Source of the DNA: a virus | Lineage: Duplodnaviria; Caudoviricetes | Virus record (IMG/VR): IMGVR_UViG_2914923772_000011 | Span: 10,054 to 74,053 of that record | Length of the DNA stretch: 64,000 nt | Direction: 5' to 3' (one strand) | Part shown: piece by piece, positions 1-64,000 of the stretch | Layout: each line of letters begins with the position of its first letter | Position numbering within the stretch: position 1 is the first letter of the stretch | Position numbers and translations under genes: made by a program | The notes under the pieces: model-generated | Databases searched by the model: none | Told to the model about the DNA's origin: nothing | The model's input: the letters and a program-made list of their open reading frames with translations, nothing else

Positions 1-2544
1 TTTGAGGGGATGAACCCGGAAATCTCCCTGCGGCCCCATCAAATCAATGCAATCGCGCACATTTTGTACGGTGGAAACACCTTGCTTGCCCACGAAGTGG
101 GGGCCGGGAAAACGTATGAGATGGTTGCGGCGGCAATGGAAATGAAGCGGCTGGGGCTTTGTACCAAGTCGCTGATTGTGGTTCCCAACCACATCACAGA
201 GCAATGGGCGGCTGAATTTTTGCAGCTCTATCCCAGCGCCAATATCTTAGTTGCCACAAAGAAGGACTTTGAGAAGCAGAACCGGAAGAAGTTTTGCAGC
301 CGTATCTCCACCGGGGATTATGACGCCATCATCATCGGCCACTCGCAGTTTGAAAAAATCCCCATGAGCGCCGAGCGCCAGCAGGCCATTCTCCAGCAGC
401 AGATCGACGAGATTCTGTTCGGCATTGAACAGGCCAAGTCACAAAAAGCGGAACGCTACACCATCAAACAGATGGAGCGCACCCGTAAATCTCTGGAGGC
501 GAAACTGGCGAAACTCAACGACCAAAGCCGGAAAGACGATGTTGTGACATTTGAGGAATTGGGTGTTGACCGCATCTTCATTGATGAGAGCCATTATTTT
601 AAGAACCTCTTTTTGATGACGAAAATGCGGAATGTGGGCGGCATCGCCCAGACCGAGGCGCAGAAAAGTTCTGACCTCTTTATGAAGTGTCAGTATCTGG
701 ACGAGCTGACCGGCGGGCGCGGTGTGATCTTTGCCACCGGCACCCCTATATCAAACTCTATGGTGGAGCTTTACACCATCCAGCGGTACTTGCAGTACCG
801 CACCTTGCAGGAAATGGGCCTGATCCACTTCGACGATTGGGCGTCCAACTTTGGAGAAACTGTCACAGCCATTGAGCTGTCGCCGGAAGGCAGCGGCTAC
901 CGCGCCAAGACCCGGTTCGCAAAGTTTTACAACTTACCGGAACTTATGAGCGTATTCAAACAGGTAGCCGATATTCAGACGGCAGATATGCTGCATCTTC
1001 CCGTACCAAAAGCCAATTTCCACACCGAGGTTATCAAGCCTTCGGAAATCCAACAGGAGATGATAAAAGGGCTGGCGGAACGGGCGGAAAAAATCCGTGG
1101 CGGCGGCGTCGATCCCCATGTGGACAATATGCTCCGCATCACAAATGACGGCAGAAAGTTGGCTCTGGATATGCGGCTCATCCAACCGCTTGCCCCGGAT
1201 GACCCGGACGGCAAGGTAGCTGTCTGCGCCCGCAATATTTACCGCATCTGGGAACAGACGAAAGAGAATCGCTCTGCGCAGCTTGTGTTCTGCGACCTGT
1301 CCACACCCGAAAAGCGTAGACCCATAGAAATGACGGTTGATAATGAGGGAACAGCCCACATGGCGGATTTCCAAAATGTTTACGATGATTTGTTAAAAAA
1401 GCTGATCGACCTGGGGATTTCGTGGGAAGAGATTGCTTTTATCCATGATGCAGATTCCGAGGCAAAGAAGAAAGAGCTGTTTGCGAAGGTGCGCGCCGGT
1501 CAGGTGCGTGTTCTTATGGGCAGCACACAGAAAATGGGGGCTGGAACCAATGTTCAGGACAGGCTCATTGCCCTGCACGATCTGGATTGCCCTTGGAGGC
1601 CAAGCGACCTTCAGCAGCGGCTTGGAAGAATTGTCCGTCAGGGCAACGAAAATGAGGAGGTGGAGATTTTCCGCTATGTAACAGAGGGAACATTCGACGC
1701 TTATCTATACCAGCTTGTAGAGAACAAGCAAAAATTTATCGCTCAAATCATGACCAGCAAAGCCCCTGTCCGCGTGGCGGATGATGTGGATGAAACCGCC
1801 CTGAGCTATTCCGAGATCAAGGCGCTTGCCACCGGCAATCCCCTTATTATCGAAAAATGCAATCTGGATATGGAGGTAGCAAGGTTGAATATGCTCAAGG
1901 CCAGCCACTTGAATCAGGTGTATTCTTTGGAAGAACTGGTACACCGCAAATATCCGGCAGAGATCACCCGATTGACAGAGAGAATTGCGGGCTATGAAAG
2001 AGATGTGGAGCTGGCGAAAGCCCATCCGAAAGCGCAGGAGGGATTCTGCGGCATGGAGGTGGACGGCAAACACTACACCGAAAAAGAGGATGCAGGAAAG
2101 GCGATCATCGACGTCTGCACAAAGATGACCGGCTCCGATGCTGTCCTTTTGGGGCAGTACCGGGGCTTCTCTATGGTGCTGGCCTATGACGGGATGAGCA
2201 ACGAGTACCGCATCACTCTGAAAGGCACCCTATCCCATACGGTGACGCTGGGCGCGGATGTGTTCGGCAACATCACCCGTCTGGACAACGCGCTGGAGAA
2301 TCTGTCAGGAAACCTTGACGCGGAACGGGCCAAGCTGGAAGAAGCCAAGGTACAGCTTGAAAATGCCCGCACCGAACTGGCTACACCGTTTGCCCGCGAG
2401 GAGGAGCTGGCCGAGAAAACCGCACGTTTGAAAGAACTGAACATCCTGCTTAATATGGATGAGAAAGACAAAACGCTGATCGATGAGGCTCCCGATGAGG
2501 GTGAGGAACCGCCCATGCGAAAAGTTGTAGGTCTGGAGCGATAA
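1..2544 (+). CDS. C-terminal part of a large SNF2/SF2 helicase (methylase-helicase type typical of Firmicutes ICEs); frame is open at the window edge
   Basis: Walker [14 protein letters not shown] box, [21 protein letters not shown] motif VI; no stop in frame from position 1. Confidence 0.85.
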
Positions 2545-2555
2545 GCTCATCCCCG

Positions 2556-2584
2556 GCACCGATTGGAACTGTTCCAATCGGTGC
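2556..2584. terminator. Perfect 13-bp inverted repeat (GCACCGATTGGAA-ctg-TTCCAATCGGTGC) between convergent genes; probable bidirectional terminator
   Basis: Read directly; lies between the helicase stop (2544) and the XRE gene stop (2675). Confidence 0.6.
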
Positions 2585-2674
2585 ATACATAAAGAAAGCC
2601 CCCTTACATAGCCGGTTCCCACAGGAATAATCTTTGGCTATATAAGGAGGGTGTTTTATGATGCTGTTGTTGTT

Positions 2675-3043
2675 TTAGTGGATTTTTCTATCTGCCGTGC
2701 GGAGGTTTGCATCCCGGCGCAGGGTATCTTTCAAAGAACCGATCATATCTTTGATGATACGGATTTCATACTCGTCGCAATCTTCCAGCAACAGCGCAAT
2801 ATCCTTTTCAAACTGCACTTTTGCCATGACGATGTTGTCACAGAGAAGATCATCACCGGTGACAGACAGTGCATTTGCAATACTGATAATCGTGTTCAGG
2901 CTAACGCGGGTGGTGCCGGTTTCAATGTTACTCAGATGTGTCGGAGAGATGTCAATGAGTTCGGCAAGGCGCTCCTGCGTTAAATCTGCCTTGATACGGG
3001 CAATCTTGATTCGTTTGCCGATTGCTTTATAATCAAGTTCCAT
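2675..3043 (-). CDS. XRE-family HTH transcriptional regulator (host/ICE side)
   Basis: IGKRIKIARIKADLTQERLAELIDISPTHLSNIETG cro/C1-type HTH; start MELDY chosen behind an RBS-like sequence. Confidence 0.9.
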   Translation of the reverse strand: MELDYKAIGKRIKIARIKADLTQERLAELIDISPTHLSNIETGTTRVSLNTIISIANALSVTGDDLLCDNIVMAKVQFEKDIALLLEDCDEYEIRIIKDMIGSLKDTLRRDANLRTADRKIH

Positions 3044-3159
3044 ATCGCGCCCCCTTCGCTTCAATAATTTACACAATGATATTGTAACCACGGAGGGAAC
3101 GCATTATAATAACTTATATCCGTATACTACGGATATAAGCCAAGAGTTTAAGAAAATAG

Positions 3160-3630
3160 GTGATATTTTTGACTGTTTGTACCTTTGCTGGTCATCGGGA
3201 GGTGTTTTCCTCAACAGTTGAATCGGAGATAGATAAAGCACTGATTGAGATCATTGAGGCAGATAAAGAATGTGTTTTTTACTCTGGTGGAATGGGTGAT
3301 TTCGATAAAAAGTGTGAATCTGCTGTGCGAGGGATGAAAAGAAAGTATCCAGAACGAAGTATTCGCCTTGTGCGGGTTCTCCCCTATCTGACCCATGAGA
3401 TTAACCGTGACAAGGAATATTTTGAATCCTATTATGATGATATTGTGGTTCCGATGGAATTGATGGGTGTCCATTACAAGGCGGCCATCAAGAAGCGGAA
3501 CCGCTGGATGGTTGACCAAGCAGACAAAATACTGGCCTATATTTATCGTGATTTCGGAGGTGCCTTTGACACCATAAAATATGCTTACCGCATGGGGAAG
3601 CCGGTTCTGAACTTTGCAGTGAAAGAATGA
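3160..3630 (+). CDS. SLOG/YspA (DUF1273)-like protein
   Basis: CTFAGHR N-terminus, SGGMGDFD, RNRWMVD motifs. Confidence 0.65.
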   Translation: MIFLTVCTFAGHREVFSSTVESEIDKALIEIIEADKECVFYSGGMGDFDKKCESAVRGMKRKYPERSIRLVRVLPYLTHEINRDKEYFESYYDDIVVPMELMGVHYKAAIKKRNRWMVDQADKILAYIYRDFGGAFDTIKYAYRMGKPVLNFAVKE

Positions 3631-3640
3631 AATCGCACAT

Positions 3641-3669
3641 TTGATATTATTTTTGTGGGTGGGTATAGT
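3641..3669 (+). promoter_or_regulatory. sigma70/sigmaA promoter TTGATA-N17-TATAGT, cut off from its likely ORF by the prophage
   Basis: Near-consensus hexamers with 17-nt spacer immediately left of the inferred attL. Confidence 0.5.
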
Positions 3670-3756
3670 ATAGAAACTTATCACGGTCTAACCACTTCTA
3701 AACCCCTGCAATTACGCTGTTTTCAGAGTGGTTAGAAGTGGGTAAATGCCGAGAAA

Positions 3757-3785
3757 TGTAGGTAACTCGTGCATTATTTCTACAC
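3757..3785 (+). repeat. attL-side integrase arm-type repeat (copy 1 of a 29-bp direct repeat)
   Basis: TGTAGGTAACTCGTGCATTATTTCTACAC matches 63565-63593 at 24/29; further CCTACA copies near 3790 and 3804. Confidence 0.65.
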
Positions 3786-3817
3786 TACTCCTACATCTAT
3801 ATTCCTACACAAAGTCA

Positions 3818-3880
3818 GCCTCCTCGTTGTGCTGAGTGCCTTTGTTGGTGCTCCCACTTCGGGGAGGCTTTTCTTTGTTT
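3818..3880 (+). terminator. Nested stem-loop plus T-tract downstream of integrase; probably blocks host read-through into the prophage
   Basis: AGCCTCC..GGAGGCT outer stem, GAGTGCC/GGTGCTC inner stem, followed by TTTTCTTTGTTTTT. Confidence 0.5.
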
Positions 3881-3887
3881 TTACAAG

Positions 3888-5120
3888 CTATTTTATTTTT
3901 TCGATTTCATCTTTCAACCACTCAAATTCTCTCTGGGTGTAAACCTTTTCGGTGATGTCAGAGATCTTGTGACCGACCATATATTTGATTGCGTACTCGT
4001 CAACGCCGTACTTCTTAGCCATCGTCACAAAATGTTTACGACCATCATGCGGTCTATGCTCAGGGTTCAAATTCAATTCGTCTCGAATCATACCAAAGCC
4101 TTTTTGGTATCGAGCATAAGTAAGTGCAGTGTTTTTGCTACGAGCATTCGAATTAACATAGTTGAGCAGGTACAGACTTCCAAGTTCCTGAGCCTCTTTA
4201 TATTTTCGCTCAACCAAATGACGAATCTTCGAGTGAATTGGAACCACACGATCTGTACCGGCATCTGTTTTGATACCGCCTCGGAAAGTCCAGTTTTCCA
4301 AATCCACATTCTTTAATTCCAGCAAACCAAGTTCCTGGGGTCGCCAACCAGAATAGCACTGAATGAGCAGGACATCTACAAGCATTTTATCATCAGCGTG
4401 TTTCCAAAGCAAGTCCATCTCTTCGTCCGTAAAAGGAATATGCTCATTCTTAACTGTGACGATTTCTTTGATGGTTTCCTCACTGAGGTTAAAAGTTCGC
4501 GAATAGTTCCGGTCAACAAGCTCGTACTCCAAGGCATAATCCAACATCAAGTTAAACAAAGACTTGATTTGGTTCTTCATGGATGCACTTGGTGTCTTCT
4601 CTTCGCCTCGAACCTTCGATATGCCTTCGTCCATACAACCTTTTACATGACGAGCGCGGACATCTTTGACTCGCATATCATATACGGCCGAGCAATACCC
4701 CCATGCTGAAGCTACCGAACGAGTGCTTTTAACTGTCTTCTCGTATTCGGCAAGCCATTTCTCGTAAAGTTCCCTCATGGTGATAGATGGTTCGAGGTCG
4801 TAAGGGTTCTTATTGTACTCGACGAGAGCAGCATATGCCTCGTTGTATGTTGGAAAATAGGACTCCGGTTTAAGAGGCTTGCAGATAGGTCGTCCGTTCG
4901 AATCCTTTCCGACACTTATCATAGCTCTAAATGGGTTGCGGAGATTCCGATTCTTGATCTCACTGATCTGCCCGAAACCGTTTGGCAGTCTACGGCGTTT
5001 ATTGTTCTTATTTCGAGGTTTTCTTGGTTTTATATTTGGTTGCAATGGAAATCCGCAGTGAGGACAAGAAATTGCTTTGTCACTTACTTGTAGTTCACAT
5101 TCAGGGCATTTTATCAGCAT
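3888..5120 (-). CDS. int: Tyrosine recombinase (integrase) with N-terminal zinc ribbon
   Basis: CPEC..CPHCG; catalytic R (SGWRPQEL), K (IKT), HxxR (HDGR), H (VGH), Y (KVYT). Confidence 0.95.
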   Translation of the reverse strand: MLIKCPECELQVSDKAISCPHCGFPLQPNIKPRKPRNKNNKRRRLPNGFGQISEIKNRNLRNPFRAMISVGKDSNGRPICKPLKPESYFPTYNEAYAALVEYNKNPYDLEPSITMRELYEKWLAEYEKTVKSTRSVASAWGYCSAVYDMRVKDVRARHVKGCMDEGISKVRGEEKTPSASMKNQIKSLFNLMLDYALEYELVDRNYSRTFNLSEETIKEIVTVKNEHIPFTDEEMDLLWKHADDKMLVDVLLIQCYSGWRPQELGLLELKNVDLENWTFRGGIKTDAGTDRVVPIHSKIRHLVERKYKEAQELGSLYLLNYVNSNARSKNTALTYARYQKGFGMIRDELNLNPEHRPHDGRKHFVTMAKKYGVDEYAIKYMVGHKISDITEKVYTQREFEWLKDEIEKIK

Positions 5121-5167
5121 TATTATCACCTTCCCCATTGATTTGCTATTAGTAATCATATATCATA

Positions 5168-5193
5168 AGTGTAGGAATGTCAACTCCTACACT
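5168..5193. promoter_or_regulatory. 9-bp inverted repeat AGTGTAGGA-N8-TCCTACACT in the int divergent promoter region
   Basis: Same TGTAGG/CCTACA core as the att-flanking repeats. Confidence 0.55.
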
Positions 5194-5227
5194 AAACTTT
5201 TTAATCAGAGAAAAGAGAAATCAATAT

Positions 5228-5566
5228 ATGATTAGTGATAACCAATCAATCTGCCCCAAATGTGGAGGGCAGCTTAAATACTACGATCACGTTCGAAGAT
5301 TGGTACGGACGAAATTCGGCAACAAAAAATGGGTAGCTATCAGAAGACTTCGGTGCTGTAACTGCCATGCAGTCCACCGGGAGCTTCCTGACTTTATATT
5401 TCCGTATAAACAGTATGAAGCAGACATTATTATCGGCGTGCTCGAAGGTCTTATTACTTGTGAGACTTTTGGATTTGAAGATTATCCTTGCGAAATGACT
5501 ATGATTCGCTGGCGCTTGTTTCCACCGAGGTTGTTTTTACTAACAGCCATTCCTAACCTAAAATAG
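5228..5566 (+). CDS. Zinc-ribbon protein, DUF6431-like
   Basis: CPKCGG...RLRCCNC..HRELPDFIFPYKQY pattern. Confidence 0.6.
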   Translation: MISDNQSICPKCGGQLKYYDHVRRLVRTKFGNKKWVAIRRLRCCNCHAVHRELPDFIFPYKQYEADIIIGVLEGLITCETFGFEDYPCEMTMIRWRLFPPRLFLLTAIPNLK

Positions 5567-5589
5567 CGATTGAAAGGAGGCAAACGCCA

Positions 5590-5841
5590 ATGGAAGAAAT
5601 TATATTTGCATCGGGGTCTGTCCCGGTGGCAGTCGCAGCACGAGTCTACGGGAAAGACGCATCCTGGGTTCGAGCCGGCATCGTATCTGGGTGGCTACCA
5701 ATCGGAAAAGCTACTCGGAGTGGAAAGCTCGTTACGAACTTAGAGGAAATGAACTCTAAGTATGGACGCATCAACTTTTATATTTCGCCTAAGCTCCTCT
5801 GGCAGGAGACCGGCTATATATGGAGGGGTGAACGCGCATGA
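5590..5841 (+). CDS. Small HTH protein, candidate excisionase/recombination directionality factor
   Basis: VPVAVAARVYGKDASWVRAGI helix-turn-helix-wing pattern next to int; AAAGGAGG RBS. Confidence 0.45.
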   Translation: MEEIIFASGSVPVAVAARVYGKDASWVRAGIVSGWLPIGKATRSGKLVTNLEEMNSKYGRINFYISPKLLWQETGYIWRGERA

Positions 5842-6257
5842 GTACATTGATACGACCAGAACTTTCCGAGACTAATCGTTACTGGATCGAGAAACACCGC
5901 TATTACGAATTGAAGCATTTCTGCTTACAGTACCCGTTGTGGCGTCATGCGTACAATTCGTTGATAGACTATCCGGGTTCATGGCCGCAGTTAGTTCCAC
6001 CCTGTAAAACAAATGTTGTTAGTGATCCCGTTACCAAGCACATTGATGAGAGGCTGTACTATGCCGATCGTATGAAGATGGTGGAACGGGTTGCAAAAGA
6101 AACGGACGAAGAGCTTTCGTGTTATATTTTGGAAGCTATAACGGAGGGTATTTCATACGACCATCTGAAAGCCAGAACCGGTATCCCATGTTGTAAGGAT
6201 GTTTATTACGACCTGTACAGACGGTTTTTCTGGCTGCTTAATAAGGAGAGACAGTAA
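5838..6257 (+). CDS. Hypothetical phage protein, possibly a transcriptional regulator
   Basis: Overlaps the upstream stop; C-terminal GISYDHLKARTGIPCCKDVYYDLYRRF resembles ArpU/RinA-type HTH. Confidence 0.5.
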   Translation: MSTLIRPELSETNRYWIEKHRYYELKHFCLQYPLWRHAYNSLIDYPGSWPQLVPPCKTNVVSDPVTKHIDERLYYADRMKMVERVAKETDEELSCYILEAITEGISYDHLKARTGIPCCKDVYYDLYRRFFWLLNKERQ

Positions 6258-6460
6258 TGAAGATTGTAGATATTGCAGTAAAAAAAGTCTATCGTTTCAA
6301 CTGCCCGAATTGCCAGAGTAGGCTTGAGGCCGACAGCAGTGAGCTGACAGACATCGGAGGCAAAGTAAGCAAGTTTTATTGCCCCGTATGCCGTAAAGAC
6401 CGATATATAACTTGGTCTGACTTACGGAAAAAGATCGTCTACGAGGGTTCGCAGGAATAA
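6257..6460 (+). CDS. Small zinc-ribbon protein
   Basis: CPNC and CPVC pairs; coupled start/stop. Confidence 0.7.
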   Translation: MKIVDIAVKKVYRFNCPNCQSRLEADSSELTDIGGKVSKFYCPVCRKDRYITWSDLRKKIVYEGSQE

Positions 6461-6476
6461 CAAGCTCCTTTATGAA
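6450..6476 (+). promoter_or_regulatory. Phage promoter-like motif copy 1
   Basis: CGC aggaata ACA agctccttt ATG aa. Confidence 0.65.
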
Positions 6477-6490
6477 AGGAGTGATATTTC

Positions 6491-6718
6491 ATGGAAAAAG
6501 AAAACAAAGTTTTAACCTATGCAACAGCATTTGCTGTAGTATCAGGAGGCATCTTGATGTTGTCTATTGTACCTGCTGCACTCGGCATTAGACAAACGCA
6601 AAAAGCGCAGGCGTTTAATCTGATGGCAGATGGATATAGAGCAATGTCACTTGCTAAAACTTACGATGCAAAAGCAGCAGCGGAAGCGTTAAAACTGACA
6701 ATTAAAGAAGTGATGTAA
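6491..6718 (+). CDS. Small membrane protein (cassette gene)
   Basis: One hydrophobic segment; GAAAGGAG RBS; flanked by promoter motif and terminator. Confidence 0.75.
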   Translation: MEKENKVLTYATAFAVVSGGILMLSIVPAALGIRQTQKAQAFNLMADGYRAMSLAKTYDAKAAAEALKLTIKEVM

Positions 6719-6733
6719 CTGCTGAAGGATATT

Positions 6734-6770
6734 GAGCCGCTAACAACGGCTCTTTATCTTTTCTTTTTCT
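6734..6770 (+). terminator. Intrinsic terminator with CTAACAA loop
   Basis: GAGCCG-CTAACAA-CGGCTC plus T-tract. Confidence 0.8.
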
Positions 6771-6827
6771 AACTTAGATTAAAACCCGGACGAAGGTGAC
6801 AGGTATCTGTGTTAAATTAGTATCTGG

Positions 6828-6855
6828 AAAAATCCCCGGGTTGAAATTTTTGAAA
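6828..6855 (+). promoter_or_regulatory. Second-class conserved motif AAAAATCYCCGG..GA.ATTTT.GAAA (copy A)
   Basis: 22/28 identical to 36067-36094. Confidence 0.4.
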
Positions 6856-6877
6856 AACAATTTGAAAGGAGATCGTT

Positions 6878-7093
6878 ATGGAAGTCGTTTATGTAGTTGT
6901 CGGAATCTTGATTGGGTATGTCGTCTCATCTATCATTCGCCGAAAGCATCCTGTCGGTTTTCTGCGTATTGACAAGTCTGATCCGGACGGACCCTATCTT
7001 TTTCTTGAACTGAAAAAGAACGTTAATGAAATTATAGCTCAAAGAACTGTCCTATTAGAAGTGAAGCGTGAAGACTTTATTCCGCACAAATAA
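6878..7093 (+). CDS. Small membrane-anchored hypothetical protein
   Basis: N-terminal TM segment; GAAAGGAG RBS. Confidence 0.75.
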   Translation: MEVVYVVVGILIGYVVSSIIRRKHPVGFLRIDKSDPDGPYLFLELKKNVNEIIAQRTVLLEVKREDFIPHK

Positions 7094-7109
7094 CACTTCC
7101 TTTTATGGA
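7083..7109 (+). promoter_or_regulatory. Phage promoter-like motif copy 2
   Basis: CGC acaaata ACA cttcctttt ATG ga. Confidence 0.65.
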
Positions 7110-7138
7110 ACCCTATTAAAACGAAAGGAGAAACGAAT

Positions 7139-7531
7139 ATGGGTGAAGAAAACAGAAGTTTGTTGGAAGAGGAGATCAAAGCCGAAATTAAGCGCTTGGG
7201 ATCTCTCGAATCCGGAAGTCAGGAGCATACCACAGCAGTGGATAGTTTGACGAAGCTGTACAAACTGAAGCTCGAAGAGGATAAGAATGCCTATGAGCGT
7301 CTGGACAAGATCGAGAACCGTGAAATCGATCAGGAGTCTAAGACGGCTCAAATGGCAGAGTCTGTCAAAGATCGATACTTCAGATTTGGTATGGCTGCCG
7401 CTGAGCTGGTGCTGCCGTTGATGTTCTACGGCGTTTGGATGAGACGAGGTTTCAAGTTCGAACAGGACGGAACTTTCACCTCCCAGACATTCAGAGGTTT
7501 ATTCAGTCGATTCAGACCGACTAAGAAATAA
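7139..7531 (+). CDS. Coiled-coil protein with C-terminal membrane segment (cassette gene)
   Basis: GAAAGGAGAAA RBS; hydrophobic MAAAELVLPLMFYGVW. Confidence 0.75.
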   Translation: MGEENRSLLEEEIKAEIKRLGSLESGSQEHTTAVDSLTKLYKLKLEEDKNAYERLDKIENREIDQESKTAQMAESVKDRYFRFGMAAAELVLPLMFYGVWMRRGFKFEQDGTFTSQTFRGLFSRFRPTKK

Positions 7532-7544
7532 ACCGGTTCCAAAA

Positions 7545-7583
7545 GCGGAGAGTTCGTGTATACAACACGTTCTCTTCGTTTTT
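7545..7583 (+). terminator. Intrinsic terminator (loop ATACA)
   Basis: GCGGAGAG..CGTGT/ACACG..CTCTTCGT plus T-tract. Confidence 0.65.
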
Positions 7584-7589
7584 CTCCTG

Positions 7590-7616
7590 CTCGAAATTTA
7601 CAAGGGCTATTGTGAG
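7590..7616 (+). promoter_or_regulatory. Phage promoter-like motif copy 3 (variant)
   Basis: CTC gaaattt ACA agggctatt GTG ag. Confidence 0.55.
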
Positions 7617-7640
7617 AGATGTAAAAGTGCTTTTTATCTC

Positions 7641-7668
7641 TTGATAAAATACTGATGGCCGCTATACT
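7641..7668 (+). promoter_or_regulatory. sigmaA-type promoter TTGATA-N16-TATACT
   Basis: Near-consensus hexamers upstream of the ORF at 7705. Confidence 0.5.
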
Positions 7669-7704
7669 TAATAGTGCCACACAATATCAAGGAGGTAATT
7701 TGCA

Positions 7705-7920
7705 ATGAGCTTTTTTAACGACGCGCAGAGAGACGGTTTACTTACTGGACGGTATATTTGCAGTGAATGCGGAGGACTTATGGAATTTGAAGACGAGTGG
7801 GAAGATACTTTAGTATGTCCTGCTTGCGGTCACTCCGTCGATTTAGAGCATTATGGTATGGAGAACGATGAAGAATATGATGCTCTATATCCGACCAGAG
7901 ATCAAATCTGCGACGACTAA
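7705..7920 (+). CDS. Small acidic zinc-ribbon protein
   Basis: CSEC..CPAC; D/E-rich; AAGGAGG RBS. Confidence 0.8.
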   Translation: MSFFNDAQRDGLLTGRYICSECGGLMEFEDEWEDTLVCPACGHSVDLEHYGMENDEEYDALYPTRDQICDD

Positions 7921-7944
7921 TTAAGACTATTAGCAAAGGGGAAG

Positions 7945-7980
7945 GAGTCCTGACGAGGGCTCTTTCTCTTTTCTTTTTAT
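7945..7980 (+). terminator. Intrinsic terminator with TGACGA loop (variant of TAACAA)
   Basis: GAGTCC-TGACGA-GGGCTC plus T-tract. Confidence 0.75.
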
Positions 7981-7991
7981 AGGTGATTGAT

Positions 7992-8351
7992 ATGCGATAC
8001 CACTTTGACAAACCGGAAATTTACTTGTCCTTGTATGGCGAGCGTTATATTTGCGAGCATCCGGTTTACAATAGCTGCACTCTCTACAGAATTGAGAAAA
8101 GAGGTTTAGCAGTAATTCAGCAACGATTTGACTCCGAGACGAAAAGTACATGGTGGAGCGAAGTTGACCCTTGGATTACTGACGCTTTATATTTGCACCC
8201 TGATTTTCGAGAATACTTTGAAATGAGGGCTGGGGTGTGTACGGACGGAATATACCCTACTGTAACGGTTCGCCAAATTATGTGGGCATTAAAAATGAAA
8301 CCAATTCAGAAAGAACGATGGGAAACCGTATTCGATAGACGGGATATCTAA
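7992..8351 (+). CDS. Hypothetical phage protein
   Basis: AGGTGA RBS, intact ORF. Confidence 0.7.
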   Translation: MRYHFDKPEIYLSLYGERYICEHPVYNSCTLYRIEKRGLAVIQQRFDSETKSTWWSEVDPWITDALYLHPDFREYFEMRAGVCTDGIYPTVTVRQIMWALKMKPIQKERWETVFDRRDI

Positions 8352-8352
8352 G

Positions 8353-8379
8353 CGCAAAAAACGCATCTCCCTTTATGAA
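8353..8379 (+). promoter_or_regulatory. Phage promoter-like motif copy 4
   Basis: CGC aaaaaac GCA tctcccttt ATG aa. Confidence 0.6.
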
Positions 8380-8410
8380 AACCATTGAATTTTGAAGGGA
8401 GACATGGATT

Positions 8411-8560
8411 ATGAAAACACTAAAGAACAAGCTATATGCTGTAGTATTACTTATTTGTGGGTACTTACCGGTACTTATTGACAAAGATGCAACAGCGTTA
8501 GTATTCTTTGCGTTTATCGCAATACCGTTGTTCTTTGCAAAAGAAAACTGGATTTATTGA
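8411..8560 (+). CDS. 49-aa two-helix membrane peptide (not in the ORF track)
   Basis: MKTLKNKLYAVVLLICGYLPVLIDKDATALVFFAFIAIPLFFAKENWIY; GGGAG RBS; bounded by promoter motif and terminator. Confidence 0.7.
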   Translation: MKTLKNKLYAVVLLICGYLPVLIDKDATALVFFAFIAIPLFFAKENWIY

Positions 8561-8565
8561 GGATT

Positions 8566-8593
8566 GAGCCGCTAACAACGGCTCTTTTCTTTT
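8566..8593 (+). terminator. Intrinsic terminator with CTAACAA loop
   Basis: 8563-8587 is identical over 25 bp to 6731-6755. Confidence 0.8.
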
Positions 8594-8620
8594 CGCCAAA
8601 ATTACAGCTCCTGTTATGGA
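8594..8620 (+). promoter_or_regulatory. Phage promoter-like motif copy 5
   Basis: CGC caaaatt ACA gctcctgtt ATG ga. Confidence 0.65.
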
Positions 8621-8652
8621 AAACGATGCTATTTGAAAGGAGTAAAAGGAGC

Positions 8653-8868
8653 ATGGACGAAATGAAAATTGGTTCTAAATTCACTACGAGCATTATCTCG
8701 AAATTGGCGAGTTTGGCAATCCGAAAGAAATTTGGTTATGATGTAAAACTGAATTTGAATGAGGTAAAAGCCACAGTCGTTGACGGAAAGACGCATGTTC
8801 ATCTGGATATAGATGCCGATCTTGAGAAAGATGAACTTACTAAAATCCTGAAAAGTATTGGTTTGTAA
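8653..8868 (+). CDS. Small hypothetical protein (cassette gene)
   Basis: AAAGGAG RBS; MDEMKIGSKF start. Confidence 0.75.
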   Translation: MDEMKIGSKFTTSIISKLASLAIRKKFGYDVKLNLNEVKATVVDGKTHVHLDIDADLEKDELTKILKSIGL

Positions 8869-8878
8869 AATCTGAAAG

Positions 8879-8906
8879 GAGCTGCTAACAACGGCTCTTT
8901 TCTTTT
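8879..8906 (+). terminator. Intrinsic terminator with CTAACAA loop
   Basis: GAGCTG-CTAACAA-CGGCTC plus T-tract. Confidence 0.75.
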
Positions 8907-8910
8907 GCCG

Positions 8911-8937
8911 CGCGAAATTTACAAGTCTTATTATGAG
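8911..8937 (+). promoter_or_regulatory. Phage promoter-like motif copy 6
   Basis: CGC gaaattt ACA agtcttatt ATG ag. Confidence 0.7.
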
Positions 8938-9010
8938 AGACGGGTTAGCTCAGTTGGTAGAGCGCCACACTTCCGTGGAGGTCGTCGGTTCGAATCCGAT
9001 ACAGTCTCTC
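8935..9010 (+). ncRNA. tRNA-like RNA / pseudo-tRNA (canonical D and T arms, shrunken anticodon arm, elongated acceptor stem, no CCA)
   Basis: TAGCTCAGTTGGTAGAGC D arm; GTCGG-TTCGAAT-CCGAT T arm; CCAC-ACTTCC-GTGG anticodon arm; GAGAGAC/GTCTCTC closing stem. Confidence 0.75.
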
Positions 9011-9044
9011 TTGCTTTTTATTTTCGCATGAAAGGAGAAAAGAC

Positions 9045-9365
9045 ATGAGCATCGATCAGCTTGATCTAATCTTGTATGACATGTACCGCATGGACGCTTG
9101 GCTGCCGCCTTTGTTTGGTAAATGGACGGAAGATTATAAAAAAGCGAGTTACTCACAATGGGCTGTCGACGAGCTCAGAGATTTTATCGCCGAACGGATT
9201 TACCCTCGAAAAGAAGGGTCTATTGATGAATTCTGTAAGCTCACGCACGAATTCATGATGAAGACAGCTAAGTATGCGAGGGTGAATCCAAACACAAGTC
9301 TTATGTTCCGATCTGCCAGTGAAATGGCAGCGAACATTTTAGACCTTCTAAGGGCTATGGAATAA
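9045..9365 (+). CDS. Hypothetical protein, paralog of 10458-10763
   Basis: SYSQWAVDE versus SYQQWAAYE; GAAAGGAGAAAAGAC RBS. Confidence 0.75.
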   Translation: MSIDQLDLILYDMYRMDAWLPPLFGKWTEDYKKASYSQWAVDELRDFIAERIYPRKEGSIDEFCKLTHEFMMKTAKYARVNPNTSLMFRSASEMAANILDLLRAME

Positions 9366-9389
9366 CAAAAGCATGAAAGGAGAAAAGAC

Positions 9390-10214
9390 ATGAACAAAAA
9401 CCAAGCAATTCAAAAGTTGCTGCATAAGTCAGGGCTTTGTATCAGGAAATACTCACCTGTTGCATTGTCTTGTGTAGCATCAGCCGGCGTGGTAGTCACG
9501 GCAATTGCAGCAGCCAAAGCGACCCCACGAGCAGTAGCGTTAGTTTATGCAGACAGTCGCAAAAAGCATGATGGCGATCCATATGCGTACACCAAGAAAG
9601 AGGCGTTCATCGCTGCATGGAAATGTTATATTCCGGCAGTGGCATTTGGAGCTTCTACTATCGCTTGCATTATGGGTGCCAATGCCTTAAATCGACGCCA
9701 ACAGGCAGCACTAACAAGTGCGTATGCTCTCGTCCAAAGTTCTTATAAGGAATATAAGGACAAGCTGAAAGAACTCTATGGAGAAGAAGCACATAATGCA
9801 ATCATGGATTCCATCATCAAGGAAAAGTGCAAGGACATCAGCATCTCTGCTAATGGAGGTTGGTACGATTCTTCTCTTGACTTTGGCGAAGGCATGGAGC
9901 CTGAGGTTACTCGTACTTTCTACGATAGTTTTTCACAAAGATATTTTGTGTCAACAATCGAGAAAGTTATCCAGGCTGAGTACCATCTGAACCGCAATTT
10001 TATGTTCGCAGGGGTTATCCCACTTAATGACTTTTACGAGTTTCTTGGGCTTGAAAAGACGGAACTCGGAGATGCCGTAGGATGGTCAAGCTGTAATGGC
10101 GATATTTATTGGATCGACTTTAACCATCACCGACTCACTTTGGATGACGGCATGGAGATATATGTTATTGACATGGTTTTTGAGCCTACAGCTGAGTGGA
10201 TGGAAGATCTGTAA
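9390..10214 (+). CDS. DUF6353-like phage protein, paralog 1
   Basis: KYSPVALSCVASAGVVVTAIAAAKATPRA...YDSFSQRYF...LNDFYEFLGL pattern shared with 10780 and 13301. Confidence 0.75.
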   Translation: MNKNQAIQKLLHKSGLCIRKYSPVALSCVASAGVVVTAIAAAKATPRAVALVYADSRKKHDGDPYAYTKKEAFIAAWKCYIPAVAFGASTIACIMGANALNRRQQAALTSAYALVQSSYKEYKDKLKELYGEEAHNAIMDSIIKEKCKDISISANGGWYDSSLDFGEGMEPEVTRTFYDSFSQRYFVSTIEKVIQAEYHLNRNFMFAGVIPLNDFYEFLGLEKTELGDAVGWSSCNGDIYWIDFNHHRLTLDDGMEIYVIDMVFEPTAEWMEDL

Positions 10215-10217
10215 GTT

Positions 10218-10244
10218 CGCAAAAAATACATTTCACTTTATGAA
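10218..10244 (+). promoter_or_regulatory. Phage promoter-like motif copy 7
   Basis: CGC aaaaaat ACA tttcacttt ATG aa. Confidence 0.7.
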
Positions 10245-10266
10245 AACGAAAAGGAGGTTTCGCTTT

Positions 10267-10437
10267 ATGAATAATGCAAAATTGGTTAAAATCCTGGGTC
10301 TTGTCGCTACCGCAGTAGGTATGGGGGCTACGCTCCTCACTGACTGGGTGAACGAGAAGAAGATGGAAGAAAAAATTGATGAACGCATCAATGAGAAGCT
10401 TGCCGCACTTAGCGATGAAGAAGATGAGGAGTCCTAA
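10267..10437 (+). CDS. 56-aa membrane-anchored peptide with acidic tail (cassette gene)
   Basis: MNNAKLVKILGLVATAVGMGATLL...; AAGGAGG RBS. Confidence 0.75.
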   Translation: MNNAKLVKILGLVATAVGMGATLLTDWVNEKKMEEKIDERINEKLAALSDEEDEES

Positions 10438-10458
10438 CAAGGGCTCTTCTTCTTTATT
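10429..10458 (+). terminator. Intrinsic terminator with TAACAA loop
   Basis: GAGTCC-TAACAA-GGGCTC plus T-rich tract. Confidence 0.75.
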
Positions 10459-10763
10459 TGAACGATATGTGTGATGCAAGCACGGCTGTTTCGATCATCC
10501 AACGATATGTTGGTGAGCATCTGTTCAGCCCATCCTTCACATGGCCAAAGTATGAATTCAGAAAAAGGTCATATCAGCAATGGGCTGCATATGAAATCTG
10601 TGATCGAATCATGGACAAGCCTTTCGACGATCCAATCACCATCATCGAAAACTTCATGTTCGAGATGGCTATGTATGCTTGTTACGGCGAGGATGAGCAG
10701 CGTAGCTTTATATTTCAGAATGCGGTCGAAACAGCTGAAGAATTAAGTCTACTATTTGTTTAA
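10458..10763 (+). CDS. Hypothetical protein, paralog of 9045-9365
   Basis: Shared SY.QWA motif; start codon uncertain. Confidence 0.65.
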   Translation: MNDMCDASTAVSIIQRYVGEHLFSPSFTWPKYEFRKRSYQQWAAYEICDRIMDKPFDDPITIIENFMFEMAMYACYGEDEQRSFIFQNAVETAEELSLLFV

Positions 10764-10779
10764 CCGAAAGGAGAAAATC

Positions 10780-11541
10780 ATGCCTAAACAAAGTTTAGCA
10801 AGCATTGCCAAAGGTGTACGGACGGCAATGAAAAAACATAGTCCTGAAATTCTCACCGGTATCGGAATTGCCGGCATGATTACCACCACTGTTATGGCGG
10901 TAAAAGCAACCCCAAAAGCTCTGATTCTGCTTGAAGAGAAAAAAGATGAGTTGGATACGGACAGACTTGAGCCGAAGGACATCATCAAGACAGCTTGGCC
11001 TTGTTATATTCCGGCGGCTGTCGTAGGCTCCATCTCTGTATTCTGCCTGATTGGGGCAAGCTCGACTAATCTTCGTCGAAATGCTGCGCTGGCAACGGCA
11101 TATACCCTTTCGGAGTCGACTCTCAAAGAGTATCAGGAAAAAGTCGTTGAGACAATCGGTGAGAAAAAGGAACAGTCCATTCGAGACTCTGTGTCGAAAG
11201 ACAAGATGGTTAAGAACCCTGTTCGAGAAATTATTCTCACCGAAAGCGGCGGGAACACAATCTGTTACGATGTCTTATCCGGACGATATTTCAAGTCTGA
11301 CAGAGATAAGATTACCAGAGTCATGAATGAACTGAATCGGCAGATGCGTGACGAAATGTATGTCACACTAAACGATTTCTACTATGAACTCGGTTTAGAC
11401 GGAACCAAGATGGGCGATATGCTCGGATGGAACATTGATAAGGGTTACATTGACCTTGCTTTCTCGTCCCAGCTGGATGCAAATGGCACCCCTTGCCTGG
11501 TGATCGACTATCAGGTAGCACCAGTTTACGACTATCAGTAA
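10780..11541 (+). CDS. DUF6353-like phage protein, paralog 2
   Basis: KKHSPEILTGIGIAG...CYDVLSGRYF...LNDFYYELGL. Confidence 0.8.
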   Translation: MPKQSLASIAKGVRTAMKKHSPEILTGIGIAGMITTTVMAVKATPKALILLEEKKDELDTDRLEPKDIIKTAWPCYIPAAVVGSISVFCLIGASSTNLRRNAALATAYTLSESTLKEYQEKVVETIGEKKEQSIRDSVSKDKMVKNPVREIILTESGGNTICYDVLSGRYFKSDRDKITRVMNELNRQMRDEMYVTLNDFYYELGLDGTKMGDMLGWNIDKGYIDLAFSSQLDANGTPCLVIDYQVAPVYDYQ

Positions 11542-11549
11542 ATTTGCCG

Positions 11550-11576
11550 CGCGAAATTTACAACTTATTTAATGGA
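11550..11576 (+). promoter_or_regulatory. Phage promoter-like motif copy 8
   Basis: CGC gaaattt ACA acttattta ATG ga. Confidence 0.7.
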
Positions 11577-11618
11577 AGAACATTCCACAATTTCACACAT
11601 TTGAAAGGAGATTTCACA

Positions 11619-11873
11619 ATGAACAACAATGAGATTATGAACAACGAGATCGTTGAAGCTACCGAAGAGGTTATCGAGAACGCTGGTTTGAGCAAGGGCG
11701 TAAAGATTGCTGCGGGTATCGGCTTGAGCGTAGTTGTAGGCGTGGTCGTCTACAAGTATGTAGCAAAGCCGGTGATCGCAAACATCAAAGCCCAGATCGA
11801 GCAGAAGAAGATGGCTGCTGAGGAGAAGACGGTTATCTTAGAAGAATCTGATGTTGTCACTGAAGACAACTGA
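11619..11873 (+). CDS. 84-aa single-TM protein (cassette gene)
   Basis: IAAGIGLSVVVGVVVY; GAAAGGAG RBS. Confidence 0.75.
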   Translation: MNNNEIMNNEIVEATEEVIENAGLSKGVKIAAGIGLSVVVGVVVYKYVAKPVIANIKAQIEQKKMAAEEKTVILEESDVVTEDN

Positions 11874-11900
11874 AAATGCGAATTTGAGAAGTTCGGATAA

Positions 11901-11940
11901 GGGAGAGTACCTGTAACAAGGTGCTTTCCCTTTTTCTTTA
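11901..11940 (+). terminator. Intrinsic terminator with GTAACA(A) loop
   Basis: GGGAGAGTACCT-GTAACA-AGGTGCTTTCCC plus T-tract. Confidence 0.8.
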
Positions 11941-11962
11941 TCTCTCGAAAGGAGAAAAAAAT

Positions 11963-12151
11963 ATGCAGCAGTATCAATATGACGGTCCTGTTATGCGATT
12001 CGATGATTGCGTTCAGCATCGTTGGAAAGCAACTACTGTTGCTCCGACGGAAGCGAAAGCGAAGAGCAATCTCGCCTATCGATATAAAAAAGAAAACGGC
12101 TTGATGCCGAACACAAAAATTACTCTGCCCGGTAAGCTGATTCCGGCATAA
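11963..12151 (+). CDS. Small hypothetical phage protein
   Basis: GAAAGGAGAAAA RBS. Confidence 0.7.
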   Translation: MQQYQYDGPVMRFDDCVQHRWKATTVAPTEAKAKSNLAYRYKKENGLMPNTKITLPGKLIPA

Positions 12152-12167
12152 GAAAGGAGATTACCCA

Positions 12168-12773
12168 GTGGAAGATTACAAGTCTAATTCTGATAAAGCT
12201 CGTCAGGAGCAGCAGTCAGAAAAGAAAGTTGAGGCGGTTATTACCGGGGCTGCAAAAACTCGAAAAAAAGGTGAGATGCAAAAATTTGCAGATGTATTTA
12301 TTGCCGAGGATGCAAACAATGTCAAATCTTATATTTTGATGGAGGTCATTGTGCCTGCTGTCAAGAAAGCGATTTCTGACATTGTCACTACCGGTATCGA
12401 TATGATCCTGTACGGCGAGGCAGGTCGAAGCAAGAAAAACGGAACGGCGTCTAAGGTGTCTTACCGAAACTATTATGAACGGGACGCGGACAGAGTGCGT
12501 GCAGGTTCCGTTGGCAACAGACGCAATACACCTGATTATGATGATATTCTCTTCGATACCCGTGGAGATGCGGAAGCGGTTCTCGATGCAATGAACGATA
12601 TCATCAGTCAGTATGGAACGGTGAGCGTGTCCGATTTCTATGATCTCGCTCGTGTTCCCAATGATAATTTCACTATGAACCGCTACGGTTGGACAAACAT
12701 TGGCGGTGCAACTGCGGTACGAGTTCGAGATGGTTATATTCTGAAACTGCCTCGTGCTATCCCGCTGAATTGA
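12168..12773 (+). CDS. Conserved hypothetical phage protein
   Basis: GAAAGGAG RBS with GTG start; intact 201-aa ORF in operon. Confidence 0.75.
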   Translation: MEDYKSNSDKARQEQQSEKKVEAVITGAAKTRKKGEMQKFADVFIAEDANNVKSYILMEVIVPAVKKAISDIVTTGIDMILYGEAGRSKKNGTASKVSYRNYYERDADRVRAGSVGNRRNTPDYDDILFDTRGDAEAVLDAMNDIISQYGTVSVSDFYDLARVPNDNFTMNRYGWTNIGGATAVRVRDGYILKLPRAIPLN

Positions 12774-12786
12774 AAGGAGAAAAATA

Positions 12787-13026
12787 ATGCTTGAATGCAA
12801 AATTTGTGGCACTAAATTCAATGCCATTATCGAGAGACATTATATTGCTCGTGATAACGGAAAGACTGGTTTGGCAGTTGCCTTTGGCTCTACTGCCGAA
12901 GAAGGTTTATATGACACATTTGATTGCCCGATGTGCGGCTGTCAGGTAATTGCTAAGGAGCGTAAGCGTAACTATATTCCGTTTATTTCTACAGATGAGG
13001 AGGATGCAGATGATGACCAGATCTGA
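12787..13026 (+). CDS. Zinc-ribbon protein
   Basis: CKIC and CPMC pairs. Confidence 0.7.
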   Translation: MLECKICGTKFNAIIERHYIARDNGKTGLAVAFGSTAEEGLYDTFDCPMCGCQVIAKERKRNYIPFISTDEEDADDDQI

Positions 13027-13279
13027 GACTCTCGATAAAGCAAAGGCTTGCGTATGTGGGCAGAGAGAGAACGAATACGGCTCTCCGGAAGATAACTTCA
13101 CTGCTATTGCAGGCTTCTGGAGCGTCTATAAAGGCGTTGAATTTACCGCAAATGATGTTGCCATGATGATGGCACTTCTTAAGATCGCACGAATCAGGAC
13201 AGGAACGGCTACGGACGACAGCTATGTCGATTTGGCTGGATACGCTGCCTGTGGTGCTGAAATCAATTCCAACAAATAA
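13010..13279 (+). CDS. DUF6378-like phage protein
   Basis: QRENEYGSPEDNF..IA.FWS.Y..DVAMMMALLKIAR..DSYVDLAGYAACG. Confidence 0.7.
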   Translation: MMTRSETLDKAKACVCGQRENEYGSPEDNFTAIAGFWSVYKGVEFTANDVAMMMALLKIARIRTGTATDDSYVDLAGYAACGAEINSNK

Positions 13280-13300
13280 TGAAAAGGAGATTTTATAAAC

Positions 13301-14218
13301 ATGAAAAATAAGACTGAAATCATGAAGAGCGTGAGCGGTGTGGCTTCCAAGACCGTTATGAAGCTCAAGAAACACAGCCCCGAGATTCTCGTTGTGGCTG
13401 GTATTGCCGGTACGGTCGTAAGTGCCGTTCTCGCTTGCAAGGCCACCACTAAGGTAGCAGAGATTCTCGATGAAACTAAGGGTACTCTCGACACCATTCA
13501 TGAAGGTGTGGAAACCGGTGCAATCAACGGTCAGGAGTATACGACTGAGGACGGCAAGAAGGACACGGTTGTTGTCTATGCCCAGACCGGAATGAAGCTC
13601 GCAAAGCTTTATGCTCCTGCTATTATTCTCGGCACTCTGTCCATCACCAGCATTCTGGCATCCAACAATATTCTTCGCAAGCGCAATGTAGCTCTTGGCG
13701 CTGCCTATGCCGCTATTGATAAGAGCTTCAAGGAATATCGCGGTCGTGTCATCGAGCGCTTCGGAGAGCAGGTCGATACCGAACTGAAGTATGGCATCAA
13801 GGCGAAGAAGTTCGAGGAAATCGAGGTTGATCCCGAGACCGGCAAGGAGAAGAAGGTTAAAAAGACTGTGATGGTCGCTGATCCTAATCTCCAGAGCGAT
13901 TACGCTGTATATTTCGACAGCAAGAGCCGCAACTATGAGACTAACCCCGATTACAACCGCATGTTCCTCAAGGCACAGCAGGCATTTGCAAATGACAAGC
14001 TTCAGACCCGTGGTCACCTCTTCCTGAATGAGGTTCTGGACGATCTGGATCTTCCTCGTACCCCTGCTGGTCAGATTGTCGGTTGGACAAAGGATGGTCC
14101 GGATGGCTATGTTAATTTCCGCATCGTTGAGGTAGAGCGCGAGACCGAAGACGGTCGTCATGAGCCGGCACTTCTGCTCGACTTCAATGTTGAGGGCAAC
14201 ATCTGGGAAAAGATGTAA
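13301..14218 (+). CDS. DUF6353-like phage protein, paralog 3
   Basis: KKHSPEILVVAGIAG...LFLNEVLDDLDL. Confidence 0.8.
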   Translation: MKNKTEIMKSVSGVASKTVMKLKKHSPEILVVAGIAGTVVSAVLACKATTKVAEILDETKGTLDTIHEGVETGAINGQEYTTEDGKKDTVVVYAQTGMKLAKLYAPAIILGTLSITSILASNNILRKRNVALGAAYAAIDKSFKEYRGRVIERFGEQVDTELKYGIKAKKFEEIEVDPETGKEKKVKKTVMVADPNLQSDYAVYFDSKSRNYETNPDYNRMFLKAQQAFANDKLQTRGHLFLNEVLDDLDLPRTPAGQIVGWTKDGPDGYVNFRIVEVERETEDGRHEPALLLDFNVEGNIWEKM

Positions 14219-14275
14219 TCAATCACCTTCAGACTTGGACTGGGGGTGATATTTTATTGTAAAGGAGTTTTAGCA

Positions 14276-14839
14276 ATGCACATCAAACCACGAGCGATAG
14301 CTACCGTTCTCTGCATGATATTTTTCATCGGTTTTGCGGTATGCGGCGTTGTTCGCTCTACAGATAAAGAAACATCGGAGATTAGGCAATCCTATCCGGT
14401 TCTTGCAGAGGCAGAGCCGATGATTATGGCTGATCTTCTGATGGAATCTCCTAACTTAACGCCTGAGGTTGAGAAAGAGCCAGACTACCCTCTTACACAA
14501 GAGGAAATCGACCTCATAGCACTCGTAACCATGGGTGAAGCTGAAGGAGAAACAGAACTGGGAAAACGCTTAGTCATTGATACAATTCTTAACCGTATTG
14601 ACCATACATCTTTCCCGGATACTGTGTACGATGTTGTTTATCAACCCAATCAGTTCAGCGTAATGTGGAACAGCAGGATTGACCGTTGTTATGTCATGCC
14701 TGAGATTGTTGAGTTGGTAAAGGAAGAACTTTTGGAACGGACAAATTACGATTGTGTGTTCTTCATGGCCGGAGGATACAGTAAGTATGGTGAGCCTTTG
14801 TTTCAGGAGTGTTGTCACTACTTTTCGAGTTATGACTGA
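14276..14839 (+). CDS. SleB-type cell wall hydrolase with N-terminal membrane anchor
   Basis: LIALVTMGEAEGE..VIDTILNR..VVYQPNQFS. Confidence 0.8.
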   Translation: MHIKPRAIATVLCMIFFIGFAVCGVVRSTDKETSEIRQSYPVLAEAEPMIMADLLMESPNLTPEVEKEPDYPLTQEEIDLIALVTMGEAEGETELGKRLVIDTILNRIDHTSFPDTVYDVVYQPNQFSVMWNSRIDRCYVMPEIVELVKEELLERTNYDCVFFMAGGYSKYGEPLFQECCHYFSSYD

Positions 14840-14853
14840 AAGGAGAACATAAA

Positions 14854-14943
14854 ATGAAAGCTTTGTTTTCGTACATTCTTTCCACTATGGCAGGGCTTTG
14901 TCTCGTAGGAGGCATTGCTGTTCTCTCTGGTGGAAAGGAGTAA
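14854..14943 (+). CDS. 29-aa hydrophobic peptide (not in the ORF track)
   Basis: MKALFSYILSTMAGLCLVGGIAVLSGGKE after GAAAGGAG RBS. Confidence 0.55.
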   Translation: MKALFSYILSTMAGLCLVGGIAVLSGGKE

Positions 14944-15114
14944 ATGATGGATATTTTGGATGATTTCATCTCAACCGTCGACGCCATGCTGGACAGTCGG
15001 CGGAAAAGACACATTACTGGCGGGATTCTCCTGAGTGCAGCATTGCTGTTCGGAGGTCTCGCCATTACTGTTGTCACAATTCAAACTGACGAGGAGGAAT
15101 ACGAAGATGAGTAA
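14944..15114 (+). CDS. 56-aa single-TM protein (not in the ORF track)
   Basis: MMDILDDFISTVDAMLDSRRKRHITGGILLSAALLFGGLAITVV; GGAAAGGAG RBS. Confidence 0.6.
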   Translation: MMDILDDFISTVDAMLDSRRKRHITGGILLSAALLFGGLAITVVTIQTDEEEYEDE

Positions 15115-15715
15115 AACCGGTTTTGCCATGTTCTTAGCTGGGGCTACAGTAGGCGCCGCAGCGACATGGCTTTGTCTTAGACGGTATTACGAGCAGATCA
15201 CGCAGGAAGAGATTGATTCTGTGAAGGCAGCATTTGCCGAAAGAAAGCCCGTAATCGCTAATATTGCCAAGGACGAAAAGAGCAATGAAAAGCAGGAGGA
15301 GAATCAGCATAAGGCAGATATTGCCAAGCTGAAACCCGACCTGGTGAACTATGCAGCTAAGCTCCAGGAAGAGGGTTATACCAATTACACGGAGCATAGC
15401 AAGAAAAATACTGAAGAAAAAAAGGATGAGCCTATGCCCAATGAACCTTATGTCATCTCTCCGGACGACTACGGTGAGAATGACAATTACACGCAGATCA
15501 GTCTGGTCTATTATGCTGGTGACGGAGTCCTTGCCGACGATGAAGATGAAGTCGTCGAGGATATCGAGGACACTGTTGGCGAGGACTTTGCTGAACATTT
15601 CGGAGAGTATGAGGATGATTCGGTCTTTATTCGTAACGATCGCCTGAGATGTGACTATGAAATTCTCAGAGACAATCGTTCTTTCTCCGATGTGGCGGAA
15701 GGCTCCAACTACTAA
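15107..15715 (+). CDS. Membrane-anchored acidic phage protein
   Basis: N-terminal TM segment; D/E-rich C-terminal domain. Confidence 0.75.
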   Translation: MSKTGFAMFLAGATVGAAATWLCLRRYYEQITQEEIDSVKAAFAERKPVIANIAKDEKSNEKQEENQHKADIAKLKPDLVNYAAKLQEEGYTNYTEHSKKNTEEKKDEPMPNEPYVISPDDYGENDNYTQISLVYYAGDGVLADDEDEVVEDIEDTVGEDFAEHFGEYEDDSVFIRNDRLRCDYEILRDNRSFSDVAEGSNY

Positions 15716-15727
15716 TAGGAGGATCGA

Positions 15728-16276
15728 ATGACTGAAATTGAGCTGAACAATGAATATTTTGAGTGGATGTGTCAGCTCGTATGTAACGAACGATATAGCC
15801 GGAGGCTGTCTTATCAGAAGCTTCTTCGTCATCTGCATAATATTGATTTTCAATATATGCTGCCGATGGACGGAAATCGAGCAGAAGATGGGATAGACCT
15901 CCGGTATCGTTTTGGTTATGAAAAAGAATACGAGGGTCCTATGATTGCCAGTTATCTGGATAACCGCCCTTGCAGTGTATTGGAGATGCTTATTGCCTTA
16001 GCGTTTCGTTGTGAAGAACATATTATGACCGACCCAGATATCGGCAATCGCATGGGACAGTGGTTCTGGAACATGATTGTCAGTCTGGGTTTAGGGTCGA
16101 TGAGTGATTCTCGATTTGATGCGGCGTATACGGACGACGTAATATCTCGATTTATGAACCGCAAATACAAGCGAAATGGCGAAGGCGGTTTGTTTACCGT
16201 CGAACGCTGCAAGTATGACATGAGAACTGTCGAAATCTGGTGGCAGATGAATTGGTATTTGGACAGCATCCTATAA
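15728..16276 (+). CDS. Conserved hypothetical phage protein
   Basis: AGGAGG RBS; intact ORF. Confidence 0.75.
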   Translation: MTEIELNNEYFEWMCQLVCNERYSRRLSYQKLLRHLHNIDFQYMLPMDGNRAEDGIDLRYRFGYEKEYEGPMIASYLDNRPCSVLEMLIALAFRCEEHIMTDPDIGNRMGQWFWNMIVSLGLGSMSDSRFDAAYTDDVISRFMNRKYKRNGEGGLFTVERCKYDMRTVEIWWQMNWYLDSIL

Positions 16277-16288
16277 GGGAGAATTACC

Positions 16289-16504
16289 ATGATTCATACG
16301 CAAGTGTACGGGTTTTTTCAGACATGCTTACCCGACCAGGCAAAGGAGGTAAAAGAATACTTCCCAAATGGTAAAAACAGCATTCGAATTCGCAAAACCA
16401 ACGGACAGAAATTTATATTTTCGTTGAGAGAGCCGAAGGCTTGGAAGTTTGAAACGATCGAACAATTTCTTGCCGACATGAAAGGAGAAAAGAAACATGG
16501 ATGA
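16289..16504 (+). CDS. Small hypothetical protein
   Basis: GGGAG RBS; operon position. Confidence 0.65.
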   Translation: MIHTQVYGFFQTCLPDQAKEVKEYFPNGKNSIRIRKTNGQKFIFSLREPKAWKFETIEQFLADMKGEKKHG

Positions 16505-16730
16505 AATGATTCGTTATATTTTCGGAAGTCTTCGCTGCTCCGAAACTGCGATGCGTGTGTTTGCTAAGACGCTCAGAAAACAGAGGTCTTTCAATCGCAG
16601 CACCATCATGGTCGCCACGGTTATGACTGTGCACATGCTTATCCAGGACTTGGAGATTCGCAGTATGCGTGACGAGATCGGGAACCTTAAAAACGAAATC
16701 AAGGAGCTTAGAAAAACGGAAGGAGACTAA
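16497..16730 (+). CDS. Small coiled-coil protein
   Basis: GAAAGGAGAAAAGAAAC RBS. Confidence 0.7.
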   Translation: MDEMIRYIFGSLRCSETAMRVFAKTLRKQRSFNRSTIMVATVMTVHMLIQDLEIRSMRDEIGNLKNEIKELRKTEGD

Positions 16731-16739
16731 AGAACTTCG

Positions 16740-19700
16740 ATGATCGACTTTTTAATGATTTCGACCCGTAGTACGAAGCGTGGTGTAATAGAAATCTATC
16801 CGAAGTTCATCATTAAGAAAAGCTCCGACCTGATGATTAGAGGCGGTGACTTCTATGCCATTTGGTTAGAAGACCGAGGTTTATGGTCTACGGATGAGCA
16901 AGATGCGCTCCAGCTTATTGACCGGGAACTTGACAAGTATGCAGAGGAAAACCGCAAAAACTTTGATTCGAGTATTAAAGTTCTGCACATGTGGGATTCC
17001 GAATCTGGAATGATCGATTCATGGCATAAATACTGTCAAAAGCAGATGCGAGACTCTTTCCACATGCTTGATGAGAAACTTATATTCTCCAATACACCGA
17101 CGAACAAAAAAGACTACGCAAGTAAGCGGCTGAACTATCCTCTTGAAGAAGGGGCCACGGATGCATGGAATAAGCTGATGTCCACAATTTACTCTAAAGA
17201 AGAGCGAACGAAAATTGAATGGGCTATTGGTTCTATTGTCTGTGGAGAGTCGAAGAAATTGCAGAAATTTATGGTTCTGTACGGTGCAGCAGGTACGGGT
17301 AAGTCTACGGTTCTGAACATTGTTCAGCAGCTCTTTGAAGGATATTATTCTGTCTTCGATGCGAAAGCACTGGGTTCGTCCAGTAATTCCTTTGCATTAG
17401 AGGCATTCAAGACGAATCCACTTGTGGCAATTCAGCATGACGGTGACTTATCTCGCATCGAGGACAACACCCGACTGAACAGTTTGGTTTCTCACGAGCT
17501 GATGACAGTAAATGAAAAGTTCAAATCGACCTACGCAAACCGCTTCAAGTGCTTCCTGTTCATGGGCACCAATAAACCGGTCAAGATTACGGACGCAAAG
17601 TCAGGTCTTATCAGACGATTGATCGATGTGTCCCCTTCCGGAAACAAATTGAGTCCCAAGGAATACAAGGCGGTGACAAAGCAAATCGAATTTGAACTCG
17701 GTGCAATTGCTTATCATTGCCAGGAAGTCTATCTGGAGAATCCGGGCAGATACGATGATTATATTCCCGTGACGATGCTCGGTGCATCTAATGATTTCTA
17801 TAACTTCATTATTGATTCTTACCATGTCTTCAAGAAAGAAGACGGGACAACTCTCAAAGCCTCATGGGAGATGTATAAAACCTATTGCGATGAGGCAAAA
17901 GTTACCTTCCCGTTCTCTCAGAGGATATTTAAGGAGGAACTGAAAAACTACTTCCGGGATTACAAGGAGAGATTCAATCTTGATGACGGAACTCGTGTGC
18001 GAAGCTATTACATTGGCTTTCGAACCGAAAAATTCGAGGATAAGGCACTTACCGAGCAAGACGAGCCTGAGCATAAACTGATCGAATTCTTAAAACAGAA
18101 ATCGGTCTTCGATAGAGAATGCGCAGATTGTCCTGCTCAGTATGCTTCGGCTAAAGAGACACCAACTTCCAAATGGGATGAAGTTTCAACTAAGCTAAGC
18201 AACTTGACGACATCAAGATTGCATTATGTGAAAGTCCCGGAGAACCACATTGTTATCGACTTTGATATTCAGGATAAGGACGGCAATAAGTCGTATGAAC
18301 TGAATCTCAAAGAAGCGAGTAAATGGCCGCCGACCTATGCTGAACTCAGCAAAAGCGGTCAGGGCATCCACCTTCATTATATTTATGCTGGTGATGTCAG
18401 CAAGCTCAGCCGAGTGTATGACGATCATATTGAAGTGAAGGTCTTCACCGGTAAAAGCTCGCTGCGCAGAAAGCTGACAAAGTGTAATGATCTGCCTATC
18501 GCAACGATCAACTCGGGTTTACCACTGAAAGGAGAAAAACAAGTGATAAATTTTGAAGGAGTGAAGAGCGAGAAAGGGCTTAGAACGCAAATCAAGCGAA
18601 ATCTGAACAAGGAGTACCATCCGGCAACAAAGCCCAGTATCGACTTCATTTACAAGATTCTTGAGGATGCTTATGCAAGCGGACTCAATTATGACGTGAC
18701 TGATATGCGCAATGCTGTCTTGGCATTTGCAGCGAGCAGCACACATCAGGCGGATTACTGTATCAAGTTAGTCAACAAGATGCAGTTTAAGTCCGCAGAC
18801 CAGTCAGCAGGAGCAAAAAATGATGATGCCAAGCTCGTGTTCTATGATGTTGAGGTATTTCCGAACCTGTTCTTGGTGAACTGGAAAATCGAGGGCGAGG
18901 GTAAGCCGGTGGTTCGTATGATTAACCCTACCCCGACTGAGATTGAAGAGCTGATGCGATTCCGTCTGGTTGGCTTCAACTGCCGTCGATACGACAACCA
19001 TATTCTCTATGCTCGGCTGATGGGGTATACGAACGAACAGCTTTATAATCTCTCGACAAAGATCATCAACGGCAGCGCAAATTGCTTCTTTGGCGAAGCC
19101 TATAATGTGTCGTATACGGATGTGTATGACTTTTCCAGTAAGAAGCAGTCCCTTAAGAAGTTCGAGATTGAACTGGGTATTCACCATCAGGAACTTGGTC
19201 TGCCTTGGGACAAGCCTGTGCCGGAGGAGCTTTGGACTAAGGTTGCTGAGTATTGCGACAACGATGTCATTGCGACAGAAGCAACCTTTAATGCTCGTAA
19301 GGCGGACTTCACGGCTCGTCAGATTCTGGCAGATGTGGCGGGGATGTCCGTCAATGATACAACGAACTCGCTGACTACCAGAATTATATTTGGTAACAAC
19401 CGCAAGCCTCAGGATCAGTTCAATTACCGTTTCATGGGTGACGAGAGTCAAATCTTCGACCCTAATGCGGATCTTCCGTTTACAATGGGGCTTGAAGACT
19501 ACGACGAGTTCACACAGTTCGATAAAAACCATCGTCCCATCTTTCCTGGCTACACATTCGAGGGCGGCAAGTCTGTCTACAGAGGTGAAGAAGTCGGTGA
19601 GGGCGGCTATGTATATTCTGAACCCGGTATGTACAGTAACATTGCTCTGTTGGATATTGCCTCTATGCATCCGAGCAGTATTGTAGCAGAAGAACTCTTC

Positions 19701-20891
19701 GGACCGGAATACACAAAGCGATTCGACGAAATTCTTCAGGCTCGTATTGCTATCAAGCATAAGGATTTTGACAAAGCAAAGAAGATGCTGGGTGGTGCAT
19801 TGGCTAAGTACCTGACTGACGAGAATGCTGCGGCTGACTTGGCACAGGCTCTGAAAATTGCAATTAACTCCGTGTACGGTCTGACCTCAGCCGGATTTGA
19901 AAACCCGTTCCGGGATAACCGTAACAAGGATAACATCGTTGCGAAGCGTGGAGCTCTGTTTATGGTCAATCTCAAGCACGCTGTTCAGAGTCAGGGCTTT
20001 ACTGTGGCACACATCAAAACCGACTCCATCAAGATTCCGGATGCAACGCCTGAGATCATCAAGTTTGTAACTGAATACGGCAAGCTGTATGGGTACAACT
20101 TTGAACACGAAGCAACCTACGACCGTATGTGTCTGGTAAACGACGCAGTTTATATTGCTCGTTATGCTACAGTCGAGAAGTGCTGTGACCTGTACGGGAA
20201 AAAGTACATCGACTCTGCAAAGGATATTTGCAAGGAGAACAAGAAGCATCCGTATGCGTGGACAGCAACCGGTACACAGTTCCAGATTCCTTATGTTTTC
20301 AAGACGCTCTTCAGCAAGGAGAACATCGAGTTCGAGGATATGTGCGAGACGAAATCTGTAACTTCCTCGCTCTATCTTGACATGAACGAGGCTCTGCCGG
20401 ATGTAAGTGCCCTTGAAGCGGAAAGAGATAAACTGTGGAAACAGATTACCGATTCTAAACGCATGACTGAGCCGATGTCCACTGAATGTAAGCGTGTCGA
20501 AGAATTAACGGACGAAATTGCCAAGGGTCATAACTACCACTTTATCGGAAAAGTTGGTCAGTTCTGCCCGATTAAGCCTGGCTGCGGAGGCGGCATCCTG
20601 CTTCGTGAAACAGAAAACAAGAAGACTGGTGAAAAGGGTTACGCTGCTGCTACGGGTTCTAAGGGCTTCCGCTGGCTTGAGTCCGAGATGGTCAAGCAGC
20701 TGGACAAACAGGGTGACATTGACCGTGGTTATTACAACAACATGGTAGACGAAGCAGTCAAGTCTCTGTCTGTTTATGGTGACTTCGAACGCTTTGCGGC
20801 GGACGAACCGTATGTTTCGGATAACACACCACCGTGGTTCGGAGCTGGCGAGCCTCATGAGGACGATACTACGCCGTTTGATGTGAGGTAA
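16740..20891 (+). CDS. Fused SF3 helicase - AEP primase - 3'-5' exonuclease/family B DNA polymerase
   Basis: GAAGTGKST Walker A; VIDFD and SKSGQGIHLHY primase motifs; YDVE, GFNCRRYD, YCDND exonuclease motifs; DIASMHPS, KIAINSVYG, KTDS polymerase motifs. Confidence 0.9.
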   Translation: MIDFLMISTRSTKRGVIEIYPKFIIKKSSDLMIRGGDFYAIWLEDRGLWSTDEQDALQLIDRELDKYAEENRKNFDSSIKVLHMWDSESGMIDSWHKYCQKQMRDSFHMLDEKLIFSNTPTNKKDYASKRLNYPLEEGATDAWNKLMSTIYSKEERTKIEWAIGSIVCGESKKLQKFMVLYGAAGTGKSTVLNIVQQLFEGYYSVFDAKALGSSSNSFALEAFKTNPLVAIQHDGDLSRIEDNTRLNSLVSHELMTVNEKFKSTYANRFKCFLFMGTNKPVKITDAKSGLIRRLIDVSPSGNKLSPKEYKAVTKQIEFELGAIAYHCQEVYLENPGRYDDYIPVTMLGASNDFYNFIIDSYHVFKKEDGTTLKASWEMYKTYCDEAKVTFPFSQRIFKEELKNYFRDYKERFNLDDGTRVRSYYIGFRTEKFEDKALTEQDEPEHKLIEFLKQKSVFDRECADCPAQYASAKETPTSKWDEVSTKLSNLTTSRLHYVKVPENHIVIDFDIQDKDGNKSYELNLKEASKWPPTYAELSKSGQGIHLHYIYAGDVSKLSRVYDDHIEVKVFTGKSSLRRKLTKCNDLPIATINSGLPLKGEKQVINFEGVKSEKGLRTQIKRNLNKEYHPATKPSIDFIYKILEDAYASGLNYDVTDMRNAVLAFAASSTHQADYCIKLVNKMQFKSADQSAGAKNDDAKLVFYDVEVFPNLFLVNWKIEGEGKPVVRMINPTPTEIEELMRFRLVGFNCRRYDNHILYARLMGYTNEQLYNLSTKIINGSANCFFGEAYNVSYTDVYDFSSKKQSLKKFEIELGIHHQELGLPWDKPVPEELWTKVAEYCDNDVIATEATFNARKADFTARQILADVAGMSVNDTTNSLTTRIIFGNNRKPQDQFNYRFMGDESQIFDPNADLPFTMGLEDYDEFTQFDKNHRPIFPGYTFEGGKSVYRGEEVGEGGYVYSEPGMYSNIALLDIASMHPSSIVAEELFGPEYTKRFDEILQARIAIKHKDFDKAKKMLGGALAKYLTDENAAADLAQALKIAINSVYGLTSAGFENPFRDNRNKDNIVAKRGALFMVNLKHAVQSQGFTVAHIKTDSIKIPDATPEIIKFVTEYGKLYGYNFEHEATYDRMCLVNDAVYIARYATVEKCCDLYGKKYIDSAKDICKENKKHPYAWTATGTQFQIPYVFKTLFSKENIEFEDMCETKSVTSSLYLDMNEALPDVSALEAERDKLWKQITDSKRMTEPMSTECKRVEELTDEIAKGHNYHFIGKVGQFCPIKPGCGGGILLRETENKKTGEKGYAAATGSKGFRWLESEMVKQLDKQGDIDRGYYNNMVDEAVKSLSVYGDFERFAADEPYVSDNTPPWFGAGEPHEDDTTPFDVR

Positions 20892-20896
20892 TGCTT

Positions 20897-21022
20897 ATGA
20901 TTTTAATTCTGTTAATTGCTGTGTTCATTTATATTTTGTGCACGGCTGATTCTACCGAGTCCTGTATTCCCAATGAGGAGTGCAGGACTTGCCCATTTCC
21001 ATGCGACAAACGCAAAAATTGA
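20897..21022 (+). CDS. 41-aa membrane-anchored Cys-rich peptide (not in the ORF track)
   Basis: MILILLIAVFIYILC...CIPNEECRTCPFPCDKRKN. Confidence 0.5.
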   Translation: MILILLIAVFIYILCTADSTESCIPNEECRTCPFPCDKRKN

Positions 21023-21037
21023 AAGGAGAAACTAATT

Positions 21038-21520
21038 ATGGCTTATAAAGCAGTAGACAACATCATCATCGAGAATGCTCGAATTATCTTCCGCAACTTT
21101 AAGGGTGAGGAGTCCAAGTACAATCGTGCTGGCTCCCGCAATTTCTGCGTGGTCATTGAAGATCCCGATATGGCGCAGAAGCTTATTGAGGATGGCTGGA
21201 ATGTTCGTGTTTTGGCTCCTCGTGATGAGGACGAGGCTCCTCGCCATTATATTCAGGTGGCGGTCAGCTTCGACAACATCCCCCCGAAGGTTATTATGAT
21301 TACTCGTCGAGCTAAGACTCAGCTGGATGAGGAGTCTATCGGAACTCTGGACTTCGCAGAGATCCGCAATGTCGACCTGACTATCCGTCCCTACAACTGG
21401 GAGGTCAATGGTAAGACTGGCGTCAAGGCATACCTTAAGACGATGTATGTCACCATTGAAGAAGACGAATTCGCTGAAAAGTATGCCGAAACTGAGGGTC
21501 CTGAGGAGATGCCCTTCTAA
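21038..21520 (+). CDS. ssb: Single-stranded DNA-binding protein
   Basis: OB-fold-like aromatic/basic strands; acidic tail ending EEMPF; follows the polymerase. Confidence 0.75.
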
Positions 21521-21626
21521 AGGTGAATAGGTGCCAGCTTAGTACATGTCTGGTTAAATGTCCAGTAAGGTCTCGATTAGGTGTGCACGCCTATGATGGT
21601 AAGAGGAAACAGCCTATTCCCCTTTA
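21518..21626 (+). ncRNA. Candidate multi-stem structured RNA between ssb and the methylase-like gene
   Basis: 13/14-bp closing stem 21518-21531/21613-21626 with two inner hairpins. Confidence 0.35.
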
Positions 21627-21648
21627 GTAACCGAAAGGAGGTAAAGCC

Positions 21649-22518
21649 ATGTTGTGGCAGAAAAAGAAGAAACGCAAAAAGGCTACCAAGCCTAAAGCAG
21701 TTACTTTAGTTGCTCCTCAGCAGCCGGTGGAAGAGATTCCGCAAACGACTGAGCCTGAGGAAAAAGAAGAAACGCCAAAGCAAAAAAAGCCCGCTGGGGA
21801 AAAATACAAAAAGGTTTTGTCCCCGGAAAAAGCTTTCTTAGATGCATTCGGACGATTGACTAACCGACATCGGGCTTGGGATGTTTGGCGTGACTTCATC
21901 ACTATGTTCGCTTGTTCGCTATCTAATCCTCTCGATAAGGAGCACCGGGATAAGCGAGAAGCGTTATATTTGGAAATCATCAAAAAGTACAATAAGCAGG
22001 AACAAGAGGTGTTTCCTGAACTGGCTGCTCAGACTGTCTTGGCTTTGGAAGAAAATCCGGAGCAGGACTTTCTGGGCAGCATTTTCATGTCCCTTAAGCT
22101 CGGTGACGAGCATAACGGTCAGATCTTCACACCGTATCATGTCTGTGAACTAATGGCTGAAATGACGATGGATGATGTTGTAAAAAAGGTAGAACAGGAC
22201 GGTTATATTTCAATTAACGATCCGTGCTGCGGAGCTGGGGCCACATTGATTGCCGGAATCCACACTGCAAGGAAGCAGTTGGAAAAAGTAAACTTGAACT
22301 ACCAAAATCATCTTCTCGTCGTTGCACAGGATATCGATGAAACGGTGGCGCTTATGTGTTATATTCAGCTTTCACTTTTGGGGGTAGCAGGATATGTAAA
22401 GGTCGGAAACTCTCTGACAGAACCGATGACAGACAACGACAATAAAGAGAACTACTGGTTCACGCCAATGTATTATTCTAATGTCTGGGTGCTGCGTCGG
22501 ATCTTCGGAGGGCGCTGA
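21649..22518 (+). CDS. N6-adenine methyltransferase-fold protein lacking a visible NPPY/F motif
   Basis: GQIFTPYHV and NDPCCGAG SAM-binding motif; ends VGNSL..FTPMY. Confidence 0.7.
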   Translation: MLWQKKKKRKKATKPKAVTLVAPQQPVEEIPQTTEPEEKEETPKQKKPAGEKYKKVLSPEKAFLDAFGRLTNRHRAWDVWRDFITMFACSLSNPLDKEHRDKREALYLEIIKKYNKQEQEVFPELAAQTVLALEENPEQDFLGSIFMSLKLGDEHNGQIFTPYHVCELMAEMTMDDVVKKVEQDGYISINDPCCGAGATLIAGIHTARKQLEKVNLNYQNHLLVVAQDIDETVALMCYIQLSLLGVAGYVKVGNSLTEPMTDNDNKENYWFTPMYYSNVWVLRRIFGGR

Positions 22519-23756
22519 TGGCAGGTATATCACTTCGAGACTATCAAACAGATGCCGTTGAGAGAATGAAAAACGGCTGCATTCTCTGTGGCGGTGTCGG
22601 TAGTGGCAAATCCAGAACAGCTTTAGCCTATTACTACAAACAGAATGGTGGTAAGCTCGGCACAAAAAGTTATATTCGGATGCCGGGTACGCCAAAAGAC
22701 CTGTACATCATCACCACGGCGAGAAAGAGAGATACTTTGGAATGGGAGGGTGAGCTTTCGCCCTTCCTTCTCTCTGTTCACGCGGAAGTCAATACCTATA
22801 AAAATAAGGTCGTCGTTGATTCCTGGAACAATATCGGGAAGTATGCAACGGTTACGGATGCGTTCTTTATATTTGACGAGCAGCGTGTTGTTGGTTCAGG
22901 AGCATGGGTTAAGGCATTCCTGAAAATTGCCAAGTTTAACGAATGGATTCTACTATCTGCCACCCCAGGAGACACATGGGAGGATTATATTCCTGTTTTT
23001 GTTGCAAACGGCTTTTATAAAAACCGGACTGCCTTCAAAGAAGAACACATGGTCATGACTTGGGTAAACGGAAAGTATCCAAAAGTAGACAGATATTTAG
23101 GGGTAGGACGACTCATCCGACTTCGCAATCGCATTCTTGTGGATATGGATTTTAAGCGGGAAACCTGTTCGCACCATGAGGATGTTTATGTCAATTATGA
23201 TGTTGCGAAGTATAAAGAGACAAGTCGTCTTCGCTGGAACCCATATAAAAACGAGCCGATTGTCAACGCCGGAGAACTCTGCTATGTATGGCGACGCATC
23301 GTAAATGAGGACGAGTCCAGGCAAATCGCTCTAATGGAGCTGTTTGAGAAACATCCTAAAATGATCGTCTTCTACAATTTCGACTACGAGCTTGATATTC
23401 TGAAAAATCTCTACTATGGAGAAAATGTTGAGATTGCAGAATGGAACGGTCACAAGCATCAACCGATCCCGACTTGCGACAGTTGGGTGTATCTGGTTCA
23501 GTATACTGCTGGAGCCGAAGGTTGGAACTGCATTAGCACAGACACCATTGTGTTCTACTCGCAGAATTACTCCTACAAAATTATGAAGCAGTCAGCTGGG
23601 CGAACCGATCGCTTAAATACTCCGTTCAAAGATTTATATTACTACCATTTGAAATCCCGTTCCGGCATTGATTTGGCTATCAGTCGAGCGTTAAGCGAAA
23701 AGCGGAATTTCAACGAAACCAAGTATGTCGGCAGCTATAAACCCAAAGCTGCCTGA
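22518..23756 (+). CDS. SF2 (DEAD/SNF2-like) helicase
   Basis: GGVGSGKS, FDEQ, LSATP, QSAGRTDRL. Confidence 0.85.
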   Translation: MAGISLRDYQTDAVERMKNGCILCGGVGSGKSRTALAYYYKQNGGKLGTKSYIRMPGTPKDLYIITTARKRDTLEWEGELSPFLLSVHAEVNTYKNKVVVDSWNNIGKYATVTDAFFIFDEQRVVGSGAWVKAFLKIAKFNEWILLSATPGDTWEDYIPVFVANGFYKNRTAFKEEHMVMTWVNGKYPKVDRYLGVGRLIRLRNRILVDMDFKRETCSHHEDVYVNYDVAKYKETSRLRWNPYKNEPIVNAGELCYVWRRIVNEDESRQIALMELFEKHPKMIVFYNFDYELDILKNLYYGENVEIAEWNGHKHQPIPTCDSWVYLVQYTAGAEGWNCISTDTIVFYSQNYSYKIMKQSAGRTDRLNTPFKDLYYYHLKSRSGIDLAISRALSEKRNFNETKYVGSYKPKAA

Positions 23757-23769
23757 GAAAGGAGAAAAG

Positions 23770-23988
23770 ATGATAACAATTGATGTCGCGGAGTATTGCT
23801 CTGCTTGCATGGACTTCGACCCAGATGTTCAACGACCGCAAAAAGCATACGGAATGAGTGAAGAGATCGTCATATCCGACACGGTCATTCGATGCTCAAA
23901 TCGAAATCGGTGCAAAAACATTGAGCGATACCTGAGAAAGAAGGTGACGAACGATGGCGTTGGCAAGACTGACGAAGCAATGCCGTGA
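23770..23988 (+). CDS. Small Cys-containing hypothetical protein
   Basis: GAAAGGAGAAAAG RBS. Confidence 0.65.
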   Translation: MITIDVAEYCSACMDFDPDVQRPQKAYGMSEEIVISDTVIRCSNRNRCKNIERYLRKKVTNDGVGKTDEAMP

Positions 23989-24223
23989 ATGTCCTTTTGT
24001 CGAGACCTGTGAGCACAAGGAAGTGGAAGCATTGGGATATTTACCAGAACCGATTATGACAGATGCCAAAGTCCCGGTTACTGCTGATATAGCAGCTCCC
24101 ATTTTGAGAGAAACCGTAAGCCGTGTAGTAGACGGCAAAGTAGCAACAATGTATAAGGACGAGTTGGAGAAGGTCCTTTATAAAGATTTATATTCTCATC
24201 TCGGACTTCAGTTTGGAGGATGA
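23954..24223 (+). CDS. Small hypothetical protein
   Basis: CRECPFVETC motif; overlaps the previous gene. Confidence 0.6.
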   Translation: MALARLTKQCRECPFVETCEHKEVEALGYLPEPIMTDAKVPVTADIAAPILRETVSRVVDGKVATMYKDELEKVLYKDLYSHLGLQFGG

Positions 24224-24698
24224 ATATGCATAACAATACCAACAATTCAGACAGAATGAATACTGTCGCTTATAAAATCGGGCAGGCTATCGCGCTGGTA
24301 GCTTGTCTTTGTGTTTCTGCCATCGTCATTGCTTTAACTGTGAAGTGCATCCTGTGGATTTTGTAAGGAGTTTTTGCAGATGAATGAAGAAAAGGAAGTC
24401 TATTTTGACCAGTATTGCAAATCTTGCAAATACCACGGTCTTGAAGAGTCCAAAGACCCGTGCAATGACTGTCTCGCAGAACCCAGCAATACAAATTCCC
24501 ACAAACCGATGAACTATGAAAGCAAAAACAATTCTTGATGCCGAGAAAAAGGATGCGATTGATATTGCAACGGAACTTTGCTATAGCGAAGAAGTCAAGA
24601 GAAAAATTGCACAGGCAAAATCTGTTTACGAAATTGGTCGCATCCTTAAACAAGCACGGCTCGATCAAGAGTGATATTTCTGAAAGGAGAAAAGAAAC

Positions 24699-24998
24699 AT
24701 GAATCTTGAGGAGTTCAGAAAGGCACTTTCGTCAGATGCTACTGAAGAGAATGCACAACTGAAAAGACAGTTGTCAGACCTTCAGACTGAATACCATGAA
24801 AAGCTTTCAAAACTCGAAAATGAAAACGATTCACTTAAAGAAAGTTGTCGGGTTTTATGCAATCGATGCTTTACTCTTACGAGAGGTGTTACTTGTCTAT
24901 TTTGTGGTCTCGATTACCCCTGCCCTCATATGCCGGGGCTTGAGGAACAGGTGGCTATGGCTCATAAATTGAGAAAGGAGATCGAAAAAAATGGCTAA
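24699..24998 (+). CDS. Coiled-coil protein with Cys cluster
   Basis: GAAAGGAGAAAAGAAAC RBS; CNRC..CLFC. Confidence 0.7.
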   Translation: MNLEEFRKALSSDATEENAQLKRQLSDLQTEYHEKLSKLENENDSLKESCRVLCNRCFTLTRGVTCLFCGLDYPCPHMPGLEEQVAMAHKLRKEIEKNG

Positions 24999-25230
24999 TG
25001 GGTATCGTAATGCTCTTGTTCAGCAAATAAAAGACGCAGGTCAAGAACTTATCAACCGAGCTGAATCGATGGTGCATCCCGAAAATGATTTAATCACTGA
25101 TTTTTCCATAGTAATCCATTTCGAGCAGCATGAGGTACCTACAATCGACTACACAACCAGCGTGGTAAACAAAGTTGCTTGCGATCGGGTTATCTATCAG
25201 AAAGGAGAATCCAATGTCTCAAAAATATGA
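24991..25230 (+). CDS. Small hypothetical protein
   Basis: GAAAGGAG RBS; coupled to neighbours. Confidence 0.65.
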   Translation: MANGYRNALVQQIKDAGQELINRAESMVHPENDLITDFSIVIHFEQHEVPTIDYTTSVVNKVACDRVIYQKGESNVSKI

Positions 25231-25727
25231 TGAATATCTGGAAAAACACAGGCAAGCTGTAAAAAAGGCTTATCAGTGGATTGCTGCTTATATTCCTGAA
25301 CTGACAGATGTGGAGGCGACTCGAAATATTGAGTTCCATGATATGTCGAAGAATACGCCAGATGAGTACACGCCTTATGACAACTATTTCTATGGGGGAG
25401 CAAACCCCAGCAATCATCGAGGCGTTTAACCGGGCATGGCTTATGCATATCCACCGAAACCCCCATCATTGGCAGTATTGGGTCTTAATCAACGACGAAC
25501 CTAAAGAAGGAACTATCCTTATCGAAATGCCGTATCCATACATTATTGAGATGATCTGTGACTGGTGGGCATTCAGCTGGATTAAAGGTGACCTTTCCGA
25601 AATGTTTGCCTGGTATAAAGACCATGCCGATTATATTAAGATGCACAATAATACTCGTTCGATTGTGGAAGAGATTCTGGAAATGATTCGGACGAAGCTT
25701 ACGGAGGTAGAAAATGCTGAAAATTGA
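25214..25727 (+). pseudogene. HD-domain (DUF5662-like) phosphohydrolase split by a +1 frameshift in a G5 run
   Basis: Frame 1 has EFHDMSK; frame 2 continues GEQTPAII..HIHRNPHHWQYW; removing one G at 25394-25398 fuses them. Confidence 0.7.
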
Positions 25728-26481
25728 AAACACCGAGGTTATGGGCTGGGAGCACGCCATTCGTGGTATGCGAAACCCTAAGAACTCTTGGGAGAAGACA
25801 GACTCATATCCTGCTGTTGACTGTGGAAAGTGCGGTAAAATCGAGAGAGAGGATATTTGCAAAAAAGAGGACCGTAATTGTACGGGTTTTGAATGCTTTG
25901 AAGTGGGCCCGAATGACCTGAAGCTTATGACGACCCTTCGCAACGCAGGCACAGACCATCGTAAGTTCATGCGGATGATTACGGTCTATCTTGACATCAC
26001 CGCCCCGCTGTATTGGTGGAAGGAGTTCGATACTTACAAGGTTGGTACGGTTGCCAATTCCTGTTCCACGATGCATAAGATTGCGGATAAGGAGTTTACG
26101 CTGGCGGATTTTAGTTGCGAGCATCTGGATCGCGAACCTTATCATCGCAACTGGATCGAGAGCGTAATCGTCGATGAAGATATCACTTCGCCACACAAGG
26201 TATGGATGACACCATTTGATGTTCTTAGATGCACGATCGAGATGCTAAACGCATATCGTGAAAACTACCTTGAAACCAAGGATAAACAGGATTGGTGGCA
26301 GATGATCCAGCTTCTCCCGAGCTCTTACAACCAGCGCCGGACAGTTATGCTAAACTACGAGGTTCTGGCGAACATCTATAAGTCCCGTCGGAACCACAAG
26401 CTCGACGAGTGGCATACGTTCTGTGACTGGATTGAGAGCCTGCCTTATTCTGAGCTTATTACTGGCGAAAAGAAAGGATGA
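25714..26481 (+). CDS. Divergent ThyX-like (flavin-dependent thymidylate synthase fold) protein
   Basis: DHRKFMRMITVYLDITAPLYWWKEFDTYK..NSCSTMH and LLPSSYNQRRTVMLNYEVLANIY..R..HKL.EW resemble ThyX, but no RHRx7S motif. Confidence 0.5.
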   Translation: MLKIENTEVMGWEHAIRGMRNPKNSWEKTDSYPAVDCGKCGKIEREDICKKEDRNCTGFECFEVGPNDLKLMTTLRNAGTDHRKFMRMITVYLDITAPLYWWKEFDTYKVGTVANSCSTMHKIADKEFTLADFSCEHLDREPYHRNWIESVIVDEDITSPHKVWMTPFDVLRCTIEMLNAYRENYLETKDKQDWWQMIQLLPSSYNQRRTVMLNYEVLANIYKSRRNHKLDEWHTFCDWIESLPYSELITGEKKG

Positions 26482-26673
26482 AAGATGATAAAATTCGTAG
26501 TCAATCAGCTTCCTTATTACGGAGAGCTGTGTCCTCTATGGACGATGTGCAGTAAAAATGCAAAGGAACATGAATGCCCGAGATACTGGGATAAATATAA
26601 AGTCTGCTTAGATGAAAACCCACATGAATGTGAGCACCTTATTGAGACAGGGAAACTCTAATAAATGTTCCTG

Positions 26674-26700
26674 CACGAAAAAAACACCCCCTATTATGAA
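26674..26700 (+). promoter_or_regulatory. Phage promoter-like motif copy 9 (variant)
   Basis: CAC gaaaaaa ACA ccccctatt ATG aa, directly followed by AAAGGAGG. Confidence 0.6.
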
Positions 26701-26715
26701 AGGAGGTAACGCACA

Positions 26716-26907
26716 ATGAATTATTTTCTGGCAGTTAATGATCGGCAACTTGGAACTTGCTTGAGAATGCTGTTTGCTGAAAAACTTCAACCTGCTGTCC
26801 AAACCGTGTTGAACGAAAAGGGCAAGATTGAGTTTCATATTAGCATTGCAGCAGATCAGGAAGTGTTCGAAGAGCTGAACGAACGCTACAAGATCATGAT
26901 TTCGTAA
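26716..26907 (+). CDS. 63-aa hypothetical protein (cassette gene)
   Basis: RBS; bounded by promoter motif and terminator. Confidence 0.75.
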   Translation: MNYFLAVNDRQLGTCLRMLFAEKLQPAVQTVLNEKGKIEFHISIAADQEVFEELNERYKIMIS

Positions 26908-26925
26908 GTTACTCGATTTCGAAGG

Positions 26926-26957
26926 TAAAGGGGCCGTAACAAGCCCTTTTACTTTTG
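26926..26957 (+). terminator. Intrinsic terminator with CGTAACAA loop
   Basis: TAAAGGGGC-CGTAACAA-GCCCTTTTA plus T-tract. Confidence 0.7.
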
Positions 26958-27112
26958 TTATATTTGTGGTAACATACTGTAAGGAGGTCATCAAATGAGA
27001 ATTATTCGAGACATATTTTGGATATTGTTGATTATTACTGTGCCGGTAGCAATCTTTGATAAATTCTTTAGACCTTATTGCATGACCGTTATCGAAAGGA
27101 TGTGTAACAAGG

Positions 27113-27310
27113 ATGAAAGTTAAATCCAGAATGTCCTGTCCGGTTCGAAGAAAAGACGGCACATGGACAACTGTTATCAAAGAATTTGAAGAAGATATTC
27201 CGGATCTCGGACGAGAAGAGCTTATCTGCAACAAATGCGGACGCCCTGATTATCCGAAATGCAAGGAAACGGTTTGTGAAGCCTGGAAATACCACAAATC
27301 AAAAAAATAA
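27113..27310 (+). CDS. Small Cys-containing hypothetical protein
   Basis: CNKC..CKETVC. Confidence 0.6.
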   Translation: MKVKSRMSCPVRRKDGTWTTVIKEFEEDIPDLGREELICNKCGRPDYPKCKETVCEAWKYHKSKK

Positions 27311-27320
27311 CATTTTATGT

Positions 27321-27354
27321 AAGAGCTGAGGTTAAACCTTGGCTCTTATTTTTT
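27321..27354 (+). terminator. Intrinsic terminator (TTAAA loop)
   Basis: AAGAGC.GAGG-TTAAA-CCTT.GCTCTT plus T-tract. Confidence 0.65.
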
Positions 27355-27510
27355 GTGTAAAGGAGAAAACAATGCTTGCCAGAGAAGCGACAAAAGCGGA
27401 TATTCAGGCTGTTTGTGACCGCCTTCGGGAAGCTAAGGAACAACGTCAGCTTGATATTCAAATAAACCAGGCTATTGCACTGGTGAATCGTAATCACAGG
27501 AGGAAAAAAT

Positions 27511-27846
27511 ATGACGCCGAACGACTATCAGCAGGCAGCTCTTCGCACTGCTCCAAAAGATTTACCGCCTGACCGGCTTCTGCTCAATGGCTTAATGGGT
27601 CTGAACGGAGAAGCCGGCGAAGCAATTGATATTTTGAAAAAGCATCTGTTTCAGGGGCACGAACTGGACACTGCACATATGGCTAAAGAGCTTGGAGATG
27701 TGGCTTGGTATCTCGCTGTAAGTGCAAACGCCATTGGGTATGACCTTGAAACCATCATGCAGATGAATGTGGATAAACTGAAAGCCAGGTATCCAGACGG
27801 TTTCGACGCTGAACACAGTCTGCATCGCGATCAGGATGATATTTAA
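27511..27846 (+). CDS. MazG-like nucleotide pyrophosphohydrolase
   Basis: GLNGEAGEAIDILKK..KELGDVAWY. Confidence 0.85.
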   Translation: MTPNDYQQAALRTAPKDLPPDRLLLNGLMGLNGEAGEAIDILKKHLFQGHELDTAHMAKELGDVAWYLAVSANAIGYDLETIMQMNVDKLKARYPDGFDAEHSLHRDQDDI

Positions 27847-27858
27847 GGAGGGTTTTCT

Positions 27859-29769
27859 ATGAATGAACAATTCGGAGAAAAGGTAAAAGCTATTTTTGAT
27901 AGCATTACCGTTCTTCAGGCAAAAGATAGCGATTTGAAACGAGATAACGCCAACATCAACGGTGACTCCCCTATGGGGGCTATGCTGCAATATGGTGCCA
28001 ATACTGCCAAGGAGTACAATTTGGAGTATTTAATTAAACCTGCAATTGCGGAACTCCACCGTGATGGTTGGATTCATATACACGATCTTGACTTCTATGC
28101 ATGGACGACGACCTGCACGCAGATTGAGCTTCGCAAGCTCTTCAAGAATGGATTCAATACCGGTCATGGTCATCTGAGAGCACCAAAAAGCATTGGCTCG
28201 TATGCTGCTCTGGCTGCTATTGCCATTCAGTCTAATCAAAATGACCAGCATGGCGGACAGAGTGTTGTGGACTTCGATTACGCAATGGCCGATGGTGTCC
28301 GTTATACCTATCAAAAGTACCTGAAAGAGGGTTACGCGATTTGCGAACGCCTCAATGACCTAAAAGACAAAGCATGGATTCTCGACTATGCTATGGAAAA
28401 GACTACTCGTGATACTTATCAGGCTATGGAGGGGTTCATTCATAATCTGAATACCATGCATTCCCGTGCCGGCGCTCAAGTTCCATTCAGCTCTATTAAC
28501 TATGGCACTGATACTTCTTGGGAAGGGCGTCTTGCTATTGAGCAGCTTCTACTTGCTACAGAAGCAGGACTCGGTCATGGCGAAACACCTATCTTCCCGA
28601 TTCAGATTTTCCGTGTCAAAGAGGGAATCAACTATAATCCCGATGACCCAAACTATGACCTGTTCAAACTGGCGATGAAGGTCAGTGCAAAGCGTCTGTT
28701 TCCTAACTTCGCTTTTATTGACGCACCTTTCAATCTCCAGTATTACAAGCCCGGTCATCCTGAAACGGAGGTTGCCTACATGGGTTGCCGTACTCGTGTA
28801 ATGGGTAATGTTTATGACCCGTCTCGTGAGATCGCTCCCGGAAGAGGTAATCTGAGTTTCACTTCTATCAATCTTCCGAGGCTTGCTATTGTGGTTGATG
28901 GCGATATTCCTCAGTTTTTCAAACTGCTTGACGGAATGCTCGACAAAACCATGCAGCAGCTTCTCGATCGATATGAGATTCAAGCGTCAAGAGTAGTTAG
29001 AAACTTTCCGTTCCTCATGGGAGAAGGCGTATGGATGGACTCTGACAAGCTTGGGCCGGATGACGAAGTTGGAGAGGTATTGAAACACGGAACCCTCTCT
29101 ATTGGTTTCTGTGGGCTTGCAGAGTGTCTTGTGGCTTTGACAGGGCATCATCATGGTGAAGATGAAGCATCCCAGGAACTCGGCTTACGCATTGTCGGTT
29201 ATATTCGGAACTATTGTGATGAGAAAAGCAAGCAGTTTGGTATGAATGTAACCTGTCTTGCTACTCCTGCTGAAAGCTTAGCCGGACGCTTACTTAGAGC
29301 TGACCGAAAAGAATTTGGTATTATTAAGGGAGTTACCGATCGTGACTACTACACCAACAGTTTTCATGTTCCGGTCTATTATCATCTCCCGGCTCTTAAG
29401 AAGATCGACATTGAAGCTCCATACCATGCTCTTACCAATGCCGGTCATATTTCCTATGTAGAACTGGACGGTGATCCGACCAAAAACCTGGCTGCTTTTG
29501 AGCGTGTTGTAAGACACATGAAAGAAGCTGGTATTGGTTACGGAAGCATCAATCATCCTGTAGACCGAGATCCTGTCTGCGGTTATAACGGAATTATCAA
29601 TGATACATGCCCCTGCTGCGGACGGAGCGAAGCCGATGGAGTTCCGTTCGAACGCATTCGTCGTATCACTGGATATTTGGTCGGAACTCTTGATAAGTGG
29701 AATGACGCTAAGCGTGCGGAGGAGCGAGATCGTGTCAAGCATGAAGTTGATTCGAATTTCGGGGATTGA
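27859..29769 (+). CDS. nrdD: Anaerobic (class III) ribonucleoside-triphosphate reductase
   Basis: HIHDLD, MGCRT, GNLSFTSINLPR, ATPAES, YYTNSFHV, CxxC pairs, RRITGYL glycyl-radical motif. Confidence 0.95.
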   Translation: MNEQFGEKVKAIFDSITVLQAKDSDLKRDNANINGDSPMGAMLQYGANTAKEYNLEYLIKPAIAELHRDGWIHIHDLDFYAWTTTCTQIELRKLFKNGFNTGHGHLRAPKSIGSYAALAAIAIQSNQNDQHGGQSVVDFDYAMADGVRYTYQKYLKEGYAICERLNDLKDKAWILDYAMEKTTRDTYQAMEGFIHNLNTMHSRAGAQVPFSSINYGTDTSWEGRLAIEQLLLATEAGLGHGETPIFPIQIFRVKEGINYNPDDPNYDLFKLAMKVSAKRLFPNFAFIDAPFNLQYYKPGHPETEVAYMGCRTRVMGNVYDPSREIAPGRGNLSFTSINLPRLAIVVDGDIPQFFKLLDGMLDKTMQQLLDRYEIQASRVVRNFPFLMGEGVWMDSDKLGPDDEVGEVLKHGTLSIGFCGLAECLVALTGHHHGEDEASQELGLRIVGYIRNYCDEKSKQFGMNVTCLATPAESLAGRLLRADRKEFGIIKGVTDRDYYTNSFHVPVYYHLPALKKIDIEAPYHALTNAGHISYVELDGDPTKNLAAFERVVRHMKEAGIGYGSINHPVDRDPVCGYNGIINDTCPCCGRSEADGVPFERIRRITGYLVGTLDKWNDAKRAEERDRVKHEVDSNFGD

Positions 29770-30232
29770 ACCGGAATCCATTGTTGACGGGGAAGGAATC
29801 CGGTATGTGATATTCGCACAGGGTTGTCCGCATCATTGCCCCGGCTGCCACAATCCTCAAACTCACCCGTTCGGTGGGGGAAAACTCGTGTCGATCGAAG
29901 ATATACTCGATGATATTTCAAAAAGAAAAAATTGGATAGACGGCATCACCATTTCCGGAGGCGAGCCGTTCTGTCAGATTTACCAGTGTGCTCTGATCGC
30001 TGAAAAAGCTCATCAAATGGGGCTCAGCGTTTGGTGCTACACTGGTTATCTTTTTGAAGACTTGTACAAGCAAGGCATCGAGCTTCTTAAACATATTGAT
30101 GTACTCGTTGACGGCCCGTTCGTACAGGCTGAAAAATCGTTGGAGCTTGATTTCAGAGGAAGCCGTAACCAGCGAGTAATTGATATCCCGGAAAGCTTGA
30201 AAGAAGGCGTAGCAATCTTGAAACAAACTTAG
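29741..30232 (+). CDS. nrdG: Anaerobic RNR activating radical SAM protein
   Basis: GCPHHCPGCHN CxxxCxxC; SGGEP; GSRNQRVID. Confidence 0.95.
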   Translation: MKLIRISGIEPESIVDGEGIRYVIFAQGCPHHCPGCHNPQTHPFGGGKLVSIEDILDDISKRKNWIDGITISGGEPFCQIYQCALIAEKAHQMGLSVWCYTGYLFEDLYKQGIELLKHIDVLVDGPFVQAEKSLELDFRGSRNQRVIDIPESLKEGVAILKQT

Positions 30233-30252
30233 AAGAAAGGAGTACCTGCATC

Positions 30253-30459
30253 ATGGCGAACACTACTAATCCTCGACGAAATGCCGAAGGATATTCTGAC
30301 CCGACCGCTTACGAAGCCCTTAAGAACATTGAGCGTGAAGAAGACGAAAGATTTCATAGGCTGCTGCATACACTGTTTTACTTGTGTGAATTGGCTGACT
30401 TCGAGATCGAAGGTCGGATTATTCTGGTTGATAAACGGAACGGACGGGTTTGGAGATAA
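30253..30459 (+). CDS. Small hypothetical protein
   Basis: GAAAGGAG RBS. Confidence 0.7.
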   Translation: MANTTNPRRNAEGYSDPTAYEALKNIEREEDERFHRLLHTLFYLCELADFEIEGRIILVDKRNGRVWR

Positions 30460-30489
30460 GAGAAATGAGTCCGTATATACTTGAAAATT

Positions 30490-30830
30490 GTGTGAATTTT
30501 AGCCCGGTTTTGTTTGGCGGATTCGGGCAAAAGCCCACTTTTGAAAAATTTTTGAGCGTGTACGGACAATTTTCTTGAAAAAAGCCCAGAAAAAGTGGGC
30601 AAAAGCCCGGTTTTGAAAACCAAAAGTGGGCAGAAAAATTCGGAGGCATTTTCTGAAAATGGCACTTTTTAGGCGTTTTTTGCCCCAAAATGGCCGATTT
30701 GCGCCGATTTGAAATTTTTTTTGTGAAAAAAAGCCCACTTTCCCACTTTTATTTCTTATTTAATTGCGATAAAAAGTTTTAATAAATATATAAATAGGGC
30801 GAGAAAAGTGGGCATTTGGCCAAAAGCCAA
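30490..30830. other. Probable phage replication origin: six (G)CCCACTTT/AAAGTGGG(C) repeats in both orientations plus an AT-rich tract
   Basis: Copies near 30533, 30591, 30622, 30733, 30742, 30804; AT-rich 30750-30796; no credible ORF. Confidence 0.55.
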
Positions 30831-30900
30831 AATACATAGCACAAGTCGATGGAAATGTCAAGACTTTTTGCCGAAAGTTCTTCCTTTTTCTTTCAAGCTG

Positions 30901-30909
30901 TGCTATACT
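30901..30909 (+). promoter_or_regulatory. Extended -10 promoter TGcTATACT
   Basis: TGn-TATACT about 6 nt upstream of the structured RNA. Confidence 0.55.
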
Positions 30910-30915
30910 ATAAGA

Positions 30916-31085
30916 GCCACACAATCTAATATGTTCAAGTCGTTTAGGGAAAACTGCTTTGGTAAAAAGTGTTTTCTCTCTTTACTCATTTCATTTGTCC
31001 CTTTGCGGCTTGATTGAGATTGTGTGGCAACAATGAGGGTTGACACTTTTTCGGTGCGTCTCTCGTTGTGGGGGCGCACTTTTTT
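30916..31085 (+). ncRNA. About 170-nt structured RNA / attenuator leader ending in an intrinsic terminator
   Basis: 12-bp stem 30916-27/31017-28, further stems 30935-42/31006-13 and 30946-50/30998-31002; terminator 31054-31085. Confidence 0.6.
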
Positions 31086-31114
31086 AATGCCCTCGGAAAG
31101 GATGGGATAATGAG

Positions 31115-31885
31115 ATGAGAAAGTTCTTGGCAGCGTGCATGGCGATTGTCATGATATTTACGATTGCAGGTTGCAGTTCAGAGGGGCATGAAGGAGAAGC
31201 TAAAACTCCATCGGGTTCCAGTATTCAAAAAGGCAAGGATTATCAAAAAGTAGTTGACGAATTTGAAAGTAGTGGTTTCACAAACATCAAACTTGAAAAA
31301 CTTGACGACCTTGTTACTGGTTGGCTTACAAAAGACGGTGAGGTTGAATCTGTTTCCGTGGATGGCGATACTGGATACTCTGCTGATGCTTGGTATCCGG
31401 CTGATGTCGAGGTTATAATCACATATCACACATTCCCGGAAAAAGAAACTTCTAAAACAGATAGCGAATCCGTTTCAACCGAAGAGCCTGCCGTTGATAT
31501 TTTGACAGTAGATAATTCTCCAGAATTGGCAGCAATACTTTCTCTTAAAGCAGATATGGATCAATCGTATGCCGATTTTGCAGAGGCTCATAAGAACCAG
31601 GTTATTGAGTTTAATGGCTGCATTACATATCTTACAAACCACGATAACTACGACACTCGATATGATTTGCTAATCAGTGCAGGAGACTATGTGGATGAAA
31701 ATACTGCAAACCCTGGTCCAACTTTTAAGTTTAAGGATGTTGGGGTATATGATTTAGGAGACGGGTTTACGCTTGCTGATTATATCAAAGTCGGCAGCAA
31801 TGTAAAAATACAGGCTAAAGTGCGGAGCTACAATTCTGATACAGGTCTCTTTGAACTTGATCCAGTAAGTGTAGAAGCTCGATAA
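31115..31885 (+). CDS. Lipoprotein moron (PASTA-like plus DUF4839-like OB domain); candidate lysogenic conversion or superinfection exclusion factor
   Basis: Signal peptide with IAGC lipobox; own upstream promoter and downstream terminator. Confidence 0.7.
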   Translation: MRKFLAACMAIVMIFTIAGCSSEGHEGEAKTPSGSSIQKGKDYQKVVDEFESSGFTNIKLEKLDDLVTGWLTKDGEVESVSVDGDTGYSADAWYPADVEVIITYHTFPEKETSKTDSESVSTEEPAVDILTVDNSPELAAILSLKADMDQSYADFAEAHKNQVIEFNGCITYLTNHDNYDTRYDLLISAGDYVDENTANPGPTFKFKDVGVYDLGDGFTLADYIKVGSNVKIQAKVRSYNSDTGLFELDPVSVEAR

Positions 31886-31902
31886 CAAACAACTTTATAT
31901 TT

Positions 31903-31939
31903 GACCGAGATGCTTAAACGGTGTCTCGGTCTTTTTTTT
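31903..31939 (+). terminator. Intrinsic terminator
   Basis: GACCGAGATGC/GTGTCTCGGTC plus T8. Confidence 0.85.
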
Positions 31940-31955
31940 ATGTCTTTTTCCGCCG

Positions 31956-31982
31956 CGCGAAAAATACATTCTCTTTTATGAA
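31956..31982 (+). promoter_or_regulatory. Phage promoter-like motif copy 10, heading the operon that contains the RNA polymerase
   Basis: CGC gaaaaat ACA ttctctttt ATG aa. Confidence 0.7.
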
Positions 31983-32065
31983 GAGAGGAGTAAAAAAGCT
32001 ATTTTTAAGAATAGACATTCTCTTTTCAGTTTTGAAAAACTACATGAAAGGAGGCTCATTTGCTA

Positions 32066-32356
32066 ATGCTCGAAAGTCAATTTCAAGCGAAGCTCATTAA
32101 GGAGCTCAAGAAACTTTTTCCAGGTTGCATCGTGATGAAAAGCGACTCTGGATATTTGCAAGGCATTCCCGATCTGCTTATTTTGTTCAATGACAAATGG
32201 GCTGCTCTGGAATGTAAACAACACGCTGGTGCAAAAAAGCAACCAAACCAAGAATATTATGTGGGTAAAATGGATGAGATGTCTTTCTCCAGATTCATTT
32301 GTCCCGAGAACAAGGAGGAAGTGCTGCATGATCTTCAACAATCATTCCAATCTTGA
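32066..32356 (+). CDS. VRR-NUC domain nuclease (resolvase-like)
   Basis: GIPDLLIL..ALECK..QPNQ PD-(D/E)xK pattern. Confidence 0.8.
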   Translation: MLESQFQAKLIKELKKLFPGCIVMKSDSGYLQGIPDLLILFNDKWAALECKQHAGAKKQPNQEYYVGKMDEMSFSRFICPENKEEVLHDLQQSFQS

Positions 32357-32885
32357 AGGGCAACACGCTTTTCTTGGTGCCAGCAAGTATCATTGGATTA
32401 ACTATGACGAAACAAAAGTAGCTGATGCTTATTCAAAGTTTTTGGCCACACAGCGAGGGACCGTTCTACATGACTTTGCATGTCAATGTATCACTTTGGG
32501 GCAAAAACTCCCCAAGTCACAGAAAACATTGAACATGTATGTCAATGACGCAATTAGTTTTCGTATGGTGCCTGAACAGATTCTGTTCTATTCAGAAAAT
32601 TGCTTTGGCACCGCCGATACGATTGTATTTCGGAATGGTACGCTTCGTATTCACGATTTGAAGACCGGTGTCGTTCCGGCGCACATGGAGCAGCTTGAAA
32701 TATACGCTGCTCTTTTTTGTTTGGAATACAAGGTGAAACCATCGGAAATCGAGATGGAACTTCGTCTGTATCAGAACAACGAAATTCTGTATCACACACC
32801 TACTGCCGAAGATATTGTTCCAATCATGGACAAGATTATTACTTTTGACAAGGTTATTAGAAAAATCAGAGAACAGGAGGGTTAA
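32328..32885 (+). CDS. Cas4-like / DUF2800-like PD-(D/E)xK exonuclease
   Basis: HAFLGAS, FGTAD, IHDLKTG, QLEIYAAL. Confidence 0.75.
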   Translation: MIFNNHSNLEGQHAFLGASKYHWINYDETKVADAYSKFLATQRGTVLHDFACQCITLGQKLPKSQKTLNMYVNDAISFRMVPEQILFYSENCFGTADTIVFRNGTLRIHDLKTGVVPAHMEQLEIYAALFCLEYKVKPSEIEMELRLYQNNEILYHTPTAEDIVPIMDKIITFDKVIRKIREQEG

Positions 32886-32888
32886 ACC

Positions 32889-35609
32889 ATGAGTCTCACG
32901 GATGATATTTTAATGCATTACGGTATGCCCAGAAGGTCTGGTCGTTATCCTTGGGGTTCGGGTGATAACCCTTATCAGCACAGCGGTGATTTTCTTTCCC
33001 GTGTAGAGGAACTGAAAAAGTCCAATTTCACCTTTACCGATAAAGATGGAAAAACTTACACAGGAGAAGTAGCCATTGCAAAATCTATGGGCTTGAGTAC
33101 AACCCAATTTCGTACCCAGATGAGCCTTGCAAAGGATGAACGCCGTTCTGCTGATGTCGCTACGGCTAAGGCTCTTCGTGCTAAGGGTTATAGTTTGAAT
33201 GAAATCGCTGATAAGATGGGCTTTGCTAACGATTCTTCGGTTCGCTCGCTTTTGAATGAGAGTTCCGAAGCTCGTATGAATCAGGCAAAGCAGACCGCTG
33301 AATTTCTGAAAAAACAGATTTCGGAAAAAGGCATGATCGATGTCGGAACCGGAGTCGAAAGAGAGCTTGGTATTTCGAAAGAGAAAATGAACCAGGCTCT
33401 TTATATTTTGGAAATGGAAGGCTATCCCATCTATGGCGGCGGTGTCCCTCAGGTAACAAACCCGGGTAAGCAAACAAACATCAAGGTTCTCTGCCCTCCA
33501 GGAACAGAGCATAAAGAGATTTATAATTTCGAGAATGTCCATTCCGTCAGAGACTATGTGTCTCATGATGACGGCGAGACATTCGACAAGTTTGTCTATC
33601 CTAAAAGTATGGATTCAAGCCGCTTGAAAATCCGTTATGCGGAAGATGGCGGTATTCAGAAAGATGGTGTCATTGAAATTCGTCGTGGTGTAGACGACTT
33701 ATCTCTCGGTGATTCCCATTATGCTCAGGTTCGCATCTTGGTCGACGGCAATAGATATCTGAAAGGAATGGCTGTTTATTCTGATGATCTTCCTGATGGT
33801 GTGGATGTAATGTTCAACACCAATAAGAAAAAGGGCACTCCGACATCGGATGTTCTGAAGAAGGTAAAGGATGACCCCGATAATCCGTTTGGTTCCCTTA
33901 TCAAAGCCGGTGGGCAGAGCTATTATATCGATGCTGATGGTAAACGACAGCTCTCCCTTATCAATAAGCGTGCTGAAGAGGGCGATTGGGGTGAATGGGC
34001 GGATAAACTCCCCTCCCAGTTTCTTTCTAAACAGAGTTTGAGTCTTGTCAATAAACAGCTGAATTTGGCGGCATCTGATAAGATGGCTGAATTTGATGAA
34101 ATCTGCTCACTGACAAATCCGACGGTCAAAAAATCATTACTGAAATCCTTTGCGGATGATTGTGACTCTGCTGCTGTGCACCTTCAGGCAGCTGCTCTTC
34201 CTCGTCAGAAATATCAGGTGATCCTACCTATCACTTCGATGAAAGACAATGAAGTGTATGCCCCGAATTACAAGAATGGTGAAACAGTAGCTCTGGTTCG
34301 TTACCCACATGGCGGAACTTTTGAGATTCCTATCCTTACAGTGAATAACAAGCAGGCAGAGGCTCGTCGAATCCTTGGCAACACACCTAAAGATGCAATC
34401 GGTATTAACAGTAAGGTTGCGGAACGGCTTTCAGGTGCTGACTTTGATGGTGATACTGTCATGGTCATCCCCTGTAACTCTGGTAAAAGCAAGGTCAAGA
34501 TTACTTCCACTCCTCCTCTGAAGGGACTTGAAGGATTTGACCCAAAATTGGAGTATGGTGGAAAACCGGCTGGCACTTTCAAGCCTATGAAGAACACACA
34601 GAAAGAGATGGGTGTCATTTCTAATCTGATTACCGATATGACTTTGAAGGGTGCCACGCAGGATGAGCTTGCAAGAGCCGTTCGCCATAGCATGGTAGTT
34701 ATCGATGCCGAAAAACACAAGCTGGACTATAAGCAAAGTGAGATCGACAATGGCATCAGCTCTTTGAAAAAGAAGTATCAGGGCACGGTTGACGAAGACG
34801 GAAGATACCACGAGGGTGCTTCGACTCTGATTTCCCGTGCTAAATCGGAGACTTCTGTCACTAAGAGGCAAGGTAGTCCGAAAATCGATGAAAAGACAGG
34901 CGAATACATATGGAAAGATGTGGATGACCCTGTTTATGTCGATAAGCGAACTGGCAAGGTCAAAGAGCGTACTCAGCCCAGCACTAAGATGGCTGAGGCA
35001 AAGGACGCCTATACCCTGGTTTCCGAAGCTGATACCCCCGTGGAGCGTGCTTATGCTAACTATGCCAACAAAATGAAAGCCCTGGGCAACCAGGCTCGTC
35101 TTGAGATCCTCTCCACTGGGAAAGTACCCTACTCCGCCACTGCAAAAGAGGCCTATCAAGCTGAGGTCGATTCTCTGAATGCTAAGCTCAATGTAGCTCT
35201 GAAGAATGCACCCAGAGAAAGGCAGGCTCAGACTATGGCTAATGCGGTAGTGGCTGCTAAAAAGCAGGACAATCCGGATATGACAAAGGGCGAGCTCAAG
35301 AAAGCAAGCCAGCAGGCGCTTACTCAGGCTCGTGCCTCTGTTGGTGCAAAGCGAGAGACCATCAAGATTACAGATCGTGAATGGGAAGCAATTCAAGCTG
35401 GCGCTATTAGCGAGAATAAGCTTACCCAAATCATCGACAATGTGGACATTGACAGTCTTAGACAGCGTGCAACACCGAGAGCGACAACAACTCTCAGCAC
35501 TGCAAAGCAGAATAAGATCGCTTCGATGAATGCTTCTGGTTACAGCACATCGGAAATTGCTGAAGCTCTTGGCATTTCTACGAGCACAGTGTCCAATTAC
35601 TTGAATTGA
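32889..35609 (+). CDS. Single-polypeptide two-barrel (multisubunit-RNAP-related) RNA polymerase with terminal sigma4-like HTH domains
   Basis: VRYPHGG..AIGINSKVAERLSGADFDGDTV parallels beta-prime RxP..NADFDGD; HTHs GYSLNEIADKMG and GYSTSEIAEALGISTSTVSNYL. Confidence 0.8.
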   Translation: MSLTDDILMHYGMPRRSGRYPWGSGDNPYQHSGDFLSRVEELKKSNFTFTDKDGKTYTGEVAIAKSMGLSTTQFRTQMSLAKDERRSADVATAKALRAKGYSLNEIADKMGFANDSSVRSLLNESSEARMNQAKQTAEFLKKQISEKGMIDVGTGVERELGISKEKMNQALYILEMEGYPIYGGGVPQVTNPGKQTNIKVLCPPGTEHKEIYNFENVHSVRDYVSHDDGETFDKFVYPKSMDSSRLKIRYAEDGGIQKDGVIEIRRGVDDLSLGDSHYAQVRILVDGNRYLKGMAVYSDDLPDGVDVMFNTNKKKGTPTSDVLKKVKDDPDNPFGSLIKAGGQSYYIDADGKRQLSLINKRAEEGDWGEWADKLPSQFLSKQSLSLVNKQLNLAASDKMAEFDEICSLTNPTVKKSLLKSFADDCDSAAVHLQAAALPRQKYQVILPITSMKDNEVYAPNYKNGETVALVRYPHGGTFEIPILTVNNKQAEARRILGNTPKDAIGINSKVAERLSGADFDGDTVMVIPCNSGKSKVKITSTPPLKGLEGFDPKLEYGGKPAGTFKPMKNTQKEMGVISNLITDMTLKGATQDELARAVRHSMVVIDAEKHKLDYKQSEIDNGISSLKKKYQGTVDEDGRYHEGASTLISRAKSETSVTKRQGSPKIDEKTGEYIWKDVDDPVYVDKRTGKVKERTQPSTKMAEAKDAYTLVSEADTPVERAYANYANKMKALGNQARLEILSTGKVPYSATAKEAYQAEVDSLNAKLNVALKNAPRERQAQTMANAVVAAKKQDNPDMTKGELKKASQQALTQARASVGAKRETIKITDREWEAIQAGAISENKLTQIIDNVDIDSLRQRATPRATTTLSTAKQNKIASMNASGYSTSEIAEALGISTSTVSNYLN

Positions 35610-35623
35610 AAGGAGTGACTGGT

Positions 35624-35887
35624 ATGAATGGTTCTTGTGCCCTTACCACATTTGACAACCCTTACAATCCATTTGAACAGTTCTCCGATTGGTTCCTGTT
35701 TGATGTAGAAAAGGGTTACAACACTTGCGCTTATCTCGATCGAATTGCTCACACTTCTGACCAATTCTCTGAAGAAGAGAACAATCAAGAGATTGAAAGA
35801 GCGATTGACGAGATCATTCGTTACGACTTCATGAACATTTACAAGAAAGTTAAGAGAACGAAAACAACAAAAGCAGACAAGGCTTGA
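35624..35887 (+). CDS. Small conserved hypothetical protein
   Basis: GAAAGGAG RBS directly after the RNAP gene. Confidence 0.75.
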   Translation: MNGSCALTTFDNPYNPFEQFSDWFLFDVEKGYNTCAYLDRIAHTSDQFSEEENNQEIERAIDEIIRYDFMNIYKKVKRTKTTKADKA

Positions 35888-36066
35888 ACTATAGGTTGAG
35901 GTCTAATGCTCTTTGAATAAAGTTTTTGTTTTCTTCTCTGAAAACATTTGAACTTGAAGCCAACACAAACAAATAATCACTTGATCTGCACTGCTGCCGC
36001 AGGGCTTAAAGACATGGGGAGGGGGTCTCCAAAATCGCACCCCCTACCTCATCGCGGTGGTCTTAA

Positions 36067-36094
36067 AAAAATCTCCGGAGGGATATTTTGGAAA
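36067..36094 (+). promoter_or_regulatory. Second-class conserved motif (copy B), candidate late promoter
   Basis: 22/28 identical to 6828-6855; upstream of the hairpin RNA, tRNA and packaging genes. Confidence 0.4.
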
Positions 36095-36110
36095 TGGGGT
36101 TTACCCCACG

Positions 36111-36242
36111 GGTGCAGTATTTGAACGAGCTTACAGGGTTGAGACATTTTCCATAAAGTGTGAACATCTCCTTTCATGTTTCTTTTCTCCTTTCGGTGAT
36201 TGGTGGAAATTCAACTCTGTAAGTTCTTTCAAATACTGCACC
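36111..36242 (+). ncRNA. Hairpin RNA with 32-bp stem and tandem anti-Shine-Dalgarno loop
   Basis: Arms 36111-36142 and 36211-36242 pair at 29/32 Watson-Crick plus two G-U on the + strand; loop contains CTCCTTTCATGTTTCTTTTCTCCTTTCGGT. Confidence 0.7.
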
Positions 36243-36293
36243 TATTCTCACCTAAAAGAGCATCGGTTCAGATAAAAAGTGCAGTACAAGTAT

Positions 36294-36381
36294 GCGGATA
36301 TGGCGGAACTGGCAGACGCAATAGACTCAGAATTTATTGGAGGTTATCTCCGTGCAGGTTCAACTCCTGTTATCCGCACCA
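36294..36381 (+). tRNA. tRNA-Leu(CAG) with encoded CCA
   Basis: GCGGATA/TATCCGC acceptor; ATAGA-CTCAGAA-TTTAT anticodon arm; long variable arm; GCAGG-TTCAACT-CCTGT T arm. Confidence 0.9.
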
Positions 36382-36408
36382 AATTTTTTAAGAGAGGAGG
36401 CAGTGCCA

Positions 36409-36750
36409 ATGCCAAAAGGTAAAGCTGCAAGCTCTTCCGACTCAAACAGCCCATTGAGACCACCGACATCTCTCGAAGCGCAAGAGAACTTAATGATTTC
36501 TTTGGCGGTTCAATGTGCTGAAAAGCAGCTCAGAGACGGAACTGCTTCTTCTCAGGTCATAACACATTATTTGAAGCTCGGTTCCAGTAAGGAACGAATT
36601 GAAAAGGAGATTCTGGAGAAGCAGAAAGAGCTTATCGAAGCGAAGACCAAGAATCTAAATTCCAACAGTGAAGCCAAGGAGTTGTACAACAAGGCTCTCG
36701 AAGCGTTTAGGAGATATTCCGGTGCAGGCGGTGAAGACGATGAGTATTAA
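36409..36750 (+). CDS. Probable terminase small subunit
   Basis: First late gene, before HNH and TerL; helical ENLMISLAVQCAEKQLRDGTASSQVITHYLK pattern. Confidence 0.55.
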   Translation: MPKGKAASSSDSNSPLRPPTSLEAQENLMISLAVQCAEKQLRDGTASSQVITHYLKLGSSKERIEKEILEKQKELIEAKTKNLNSNSEAKELYNKALEAFRRYSGAGGEDDEY

Positions 36751-37159
36751 AACCTATTCGGAGTTAATTACATTGCCGACATTTGAAGAACGATTTCTCT
36801 ACTTAAAGCTTGATGGTTCCGTTGGAAAAGAAACTTTCGGTTTTAAGCGATGGTTGAACCAAGAGTTTTATCATTCGGATCAATGGCTGCAATTCCGAGA
36901 TGAAATTATCATTCGGGATGAAGGTTGTGATCTTGGTATGCCGGGTTATGAAATCTTTGGTTCCGTATTGATCCATCATCTGAATCCGATTACTTATGAA
37001 GATATCTTAAATCAGAGCCCCTGCGTTTTCGATCCGGAGAATGCAGTTTGCACCAAGTTGAATACACACAATGCGATTCACTATGGTGATGAAAGCTTAC
37101 TGGTTCTTCCACCTGTTCAACGCACACAAAATGATACATGCCCCTGGCGAAAACAATGA
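36740..37159 (+). CDS. HNH endonuclease (packaging associated)
   Basis: IIRDEGCDLG..IHHLNP..THNAIH. Confidence 0.8.
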   Translation: MSIKTYSELITLPTFEERFLYLKLDGSVGKETFGFKRWLNQEFYHSDQWLQFRDEIIIRDEGCDLGMPGYEIFGSVLIHHLNPITYEDILNQSPCVFDPENAVCTKLNTHNAIHYGDESLLVLPPVQRTQNDTCPWRKQ

Positions 37160-37174
37160 AAGGAGAAAATTCCA

Positions 37175-37471
37175 ATGACAAAGGAAATCTATGAAAACTC
37201 TGTTCTTAATGATTCGACTGAAGCCATCGAGGAACAGGAAACGGAGTTTTGCGAAGACGCTGCTCGAAATGTGATCGGTGTTGTTACTGATTGCCTGAAG
37301 CTGAACATTCGTGAAAAGCCGAGTAAGGATTCCAGAGTAGTAACGGTTGTGACATGTCTTGACGAATTGGAAATTGACATGGGCGATTCCAATGATGATT
37401 GGTACGCTGTCTGTACTGCTACCGGTATCGAAGGATTCTGCATGAAGAAATTTGTAGCCGTCAGGCAGTAA
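37175..37471 (+). CDS. SH3-like small protein
   Basis: LNIREKPS..WYAVCTATGIEGFCMKKF. Confidence 0.6.
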   Translation: MTKEIYENSVLNDSTEAIEEQETEFCEDAARNVIGVVTDCLKLNIREKPSKDSRVVTVVTCLDELEIDMGDSNDDWYAVCTATGIEGFCMKKFVAVRQ

Positions 37472-37483
37472 GGAGAAAACGAT

Positions 37484-37819
37484 ATGGACAGTATACTGAC
37501 ATCGATTAAAAAGCTGCTCGGAATTGCTGAAGAGTATGAGCACTTTGACCCGGACATCGTCATGTACATCAATTCGGCATTCTCAGTCTTGACGCAGCTT
37601 GGTGTTGGTCCCGAAGAAGGATTCCGTATCGAAGATGCAAGTAAGACCTGGTCTGAATTCCTGTACGATGATCCTCGTCTTGAATTTGTAAAAACCTTTA
37701 TCTACCTGAAGGTAAGACTGGCGTTCGACCCGCCGTTGAGTTCGGCAGTGATGGAAGCAATTAACCGACAGATCAGCGAGCTTGAATGGCGAATCAATGT
37801 GACAGTCGACCCTGATTAA
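37484..37819 (+). CDS. Head-tail adaptor/connector
   Basis: SILTSIKKLLGI..FD.DIVMYINSAFSVLTQLG pattern; position. Confidence 0.65.
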   Translation: MDSILTSIKKLLGIAEEYEHFDPDIVMYINSAFSVLTQLGVGPEEGFRIEDASKTWSEFLYDDPRLEFVKTFIYLKVRLAFDPPLSSAVMEAINRQISELEWRINVTVDPD

Positions 37820-37840
37820 AAACGAGAGGAGGATTTCAAA

Positions 37841-38242
37841 ATGGATAATACAACACTTGCCCATCACGGCATCATCGGCATGAAATGGGGAGTCCGGCGC
37901 TATCAGAATAAAGATGGCACTCGTACCGCAGCCGGAAAGAAAAGAGAAAGTTCTTCTAAGTCTGATGCTCCTGCTCACGAGGACTATGCTAAAGCTCATA
38001 ACAGTAAGAGCGTTAAGTCTATGAGTGATGCAGAGCTTCGCAACCGACTGAATCGTCTTCAGATGGAGAAACAGTATAGTCAATTGTCTTCGACTGATGT
38101 GAATCGTGGAAAGGAATATGTATCGAAAACTCTAAAAGTCGCCGGAACAATTGCAACCGCTACTTCGACCGCCTTAACCATTTACAATAACTATGGCAAG
38201 ATCAAAGAAATTGTAAACGGTATGGCTAAGAAGGCTGGCTAA
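37841..38242 (+). CDS. DUF7211-like head accessory protein 1
   Basis: LAHHGIIGMKWGVRRYQNKDGT. Confidence 0.7.
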   Translation: MDNTTLAHHGIIGMKWGVRRYQNKDGTRTAAGKKRESSSKSDAPAHEDYAKAHNSKSVKSMSDAELRNRLNRLQMEKQYSQLSSTDVNRGKEYVSKTLKVAGTIATATSTALTIYNNYGKIKEIVNGMAKKAG

Positions 38243-38252
38243 GGAGGTACTT

Positions 38253-39998
38253 ATGGCATTATCAAACACTGCCGTTCCCAAGTATTATGGCATGTTTCGT
38301 GATGCCGTAATTCGAGGGGAGATTCCGGTTTGCAAAGAGATCTCCATGGAGATGAACCGTATTGATGATCTCATCGCTAATCCGGGTGTGTACTATGACG
38401 ACCAAGCTGTTGAGGGATGGATCGCTTATTGCGAATCCGAGCTTACCTTGACAGATGGCTCTGACCTTAGCCTTTTGGATAGCTTCAAACTTTGGGGTGA
38501 ACAGATCTTTGGTTGGTACTATTTTGTTGAGCGAAGTGTGTATCAACCGAATCCAGATGGTCACGGTGGGCACTATGTTCGCAAGAATGTGAAAAAAAGG
38601 CTGATTAACAAACAGTATTTGATCGTTGCACGAGGCGCCGCTAAATCAATGTACGGCTCAACCTTGCAGGGTTACTTTCTGAATGTTGATACCTCTACTA
38701 CTCATCAGATCACCACCGCCCCCACAATGAAGCAAGCGGAGGAGGTTATGTCCCCTCTTCGCACCGCTATCACTCGTTCAAGAGGACCGCTGTTTCAGTT
38801 CCTGACAGAAGGCTCTTTACAAAATACAACTGGTTCAAAAGCGAATCGTACAAAGTTAGCCTCTACAAAAAAGGGCGTTGAAAACTTCCTTACTGGTTCT
38901 CTTCTTGAGGTCAGACCCATGAGCATCAATAAGCTCCAGGGTCTACAAATCAAGGTCGCAACCGTTGATGAGTGGCTTTCAGGTGACATTAGAGAGGACG
39001 TTATCGGTGCAATTGAACAGGGTGCATCTAAGGTGAACGACTACATCATCGTTGCAATCAGCTCGGAAGGTACAGTTCGTAACGGAAGCGGCGACACTAT
39101 CAAAATGGAGTTGATGGACATCCTTAAGGGTGACTACATCAATCCCCACGTTTCGATTTGGTGGTACAAGCTTGACTCCATTGACGAAGTCGGAGACCCG
39201 GAAATGTGGCTCAAGGCTAATCCAAATCTTGGAAAAACCGTAAGCTATGAAACTTATCAGCTTGATGTTGAAAGAGCTGAAAAAGCTCCAGCTGCCCGAA
39301 ACGATATTCTTGCGAAGAGATTTGGACTGCCTATGGAGGGTTACACCTATTACTTCACTTACGAAGAAACTCTTCCGCATCGAAAGAGGGATTACTGGCA
39401 GATGCCTTGCTCCCTCGGTGCAGACTTATCACAGGGCGATGACTTCTGTGCATTTACATTCTTGTTCCCTCTGCCAAACGGTTCTTTTGGTATCAAGACA
39501 CGAAACTATATTACCTCTACCACTTTAATGAAGCTGCCTGCTGCTATGCGGATCAAATACGATCAATTCATGGCTGAGGGCAGTTTAATTGTTTTAGAGG
39601 GTGCCGTACTTAACATGATGGATGTCTATGAAGATTTGGATAACCATATTCAGGAGTGCGGATACGATGTTCGATGCCTTGGGTTTGACCCTTATAACGC
39701 AAAAGAATTTGTAGCGAGATGGGAATCTGAAAATGGCCCGTTTGGAATTGAGAAAGTTATCCAAGGCGCTAAAACTGAGTCGGTTCCACTTGGAGAACTG
39801 AAAAAGCTTTCTGAAGAAAGAATGCTTATCTTCGATGAGGACCTTATGACCTTTGCTATGGGTAACTGCATTACCCTTGAAGATACAAACGGAAACCGTA
39901 AACTTTTGAAGAAGCGATATGAGCAGAAAATTGATGCTGTTGCGGCAATGATGGATGCTTATATTGCTTATAAACTCAATCGAGACGCATTTGAATAA
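38253..39998 (+). CDS. terL: Terminase large subunit
   Basis: ARGAAKS Walker A; VDEW Walker B; LGADLS and KIDAVAAMMDA nuclease motifs. Confidence 0.9.
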   Translation: MALSNTAVPKYYGMFRDAVIRGEIPVCKEISMEMNRIDDLIANPGVYYDDQAVEGWIAYCESELTLTDGSDLSLLDSFKLWGEQIFGWYYFVERSVYQPNPDGHGGHYVRKNVKKRLINKQYLIVARGAAKSMYGSTLQGYFLNVDTSTTHQITTAPTMKQAEEVMSPLRTAITRSRGPLFQFLTEGSLQNTTGSKANRTKLASTKKGVENFLTGSLLEVRPMSINKLQGLQIKVATVDEWLSGDIREDVIGAIEQGASKVNDYIIVAISSEGTVRNGSGDTIKMELMDILKGDYINPHVSIWWYKLDSIDEVGDPEMWLKANPNLGKTVSYETYQLDVERAEKAPAARNDILAKRFGLPMEGYTYYFTYEETLPHRKRDYWQMPCSLGADLSQGDDFCAFTFLFPLPNGSFGIKTRNYITSTTLMKLPAAMRIKYDQFMAEGSLIVLEGAVLNMMDVYEDLDNHIQECGYDVRCLGFDPYNAKEFVARWESENGPFGIEKVIQGAKTESVPLGELKKLSEERMLIFDEDLMTFAMGNCITLEDTNGNRKLLKKRYEQKIDAVAAMMDAYIAYKLNRDAFE

Positions 39999-40011
39999 GG
40001 AGGTGGTCAAG

Positions 40012-40485
40012 TTGGATGAGATGTACCATCACGGTATTCTCGGTCAGAAATGGGGCGTTCGTCGTTTCCAGAACAAAGACGGAACTTTGACCGCAGCAGG
40101 TCAAAAGCGTTTGGAAAAGAAAGACGCAAAGTGGGCTCATAAAAATCACAACAAAATCGTGACTAAAGCTCGCAAAGAAGTTTCCAAAGAACTCGATCAG
40201 TATGCCAATCAACTATTGAAAAATCTTTCTTCTGTGACATCGAAAGGTAAGATCAGTTCTTCGGCTATCAATTCCTATAATCGGAAGATGGCGGAACTGA
40301 TGAATGAGTCTGTCAAGAATGTTACAGCACCTTCGGGGCGTGTCGTTCAATTCGTTGCAAAACGAGGAGAAGTTGGTGTGCATATGGCTCTGGCTGACAG
40401 AGGGTATGATATGCAGCAGCTGAAGAACGGCATCTGGGCTTCCGGTCGAGTTGCCTATAAGAAGAAAAATGTTGATATGGTTTAA
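40012..40485 (+). CDS. DUF7211-like head accessory protein 2
   Basis: MYHHGILGQKWGVRRFQNKDGTLT; TTG start after AAGGAGG. Confidence 0.7.
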   Translation: MDEMYHHGILGQKWGVRRFQNKDGTLTAAGQKRLEKKDAKWAHKNHNKIVTKARKEVSKELDQYANQLLKNLSSVTSKGKISSSAINSYNRKMAELMNESVKNVTAPSGRVVQFVAKRGEVGVHMALADRGYDMQQLKNGIWASGRVAYKKKNVDMV

Positions 40486-40502
40486 GGAGGTGATGATTCA
40501 AA

Positions 40503-41792
40503 ATGGAGATGTCTTTTGGTTCCAGATTGAAACATGCTTGGAATGCGTTTACTGGCAATGTTCAAATGAACTACCGGGATTTGGGTATGAGTTATTCATA
40601 TCGAGCTGACAGACCAAGAATGTCCAGAGGCAATGAAAGATCAATCGTCACATCGGTTTATAACCGAATTGCGCTTGATGTTGCTGCACTGAATGTTCAG
40701 CATGTTCGGTTGGACGAAAATGGGCGTTTTCTTTCGGTCATCGATGACGGATTGAATAATTGCCTCACTTTGGAAGCGAATGTCGATCAGACGGCACGGT
40801 CATTCGTTCAGGATGTAGTTATCTCTATGTTTGATGAAGGAAGCGTGGCTATTGTTCCGGTCGACACCACGACTGACCCAAATGTGTCCGGTTCGTATGA
40901 TATACAGTCTCTGCGTGTCGGACAGATTTTAGACTGGTATCCTCAGTATATTCGTGCTCGTGTGTACAATGAACAAACGGGCAGAAAAGAAGATATTGTG
41001 GTGCCGAAAAGTGCAGTGGCTATCATTGAAAATCCACTGTACGCAGTTATCAATGAGCCGAACTCAACTATGCAGCGGCTCATTCGTAAACTTAACCTAC
41101 TTGATGTCATTGATGAGCAAAGCGGATCTGGAAAACTCGATTTGATTATTCAGCTCCCTTATGTAATCAAGACAGAAGCAAAGCGTCAACAAGCCGAAAA
41201 TCGGCGTAAAGATATAGAAAACCAGTTGTCAGGTTCAAAGTATGGTATTGCTTACACTGATGGTACTGAGCATATCACACAGTTGAATCGTTCCGTGAAC
41301 AACAACCTAATGTCCCAGATTGAATACTTGACGAGTATGCTATACAGCCAGTTGGGAATCACTCAGAGCATTTTGGATGGAACAGCGGACGAGAAGACAA
41401 TGCTGAACTATAACAACCGGACAATCGAGCCGATCATTTCCGCTATTGTTGATGAGATGAAACGAAAGTTTCTGACCAAAACTGCCCGATCACAACACCA
41501 GTCAATTTCATTCTTCAGAGACCCGTTCAAGCTGGTTCCTGTTAATGACATTGCTGAAATTGCTGACAAGTTTACAAGAAATGAAATCATGACTTCGAAT
41601 GAAATTCGTCAGGTAGTCGGTATGAAACCCTCCGAGGACCCGAGAGCAGATGAACTCAGAAATAAGAACCTGAGTGCGCCGTCCGGTTCCAATCAGCAGT
41701 CGGAAGAAATGCCTATTGCCGAAGTTGATTCAGTTGGAGACTCAGCAAGTGATTTGGACGACAAAATCTCTAAGCAAAAATCGAAAAAGTAA
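40503..41792 (+). CDS. Portal protein
   Basis: Position after TerL; 429 aa; VYNRIALDVA..TSNEIR HK97-type pattern. Confidence 0.85.
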   Translation: MEMSFGSRLKHAWNAFTGNVQMNYRDLGMSYSYRADRPRMSRGNERSIVTSVYNRIALDVAALNVQHVRLDENGRFLSVIDDGLNNCLTLEANVDQTARSFVQDVVISMFDEGSVAIVPVDTTTDPNVSGSYDIQSLRVGQILDWYPQYIRARVYNEQTGRKEDIVVPKSAVAIIENPLYAVINEPNSTMQRLIRKLNLLDVIDEQSGSGKLDLIIQLPYVIKTEAKRQQAENRRKDIENQLSGSKYGIAYTDGTEHITQLNRSVNNNLMSQIEYLTSMLYSQLGITQSILDGTADEKTMLNYNNRTIEPIISAIVDEMKRKFLTKTARSQHQSISFFRDPFKLVPVNDIAEIADKFTRNEIMTSNEIRQVVGMKPSEDPRADELRNKNLSAPSGSNQQSEEMPIAEVDSVGDSASDLDDKISKQKSKK

Positions 41793-41806
41793 GGAGGAAA
41801 TTCAAA

Positions 41807-43684
41807 ATGAGTAGACCTTTTTCGGTTGAGGCTTGTGATTTCAGCGGCTGGGCAACCCGAAACGACCTTAAGTGTTCTGATGGACGAGTAATTCGTCGGG
41901 ACGCCTTTAAGAATAACGACGGTATTAAAGTCCCGCTGGTCTGGAATCATCAGCACAACAGTCCTCGTGATGTTCTCGGTCATGCATGGCTTGAGAACCG
42001 TGAGGAAGGTGTTTACACCTATGGCTTTCTCAATGACACCGCTGATGGTGAAATTGCGAAAGTCCTTATCAAGCACGGTGACATCTGTGCTCTGTCCATT
42101 TACGCCAATCAGCTCCAGCAGGCTGGTCCCGATGTGCTGCATGGCTGTATTTGCGAGGTGAGCCTGGTGCATAAGGGCGCTAACCCCGGTGCATTTATTG
42201 ATTCTATGCTGAAGCACGGCGAAATGTCCGACGATGAAGCCATCATCTATACCGGAATGCCTCTCTGTCTTTCTCATTCTTCCGAGTCTAAGGATGCGCA
42301 GAAAGAAGAGGAAAAGAAGGAGGATACCAAAGAGGACAAGTCTGCTGAAAACAAGGAAGAGAAGAAGGACAATGAAGAGACGATCGCTGATGTGATCGAT
42401 TCCATGTCTGAGAAGCAGCAGAATGTCATGTATGCGCTTATCACACAGGCTCTCGAAGGCGAACCCGAAAAGGAATCCAAGGATGATTCCGACAACAAAT
42501 CTGAATCCAATAAGGAGGATAACACAATGAAACATAATGTCTTTGATAACGATCAGCAGAAGAAGACCGAGGTTCTGTCTCATGCTGACCAGGCAAGCAT
42601 CATTTCTATGGCCAAGTCCAACAGCGTCGGCAGTCTCCGTACTGCTATGGACATTTATGCAGAGCAGAATCCTGACAGTGTTCTGGCTCATGGTATCGAC
42701 GGTATTGAAACCCTGTTCCCTGAGTACAAGGATGTCCGTCCCGGTGCTCCTGAACTGCTTACCACTGACCAGGGTTGGGTGAATGAGGTTCTGAAGAAGG
42801 TTCACAAGAGCCCTATTTCCCGTATCCGTACTCGTCAGGCTGACCTGCGTAACATTGAGGCTCTTCGTGCTAAGGGTTACAAGAAGGGTGCCCAGAAGGG
42901 TTATGTCGGCAACATTCAGCTGCTCCACAGAACGACTGATCCTCAGACCGTGTATGTAAAGAGTAAGCTTGACCGTGATGACATCATCGATATTCAGGAC
43001 TTCGATGTGGTGCAGTATCTGTACGGCATCGACCGTATGAATCTGAACGAGGAACTGGCTACGGCTATCATGATCGGTGACGGTCGCGAGGTCGGTGCTG
43101 ATGGTAAGATCGCCGAGGATAAGATCCGCCCGATTTGGTTGGATGACGAGCTGTATACCATCCATGCTGACGTTGACATTGCCGGCATGAAGGCTACTCT
43201 CCAGGGCACCAATACTTCCGCTAATTTCGGCGAGAATTACATTTATGCAGAAGCCGTGATTCAGTCTCTGCTGTATGCTCGTGAGAAGTATAAGGGTTCC
43301 GGCACTCCCGACTTCTACTGCACGCCCCATTTGGTCAATGTCATGCTGCTTGCCCGTGACCTGAATGGCCGTCGCATCTATGACAAGGTTAGCGATCTGG
43401 CTGCGGCTTTGAATGTTGGACAGATCATCACCGCCGAACAGTTCGAGGGTAAGACTCGTACTACCACGGACAGCAAGACCAAGAAGCTTCTAGGACTGAT
43501 GGTCAATCTGGCTGATTATTCTCTGGGCGCTACCAAGGGCGGCGAAATCACTCACTTCACCGATTTCGATATCGACTTCAACCAGGAGAAGAGCCTGCTG
43601 GAGACTCGTTGCTCCGGCGCCAACACTCGTGTCATGTCTGCTATCGCTCTGGAAGAGGATGTCACTGCCAATATTGGCGGCTAA
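41807..43684 (+). CDS. Prohead protease - scaffold - major capsid protein fusion
   Basis: N-terminal VPLVWNHQH..LGH..EVSLV..GANP protease; charged linker; C-terminal capsid domain; in-frame internal RBS and ATG at 42527. Confidence 0.85.
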   Translation: MSRPFSVEACDFSGWATRNDLKCSDGRVIRRDAFKNNDGIKVPLVWNHQHNSPRDVLGHAWLENREEGVYTYGFLNDTADGEIAKVLIKHGDICALSIYANQLQQAGPDVLHGCICEVSLVHKGANPGAFIDSMLKHGEMSDDEAIIYTGMPLCLSHSSESKDAQKEEEKKEDTKEDKSAENKEEKKDNEETIADVIDSMSEKQQNVMYALITQALEGEPEKESKDDSDNKSESNKEDNTMKHNVFDNDQQKKTEVLSHADQASIISMAKSNSVGSLRTAMDIYAEQNPDSVLAHGIDGIETLFPEYKDVRPGAPELLTTDQGWVNEVLKKVHKSPISRIRTRQADLRNIEALRAKGYKKGAQKGYVGNIQLLHRTTDPQTVYVKSKLDRDDIIDIQDFDVVQYLYGIDRMNLNEELATAIMIGDGREVGADGKIAEDKIRPIWLDDELYTIHADVDIAGMKATLQGTNTSANFGENYIYAEAVIQSLLYAREKYKGSGTPDFYCTPHLVNVMLLARDLNGRRIYDKVSDLAAALNVGQIITAEQFEGKTRTTTDSKTKKLLGLMVNLADYSLGATKGGEITHFTDFDIDFNQEKSLLETRCSGANTRVMSAIALEEDVTANIGG

Positions 43685-43709
43685 ATTCAGCGAGGAGTGA
43701 AAATTCAAA

Positions 43710-44033
43710 ATGGCTAAATTTTATGGAGTAATCGGCTACGCTGTAACAGAAGAGACTAAGCCGGGCGTTTGGGCAGAGAAGATCATCGAGCGTATGTACT
43801 ATGGTGATTTAACCCGTAACACCCGTAGGCTTCAGTCTGCGGAACAACTCAACGACAACATCAATGTTGCGAATGAGATCAGTATCGTAGCCGATCCATT
43901 TGCCAATGAGAATTTTCATTCGATGAGGTATGTTGAGTTTATGGGTGCTAAATGGAAAGTCACAAGTGTCGAAGTTCAGTACCCAAGACTTATACTGACT
44001 ATGGGAGGTGTATACAATGGCGAGCAGGCTTAA
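43710..44033 (+). CDS. Head closure / head-tail joining protein
   Basis: Position; beta-rich; WKVTSVEVQYPRL. Confidence 0.6.
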   Translation: MAKFYGVIGYAVTEETKPGVWAEKIIERMYYGDLTRNTRRLQSAEQLNDNINVANEISIVADPFANENFHSMRYVEFMGAKWKVTSVEVQYPRLILTMGGVYNGEQA

Positions 44034-44322
44034 TCTGCAAACTTTCCTTGAAGAAATCCTTGAAAGCAGAAATGTGTATTTTCAACCTCCTGAGTCGGTA
44101 AAAATGAAATACCCCGCTATCGTTTATGCACTTGATGATATCGAAAATGTGCACGCCGATAACGGGGTTTATTCATCTCACAGGCACTATTCAGTCACTG
44201 TTATTGACTCTGACCCGGATAGTGAGCTTGTCGGTAAGATGGTTTCTATACCTACTTGCCGATTTGAACGATATTATGCAAGCGAGAATCTGAATCACTG
44301 GAATTTCTCGCTCTATTTCTGA
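44017..44322 (+). CDS. Tail terminator / neck protein
   Basis: VYFQPP..KYPAIVY pattern; precedes the major tail protein. Confidence 0.6.
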   Translation: MASRLNLQTFLEEILESRNVYFQPPESVKMKYPAIVYALDDIENVHADNGVYSSHRHYSVTVIDSDPDSELVGKMVSIPTCRFERYYASENLNHWNFSLYF

Positions 44323-44339
44323 TAAGGAGGAATATCTTT

Positions 44340-45053
44340 ATGTCCAAAATCATTTGGGATAAAACTGGCGAGCGCCTGTACGAAACCGGCTGTGACCATG
44401 GCGTTCTCTATCCGATGCAGACCGGCGGCGTTTATAACAAGGGCGTCGCATGGAATGGTCTGACTGCCGTTACCGAGAGTCCTTCCGGGGCCGAGGCTTC
44501 CCCGATTTACGCTGACAACATCAAGTATGTCAACCTGGTTTCAAACGAGGAATTCGGTGCTACCGTCGAGGCGTATATGTATCCTGACGAGTTTGCCGAG
44601 TGTGATGGTTCTGTTGAGATCATGCCCGGTATGTACGCCGGTCAGCAATCCCGTAAGACTTTCGGCCTGGCATATCGTACCATTCTGGGTAATGATACCG
44701 ATCTGAACGATTACGGTTATAAGCTGCATCTGGTTTATGGCTGCCTGGCAGCACCTTCTGAAAAGGGTTACAGCACAGTCAACGACAGTCCTGAGGCGGC
44801 TACTCTGTCCTGGGAGATCAGCACCACACCGGTCTCTATCAACAAGCTGGTCAACGGTAAGAAGTTGAAGCCGACAGCCACGCTGACCTTTGACTCCACC
44901 AAGTTTAGTGCCGAGTTCATGACTAAGCTGGAAGAGATCCTGTACGGTAAGGACCCGACCACCGATGGCGGTAACGATGGTGTCGAGCCTCGTCTGCCTC
45001 TGCCTGATGAGATCATTGAACTGTTCGATGAGACTCAGAATCCGCAGGGTTAA
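44340..45053 (+). CDS. Major tail protein
   Basis: AWNGLTAVTESPSG..IYADN..YKLHLVYG. Confidence 0.8.
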   Translation: MSKIIWDKTGERLYETGCDHGVLYPMQTGGVYNKGVAWNGLTAVTESPSGAEASPIYADNIKYVNLVSNEEFGATVEAYMYPDEFAECDGSVEIMPGMYAGQQSRKTFGLAYRTILGNDTDLNDYGYKLHLVYGCLAAPSEKGYSTVNDSPEAATLSWEISTTPVSINKLVNGKKLKPTATLTFDSTKFSAEFMTKLEEILYGKDPTTDGGNDGVEPRLPLPDEIIELFDETQNPQG

Positions 45054-45067
45054 TCTGTAAAAATTAT

Positions 45068-45107
45068 GGAGCCGTATTCAGGTAAGCTGGCGGCTCCTAC
45101 TTTTTTT
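45068..45107 (+). terminator. Intrinsic terminator after the major tail gene
   Basis: GGAGCCG..CGGCTCC plus T-tract. Confidence 0.7.
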
Positions 45108-45130
45108 AATTTGAAAGGAGAAAAATTTCA

Positions 45131-45523
45131 ATGACTAAGGAAACTATCACTTATACCGATCTGAATGGCATTCAGAGAACTGAAGATTTTTACTTCGATC
45201 TGTCCAAGCCTGAAATCGTAAAAATGCAGGCGAGCGCAAAGGGTGGCTACGATGTCCAGCTTAAGAGTATCGCTGCCAGTCCGAATGGGGCGCTTATTAT
45301 GGAGTTCTTCGAGAACTTTATTAAGACCGCCTATGGCGAGAAGAGCGATGATGGCAGACGCTTCATGAAGTCTGAGGAAATTTCCAGAGGCTTTATGGAA
45401 ACTCCCGCTTATGAGGTCCTGTTTGAGAAGCTTGTCACCGATGCCGGCGCTGCATCCGAATTTGTCAACCGTGTGATGCGTGCCAACGGCAATAAGCAGG
45501 CTGCGCCCATCGCATCTAATTAA
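45131..45523 (+). CDS. Tail assembly chaperone (first)
   Basis: Position after the major tail protein. Confidence 0.6.
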   Translation: MTKETITYTDLNGIQRTEDFYFDLSKPEIVKMQASAKGGYDVQLKSIAASPNGALIMEFFENFIKTAYGEKSDDGRRFMKSEEISRGFMETPAYEVLFEKLVTDAGAASEFVNRVMRANGNKQAAPIASN

Positions 45524-45545
45524 AGAAAGCTCGGAGGGCTAAGGA

Positions 45546-46088
45546 ATGCTGAAAATTACTGTGCCGGCTGCCGAGTTTTGGGATGAAATTCATGAAGAAT
45601 TTGTCTACAAGAAAGAGCAGGCTTTGCAGTTGGAGCATTCCTTAGTCTCTCTTTCAAAATGGGAAAGCAAATGGAATAAGGCATTTCTCGGAAAACAAGA
45701 AAAAACCGATGAGGAAATTCTTGATTATGTACGATGTATGACCTTAACCCAGAATGTCGATCCCGAAGTATATACTCGGCTGTCTGCTGAAAACTACGCC
45801 GCCATCAATGCGTACATCGAAGCACCTATGACTGCTACTTGCCTTATCGAGGACAAGCAGACAAGAGGTAATAAAGAAACGGTTACATCTGAGCTTATTT
45901 ACTACTGGATGATTTCCTATAACATCCCTGTGGAGTTTCAAAAATGGCATTTGAACAGACTGCTGACCCTCATACGGGTATGTAATGTCAAGAACTCTCC
46001 GCCTAAGCGAAGAAGTAAGCGTGAAATGTGGAATCGGAACGCAGCTATCAACGCTGCCAATCGAAAACGCTTTGGCTCTAAGGGGTGA
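45546..46088 (+). CDS. Tail assembly chaperone (second)
   Basis: Position; WHLNRLLTLIRVC pattern. Confidence 0.55.
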   Translation: MLKITVPAAEFWDEIHEEFVYKKEQALQLEHSLVSLSKWESKWNKAFLGKQEKTDEEILDYVRCMTLTQNVDPEVYTRLSAENYAAINAYIEAPMTATCLIEDKQTRGNKETVTSELIYYWMISYNIPVEFQKWHLNRLLTLIRVCNVKNSPPKRRSKREMWNRNAAINAANRKRFGSKG

Positions 46089-46092
46089 TTGA

Positions 46093-46419
46093 ATGAACAG
46101 ACGATGCCGAAAATGCCTGTTAAGGCGAGTTTGCCATAAAAAGCAGCCTTACAATAACTGGCTTAAAACTTTTACCAAAAAAGCAGTAGCAATCATTCTG
46201 GTGGTTTCTCTGGTTGATTTGCAACTGTCTTATGTGCTTGCATTTATGGGGCAAGTACAAATTGCGGAATCGCTTTCCAGCACAATAGCGTCGACCGTTG
46301 TCGGGGTTATGCTTGGCTACTTCTTCAAAGCCCTTTTCGAAACATTCTTCGAAAGGCGTGAAGAACGGCTCAAGCAGGAAAGTGAACCGGAAGAAAATAC
46401 GAATTATGAGGAGGTTTAG
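46093..46419 (+). CDS. Holin-like membrane protein
   Basis: Two TM segments; upstream of the amidase. Confidence 0.55.
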   Translation: MNRRCRKCLLRRVCHKKQPYNNWLKTFTKKAVAIILVVSLVDLQLSYVLAFMGQVQIAESLSSTIASTVVGVMLGYFFKALFETFFERREERLKQESEPEENTNYEEV

Positions 46420-46421
46420 TT

Positions 46422-46745
46422 ATGCCTATCAGTTTTTTGACTACAGCACTGTTGATCGTATCCGTCATCACGAATCTGACAGTGGAGGGCATTAAGAAGC
46501 TGCTTGACGGAACGAAGGTCAAGTATTCTTCTAACGTTCTTGCGGCAGTTTTGTCCGTCCTGATCGCCTGTGCTGTTAGCGTGATTTACCTTATTATGAC
46601 TGACACGATCTTTACTATGAAGATTGGGGTTGAGATCGTCGTTCTGATGTATCTGGGCTTCCTGATCTCTACGGTTGGTTATGACAAGGTTATTCAGATG
46701 CTGAAACAGATCCAGAGCGTGAAGGAGGAAACGAAAAATGAGTAA
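46422..46745 (+). CDS. Holin
   Basis: Three TM segments; overlaps the endolysin start. Confidence 0.7.
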   Translation: MPISFLTTALLIVSVITNLTVEGIKKLLDGTKVKYSSNVLAAVLSVLIACAVSVIYLIMTDTIFTMKIGVEIVVLMYLGFLISTVGYDKVIQMLKQIQSVKEETKNE

Positions 46746-47691
46746 CAGTCCTCTGGTATCTTATACCAAGTTAAGCCCTAATCATTCCGGGCAGAGAACC
46801 CATGTCGTTGACCGTATCACGCCTCATTGTGTGGTCGGTCAGTGCTCTGTAGAGACTTTGGGTAATATTTTTGCTCCGACTTCCCGACAGGCTTCCTGTC
46901 AGTATGGTATCGGCGTGGATGGTCGAGTGGGCATGTATGTGGAAGAAAAGAACCGTTCCTGGTGTTCTTCCTCTAATGCGAATGACCAGCGTGCGATTAC
47001 AATCGAGTGTGCCAGCGATGCCACACATCCTTATGCATTCAACGACACTGTATATGCTAAACTGATCGAGCTTTGCACAGACATTTGCAAGCGTTACGGA
47101 AAAACAAAGCTACTCTGGTTCGGCGATAAGACGAAGACTCTGAACTATGAGCCGGCTTCCAATGAAATGGTTCTGACCGTACATCGTTGGTTCGCCAACA
47201 AGAGTTGCCCTGGTGACTGGATGTATGCTCGAATGGGAGATCTTGCGTCCAAAGTTACGGCTAAGCTTGGAGGCTCTGCTGGCGGAACTGAGAAGCCTGC
47301 CGATAATCAGGTGCTTTATCGGGTGCAGACAGGAGCTTTCAGCAACAAGGCGAATGCAGATGCAATGCTTCAGAAGGTGAAAGCCGCCGGTTTCGATACC
47401 TACATGGTTAAGGTCGATAACCTTTACAAGATTCAGGTCGGCGCATTCAGCAAGAAAGCAAATGCTGACGCTATGGCTGCAAAGCTGAAAGCTGCTGGTT
47501 TTGACACCTATATAACAACCAAAAGCGGGACGGCAGTCTCTGCATCTTCTGCGAAGAAAAGCACTGACCAGATCGCTCGTGAAGTAATTCAGGGGCTGTG
47601 GGGTAACGGTGTGGACAGGACTAATCGGCTGAAGGCAGCTGGTTACAATCCTTCCGCAATACAGAATCGGGTGAATCAGCTTCTTAAATAA
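46738..47691 (+). CDS. Endolysin: N-acetylmuramoyl-L-alanine amidase with two SPOR-like repeats and a C-terminal binding domain
   Basis: ITPHCVVG..AITIECA..HRWFANKSCPG; YRVQTGAFS/YKIQVGAFS repeats; IAREVIQGLWGNG. Confidence 0.9.
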   Translation: MSNSPLVSYTKLSPNHSGQRTHVVDRITPHCVVGQCSVETLGNIFAPTSRQASCQYGIGVDGRVGMYVEEKNRSWCSSSNANDQRAITIECASDATHPYAFNDTVYAKLIELCTDICKRYGKTKLLWFGDKTKTLNYEPASNEMVLTVHRWFANKSCPGDWMYARMGDLASKVTAKLGGSAGGTEKPADNQVLYRVQTGAFSNKANADAMLQKVKAAGFDTYMVKVDNLYKIQVGAFSKKANADAMAAKLKAAGFDTYITTKSGTAVSASSAKKSTDQIAREVIQGLWGNGVDRTNRLKAAGYNPSAIQNRVNQLLK

Positions 47692-47703
47692 GGAGGTCCG
47701 TGA

Positions 47704-48081
47704 ATGATAAGGTTCAGTCACAAGGGAGACTTCTCTAAGGTTACACGCTTTTTGGAGAGGGCAAAGGAAGTGGTCCATCTCGGAGACCTCGACAAGTATG
47801 GCCGAGAAGGGGTCGCTGCTCTTGCGTCTGCAACGCCTGTCGATTCCGGTTTGACCGCCAGTTCATGGTATTACGAGATCGTAAACCGAAATGGATCTGC
47901 AAAGATCACCTTTTACAACTCAAATATTCAAAATGGGGTTCCGATAGCGATCATTCTGCAATATGGGCATGGAACCCGTAACGGAGGCTGGGTACAGGGT
48001 CGAGACTACATCAATCCTGCTATCCAGCCTATTTTTGACAAAATCGCAAACGAAGCATGGAAGGAGGTTACGAAGCTATGA
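47704..48081 (+). CDS. HK97 gp10-like tail completion protein
   Basis: TPVDSG..YGHGTR..YINPA. Confidence 0.7.
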   Translation: MIRFSHKGDFSKVTRFLERAKEVVHLGDLDKYGREGVAALASATPVDSGLTASSWYYEIVNRNGSAKITFYNSNIQNGVPIAIILQYGHGTRNGGWVQGRDYINPAIQPIFDKIANEAWKEVTKL

Positions 48082-51000
48082 GTAAAACCATCGACGAAAG
48101 AGTCGTAGAAATGCGGTTTGACAATAAGCAGTTTGAGAGCAATGTTCAAACCAGTTTGTCCACCATTGAAAAATTAAAGAAAAGTTTGGATATGGACGGC
48201 GCTACAAAAGGTCTTGAAAGCATTGACAGTGCTGCTAAGAAAGTCGATATGTCGGGGCTTGGCTCTGCGGTTGAAACAGTAAAGACTCGATTCTCGGCAT
48301 TGGAAGTCATGGCTGTAACCGCCCTTGCAAACATCACCAACTCGGTTGTAAACACCGGTAAACAGATGCTCCATTCCTTGACGATTGAACCTATCAGTCA
48401 GGGTTTTGAGGAATACGAGCTGAAGATGGGGTCAATTCAGACCATCATGATGAGCACCGGCGCCTCTCTTGAAGAAGTTAATAAGTATCTTCAGGAATTG
48501 AACACTTACTCGGATAAGACCATTTACTCCTTCCAGGATATGACTTCCAACATCGGTAAATTTACCAATGCTGGTGTCGGTCTTGAGGATGCAGTAATGG
48601 CTATTCAGGGTGTGTCGAATGTTGCCGCTGTGTCCGGTGCCAATGCAAATGAGGCATCTCGTGCCATGTATAACTTTGCGCAGGCACTGTCTGCCGGTTA
48701 TGTTAAGCTGATCGACTGGAAATCAATTGAGAATGCTAATATGGCGACCGTTGAATTCAAGACTCAGCTTCTTGAGTCGGCTGTTGCCTGTGGCACCTTG
48801 ACTAAAACTGCCGACGGCATGTATAAAACGGTTAAGGGTAATGTCATCGATGCTACACATGGCTTCAATGATTCTTTGCAGGATCAGTGGATGACCACGG
48901 AAGCTCTTGTCGGCACGCTTCGTAATTACGCCGATGAAACAACTGAAATTGGTGCGAAAGCATTTGCTGCTGCGCAGGATGTTAAAACATTTACCCAGTT
49001 AATGGATACCCTGAAGGAAGCCGTAGGCTCCGGATGGGCAAATACATGGGAAATTCTGTTTGGTGATTTCGAGGAAGCCAAAGAACTTTGGACTGGACTC
49101 AGTCAGGTTATCGGTGGATTTATCGACGCCCAAGCAGATGCTCGCAATGAGATGTTGCAAGGGTGGAAAGATCTTGGCGGAAGAACCAAACTGATTGAGG
49201 CACTTAAAAATGCTTTTGAAGGTGTTCAGAGTGTTATCAAACCAATTTATGAGGCATTCCGTGAGATATTTCCTCCCACCACAGCCCAACAGCTTTATGA
49301 TATTACTGAGAATTTGCGAAAATTCACAGCAAATTTGAAGCTCAGTGATACAGCTTCAGCTAATCTAAAATCCACTTTCAAAGGCTTGTTTGCGATCTTG
49401 GACATCGTTAAACAAGCCTTTTCTGCTATATTTACGGCAATTAAACCGTTGTTTGGCGGGTTTGGAACACTCGGAGATGGAATTCTTGGTTTCACTGGCG
49501 GGATTGGCGATGCTATTGTTGCGTTTGATGAGTTTATCAAAACCAGCGGAGCATTCCAGAAAGTCGGTGAGGGTATTGCTACGGTAATTCAGACAATTAT
49601 GACTGCTTTATCCACACTGAAGAACAAGATCAAAGAGAAATTCGAATCCGCCAATTTCGAATTGTTTCATTCTCTTCTTGAGCGAATCCATGAGAGAATG
49701 GCTCAAGTCGGAGAAGCAGCCGGTGAGATGAAATCCGGGATTATCGTTGCCTTTGAGGTCATTGGTGAAACTCTTGCTAATTGTCAGTTTGTTCAGCTTC
49801 TTTCTGCTGTGTGGAACGCCGTTAAGACAATCGGAAGTGGCATCATTAAAATCCTTGGCGAACTCGGCAGCTCCTTAGCAAAGAATCTCGGTGAAGCTAA
49901 TTTCAGCGGAATTATCGATCTGCTGAATGGTATCTCGTTCGGTGCTATTGCTGTCGGTATCACAAAGTTTGTCGGCACCTTCCGAAAAGCTATTGAAGAT
50001 ATCGGCAGTTTCAAGGAATCTTTTATCGGAATTCTTGACAGTGTTCGAGGATGCTTTGAAGCTTACCAGACTCAGTTGCAGGCTGGTACATTGCTGAAGA
50101 TCGCGTCGGCTATTGCTATTCTTACTGCATCTTTGATTGCGCTTAGTCTTGTGGACAGCGAAAAGCTGAATGTAGCCCTTGGAGCAATCACTGTGCTATT
50201 CGCTGAACTTCTTGCTTCGATGGCTGTATTCAACAAAATCAGCGGTCAGGCAACTGGTGTGATGAAGAGTGTAACTGCTATGCTCGGAATTGCTACGGCA
50301 GTGCTGATTTTAGCGAGCGCACTTAAAAAGATTGCTGATCTGGATGCAAAGCAGCTTACTACTGGTCTGATTGGCGTTGCAGGTTTGACGACTATGATGG
50401 TTGTCGCAGCCAAAGCTATGAGTTCCAACAGTAAAACCATCATCAAGGGTGCTACTCAAATGGTGATCTTTGCAGCCGCAATCAAGATTCTTGCTTCTGT
50501 TTGTGAGCAACTTGCTAAATTGGACTGGAACCAGCTTGCGAAAGGTCTTGTCGGCGTTGGTGTATTGCTTGCCGAGGTTTCTCTGTTCCTGAGAACCGCA
50601 AAATTCAGCGGTAAATCCATTACTACGGCTACAGGTATTGTAATTCTTTCAGCAGCAATCAAGGTGTTGGCCTCTGCCTGCAAAGATTTCGGCGAAATGA
50701 AATGGGAAGACATCGGTAAGGGGCTTGCATCTATTGCAGTGCTTCTTGCTGAGGTTACCGCTTTCACCAAGCTTACTGGTAACGCTAAACATGTAATCTC
50801 TACAGGTGTAGCGCTCATTGCTATCGGAGCAGCCATGAAGATATTCGCATCGGCTGTAAAAGACTTCTCTGGAATGCAGTGGGACGAAATTGCAAGAGGT
50901 CTTGTTGCTATGGCCGGGGCTTTGGCGGCGGTTACAATTGCTGTCAACTTCATGCCGAAAAACATGATCGGCATCGGCACTGGTCTTATTGCTGTCTCTG

Positions 51001-54000
51001 CGGCTTTGCTTATACTTGCCAATGCTCTTAACCAGATGGGTTCAATGTCTTGGGAGGAAATCGCCAAAGGTCTTATCACTCTGGGCGGCGCAATGGCCAT
51101 TCTTGCAATCGGTCTGAATGCCATGACAGGCACTCTTGCAGGTTCTGCGGCGCTTCTTGTTGCTGCAAGTGCCCTCTTGGTGCTTACTCCGGTACTGGCT
51201 ATTCTCGGCGCCATGAGTTGGAGTTCCATCGTGAAAGGTCTCGTTACCCTGGCAGGTGCATTTGCTATCCTCGGTGTTGCAGGTGCTGTATTGACTCCGT
51301 TGGTTCCTTCCATTCTCGCTTTGAGTGGCTCGCTGGCACTAATCGGGGTAGCAGTTGTCGGTATTGGTGCCGGGCTTGCTCTGGCAGGTGCCGGTTTGTC
51401 CGCCTTGGCAGTAGGCTTAACAGCTCTTGCTGCTGCGGGGACTGCCGGTGCTACAGCCATCGTCGCTTCTTTGACTGTTATCATCACTGGTGTCGCAGCC
51501 CTTATTCCTGCAATTGTAGCCAAGATCGGTGAGGCAATTGTCGAATTCTGCAAAGTTATCGCTGATAGTGCAGGAGCCATTGGTGAAGCAGTCAAGGCAG
51601 TTGTCCTTATGCTGGTGGATGTACTTGTTGAGTGCGTTCCCGCTATCGCTGATGGGGCATTGAAGCTCATTGCAGGTGTTCTTGAAGCGTTGGTAGAATA
51701 TACCCCGTCTATCGTTGATTCCATCTTCCAATTCCTTATCGCAGTTCTTGAGGGCGTCGCTAAGAATCTTCCCAGTTTGATTCAGGCTGCGGTGGATGTA
51801 TTGATGGCGTTCTTCTCAGGCATTGTGGATGCACTTAAGGGTATTGATACAGAAACTCTTCTTCAGGGAATTGCCGGTATTGGTCTGCTTGCAGCAATTA
51901 TGGCTGCTTTGAGCGCAGTGGCTGCTCTGGTTCCAGGTGCAATGCTGGGTGTTCTCGGTATGGGTGCTGTCATCGCTGAGCTTGCTCTTGTACTTGCGGC
52001 GGTCGGTGCCCTGGCACAAATTCCTGGCTTGAACTGGCTTATCAATGAAGGCGGTAATCTGCTTCAGGGAATTGGTACGGCAATCGGTAAATTTGTTGGC
52101 GGTATCGTCGGCGGTTTTATGAGTGGCGTATCCAGTCAATTCCCGCAAATTGGTTCTGACCTTTCCGGGTTTATGACCAATGTCCAGCCGTTCCTTGACG
52201 GTGCAGCTTCCATAGATCCGGCTATGCTGGATGGTGTTAAGGCTCTTGCAGAAACGATTCTTATCCTGACAGCCGCAAATATTTTGGATGGACTGACCTC
52301 GTGGTTCACCGGCGGAAGCTCACTCTCCGGCTTTGCTGAAGAGATGGTTCCGTTTGGAAAAGCTATGAAGCAATTTTCTGATGAAATCAGCGGTATTGAT
52401 GGAGAAGCAGTTTCCAATGCTGCAATCGCAGGTAAGACTCTTGCAGAGATGGCTGATACACTTCCTAATACTGGCGGTGTCGTTGGTTTCTTTGCCGGAG
52501 AGAACGATATGAATGCCTTCGGTGAACAGCTTATTCCATTTGGTCGTGCCATGCGTAACTTTGCAAACGAAGTCGCCGGAATTGACGCCAGTGTTATTAC
52601 TGAAGCAGCTACCGCTGGTAAGGCACTTGCAGAGATGGCAAGCACCGTTCCGAACAGCGGCGGCGTAGTTGGCTTCTTTGCTGGTGAAAACGATATGGAT
52701 GACTTTGGCGAACAGCTTGTTCCTTTCGGCAGAGCAATGAAGGATTTCTCTGACGCTGTTTCCGGACTGAAAGCCGATGTCATTCAAAATAGCGTTACCG
52801 CAGGTCAGGCTTTGCTTGAGCTTGCGAATACGGTGCCGAATACTGGCGGTGTTGTATCCTGGTTTACGGGCGATAACGACCTTGAAACCTTCGGTGAACA
52901 GCTTGTCCCGTTTGGTACAGCGATGAAAAACTATTCTTTGGCTGTTACAGGATTGGATGCATCTGTCGTCACAAACTCCGCAAATGCAGCTAAAGCTCTG
53001 GTTGAGCTTTCAAACAATTTGCCGAATAGTGGCGGTATCGTATCCTGGTTTACGGGCGATAACGATATTGCAAGCTTCGGCGAGCAGCTGGTATCTTTCG
53101 GTCAGTCATTTGCTGCGTATTACAACAGCGTTAGCGGAGTGGATGTGGCTAAGTTAAGTGGTGTGGTTGTCGAGTTCAGAAATCTTATGGATTTGGCAAA
53201 CGGCATTAAGAGCGTTGATACAAGTGGAATGTCTACATTTGCTCAGAATCTTACGAATTTGGGTAATGCAGGCATTGACGGCTTTATCAATGCCTTTACA
53301 AATGCTAATTCCCGTGTGAGCACAGCCGCAAACACGATGGTCACTACATTTATCAATGCCGCCAAAGCACAGCAAGGAAATCTGACAAGCACTTTTACCA
53401 CCATGATTAACGGTATTGTCACTGCTTTTACAAGCAAGTACAGTCAGTTCACAGTTATGGGGCAGACGATGATGACCAACTTTATCTCTGGTATTCGTAC
53501 CGGCGACGCATCTGCTCGGTCGGCATTTGTCACAATCGTATCCGGTTGCCTGACCGCAATCCGAAATAAGTTCTACGAGTTTAACACCGTTGGACAGACT
53601 ACGATGACAAATCTTATTGCCGGTATTCGAGCAAAGAACCAGCTTGCGAAAGACGCCTTTGTTCAGATCATTAACAGTTGCCTGACCGCAATCCGAAATA
53701 AATACACCGATTTCTATAACGCCGGTAAGTATCTCGTTGAAGGGTTTGCCGCTGGCATAACTGCCAACACATACATGGCTGAAGCGAGAGCAAGAGCTAT
53801 GGCAAGAGCAGCGGCAGCGGCAGCAGAAGCGGAACTCGATATCAATTCGCCGTCTAAAGTTGGCTATCGAATTGGCGGATTCTTTGGTATGGGCTTCGTC
53901 AATTCCCTGATCGACTACGCCGATAAGTCTTACGATGCCGGTGCATCTGTTGCAAAGTCGGCTAAGGAAGGACTCCGCAACGCGGTTTCCAAGATCGGTG

Positions 54001-54302
54001 ATTTCATCGAAAACGGAATTGACTCTCAACCGACAATTCGACCGCTGCTTGATCTGTCTGATGTAACAGAGGGTGCTGGTAGACTGTCGGCACTTCTGAG
54101 TCGGAATCAGGCAATGAAGATCAGCGCTGGCATGGAACATGAGGGTACTGGTATCGTTCAAAATGGCGGTACTACACCTACCTCCGGAAACAACTACAAT
54201 TTTACACAAAATAACTATTCACCTAAGGCACTGTCGAGGATCGACATTTATCGTCAGACGAAGAATCAGTTCTCGGCGTTGAAAGGATTGGTGGAAACAT
54301 GA
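48078..54302 (+). CDS. Tape measure protein
   Basis: About 2075 aa, Ala/Gly-rich amphipathic repeats; about 62-aa repeats near 52200-53150. Confidence 0.9.
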   Translation: MSKTIDERVVEMRFDNKQFESNVQTSLSTIEKLKKSLDMDGATKGLESIDSAAKKVDMSGLGSAVETVKTRFSALEVMAVTALANITNSVVNTGKQMLHSLTIEPISQGFEEYELKMGSIQTIMMSTGASLEEVNKYLQELNTYSDKTIYSFQDMTSNIGKFTNAGVGLEDAVMAIQGVSNVAAVSGANANEASRAMYNFAQALSAGYVKLIDWKSIENANMATVEFKTQLLESAVACGTLTKTADGMYKTVKGNVIDATHGFNDSLQDQWMTTEALVGTLRNYADETTEIGAKAFAAAQDVKTFTQLMDTLKEAVGSGWANTWEILFGDFEEAKELWTGLSQVIGGFIDAQADARNEMLQGWKDLGGRTKLIEALKNAFEGVQSVIKPIYEAFREIFPPTTAQQLYDITENLRKFTANLKLSDTASANLKSTFKGLFAILDIVKQAFSAIFTAIKPLFGGFGTLGDGILGFTGGIGDAIVAFDEFIKTSGAFQKVGEGIATVIQTIMTALSTLKNKIKEKFESANFELFHSLLERIHERMAQVGEAAGEMKSGIIVAFEVIGETLANCQFVQLLSAVWNAVKTIGSGIIKILGELGSSLAKNLGEANFSGIIDLLNGISFGAIAVGITKFVGTFRKAIEDIGSFKESFIGILDSVRGCFEAYQTQLQAGTLLKIASAIAILTASLIALSLVDSEKLNVALGAITVLFAELLASMAVFNKISGQATGVMKSVTAMLGIATAVLILASALKKIADLDAKQLTTGLIGVAGLTTMMVVAAKAMSSNSKTIIKGATQMVIFAAAIKILASVCEQLAKLDWNQLAKGLVGVGVLLAEVSLFLRTAKFSGKSITTATGIVILSAAIKVLASACKDFGEMKWEDIGKGLASIAVLLAEVTAFTKLTGNAKHVISTGVALIAIGAAMKIFASAVKDFSGMQWDEIARGLVAMAGALAAVTIAVNFMPKNMIGIGTGLIAVSAALLILANALNQMGSMSWEEIAKGLITLGGAMAILAIGLNAMTGTLAGSAALLVAASALLVLTPVLAILGAMSWSSIVKGLVTLAGAFAILGVAGAVLTPLVPSILALSGSLALIGVAVVGIGAGLALAGAGLSALAVGLTALAAAGTAGATAIVASLTVIITGVAALIPAIVAKIGEAIVEFCKVIADSAGAIGEAVKAVVLMLVDVLVECVPAIADGALKLIAGVLEALVEYTPSIVDSIFQFLIAVLEGVAKNLPSLIQAAVDVLMAFFSGIVDALKGIDTETLLQGIAGIGLLAAIMAALSAVAALVPGAMLGVLGMGAVIAELALVLAAVGALAQIPGLNWLINEGGNLLQGIGTAIGKFVGGIVGGFMSGVSSQFPQIGSDLSGFMTNVQPFLDGAASIDPAMLDGVKALAETILILTAANILDGLTSWFTGGSSLSGFAEEMVPFGKAMKQFSDEISGIDGEAVSNAAIAGKTLAEMADTLPNTGGVVGFFAGENDMNAFGEQLIPFGRAMRNFANEVAGIDASVITEAATAGKALAEMASTVPNSGGVVGFFAGENDMDDFGEQLVPFGRAMKDFSDAVSGLKADVIQNSVTAGQALLELANTVPNTGGVVSWFTGDNDLETFGEQLVPFGTAMKNYSLAVTGLDASVVTNSANAAKALVELSNNLPNSGGIVSWFTGDNDIASFGEQLVSFGQSFAAYYNSVSGVDVAKLSGVVVEFRNLMDLANGIKSVDTSGMSTFAQNLTNLGNAGIDGFINAFTNANSRVSTAANTMVTTFINAAKAQQGNLTSTFTTMINGIVTAFTSKYSQFTVMGQTMMTNFISGIRTGDASARSAFVTIVSGCLTAIRNKFYEFNTVGQTTMTNLIAGIRAKNQLAKDAFVQIINSCLTAIRNKYTDFYNAGKYLVEGFAAGITANTYMAEARARAMARAAAAAAEAELDINSPSKVGYRIGGFFGMGFVNSLIDYADKSYDAGASVAKSAKEGLRNAVSKIGDFIENGIDSQPTIRPLLDLSDVTEGAGRLSALLSRNQAMKISAGMEHEGTGIVQNGGTTPTSGNNYNFTQNNYSPKALSRIDIYRQTKNQFSALKGLVET

Positions 54303-55222
54303 TTCACTCATTTGCTATCACCAATTACTTAGGTGATAGGATCAAACTTGACTTGAGGGAGCCTGAGGTTTCGGGCTTCCTCATCAAGTTTGTAACCGGC
54401 TTAGGTCCGGTCAAAGCAACTGTCAACACGACAGAAGTCGTCACTAATGACGGCTCTATGTTTAACTCCGCCAGATTGAGTCAGCGGAATATTGTTTTCC
54501 AAATCGTATTTGTTGATACAGTCTACGGAGAAACGATCGAAGATGTACGGCAGAAATCCTACAAATACTTTCCGGCAAAGAAAAGTGTTGAAATCATTAT
54601 CGAAACTGATAACCGATATGTACGAACAAGTGGTTATGTGGAATCGAATGAACCGAACATTTTCAGCTCGCAGGAAGGGACCTCAATCTCGATCATTTGC
54701 CCTGACCCATTCTTCTATTCAGCCGGAGAGGATGGGAATAATGTAACGGATTTCTACAGTATTGACCCGATGTTTGAATTTCCGTTCTCAAACGAGTCTC
54801 TGACGGAACCCTTGCTTGTATTTGGCGAAATTCAGATCAAGACGGAGGGTGTCATCACTTACTATGGTGATGCCGAAATCGGCGTAACGATCTATATTCA
54901 TGCAATAGGACCGGCAAGCAACATCAATATTTACAATACGGAAACCAGAGAAGTCATGAAGATCGATACTGTGAAGCTCCAAAAGCTGACTGGAAAGGGT
55001 ATCGTCGCAAGTGATGATATCGTTATTAACACCTCAAAGGGTGATAAGAGCATTACTCTGATTCGTGAAGGCGTTTCGTACAACATCCTGAACTGTTTGG
55101 ATAAGAATACCGACTGGTTTACCTTAGCAAAAGGCGATAACATTTTCGCCTTTACTGCTGACAGCGGTGTTACGAATCTTCAGTTCAGAATTGAAAACAA
55201 AGTAATCTATGAGGGGGTATAA
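54299..55222 (+). CDS. Distal tail (Dit-like) protein
   Basis: Directly after the TMP; typical size. Confidence 0.7.
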   Translation: MIHSFAITNYLGDRIKLDLREPEVSGFLIKFVTGLGPVKATVNTTEVVTNDGSMFNSARLSQRNIVFQIVFVDTVYGETIEDVRQKSYKYFPAKKSVEIIIETDNRYVRTSGYVESNEPNIFSSQEGTSISIICPDPFFYSAGEDGNNVTDFYSIDPMFEFPFSNESLTEPLLVFGEIQIKTEGVITYYGDAEIGVTIYIHAIGPASNINIYNTETREVMKIDTVKLQKLTGKGIVASDDIVINTSKGDKSITLIREGVSYNILNCLDKNTDWFTLAKGDNIFAFTADSGVTNLQFRIENKVIYEGV

Positions 55223-55224
55223 CT

Positions 55225-56286
55225 ATGGAACTTTTGGTCTTAAACACCGACTTTGAGTCCATAGCCGTCATAGATACTTACGAATCCATGATATGGACTG
55301 ACCGGTATAATTCGTATGGAGATTTCGAGATATTCTTCGCTATGGATACACAACTCTTGCAGTATTTGAAAGAGGATTACTATCTGTGGCTGAAGGATTC
55401 GGAGCACTGTATGATTATCGAGGACATCAAGATCAATGCCGACACAGAAGAAGGAAATCATCTTATCGTCACAGGCAGATCGTTGGAGTCTATTCTTGAA
55501 CGCCGCATCATCTGGGGGCAGCGAATCTTTAACGGAAATCTTCAAAATGGCATCCAGACGATGCTAAACGAATGCATCATTTCACCGTCTATTGCTGATC
55601 GAAAGATTTCCAACTTTGTGTTCGTGCCTTCTGCCGACCCTAAAATTACAAGTCTGAAAATCGACAACCAATACACAGGTGACTGCCTGTACGATGTCGT
55701 CAAAGGACTTTGTGAGGAAAACAATATAGGGTTCAAGATCGTACTGACAGATGAAAACAATTTTGCATTCAGTCTGTATGCCGGCGTTGATCGCTCTTAT
55801 GAGCAGACAGAAAATCCGTATGTTGTTTTCTCTCCAAACTTTGAGAACATCATCAACAGCAACTATTATTCATCCAGAACGAGTTTTCGAAATGTGACTC
55901 TGGTTGCAGGAGAAGGTGAAGGGGCAGCAAGGCGAACTGCTATCGTTGGCTCAGCCTCAGGGCTTGATCGGCGTGAGCTTTTTACAGATGCTCGTGACAT
56001 CTCATCCGATACTAAGGACGGGACTCTTTCCGATGCAGAATATATGGCGCAGCTTCGGACAAAAGGTTTGAAGAATCTGGCAGACCATATTGTAACCACT
56101 GCATTCGAAGGAGAAGTTGAAGTTACTCGACTTTTCAAATACGGCGAGGACTTCTTTATCGGAGACATCGTTCAAATCGCCAATGAATATGGCAATGAGG
56201 GATCAGCTTACATTTCAGAGCTGGTCATCTCAAACAGTGAGGAAGGGTTGTCGATTTATCCGACCTTCAAAACTATTTCAAAGTAA
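55225..56286 (+). CDS. Tail hub / Gp37-like siphovirus protein
   Basis: After Dit; IWTDRY..GDFE..LGDIV-type pattern (FFIGDIV). Confidence 0.7.
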   Translation: MELLVLNTDFESIAVIDTYESMIWTDRYNSYGDFEIFFAMDTQLLQYLKEDYYLWLKDSEHCMIIEDIKINADTEEGNHLIVTGRSLESILERRIIWGQRIFNGNLQNGIQTMLNECIISPSIADRKISNFVFVPSADPKITSLKIDNQYTGDCLYDVVKGLCEENNIGFKIVLTDENNFAFSLYAGVDRSYEQTENPYVVFSPNFENIINSNYYSSRTSFRNVTLVAGEGEGAARRTAIVGSASGLDRRELFTDARDISSDTKDGTLSDAEYMAQLRTKGLKNLADHIVTTAFEGEVEVTRLFKYGEDFFIGDIVQIANEYGNEGSAYISELVISNSEEGLSIYPTFKTISK

Positions 56287-56301
56287 GGAGGGAGAAACTG
56301 A

Positions 56302-57309
56302 ATGAGCGTATCAAGCGGATTTTTCAATTCACTTAACGGTGACCGCAAATACAATGCTGCACAGATGTCAGCTATCTTTGATGGACTCATCATCGATGGT
56401 GTATTTGCTTCTATCGGAACCGCTTTTGCTGTGAAGGCGGCAGGCGGTCTTACCGTGAATGTCGGTATCGGCAAAGCCTGGTTCGACCATACATGGACAG
56501 TCAATGACAGCATCCTGCCGATGACCGCCCCGGAAGCAGAGGTGCTTCTTGATCGTATTGATGCCGTGGTTCTGGAAGTAAACGGAATGGAATCAGTTCG
56601 TAATAACACTATCAAATTTGTCAAAGGCAATCCGTCCAGCGCACCGTCGAGACCGACTTTGACGAACGAGGGAAATGTCCATCAGTACCCTCTCTGTTAT
56701 ATTTACAGAAAATATGGCACTGCGGTCATTAACCAAGCTGATATTACCCCTATGGTTGGCACAGAATCTACTCCATTTGTAACTGGCATTCTTCAGACGA
56801 TCAGTCTGGACGAGTTGCTTGGCAAATGGCAGGATGAGCTTGATCGATTTACTGATGCACGATCTAAGGAAGTCGATGACTGGATTGCTCAGGAGGAAAG
56901 CGATTTCACGGCTTGGTTCAATAAAATGAAAGCGGACCTCCAACAGGAGCAGACCGTTCTTGACCAGTGGATCGCATCTGAACAGGCCGATTTCCTTGCC
57001 TGGTATAACCAGATGAAAGATCAGCTCAGCGGCGATGTCGCCGGTAATCTGCAACTTGAGATCAACAAGGAAGAGGTCAAACGGATTTTGCTGGTTGGCT
57101 TCGAAGACGGAACCAAGGAGTTTTCAGATGATGGTACTGTTATCACTTCGACTGCGAGCGATGGTAGAACCTTGACGAAGACTTTTTCTGACGGATTCCT
57201 GACCATGACAAATGTGCTGAAAAGTGCAGCTGGAGCAGAAGTGGCGAGAGCCGTCAAAACTTTTGACTCCGATGGCAAGCTTATCAGTACCGTTGTAACT
57301 TATTCTTAA
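56302..57309 (+). CDS. Baseplate/tail-tip protein with coiled coil and C-terminal beta-repeat domain
   Basis: SGFFNSLNGDRKYNA start; C-terminus homologous to 63012-63542. Confidence 0.65.
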   Translation: MSVSSGFFNSLNGDRKYNAAQMSAIFDGLIIDGVFASIGTAFAVKAAGGLTVNVGIGKAWFDHTWTVNDSILPMTAPEAEVLLDRIDAVVLEVNGMESVRNNTIKFVKGNPSSAPSRPTLTNEGNVHQYPLCYIYRKYGTAVINQADITPMVGTESTPFVTGILQTISLDELLGKWQDELDRFTDARSKEVDDWIAQEESDFTAWFNKMKADLQQEQTVLDQWIASEQADFLAWYNQMKDQLSGDVAGNLQLEINKEEVKRILLVGFEDGTKEFSDDGTVITSTASDGRTLTKTFSDGFLTMTNVLKSAAGAEVARAVKTFDSDGKLISTVVTYS

Positions 57310-57330
57310 AGCGAAAGGAGAATAATCAAA

Positions 57331-59178
57331 ATGGCAGAAGAAGATCTGATTTTCGGTAAAAACCGACATTTCTTTGGCGGCATTGAGCCGTCCAATATGC
57401 TGGCATTCAGCGTGGCTGTTGAGAGTGGCGTTGTGAAAGTCACAGCAACACTTCCTAACGACACGGTCGTGAACAACCAGACACTCTGCACCGTGGAAGG
57501 TGCGATTATCCGGAGGAAGACAACCGATTATCCTAAGGACGAGTTCGATGGTGATCTGGTCGCCAACATCAAAGCGTCCACTGTCTTCGCAGATAGTGGT
57601 GCATCTCCTACCGGAACTTACTACTATGCAGCATTCCCTTATACCACTCAGGGTGTGTATAACCGGAACAAGGCTAACCGTGTAGTTGTTAATGAACCGG
57701 AGCCGATGCAGGAGTTTTCCGCTAAGTCGGTGTATGTCTCGGCGTCTGATACCGTTAAGGTAGAAATTACGGCGAAGCTTCCGAGTGGCGTTGCAGGTGC
57801 AGTTATCCGTAGGAGCACGACCGGTTATCCTACCAGCGAGACTGAGGGTGAGCTGTTCAAGAACATCACTGCAAACGGCACTTATACGGATACTAATGTG
57901 ACGGTCGGTGTGGTATATTACTATTCCGCATTCCCTTACACCAGTACCGGTGCCTATAATCGCAGTGAGGCGAACCGAACCAGTGTTACCCCGAAGAAGA
58001 GAGATTATCTGTTTGGTTACGATCTGGTAAAAGCGACTTCCAGCCCTACCGGACGAGTAACTTATCCTTCTGATGTGGATAACGCTGCATTTACTCCGGC
58101 GGCTATGAATTTCAGCACCGGTAAGTTCAATTATGGTGGTTGGGCGTTTGACCCGGGTGAAAAGTTCATGCCTCGTCCTTGTATGCTTACTTATGCAGGC
58201 GTTGTCGATCACTATCTCAATCCTAACGACTATACCAAGAAGGTCAACGGCACCACATCCAAGGTTACGGATACTTCTTTCGGCGGCAACGCCATGATGG
58301 AATGGCCGAAGATCTATACAAAGCGTTGGGAATCGAATGGTGTTTATCATTTCCGCTGCTCCGATACTCCTCAGGACGATACTTGGGATTGCTGGTGTAA
58401 CTATGACCGCAATAACAACCAGATCGATCATTTCTATACCCCCATCTATTTCGGTTCTCTGGTTTCCGGTAAGCTGCGTTCTATCAGCGGTGCAGCTAAC
58501 AGCGTAAACACCACGGCGGCTAATGAAATCGCCTATGCAAAGGCAAACGGCAATGACTGGTATACCGAGGTGCTGGCTGACAGACTGTTGCTCCAGGATC
58601 TGCTGGTTATGATGGCTCGTTCTACCGAGTGTCAAACTGCATTTGGCTATGGACGGTGCAATAGTTCCAATAGTATTGCTCCTGGTACGATGAACTCCAA
58701 GGGTATGTTCTGGGGTTCTAATGACAAGACTTCCGGTGTGAAGGTCTTCGGTATGGAGAATGTCTGGGGTAACCTGTGGCGTCGTACTGCTGGCTGGATC
58801 AATGCCAATGGAACTCAGAAGGTCAAGCTGACTCGTGGTACTCACGATGGTTCTACTGCAACCGACTACAACACAGACGGAAACGGTTATAAGACGATCG
58901 CAAATGCTACTCCGGCTGGCAGCTCCGGAGGCTACATCAGCAGCATGAAGACGGAAGCATTCGGACGGCTGCCTGTTAATGCAAGTGGTTCCAGCAGCAC
59001 TTATGAGGCTGACGGCATGTGGTACAATAACAGCCAGGTCAATTACGCGTCTGTCGGCGGCTCCTGGTCCCATGCCCTTCTGGTCGGTCCTTTCTGCGCT
59101 ACTCTGAGCGATACGGCGTCCAATTCGTACTCGGGCCTTGGCGCGGCTCTCTCTTGTAAACCGCTTGCTGCTGCGTAA
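57331..59178 (+). CDS. DGR target: receptor-binding/tail protein with two FnIII-like repeats and a C-terminal C-type-lectin-fold variable domain
   Basis: Repeats IRR.TT.YP..E..G....YYY.AFPYT..G.YNR; GMENVWGNLW; VR in the last codons. Confidence 0.85.
   Translation: MAEEDLIFGKNRHFFGGIEPSNMLAFSVAVESGVVKVTATLPNDTVVNNQTLCTVEGAIIRRKTTDYPKDEFDGDLVANIKASTVFADSGASPTGTYYYAAFPYTTQGVYNRNKANRVVVNEPEPMQEFSAKSVYVSASDTVKVEITAKLPSGVAGAVIRRSTTGYPTSETEGELFKNITANGTYTDTNVTVGVVYYYSAFPYTSTGAYNRSEANRTSVTPKKRDYLFGYDLVKATSSPTGRVTYPSDVDNAAFTPAAMNFSTGKFNYGGWAFDPGEKFMPRPCMLTYAGVVDHYLNPNDYTKKVNGTTSKVTDTSFGGNAMMEWPKIYTKRWESNGVYHFRCSDTPQDDTWDCWCNYDRNNNQIDHFYTPIYFGSLVSGKLRSISGAANSVNTTAANEIAYAKANGNDWYTEVLADRLLLQDLLVMMARSTECQTAFGYGRCNSSNSIAPGTMNSKGMFWGSNDKTSGVKVFGMENVWGNLWRRTAGWINANGTQKVKLTRGTHDGSTATDYNTDGNGYKTIANATPAGSSGGYISSMKTEAFGRLPVNASGSSSTYEADGMWYNNSQVNYASVGGSWSHALLVGPFCATLSDTASNSYSGLGAALSCKPLAAA
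59047..59157 (+). repeat. DGR variable repeat (VR)
   Basis: 111-bp gapless alignment to TR with 19 differences, all opposite TR adenines. Confidence 0.95.
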
Positions 59179-59211
59179 GCAGCGAGGAGAGGACGGGAGA
59201 ACCTTAGGTTC
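59164..59211 (+). promoter_or_regulatory. Hairpins downstream of VR (candidate IMH-associated cruciform)
   Basis: GCTGCT-GCGTA-AGCAGC and GAACC-TTA-GGTTC. Confidence 0.55.
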
Positions 59212-59261
59212 GCCGGGTAAACGAAAACAATTAAATATTAGGGGTATACACTGCGCCCAGT

Positions 59262-59372
59262 GCGTATGTCGGCGGCAACTGGAACAATGACCTTATGGTC
59301 GGTCCTTTCTACGCTAATCTGAACAATACGGCGTCCAATTCGAACTCGAACAATGGCGCGGCTCTATCTTAT
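59262..59372 (+). repeat. DGR template repeat (TR)
   Basis: AAC/AAT-rich codons; intergenic, upstream of the RT; flanks 59243-54 and 59394-405 pair over 12 bp. Confidence 0.95.
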
Positions 59373-59529
59373 CCATAAGAAGCTCTCCTTAATGCAGTGT
59401 ATGCCGCCATTTCAAAATGGCAAGAGATATCCGCATCTCTTCCTCACCACTTGGTGAAAATTAACTCGGTGCAAGCATCTGTGAGTAGCTGAGAATAAGT
59501 CGAAAGCGGATGAGAGGATAAGAGAGAAC

Positions 59530-60690
59530 ATGAAATCCTATAACCACTTGTACGAAAAAACAATATCCGAAACGAACCGACGGTACGCTCTGTCTCAAGC
59601 AAAGCACAGCAAGAGATTCCGTAAAATCATGAAACACCGGCACATGTCTGACGATGCCGCAGTTGAACAATCCTTAGACTGGATAGTCAACTACGAAAAC
59701 GCCGAGCATGTGCCGGTTTACATTTATGATGGGATTACTCGCAAGGAGCGCACTATTATTGTCCCTACGATGGAAGAGCTGCTTGTTCAGCATTGCATCG
59801 TAAATGCCATGAAGCCGATGTTCTGCAAGGGAATGTATGAACACAGCTATGCCAGTCTTCCGGGCAGAGGTGCCCATAAAGGAAAGCAGGTAATTGAGAA
59901 GTGGATCAGGACTGACCCGAAGAATTGTAAGTATGTCCTCAAAATGGATATTCGCCATTTCTTTGATTCCATCCCACACGATCGTTTGAAAGCCAAGTTG
60001 AAGAAGACCATTCATGACGAGAAGATGTTGGAGCTATTATTCCGCATTATCGATGTTACAGAGGTTGGTATTCCACTTGGCTTTTATACTTCTCAATGGC
60101 TTTCCAACTGGTATTTGCAGGGTTTAGATCATTTCATCAAGGAGCAGCTCTGTGCCGTGCACTATATGCGCTACATGGACGATATGGTCATTTTCGGAAG
60201 CAACAAGAGGGTTTTGCACCGCATGAGACAAGCAATTTCCGATTATTTGGAAATGGAGCTTGGTTTAGAACTTAAAGCGAATTGGCAAGTCTTTCGCTTT
60301 TCCTATGGCAACAACCAGGGGCGTGACCTGGACTTCATGGGCTTTCGTTTTTATCGTAATCGAACGATTCTTCGAAAATCCATTATGTACAAGGCCACGA
60401 GAAAAGCTCGCAAAATCTCCAAAAAGGAGAAAGCAACCATACTCGATGCTCGGCAAATGTTGTCTTATCTTGGGTGGATCGACTGCACCGATACTTATTT
60501 GATGTATCGGAAGTGGATAAAACCATGTGTTAGCTTCCAGCAATTGAAGCGAAAAGTTTCACGATATGACAAATACGATGAGAAGCGGGTATATCAAAAA
60601 CTCGTCAGTCTTTACACTGCGAAAGGAGGAAAGTCGCATGGAGTTAAATTACAAATATGCCGAGAGCACAGTCCAACCGACTGCACTTGA
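59530..60690 (+). CDS. DGR reverse transcriptase
   Basis: KMDIRHFFDSI, GIPLGFYTSQWLSN, RYMDD, DFMGF; adjacent TR. Confidence 0.95.
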   Translation: MKSYNHLYEKTISETNRRYALSQAKHSKRFRKIMKHRHMSDDAAVEQSLDWIVNYENAEHVPVYIYDGITRKERTIIVPTMEELLVQHCIVNAMKPMFCKGMYEHSYASLPGRGAHKGKQVIEKWIRTDPKNCKYVLKMDIRHFFDSIPHDRLKAKLKKTIHDEKMLELLFRIIDVTEVGIPLGFYTSQWLSNWYLQGLDHFIKEQLCAVHYMRYMDDMVIFGSNKRVLHRMRQAISDYLEMELGLELKANWQVFRFSYGNNQGRDLDFMGFRFYRNRTILRKSIMYKATRKARKISKKEKATILDARQMLSYLGWIDCTDTYLMYRKWIKPCVSFQQLKRKVSRYDKYDEKRVYQKLVSLYTAKGGKSHGVKLQICREHSPTDCT

Positions 60691-60982
60691 GGTTACTGTT
60701 GGAACCGTATATCTCCGCAAGGACATTACGAGTATTACACGAACTTCAGAACAGGGCGATAAAACCACTTACTGGACTTATCAGGAAGCGGCGCTGACCC
60801 CTCGGGAGTTCAATGAATACACCAATCTGCTTATGGCTGAAAACGCCATTAAAGGAACGAATGATTCGGACAACATTGTTCAGCTCATGGCAGGTCAGGA
60901 AACTGGTGATTCCCAGCAGCTTGCTATCATGGAAGCAATTGCCGATCTGTATGATGCCGTCGCAGCAATGATTCCTGAATGA
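60638..60982 (+). CDS. XkdW-like tail-associated protein
   Basis: Beta-rich N-terminus and LAIMEAIADLYD C-terminal helix; followed by XkdX-like peptides. Confidence 0.5.
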   Translation: MELNYKYAESTVQPTALEVTVGTVYLRKDITSITRTSEQGDKTTYWTYQEAALTPREFNEYTNLLMAENAIKGTNDSDNIVQLMAGQETGDSQQLAIMEAIADLYDAVAAMIPE

Positions 60983-60995
60983 GGAGGTAGCAAAA

Positions 60996-61139
60996 ATGGT
61001 CAATCTTTACGCCACGCTTATCATCAATAAGCGCAGAACCTTCGACCAGGTGCCTGAAAAATTTAAGGCAGATGTCGAGGCAAAATTGTTAGAATATGGC
61101 TACGATACCAACGGCGATCTTATCGCTGAGGAGGAGTAA
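60996..61139 (+). CDS. CD1375/XkdX-like 47-aa protein, copy 1 (not in the ORF track)
   Basis: [31 protein letters not shown]. Confidence 0.7.
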
Positions 61140-61183
61140 CCATGTTTTATATTTTATCCAAAATTTTGATAGGAGGTAACAAC

Positions 61184-61318
61184 ATGGTAGCACTGTATGT
61201 CGCACTCATCATCGCAGGTCGTCGGACCTTTAATCAGGTTCCGGCGAAGTTCAAGGCTGCTGTCAAGGCTGATCTGGAAGCTCTCGGTCTTGACGAAAAT
61301 GGTAATCCTGTGGATTAA
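61184..61318 (+). CDS. CD1375/XkdX-like 44-aa protein, copy 2 (not in the ORF track)
   Basis: [31 protein letters not shown]. Confidence 0.7.
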
Positions 61319-61434
61319 CCGAAATTGGCAGGGAGTCTACTTTGCGGTGGGCTCCCTCGCCTAATTAAAAGAGGTTTGGGGTGATATTTCCTACAAGCTT
61401 CTTAATTCATTTATGACTTCAAGGAGGATGATAC

Positions 61435-61776
61435 ATGAAAATGGAACCCTGGCTGCAAACGCTATTAACCATTTTGGGGACGATACTTGCTTCTTCTGGA
61501 TTTTGGGCATATATCCAAGAGCGAAGCAAACGAAAAGCTGCTGAGAATAAGCACAACAATCTTGAAACGCAAATGCTCATTGGTCTGGCTCATGATCGCA
61601 TTATTTATCTCGGCATGGCCTATATTGAGAGAGGTTACATTACACAGGACGAGTATGAAAATCTATATGAATACTTGTACAAGCCTTATGAAAAATTAGG
61701 CGGTAATGGTTCGGCTAAGCGAATCATGACAGAAGTTGACCAACTTGCGATTCATAAATCAACTTACAATGCTTGA
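61435..61776 (+). CDS. Membrane-anchored holin/XhlA-like protein
   Basis: N-terminal TM segment; Y.KLGGNG pattern. Confidence 0.55.
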   Translation: MKMEPWLQTLLTILGTILASSGFWAYIQERSKRKAAENKHNNLETQMLIGLAHDRIIYLGMAYIERGYITQDEYENLYEYLYKPYEKLGGNGSAKRIMTEVDQLAIHKSTYNA

Positions 61777-61791
61777 ATTGGAGGTGAGATT

Positions 61792-62124
61792 ATGAGTTAT
61801 TCTGTTTCTGGCACAATGATTACTTTGACTCGGGGTGATACTTTTTCGGCGCTTATTACGATTACTGATCTAAATGACAATCAGTATATTCCCATGAATG
61901 GTGATCGTATTCGATTTGCCATGAAGAATGACTATAATGATGAAACTCCTCTTCTTATCAAGGAGATTCCGATTGACACGATGATCTTGACCCTCAATCC
62001 GGAAGATACAAAACATCTTCCCTTCGGAAAGTACGTCTACGACATTGAATTAACGAAGGCCACAGGAGAAGTTGATACTTTCATCACAAAAGCAATTCTT
62101 AAGCTAACGGAAGAGGTGCATTGA
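61792..62124 (+). CDS. BppU-N-like baseplate protein
   Basis: ITLTRGDT..LNPEDT..GKYVYDIEL. Confidence 0.55.
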   Translation: MSYSVSGTMITLTRGDTFSALITITDLNDNQYIPMNGDRIRFAMKNDYNDETPLLIKEIPIDTMILTLNPEDTKHLPFGKYVYDIELTKATGEVDTFITKAILKLTEEVH

Positions 62125-62125
62125 C

Positions 62126-62425
62126 ATGAGTAGCATAAAAGCGTTTGAGTGCCTTACTGGTCATATCTCTGGACTATGCACATTATCTGGTAAATTAACT
62201 TGCTTTGGAAGTTTGTCTGGCAAGCTGTCTGCTGTGATAGATTTTAATGCTTATTCTGGAGAATATGAAGTGGTGCCGAACGCTTTTAACACTCAGGTCT
62301 TGCCAACAGCCAATAAAGTGCTTAAGAAAGATATTGTTGTTCAAAAAGTCCCATATTTCGAAACCAGTAACAACTATGATGGGGTTACGGTTTATATTGC
62401 AGAGGAGGTTAATCAAAATGCCTAA
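62126..62425 (+). CDS. Small tail-tip-associated protein
   Basis: YSGEYEVVP..LPTANKVLKKDIVV..VPY pattern. Confidence 0.6.
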   Translation: MSSIKAFECLTGHISGLCTLSGKLTCFGSLSGKLSAVIDFNAYSGEYEVVPNAFNTQVLPTANKVLKKDIVVQKVPYFETSNNYDGVTVYIAEEVNQNA

Positions 62426-63005
62426 CCAAAACGTTAATAAGGTTATTTATGGCGGTCGTGTTCTCATCGACCTTACTGGCGACACCGTAGACCCCAGTAA
62501 ACTTCTCAAAGGATCTAAAGCTCACGACAAGAGTGGAGCTCAAATTGAAGGTGCTTGCACATTTGATGTTGATTCTACGGATGCCACCGCTGTCGCTGCT
62601 GAAATCTTGTTTGGAAAGACTGCGTATGTAAGTGGCAATAAACTAACTGGCACAATGAAAAACAATGGTGCCGTTACTAAGAAGATCACCACCAGAGACG
62701 AGGAAGTTACAATTCCTCAGGGTTTCCACGATGGCAGCGGTAAAGTGGGAATCGACGCAACTGAAAAAGGCAAGCTGATTGCCAACAATATTCGAGAGGG
62801 CGTAACTATCCTCGGCGTTGAGGGTACAATGTCCGGCTCGGAAAACATGAAACCACAGGCTAAGACAGTTACACCGTCCACCGCGAAGCAGACGATTCTG
62901 CCTGATACAGAGTATAACTGTTTGTCTCAGGTAGAAGTTGAAGCTATTCCTTATGTGGAAGCAGATAATCCTGCTGGAGGAGTGACGGTAACGATTGCGG
63001 GGTGA
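62418..63005 (+). CDS. Tail-tip-associated protein
   Basis: VNKVIYGGRVLIDLTGDTV start, shared with the next gene. Confidence 0.65.
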   Translation: MPNQNVNKVIYGGRVLIDLTGDTVDPSKLLKGSKAHDKSGAQIEGACTFDVDSTDATAVAAEILFGKTAYVSGNKLTGTMKNNGAVTKKITTRDEEVTIPQGFHDGSGKVGIDATEKGKLIANNIREGVTILGVEGTMSGSENMKPQAKTVTPSTAKQTILPDTEYNCLSQVEVEAIPYVEADNPAGGVTVTIAG

Positions 63006-63011
63006 GAGTAA

Positions 63012-63542
63012 ATGGCTGTAAATAAGGTCGTTTACAATCGCCGGACACTAATCGATCTGACCGCCGATACCGTCAGCAAAGAAACTCTTAAAAAGGGATT
63101 TACAGCTCATCAAGCCGATGGTACAATGATTACCGGTGAGTTTATTGGCGATGATTACGATGAAATTGACCGAATTCTTACAGCCGGTTTAACGGATGGC
63201 TATAAACATTTTTCGGACGATGGTACAATCATCAGCACAATCGATTCACAGGGTCGAACACTGGTTAAGACTTTTTCAAATGACTTTTTGACCTGTATCA
63301 CGGTTCTAACTGATCCGGACGGGAATGAACTTGGTCGTACTGTGAGGTCTTTTTCTGACAATAGCAGCACGATTATTACTACCGACTCTAAAGGACAGAA
63401 GCTTGTTAAGAAGTTTTCGAATAACATGCTTAACATGGAAGCGGTTCTTACGGATGCTGCTGGTAAGGAGCTTGCCCGTCTTACAAAGGTCTTTTCCGCA
63501 GATGGGAAGGACATCACTTCGACCGTGGTTTATGGGAAATAA
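63012..63542 (+). CDS. Tail-tip-associated protein with duplicated beta-repeat domain
   Basis: FSDDGT.I....GRTL.KTFS repeat homologous to the C-terminus of 56302-57309. Confidence 0.65.
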   Translation: MAVNKVVYNRRTLIDLTADTVSKETLKKGFTAHQADGTMITGEFIGDDYDEIDRILTAGLTDGYKHFSDDGTIISTIDSQGRTLVKTFSNDFLTCITVLTDPDGNELGRTVRSFSDNSSTIITTDSKGQKLVKKFSNNMLNMEAVLTDAAGKELARLTKVFSADGKDITSTVVYGK

Positions 63543-63564
63543 GATGCAATTTGAAGCCGTTGCG

Positions 63565-63593
63565 TGTAGGTTATTTCTGCATTATTCCTACAC
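63565..63593 (+). repeat. attR-side integrase arm-type repeat (copy 2 of the 29-bp direct repeat)
   Basis: TGTAGGTTATTTCTGCATTATTCCTACAC. Confidence 0.65.
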
Positions 63594-63667
63594 TTTGGCT
63601 CAAAAAGCCAGTAATTACGGGATATTTTGCTTCCATTATAATAAAAATGGAAACGAGGTGAACTCGA

Positions 63668-64000
63668 ATGAGCGATCAATATACTCCGATGATTGAGCGC
63701 ATCTCAGAAGAATACGATGAGAGCGACAGTAATATGGTTCTTGAGCTGGCCGCCACCAATCAGGAATATGCTGACCTCAAACAGCAAATGAGCGAACTGA
63801 AACACCAGTACCCTTTCATCGAGAAGCTGCTGGAGGGGGACGGCGAAGTACAGCTTACTGATCAGGAACATGAAATTTTGAATCAGTATTTCCGGCTGTA
63901 TTTGCGGGCCGACAACATGGAGCGCAAGCATATCTACTTCCGAGGCCACACGGATTGTTTTTCCTATCTGGAGAAAATTGGGGCATTCAAAAAAGAATAA
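63668..64000 (+). CDS. Small conserved host/ICE protein (DUF6664-like)
   Basis: GAGGTGA RBS; YFRGHTDCFSYLEKIG C-terminus; outside the inferred attR. Confidence 0.6.
   Translation: MSDQYTPMIERISEEYDESDSNMVLELAATNQEYADLKQQMSELKHQYPFIEKLLEGDGEVQLTDQEHEILNQYFRLYLRADNMERKHIYFRGHTDCFSYLEKIGAFKKE

What the first reader, a model, noticed from the sequence alone, without database searches (positions are those of the whole stretch)
36111..36242. Hairpin RNA presenting tandem anti-Shine-Dalgarno sequences that match the phage's own ribosome-binding sites
Seen: a 32-bp inverted repeat (36111-36142 / 36211-36242) encloses a 68-nt loop. Two of its three non-Watson-Crick pairs are G-U only on the + strand, favouring a + strand RNA. 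The loop contains CTCCTTTC twice. 36175-36194 is the exact 20-nt reverse complement of the RBS plus start codon at 16480-16499 (GAAAGGAGAAAAGAAACATG, the gene just before the primase-polymerase). The match to 24682-24703 is 22 nt. Other matches are 15 nt at 10763-10777 (ACCGAAAGGAGAAAA), 13 nt at 11946, and 11-12 nt CATGAAAGGAG at 9027, 9372, 16477 and 32043 (leader of the RNAP operon). The hairpin sits at the head of the late region, just before tRNA-Leu and terminase. Established: trans-acting sRNAs often repress translation through C/U-rich anti-SD loops. Inference: a late-expressed phage sRNA shuts down translation of many early and replication mRNAs at once, via a shared RBS that evolved as its target. 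This would be an RNA-based early-to-late switch (or lysogeny silencer) that I do not recognise as described. Caveat: some late genes (37158, 45113, 57313) also carry GAAAGGAG, but with shorter complementarity.
Basis: partly seen in the sequence, partly recalled or inferred. Interest (0 to 1): 0.9.

Follow-up and report, generated by a model that had tools for sequence, protein, structure and literature searches.

The report
Phage leader RNA hairpin with anti-ribosome-binding-site loop
The hairpin is real and belongs to a widespread, undescribed family of folded phage RNAs upstream of the DNA-packaging genes, whose exposed loop always carries the ribosome's mRNA-docking sequence; it probably controls translation, but it has never been seen as RNA.

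Summary
The 32-bp inverted repeat with a 68-nt loop, the two CTCCTTTC copies and the 20- and 22-nt antisense matches to two early-gene start sites are all present and far above chance.

New findings:
1. The element starts 40 nt inside the phage's left cohesive end (cos overhang at 36062-36071).
2. It is one member of a large family. About 60 diverse relatives from gut phages and from Arthrobacter, Curtobacterium and Microbacterium phages carry a 24-41 bp stem. It lies just upstream of the same 113-aa gene, ahead of the HNH and terminase genes. The loop always holds CTCCTT(TC) in the gene-sense orientation.
3. Stem changes are compensatory and favour G-U on the + strand (127 versus 35). This points to a + strand RNA, not a symmetric DNA site and not the minus-strand ORF, which is not conserved.
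4. No Rfam family matches.
5. In this sub-lineage each genome keeps 20-38 nt of perfect antisense match between its own loop and its own early start sites. Two lineage-specific variants are shared by loop and target.

Expression is unshown, there is no own terminator, and early-gene targeting is not family-wide. The scan has noted similar leader RNAs in other genomes.

The parts
36062..36071 (.). Cohesive-end (cos) overhang CTTAAAAAAA. This is the left end of virion DNA, 40 nt before the hairpin.
   Evidence: Five or more independent IMG/VR contigs start exactly at 36062, three of them directly fused to sequencing adaptor. One contig starts at 36072. A 100%-complete contig carries the 10 nt at both ends. 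The left end of Arthrobacter phage Gordon, whose ends are defined, is homologous.
36072..36110 (+). Cos-proximal conserved region, with the palindrome TCTCCGGAGGGA (36072-36083) and a small hairpin (36096-36107).
   Evidence: Conserved at the left ends of all relatives examined, including actinophages. Its function was not tested.
36111..36142 (+). 5' arm of the basal stem.
36143..36210 (+). Apical region. A second helix pairs 36148-36153 with 36204-36209. A sub-hairpin pairs 36162-36167 with 36176-36181 and presents anti-SD copy 1 (36168-36175) in its 8-nt loop. Anti-SD copy 2 lies at 36187-36194.
   Evidence: The core 36166-36199 is invariant even in relatives about 75% identical.
36211..36242 (+). 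3' arm of the basal stem.
36294..36381 (+). tRNA-Leu(CAG) between the hairpin and the 113-aa gene. Its processing would detach the hairpin RNA from the downstream mRNA (inference).
   Evidence: It is present in the double-motif relatives scanned except L066/L067, and absent from the eight single-motif relatives scanned.
36409..36750 (+). The 113-aa gene (phrog_4259, function unknown), first gene of the HNH/terminase module. The hairpin family always lies just upstream of it.
16480..16499 (+). Candidate target 1: RBS, spacer and ATG of a 77-aa gene (phrog_16856) that ends 10 nt before the primase-polymerase gene. It is a 20-nt perfect antisense match to the loop.
   Evidence: (-19.3 kcal/mol).
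24682..24703 (+). Candidate target 2: RBS, spacer and start of a 99-aa gene. It is a 22-nt perfect antisense match.
   Evidence: -21.0 kcal/mol.
9375..9388 (+). Weaker candidate target, one of a group with 14-15 nt matches. The others lie at 9030-9043, 10763-10777 and 23757-23770.
   Evidence: -8 to -14.5 kcal/mol.

Best explanation
The element is a + strand structured RNA of a previously undescribed, widespread phage family. It lies in the leader of the first gene of the packaging module. A stem of about 30 bp holds up an apical region that displays the octamer CUCCUUUC, which is identical to the 3' tail of 16S rRNA. The RNA works by base-pairing with Shine-Dalgarno regions. In this phage lineage the apical region has grown into a roughly 30-nt antisense copy of the phage's stereotyped early start site. 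A tRNA gene has also been inserted between the hairpin and the downstream gene. The most likely action is therefore in trans. Once the genome ends are joined and the region is transcribed, the RNA pairs over the RBS and AUG of a few early or replication mRNAs. The best candidate is the 77-aa gene abutting the primase-polymerase gene. Pairing would block initiation and create RNase III substrates.

Shown: the structure, the strand, the conservation, the complementarity and its shared variants. Inferred: transcription, processing, pairing in vivo and repression.
For: Structure and family:
- 51 of 51 diverse upstream regions, plus six actinophages, have a 24-41 bp stem with CTCCTT(TC) in the loop in sense orientation and never AAGGAG.
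- 37 of 38 modelled pairs show compensatory changes. 442 cells changed on both sides against 151 +/- 15 in shuffles, and 88% of cells are paired against at most 43% when partners are slid. In the close relatives 98.6% of cells are paired, with 0 of 500 shuffles reaching that value.

Strand:
- G-U 127 versus A-C 35 with scoring that is blind to strand (p = 2e-13).
- The flanking coding sequence shows no mutation bias (141 versus 155).
- The model scores higher on + than on - in every locus where both are listed.

Loop:
- Mean unpaired probability of the octamer is 0.74 against 0.54 for the rest of the loop; 52 of 61 copies are above their loop's average.

Targets:
- 20- and 22-nt perfect matches in the window.
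- Estimated net pairing energy is -19 to -21 kcal/mol for these, against about 0 for the downstream gene's own RBS.
- Of five relatives about 75-80% identical, four keep a 20-38 nt perfect antisense match between own loop and own early start sites; the fifth (G014) keeps only near-perfect copies, 1-2 mismatches in 20.
- The G012 loop variant (AAATATG) recurs in two of its own targets, with 26- and 38-nt matches. The G011 flank variant recurs at one of its own early loci, with a 28-nt match.
- The start site of the 77-aa gene stays at 18-20 of 20 positions while its protein falls to 50-60% identity.
Against:
- No own terminator was found, and only weak promoter-like matches, so the element is not a classical stand-alone sRNA gene.
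- In the other sub-families the loop matches its own genome no better than other genomes (12-18 nt against 11-16 nt).
- In actinophage members the GAAAGGAG sites are mostly in late genes.
- In the window, duplex energy with the loop is not significantly different between early and late start sites.
- The shared loop and target variants could come from gene conversion among copies of a mobile start-site cassette rather than from selection for pairing.
- Copy 2 of the octamer is half sequestered (0.50).
- Two contigs lack 19 nt between the two octamers.
- Gordonia and Streptomyces relatives lack the element altogether.
Confidence: 0.42

Rival explanations
1. The element is a purely cis-acting leader. 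The hairpin would be an RNase III processing site, a stability element or a translational operator for the 113-aa gene and the packaging operon behind it. The loop octamer would contact that gene's own purine-rich RBS or only shape the fold. The long antisense matches in this lineage would be a by-product of cassette copying.
For: The element always lies 3-170 nt upstream of the same gene, even where that gene is 2 kb from the genome end. No terminator lies between the hairpin and the gene. The gene's RBS region GAGAGGAGG is conserved in five of the six gut-phage genomes inspected and can form 8 pairs with the octamer. Long near-perfect stems are typical RNase III substrates, as in phage T7 and lambda leaders (established knowledge). 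Relatives in which the gene abuts an upstream gene have lost the hairpin.
Against: In the window the estimated net energy of loop with the gene's RBS is about 0 to +3 kcal/mol. A tRNA gene now separates the two, yet the element is fully conserved. The strict invariance of an octamer identical to the 16S tail across two host phyla is more than a fold-shaping role needs.
Confidence: 0.3
2. The element is a decoy that mimics the 16S rRNA 3' tail. It would titrate a host or phage factor that recognises that tail, for example an rRNA-cleaving toxin or defence nuclease, or a maturation or hibernation factor, rather than pairing with mRNAs.
For: The conserved octamer equals the 16S tail and is invariant in phages of both Bacillota and Actinomycetota, while everything around it varies. 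This invariance is expected if the partner is a universal host component.
Against: The conserved stretch does not extend 5' into the CC of CCUCC: the base before it is usually U or A. No candidate protein partner was identified. This is pure inference.
Confidence: 0.08
3. The element acts at the DNA level. It could be a strand-specific single-stranded DNA hairpin such as a lagging-strand or replication initiation signal, an accessory packaging site next to cos, or an invertible switch flanked by inverted repeats.
For: It lies 40 nt from the cos end in gut phages. A G-T bias would also fit a + strand ssDNA hairpin. One contig (L050) has the whole element inverted, with the crossover in the outer 15 perfect base pairs, and two others show conversion between the arms.
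Against: In Microbacterium and Curtobacterium phages it lies about 2 kb from the genome end, which argues against a cos accessory site. Orientation is fixed in 51 of 51 lineages and in all but one close relative, which argues against a programmed switch. The TAGCGT loop motif of ssoA-type origins is absent. No DNA-level role explains an invariant anti-Shine-Dalgarno octamer.
Confidence: 0.1
4. The loop is a genuine minus-strand ribosome-binding site that drives a small ORF (42 aa in the window).
For: On the minus strand there is a perfect RBS, a 9-nt spacer and an ATG. In several relatives a start codon follows the octamer at a plausible distance.
Against: The reading frame and length are not kept: 3, 13, 14 and 42 codons, with a 5-nt indel inside the arm. 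Gordon has no start codon at a usable distance. The ORF crosses the cos cut. The G-U bias favours the other strand. No protein-family match was found.
Confidence: 0.03

Closest known systems
c4 antisense RNA of phages P1/P7 (Rfam RF01695) and related phage immunity RNAs (P22 sar, P4 CI)
   Same: It is a phage-encoded hairpin RNA made from the leader of an operon. Its exposed sequences are antisense to a ribosome-binding region of the phage's own mRNA. Repressing a small upstream ORF would also silence the gene coupled to it, as icd does for ant in P1 (PMC8198154 for the c4/icd/ant circuit). Here the 77-aa ORF abuts the primase-polymerase gene. Loop and target variants differ together between related phages.
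   Different: There is no sequence or model match. The stem is 30 bp, the location is the late/packaging leader next to cos, and there are several dispersed candidate targets rather than one site in the same transcript. The invariant part equals the 16S tail, and the family spans two host phyla. RNase P processing of c4 is recalled from memory and was not checked here.
C-rich-loop riboregulators of Bacillota (RsaE/RoxS, RNAIII hairpins)
   Same: An unpaired pyrimidine motif in a hairpin loop is proposed to pair with Shine-Dalgarno sequences of several mRNAs and block the initiation complex (PMC2790875).
   Different: Those are stand-alone chromosomal sRNA genes with their own promoter and terminator and a UCCC motif. 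Here the motif is CUCCUUUC, no terminator is present, the element is viral, and there is no Rfam match.
Start-associated sequences (SAS) of Cluster K mycobacteriophages
   Same: SAS are a stereotyped motif containing the RBS, placed a few bases before the start codons of non-structural genes. [quoted passage not shown] The window shows the same pattern: 31 sense copies and an inverted copy only in this hairpin.
   Different: The motif and the phage group are different. Whether the inverted SAS copy in Cluster K phages sits in a hairpin was not examined here, so this is a lead and not a membership claim.
T4 RegA translational repressor
   Same: The proposed outcome is the same: one phage product that shuts down translation of many early mRNAs by occupying their initiation regions (established knowledge).
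   Different: RegA is a protein. Here the proposed effector is an RNA, and the effect is untested.
int-alpA RNA motif (Rfam RF02996)
   Different: There is no model match in the window or in 16 relatives, and the architecture is different.

Membership tests
Any Rfam 15 family (including c4 RF01695, int-alpA RF02996, RsaE) | Covariance-model match at or near the gathering score | tested here: not met
   Only tRNA is found in window 35500-36800 at E <= 10, and only tRNAs in 16 diverse family members at gathering score.
P1/P7 c4-type leader-encoded antisense RNA | Exposed sequences antisense to a ribosome-binding region of the phage's own mRNA | tested here: met
   20- and 22-nt perfect matches covering RBS and ATG. 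Four of five related genomes have 20-38 nt perfect matches; the fifth has copies with 1-2 mismatches.
P1/P7 c4-type leader-encoded antisense RNA | RNA is made and processed out of a leader transcript | not testable with these tools
A tRNA gene 51 nt downstream would provide an RNase P cut, which is inference.
P1/P7 c4-type leader-encoded antisense RNA | Regulator and target change together between related phages | tested here: inconclusive
   G012 and G011 share lineage-specific variants between loop and own targets. Gene conversion among cassette copies is not excluded, and the orthologous 77-aa gene in G012 does not follow.
Stand-alone trans-acting sRNA gene (RsaE/RNAIII type) | Own promoter and intrinsic terminator | tested here: not met
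   No terminator-like sites in 35400-36900. The only + strand promoter-like match (35948-35977) is no more than expected by chance and is only moderately conserved.
Stand-alone trans-acting sRNA gene (RsaE/RNAIII type) | Unpaired pyrimidine motif complementary to Shine-Dalgarno sequences | tested here: met
   The octamer is present in 51 of 51 loops. Mean unpaired probability is 0.74 against 0.54 for the rest of the loop.
cos accessory / terminase-binding site (cosB-like) | Fixed position next to the cos cut and strand-symmetric constraint | tested here: not met
   The element lies about 2 kb from the left end in DizzyRudy and Yotsuba and 400 nt from it in Gordon, always next to the 113-aa gene. 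There is a strand-asymmetric G-U bias.
Invertible DNA switch | Both orientations occur; recombinase-dependent flipping | tested here: not met
   Orientation is the same in 51 of 51 lineages and in all close relatives except contig L050. Population-level reads were not available.
Small protein-coding gene on the minus strand | Conserved reading frame and peptide | tested here: not met
   Frame and length vary and only the first three codons are kept, because they are the second octamer. No Pfam or PHROG match.
Intrinsic terminator | GC-rich stem followed by a U tract | tested here: not met
   No U run follows the 3' arm in the window or in six relatives.
ssoA-type single-strand origin | Strand-specific long hairpin with a conserved TAGCGT loop motif | tested here: not met
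   The strand-specific hairpin feature is met, but the loop lacks TAGCGT (read). The definition is recalled from memory.

The most novel reading that the evidence does not exclude
The family is a general RNA regulator of translation used by many siphoviruses of Gram-positive hosts. In this reading it mimics the 16S rRNA tail, is released from the late leader, competes with ribosomes for the strongest Shine-Dalgarno sites, and so reprograms which phage (and host) mRNAs are translated. It would be an RNA counterpart of T4 RegA and the missing trans-acting partner of 'start-associated sequences'.
Probability: 0.2. Interest if true: 0.85.

Novelty: new variant of a known kind. Interest (0 to 1): 0.66.

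Why it matters
Phage riboregulators that act on ribosome-binding sites are known from only a handful of model phages. This is a structured RNA family with strong comparative support. Two protein searches each found several hundred encoding stretches of the linked 113-aa gene in IMG/VR (428 and 363), about 60 diverse relatives were checked for the hairpin, and cultured SEA-PHAGES isolates on Arthrobacter, Curtobacterium and Microbacterium carry it, so it can be tested at the bench. The family is absent from Rfam. Its only invariant loop feature is the ribosome's own mRNA-docking sequence. If it does repress start sites, it would explain two things: why these phages keep stereotyped start-site cassettes with a single inverted copy, and how expression of early or replication genes is tied to genome circularisation and the onset of packaging. 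The work also places the cos site of this uncultured phage group to the base.

Tried and rejected
A profile search against PDB sequences and an NCBIfam search gave nothing, so its function, including a possible small terminase role, stays unknown.
- A DNA search of the phage collection with the intergenic region found only tRNA-Leu look-alikes.
- RNAcofold cannot represent pairing between a loop and a second strand and returned no interaction. It was replaced by a calculation of duplex energy plus opening energy.
- The motif GTGCAGTA, present at both arm bases and before the tRNA, was tested as a possible phage promoter. It is not repeated at operon heads.
- Promoter hunting by eye across the cos junction and at the 3' arm gave only weak, inconsistent candidates.
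- The idea that GAAAGGAG is enriched in early genes as a family rule was rejected by the actinophage genomes.
- The idea that Gordonia phage Kerry carries a relocated copy was rejected: it has no CTCCTTTC on the gene strand.
- The covariance model built from close relatives does not reach the actinophage hairpins at E <= 1. Their membership rests on shared architecture, position and loop motif, not on detectable sequence homology.

Full report
**1. The observation**

The inverted repeat is at the stated coordinates. Its arms are 32 nt, 29 of 32 positions are complementary, and the loop is 68 nt. It is the best long hairpin in the whole window. As RNA the + strand folds at -61.0 kcal/mol (z = -9.1) and the - strand at -47.6 kcal/mol (z = -4.9).

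GAAAGGAG occurs 33 times in the window against 2.9 expected. Thirty-one copies are on the strand that carries nearly all genes, and the only two on the other strand are the two in this loop. The 20-mer made of RBS, 9-nt spacer and ATG is exact at 16480, at 24682 and, inverted, in the loop.

**2. Genomic setting**

- Upstream lie a 906-aa single-chain RNA polymerase of the YonO/RdRp-like PHROG family and a 93-aa gene.
- Downstream lie tRNA-Leu(CAG), a 113-aa gene (phrog_4259, function unknown), an HNH endonuclease, head-connector-like genes and the large terminase.
- Many IMG/VR contigs of relatives begin exactly at window position 36062. Three of them have sequencing adaptor fused directly to that base.
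- One contig begins at 36072. A 61,873-bp contig judged 100% complete carries the 10 nt CTTAAAAAAA at both ends.
- The left end of Arthrobacter phage Gordon, whose physical ends are defined, is homologous. In such phages the polymerase gene is at the right genome end and the homologue of the 113-aa gene is gene 1-3 at the left end.

So 36062-36071 is the cohesive end, and the hairpin starts 40 nt inside the left end of virion DNA. A transcript that includes the hairpin most likely has to start across the joined cos site. This is inference; only weak promoter-like matches were found.

**3. A family, not a singleton**

Two protein-guided searches of IMG/VR gave 160 loci.

- In 51 of 51 non-redundant upstream regions the best hairpin has arms of 23-41 nt and a loop of 41-119 nt. 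The loop contains CTCCTT(TC) in sense orientation and never its complement.
- The arms differ widely in sequence.
- The same architecture, with the loop motif CTCCTTTCAAGAG, lies 33-122 nt upstream of the gene's homologue in Arthrobacter phages Gordon, Phaby, Stayer and Circum, Curtobacterium phage Yotsuba and Microbacterium phage DizzyRudy.
- This holds even where that gene is about 2 kb from the genome end. In each of these six genomes the loop is the only minus-strand GAAAGGAG.
- Gordonia and Streptomyces relatives, in which the gene abuts an upstream gene or the genome end, lack the hairpin.
- No Rfam family matches the window or 16 members.
- A covariance model built from the close relatives finds most gut-phage members at E from 1e-11 to 0.05. 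Among loci where both strands are listed, the + strand always scores higher. The model does not find the actinophage versions.

**4. RNA on the + strand**

- In the 31-sequence alignment of close relatives 98.6% of cells pair, nine pairs change on both sides, and no shuffle reaches these values.
- On the model-guided alignment of the wider family, 37 of 38 pairs show compensatory change. This alignment is fitted to the structure and contains some reverse-strand rows. There are 442 doubly changed cells against 151 +/- 15 in shuffles, and 88% of cells are paired against at most 43% when partners are slid.
- With scoring that treats G-T and A-C alike, the stems hold 127 G-U against 35 A-C pairs (p = 2e-13, not corrected for relatedness).
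- The same loci show no such bias in flanking coding sequence (141 against 155).

This argues for selection on a + strand single strand, most simply RNA. It argues against a symmetric protein-binding DNA site.

The minus-strand ORF is not conserved. Its length is 3, 13, 14 or 42 codons, an indel shifts the frame inside the arm, Gordon has no usable start, and in the window it crosses the cos cut.

**5. The loop**

- The octamer is the only invariant loop feature. It equals the 3' tail of 16S rRNA of Bacillota and Actinomycetota (established knowledge; compare the 16S panel described in PMC3203893).
- It is predicted to be more exposed than the rest of the loop (0.74 against 0.54; 52 of 61 copies). 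It often forms the apical loop of a small sub-hairpin, as copy 1 does in the window.
- Copy 2 in the window is half sequestered.

**6. What it pairs with**

Family-wide, nothing beyond the octamer and a U-rich flank is conserved. In five other sub-families the loop matches its own genome no better than other genomes.

The window's sub-lineage, which has two octamers, is different.

- Self matches are 22 and 20 nt, against 12-14 nt in the other genomes.
- Five relatives about 75-80% identical were examined. Four keep a perfect 20-38 nt antisense match between their own loop and their own early start sites. The fifth (G014) has only near-perfect copies, with 1-2 mismatches in 20.
- The G012 loop carries a lineage-specific base change (AAATATG) that recurs in two of its own targets, with 26- and 38-nt matches.
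- The G011 loop flank variant recurs at one of its own early loci, with a 28-nt match.
- The start site of the orthologous 77-aa gene that abuts the primase-polymerase gene stays at 18-20 of 20 positions while the protein drops to 50-60% identity.

Estimated net pairing energies in the window, counting duplex energy plus opening costs:

| Start site | Net energy (kcal/mol) |
|---|---|
| Two best early targets | -19.3 and -21.0 |
| Three further early start sites | -8 to -14.5 |
| Two late start sites | about -8.5 |
| Downstream gene's own RBS | about 0 to +3 |

These data fit a trans-acting antisense RNA. They also fit concerted evolution of a mobile start-site cassette, one copy of which sits inverted in the loop.

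Points against an 'early shut-off' rule:

- In the window 23 of 59 early genes and 4 of 34 late genes carry GAAAGGAG. Late genes use AAGGAGG(T), which pairs with 16S at least as well.
- Duplex energy with the loop is not significantly different between early and late start sites (p = 0.11).
- In actinophage members the GAAAGGAG sites are mostly late.

**7. Other features**

- The tRNA gene between the hairpin and the 113-aa gene is present in the double-motif relatives scanned except L066/L067, and in none of the eight single-motif relatives scanned. Its processing would detach the hairpin RNA from the downstream mRNA, which fits a shift from cis to trans action in this lineage. This is inference.
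- One contig (L050) has the whole element inverted, with the crossover in the outer 15 perfect base pairs.
- Two contigs show conversion of one arm to the other's sequence.
- Two contigs lack the 19 nt between the octamers.
- Orientation is otherwise fixed, so a programmed switch is unlikely.

**8. Verdict**

That this is a real, conserved, + strand structured RNA element of a new family I hold at about 0.85. The mechanism is open. The probabilities I assign are:

| Reading | Probability |
|---|---|
| Trans antisense repression of the phage's own start sites in this lineage | 0.42 |
| Purely cis leader role (processing, stability or translational control of the 113-aa gene) | 0.30 |
| DNA-level role | 0.10 |
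| Decoy of the 16S tail | 0.08 |
| Minus-strand ORF | 0.03 |

The closest known systems are the leader-encoded antisense RNAs of P1/P7 (c4), the C-rich-loop sRNAs of Bacillota (PMC2790875) and, as a pattern, the start-associated sequences of Cluster K mycobacteriophages. The latter likewise have a single inverted copy and an unknown binding partner (PMC3203893). Membership in any of these is not met by model search.

Earlier notes of this scan describe similar late-leader RNAs with anti-RBS loops in other genomes. I did not test those.

Noticed in passing
window 36062-36071: The cos site of this uncultured phage group can be placed to the base: a 10-nt overhang CTTAAAAAAA, preceded by a conserved G5...C5 hairpin (about 36019-36047) and followed by the palindrome TCTCCGGAGGGA. 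Left ends are homologous from gut phages to Arthrobacter phage Gordon.
   Followed up: yes
L050:51-182 (IMG/VR contig 3300045988_009983): The whole 132-nt element is inverted relative to all other relatives, with the diagnostic arm mismatches swapped. This could be a rare recombination between the arms or a library or assembly artefact. The contig starts at the cos end.
   Followed up: partly
L047:2672-2804 and L058:2713-2846: Two contigs from different sub-lineages lack exactly the 19 nt between the two CTCCTTTC copies (slippage between the direct repeats), leaving a single octamer. In L035 and L054 the 5' arm has been converted to the perfect complement of the 3' arm.
   Followed up: partly
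window 5500-64000: There are two classes of ribosome-binding site. GAAAGGAG(A), often as a stereotyped cassette with an A-rich spacer, is found on 23 of 59 early genes. AAGGAGG(T) is found on most late genes, of which only 4 of 34 carry GAAAGGAG. Identical 21-nt start-site cassettes occur at 9027 and 9372.
   Followed up: partly
window 36234-36249 with 36271-36286: The last bases of the 3' arm can pair instead with a conserved AAGTGCAGTA just before the tRNA (16 nt, 81%). No covariation was seen by eye, and a possible alternative structure was not analysed.
   Followed up: no
window 5137-5250: This is the second-best long hairpin of the window (27-nt arms, 60-nt loop). It overlaps the start of the integrase-like minus-strand gene (3888-5159) and the first rightward ORF (5177-5566). 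It could be an operator or attachment-related repeat.
   Followed up: no
MG962369.1 (Gordonia phage Kerry) 35828-35998: This relative lacks the leader hairpin but has a 28-bp stem with a 115-nt pyrimidine-rich loop (CCTTCTTCCTTCTC) in an early intergenic gap. It may be an unrelated or replacement element.
   Followed up: no
G012 29774, G011 18530, G014 39448; window 21601-21651: This is an orthologous early locus whose start-site cassette is kept while the small ORF behind it varies. It is a 46-aa HTH-like protein in G012, is reduced to a few codons or has lost its ATG in G011 and G014, and a different gene follows in the window.
   Followed up: partly

Follow-up and report, generated by a model that had tools for sequence, protein, structure and literature searches.

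The window analysed here, a stretch of 64,000 nucleotides that forms part of a 74-kb provirus record, carries a long-stem hairpin whose loop is complementary to a set of the phage's own translation starts. The hairpin is almost certainly a real, conserved RNA and, to judge from sequence, its loop very probably pairs with starts of the phage that encodes it. These features point to an uncatalogued RNA switch that would turn down a subset of the phage's early genes, and its main role is probably that of a multi-target antisense RNA damping early translation in lytic growth. The coordinates of the hairpin, its surroundings and its candidate targets are collected in Table 1.

The hairpin is the top-scoring inverted repeat when the whole window is scanned. 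Its arms pair as the first-pass annotation had described, forming a 32-bp stem around a 68-nt loop, and the three non-Watson-Crick positions are present (C36126-T36227, G36129-T36224 and G36137-T36216). The predicted folding energy is -61 kcal/mol on the + strand (z -9.6) and -47.6 kcal/mol on the minus strand, and the covariance-model score is 128.8 bits on + and 55.8 bits on -. The core CTCCTTTC occurs twice in the loop, at 36168 and 36187, again as described, and these are its only + strand copies in the window; its complement has 31 copies, 27 of them to the left of the hairpin. The predicted unpaired fraction is 0.94 for the first core and 0.50 for the second, and in 21 of 21 RNAs the core is more exposed than the remaining loop when the best core of each RNA is taken. 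The earlier preference for a + strand RNA is borne out by comparative data, in which G-U pairs outnumber A-C pairs on the + strand by 63 to 7, or by 150 to 26 with symmetric scoring. Since G-U so greatly exceeds A-C on this strand, the element appears to be an RNA, read from the + strand, rather than a DNA element. The end of the 3' arm (36234-36290 region) may also pair further downstream, at about 36277-36290, where the first bases of the stem are repeated; this possible alternative fold is present in some close relatives too.

The 42-aa minus-strand ORF that had been named as a competing product does exist, with its RBS and ATG, but it is not conserved: the minus-strand start is absent in 13 of 22 relatives, and the others have unrelated ORFs of 3-55 aa. 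A conserved small hydrophobic ORF overlapping the RNA, as in type I toxin-antitoxin systems, is thus not found among the relatives. Intrinsic terminators have a short GC stem, a loop of 3-8 nt and a U tract, and the loop here is far longer; a terminator scan at the hairpin found none. A promoter scan around the hairpin gave matches at chance level.

Relatives were sampled as 50 non-redundant loci collected by way of the neighbouring gene. The stem score reaches the threshold of at least 15 in 42 of the 50 (null maximum 12.5), and 39 of these 42 have a C/U motif in the loop. Of the loci without the stem, several come from broken contigs or have no cos motif. A covariance analysis in related prophages, proposed with the original claim, gives two-sided changes at 28 of the 32 stem pairs (27 aligned sequences); 93.7% of the cells of this alignment are paired, as against 31-44% in slid controls. 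A loop that drifts while the stem is kept had been raised as grounds for doubt, but the anti-SD core is nearly invariant in the alignment, alongside the conserved stem. The model built from the alignment finds one hairpin copy per prophage, and its search of 33 host genomes (best 97 candidates each) gave nothing beyond the prophage copy, with one weak exception. Model R1 detects FP_oengus (E 0.003) and misses 1706, Gordon, Arcadia and the G017/G025/G030/G034 clade, all of which owe their assignment to position, architecture and own-target complementarity rather than to a sequence score. Among close copies, one of 72 (L050:48-185) has the hairpin interior inverted, which is compatible with an assembly flip, the alternative being a rare real inversion. 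As in the sRNA class, the structure is conserved on one strand and non-coding, and an exposed seed complementary to distant start regions is combined with covariation.

The element is absent from the regions examined of Streptomyces BI, Gordonia DJ and a few gut relatives, and no such loop is found in the parts examined of Streptomyces phages Bing and Secretariat. In Bing (record 25821-34099) a 9-nt leader motif stands at the head of the early units, and several of these units close with its complement. This arrangement suggests 5'-3' pairing inside each transcript, which could be a cis-acting substitute for the hairpin RNA. Secretariat shares the leader motif, with a single complement at 37208.

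The window phage carries a phrog_4291 RNA polymerase (RNAP), a primase-polymerase, a capsid-protease fusion and the gene order around cos that characterize the supercluster of Lactococcus 1706, FP_oengus, Arthrobacter AM-AU, Streptomyces BI and Gordonia DJ phages, as set out in the available text of 10.1101/842583. A nearly identical prophage is present in Clostridium leptum DSM 753. About 45 bp separate the hairpin from the cos end of this 1706/Oengus-like prophage. Curtobacterium phage AddiRose matches the segment 36016-36055 with its right genome end, and the left genome ends of cultured relatives open with the motif at 36064-36085; the hairpin is therefore the first element behind cos. The RNAP operon lies on one side of it and the late genes on the other, with no terminator found to separate them. 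In a blastn search of the hairpin region against cultured phages, only the tRNA and the cos end gave matches. The hairpin had been placed just before a tRNA-Leu and the terminase, which holds for the tRNA; the next gene belongs to phrog_4259, a family annotated without a function, and is in the small-terminase position, and the large-terminase position is at 38253. Since most relatives have no tRNA there, the tRNA-Leu is not part of the element.

Some other features of the window may be recorded here. The anticodon of the tRNA-Leu is CAG by ARAGORN, with a slightly irregular anticodon arm, and relatives carry other tRNAs or none in this slot. A second tRNA-like match in the early region, at 8939-9007 (Rfam 39.6 bits), was missed by ARAGORN. 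A promoter-like motif, CGC-~15 nt-TTATG, stands before early genes and the RNAP operon (6450, 7083, 8353, 8911, 10218, 11550 and 31956), with none before the hairpin. A diversity-generating retroelement at 59047-60982 follows the tail gene 57331 and comprises a repeat pair (59047-59155 / 59262-59370), an RT-18 RNA (59445-59526), a reverse transcriptase (59530-60690) and a 114-aa accessory-like gene.

Table 1. Coordinates of the hairpin, its genomic neighbours and the start sites complementary to its loop
Feature	Position	Strand	Basis or remark
Long-stem hairpin RNA, candidate antisense sRNA core	36111..36242	+	Fold, inverted-repeat scan, covariation, model score
Stem 5' arm, 32-bp stem	36111..36142	+	Arm pairing, covariation
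Stem 3' arm, 32-bp stem	36211..36242	+	Arm pairing, covariation
Loop antisense module: two anti-SD cores (36168, 36187) and anti-spacer/anti-AUG linker	36166..36197	+	
42-aa ORF	36049..36177	-	Judged a by-product of the antisense sequence
Cos region	36016..36085	.	Cohesive end near 36053-36063, conserved left-end motif
tRNA-Leu gene	36294..36381	+	51 nt downstream of hairpin
First late gene, phrog_4259	36409..36750	+	Small-terminase position
Phage RNA polymerase, phrog_4291	32889..35609	+	Upstream operon, may read through cos
Candidate target, 99-aa early gene	24682..24703	+	22 nt across SD, spacer, AUG
Candidate target, 77-aa gene (phrog_16856) preceding primase-polymerase	16480..16499	+	20 nt across SD, spacer, AUG
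Candidate target, DUF6353 gene at 10780	10763..10777	+	15 nt; family matched most often
Candidate target, DUF6353 gene at 9390	9372..9388	+	14 nt, and 12 nt with other core
Candidate target, 106-aa early gene at 9045	9027..9043	+	14 nt
Candidate target, 72-aa early gene	23757..23770	+	14 nt
Candidate target, 62-aa early gene	11946..11958	+	13 nt
Candidate target, 130-aa early gene	7122..7133	+	12 nt; family matched in 10/12 genomes
Candidate target, in-frame internal GTG start (18543) within primase-polymerase	18527..18545	+	12 nt
Candidate target, leader of nuclease-exonuclease-RNAP operon	32042..32053	+	12 nt
Late-region match, gene after major tail gene	45113..45124	+	12 nt; recurrent, 14/19 genomes
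Late-region match	37158..37169	+	12 nt; 2/13 relatives, not recurrent

Matches are given as exact complementarity between the loop and start regions, with their length in nt. The three long complements described in the first-pass annotation, of 22, 20 and 15 nt, are present, as are the shorter ones of 13 nt at 11946 and 16476 and of 12 nt at 9027, 9372 and 32042. Complements of 14 nt at 9030, 9375 and 23757 had been overlooked. Foreign start regions that share the core reach at most 17 nt (0 of 307 attain 20 nt), and none of 300 flank shuffles reaches the observed top-three sum, so that the 20- and 22-nt matches are not due to chance. The site in the leader of the RNAP operon is real in that it serves the 96-aa nuclease gene that opens the exonuclease-RNAP operon, but the RNAP start itself is unmatched. 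The late genes at 37158 and 45113 do carry the shorter complementarity that had been noted as a caveat. The primase-polymerase (1383 aa) has a strong conserved RBS at its in-frame GTG; relatives keep this internal start, whose product of about 790 aa suggests a separately translated polymerase domain. The DUF6353 family, phrog_2152, which is the one most often matched by the loop, has three paralogues, at 9390, 10780 and 13301.

The loop core has the sequence of the host 16S tail, and the test of loop against target therefore rests on the flanks; many short matches are expected from strong RBSs alone. It had been supposed that a shared RBS evolved as the target of the RNA. Loop and targets do coevolve, and the loop fits the phage's own starts, but the core shared by these starts is merely the complement of the 16S tail and so need not have evolved as a target. 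With gene starts of the gut prophages predicted by a simple purpose-made caller, the loop shows a cognate excess of 1.5-2.1 nt against own early starts in 21 representative prophages (p <=1e-4). In phylogenetically independent pairs, the cognate combination outscores the swapped one in 8 of 9 by energy (p 0.02) and in 7 of 8 untied pairs by length, several of the pair differences being small. The window and its close relative G004 have reciprocal private matches (34.4 cognate, 26.2 swapped). When all + strand segments of a genome are ranked by antisense matches to early starts, the loop comes first in 25 of 28 gut prophage genomes and also in 1706, oengus, Gordon and Arcadia; in the present window it matches 20 early starts and the next best segment 3. 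At the internal primase-polymerase site the spacer co-varies with the loop in G007, G009/G015 and G012, a family that is conditional on the caller having chosen the strong site.

The hairpin is also present, unannotated, in Lactococcus 1706, FP_oengus and 55 Arthrobacter phage records. The 1706 loop differs in sequence, and its matches to early starts of 1706 itself are 20, 16 and 14 nt long. At a length of at least 12 nt, the 1706 loop matches 8 of its own early starts and 0 in the window, and the window loop matches 10 of its own and 0 in 1706. The 1706 loop has, in addition, a 12-nt module outside the SD, partly bordering the stem, that covers the AUG of orf23-25, the first early genes. In Arthrobacter phages Gordon and Arcadia the matches are 13-15 nt long and include each phage's first early gene. 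The published starts of cultured phages are matched in 24 of 221 early and 2 of 93 late cases (p 0.006).

Among all starts examined, 29% of early, 13% of late and 1.6% of host starts are matched over at least 11 nt, the host matches never exceeding 12 nt; at 12 nt or more the counts are 83 of 955 early and 13 of 401 late. The extended site is found at 18% of pooled early starts and 7% of late ones, the early value being higher in 17 of 21 genomes, and at 0-3% of starts in sampled host DNA compared with 13-31% of early phage starts. G030, G029 and G034 have no early bias. When only leaders of at least 40 nt are considered, the contrast is gone (19% early, 16% late); with the recurrent late target set aside post hoc, the figures are 18.4% and 5.7%. 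The early-over-late selectivity is modest, only about two- to threefold, and partly reflects which genes have free leaders. Exact match length is more informative than whole-loop duplex energy, which separates early from late weakly, and not at all in cultured phages. The starts of the RNAP (0 of 20 genomes), the major tail protein (0 of 21) and the tape measure protein (0 of 15) are unmatched, and exonuclease, helicase, HNH and connector starts are never matched either. The DUF6353 genes, the internal polymerase start, several small early genes and the late gene that follows the major tail gene are matched recurrently. Since matches favour free leaders, the RNA appears to be aimed at tagged, independently initiated cistrons, mostly early, and not at the whole early region. 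The early-to-late switch originally proposed is partly supported, in that an exposed anti-SD loop coevolves with mainly early starts.

Two features lie near the recurrent late target. A terminator-like hairpin at 45058-45105, after the major tail gene and just before this target, keeps its loop sequence across many relatives. The other feature, an early-type promoter motif at 45043, is not kept in relatives and looks like chance.

In the mechanism proposed, the first 200 bases behind cos would give rise to one + strand RNA per phage genome, produced by transcription running on from the RNAP operon over the ligated ends or, alternatively, as the late transcript's leader. It would be made once the genome ends are joined, because the hairpin of linear 1706 begins fewer than 50 bases from the genome end and no early-type promoter motif precedes the hairpin of the window. 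The long stem would give stability or an RNase III site and would keep the pyrimidine-rich loop open. The loop would bind 10-20 of the phage's own cistrons in trans, chiefly early ones whose leaders are free, at the SD, the spacer and in some cases the start codon. Pairing over the SD and AUG would block 30S loading, as in known sRNAs. The accumulating RNA would lower early translation, sparing the RNA polymerase and most structural genes. Since the RNAP start escapes, the circuit would read as a delayed negative feedback on early translation. A lytic role is favoured because the element occurs in 1706 and in integrase-less Arthrobacter phages; because no repressor is recognised near the integrase, a further role in lysogeny may exist.

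The main job of the RNA might instead lie in the lysogen, where a constitutive RNA would silence the prophage and superinfecting kin, and loop-target drift would make immunity types. No recognisable repressor is found among the ten integrase-adjacent genes scanned, close relatives have reciprocal private matches, as in G004, and the c4 RNA of P1/P7 is a precedent (PMC12197685). However, 1706 and Arthrobacter AU/AM phages without an annotated integrase retain both the hairpin and its targets, the hairpin is far from the integrase, at the early/late junction, and the shared core would cause cross-silencing between types. A main role in the lysogen is rather unlikely, and the pure lysogeny silencer offered in the first-pass annotation is disfavoured by the presence of the element in phages that are called virulent or have no integrase. 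A general translation rheostat, or mimic of the 16S tail, that titrates strong free-leader RBSs of phage or host, or binds a protein, without any early/late logic, is improbable: the flanks leave the 16S sequence and track own starts, including the non-SD module of 1706, and host starts seldom match. Even so, the identity of the core with the host 16S tail, the long-leader late genes that are matched about as often as early ones and the one late gene that is a conserved target all speak for it.

Since the hairpin is always upstream of the first late gene, or gene in the small-terminase position, it could also be a cis element, the 5' leader of the late transcript, in which the loop sequesters the RBS of that gene in a pseudoknot-like manner and so times the terminase. 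The loops of G009 and G015 can pair over about 18 bp with this start, and there is a weak cognate energy signal (p 0.025), but match length shows no cognate signal (p 0.26). In the window the start at 36409 is a poor target (5 nt, rank 59 of 71), a tRNA intervenes, and the 20-22-nt matches 12-20 kb away would be unexplained. As the main explanation this is distinctly improbable; some clades may use such cis pairing as a second function, and in G009/G015 it is plausible. It is highly improbable that the sequence acts as DNA (a packaging signal, cruciform or invertible segment) or as the RBS of a minus-strand peptide gene. It does adjoin cos, one copy is inverted, and the minus strand of the window has a well-formed RBS and ATG, but the G-U bias of the + strand is an RNA signature, the Arcadia hairpin is about 900 bp from cos, the single inversion fits an assembly flip, and most relatives lack the minus-strand start. 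The preferred reading remains the antisense RNA directed at early starts.

Several known RNAs resemble the hairpin in part. The P4 CI RNA is a phage-encoded, trans-acting RNA whose loop sequences pair near an RBS of the phage's own mRNA. RsaE/RoxS, FsrA and RNAIII of Gram-positive bacteria, and the cuckoo RNAs, have C/U-rich loops in which unpaired anti-SD motifs serve several mRNAs, as those of the hairpin would. These C/U-loop RNAs are host-encoded, short hairpins that pair imperfectly with host mRNAs, whereas the loop described here has up to 20-23 nt of perfect complementarity with the phage's own starts and gives no Rfam hit. The c4 antisense RNA of P1/P7 controls one antirepressor operon for immunity (PMC12197685). 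Like c4, the hairpin is phage-encoded and would act in trans through loop sequences that pair near the phage's own RBSs, with a specificity that varies among relatives. Unlike c4, it has one 30-bp stem and 10-20 candidate targets and occurs in phages without an integrase; in place of an antirepressor operon directly downstream, its best targets are 12-27 kb away and are DUF6353 genes or genes annotated without a function. The T4 RegB endoribonuclease inactivates many early mRNAs at the SD, easing the move to later stages; it is a protein that cuts GGAG and requires ribosomal protein S1 (PMC9409239). The outcome proposed for the hairpin RNA is similar, early mRNAs being inactivated at the SD, but the recognition element would be an RNA loop, and no nuclease is implied.

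As first supposed, the element is not recognised as described: no Rfam family and no description in the literature searched was found. The Rfam 15 covariance models, at the gathering threshold, find only tRNA and RT-18 in the window, a local search of the hairpin has a best hit of 19.6 bits against a cut-off of 230, and the C4 models do not match it. The available text of the 1706/BI supercluster, Arthrobacter and Microbacterium papers makes no mention of the hairpin. The catalogue of Fremin et al. 2023, which covers candidate viral structured RNAs across IMG/VR, has unassigned motifs ahead of packaging genes among its entries; its text, in the portion available, does not mention SD pairing, and the hairpin may be an anonymous entry there (PMC10690425). 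By the tests run, the hairpin RNA is a member of none of these systems; it would be RegB-like in outcome and c4- or C/U-loop-like in chemistry.

To our knowledge, early-protein shut-off in lytic phages of Gram-positive hosts is little understood, the T4 nuclease being the best-studied case. If the role proposed here is correct, phages would have, besides that nuclease, a second means of early shut-off, an antisense RNA directed at many targets of their own. There is about as much to be said for as against a wider reading of the sequences, in which a cross-phylum phage lineage would run early shut-off, and perhaps immunity, by one programmable antisense RNA; the private RBS extension would then be an address tag, and tag and loop would be rewritten together in each lineage, replacing a RegB-like protein or a repressor. 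The hairpin lineage is very common in the gut (428 IMG/VR matches to the gene adjoining the hairpin), and since the element sits in cultured phages, the question is testable at once. The complementary sites would also provide a first regulon map for many genes annotated without a function.
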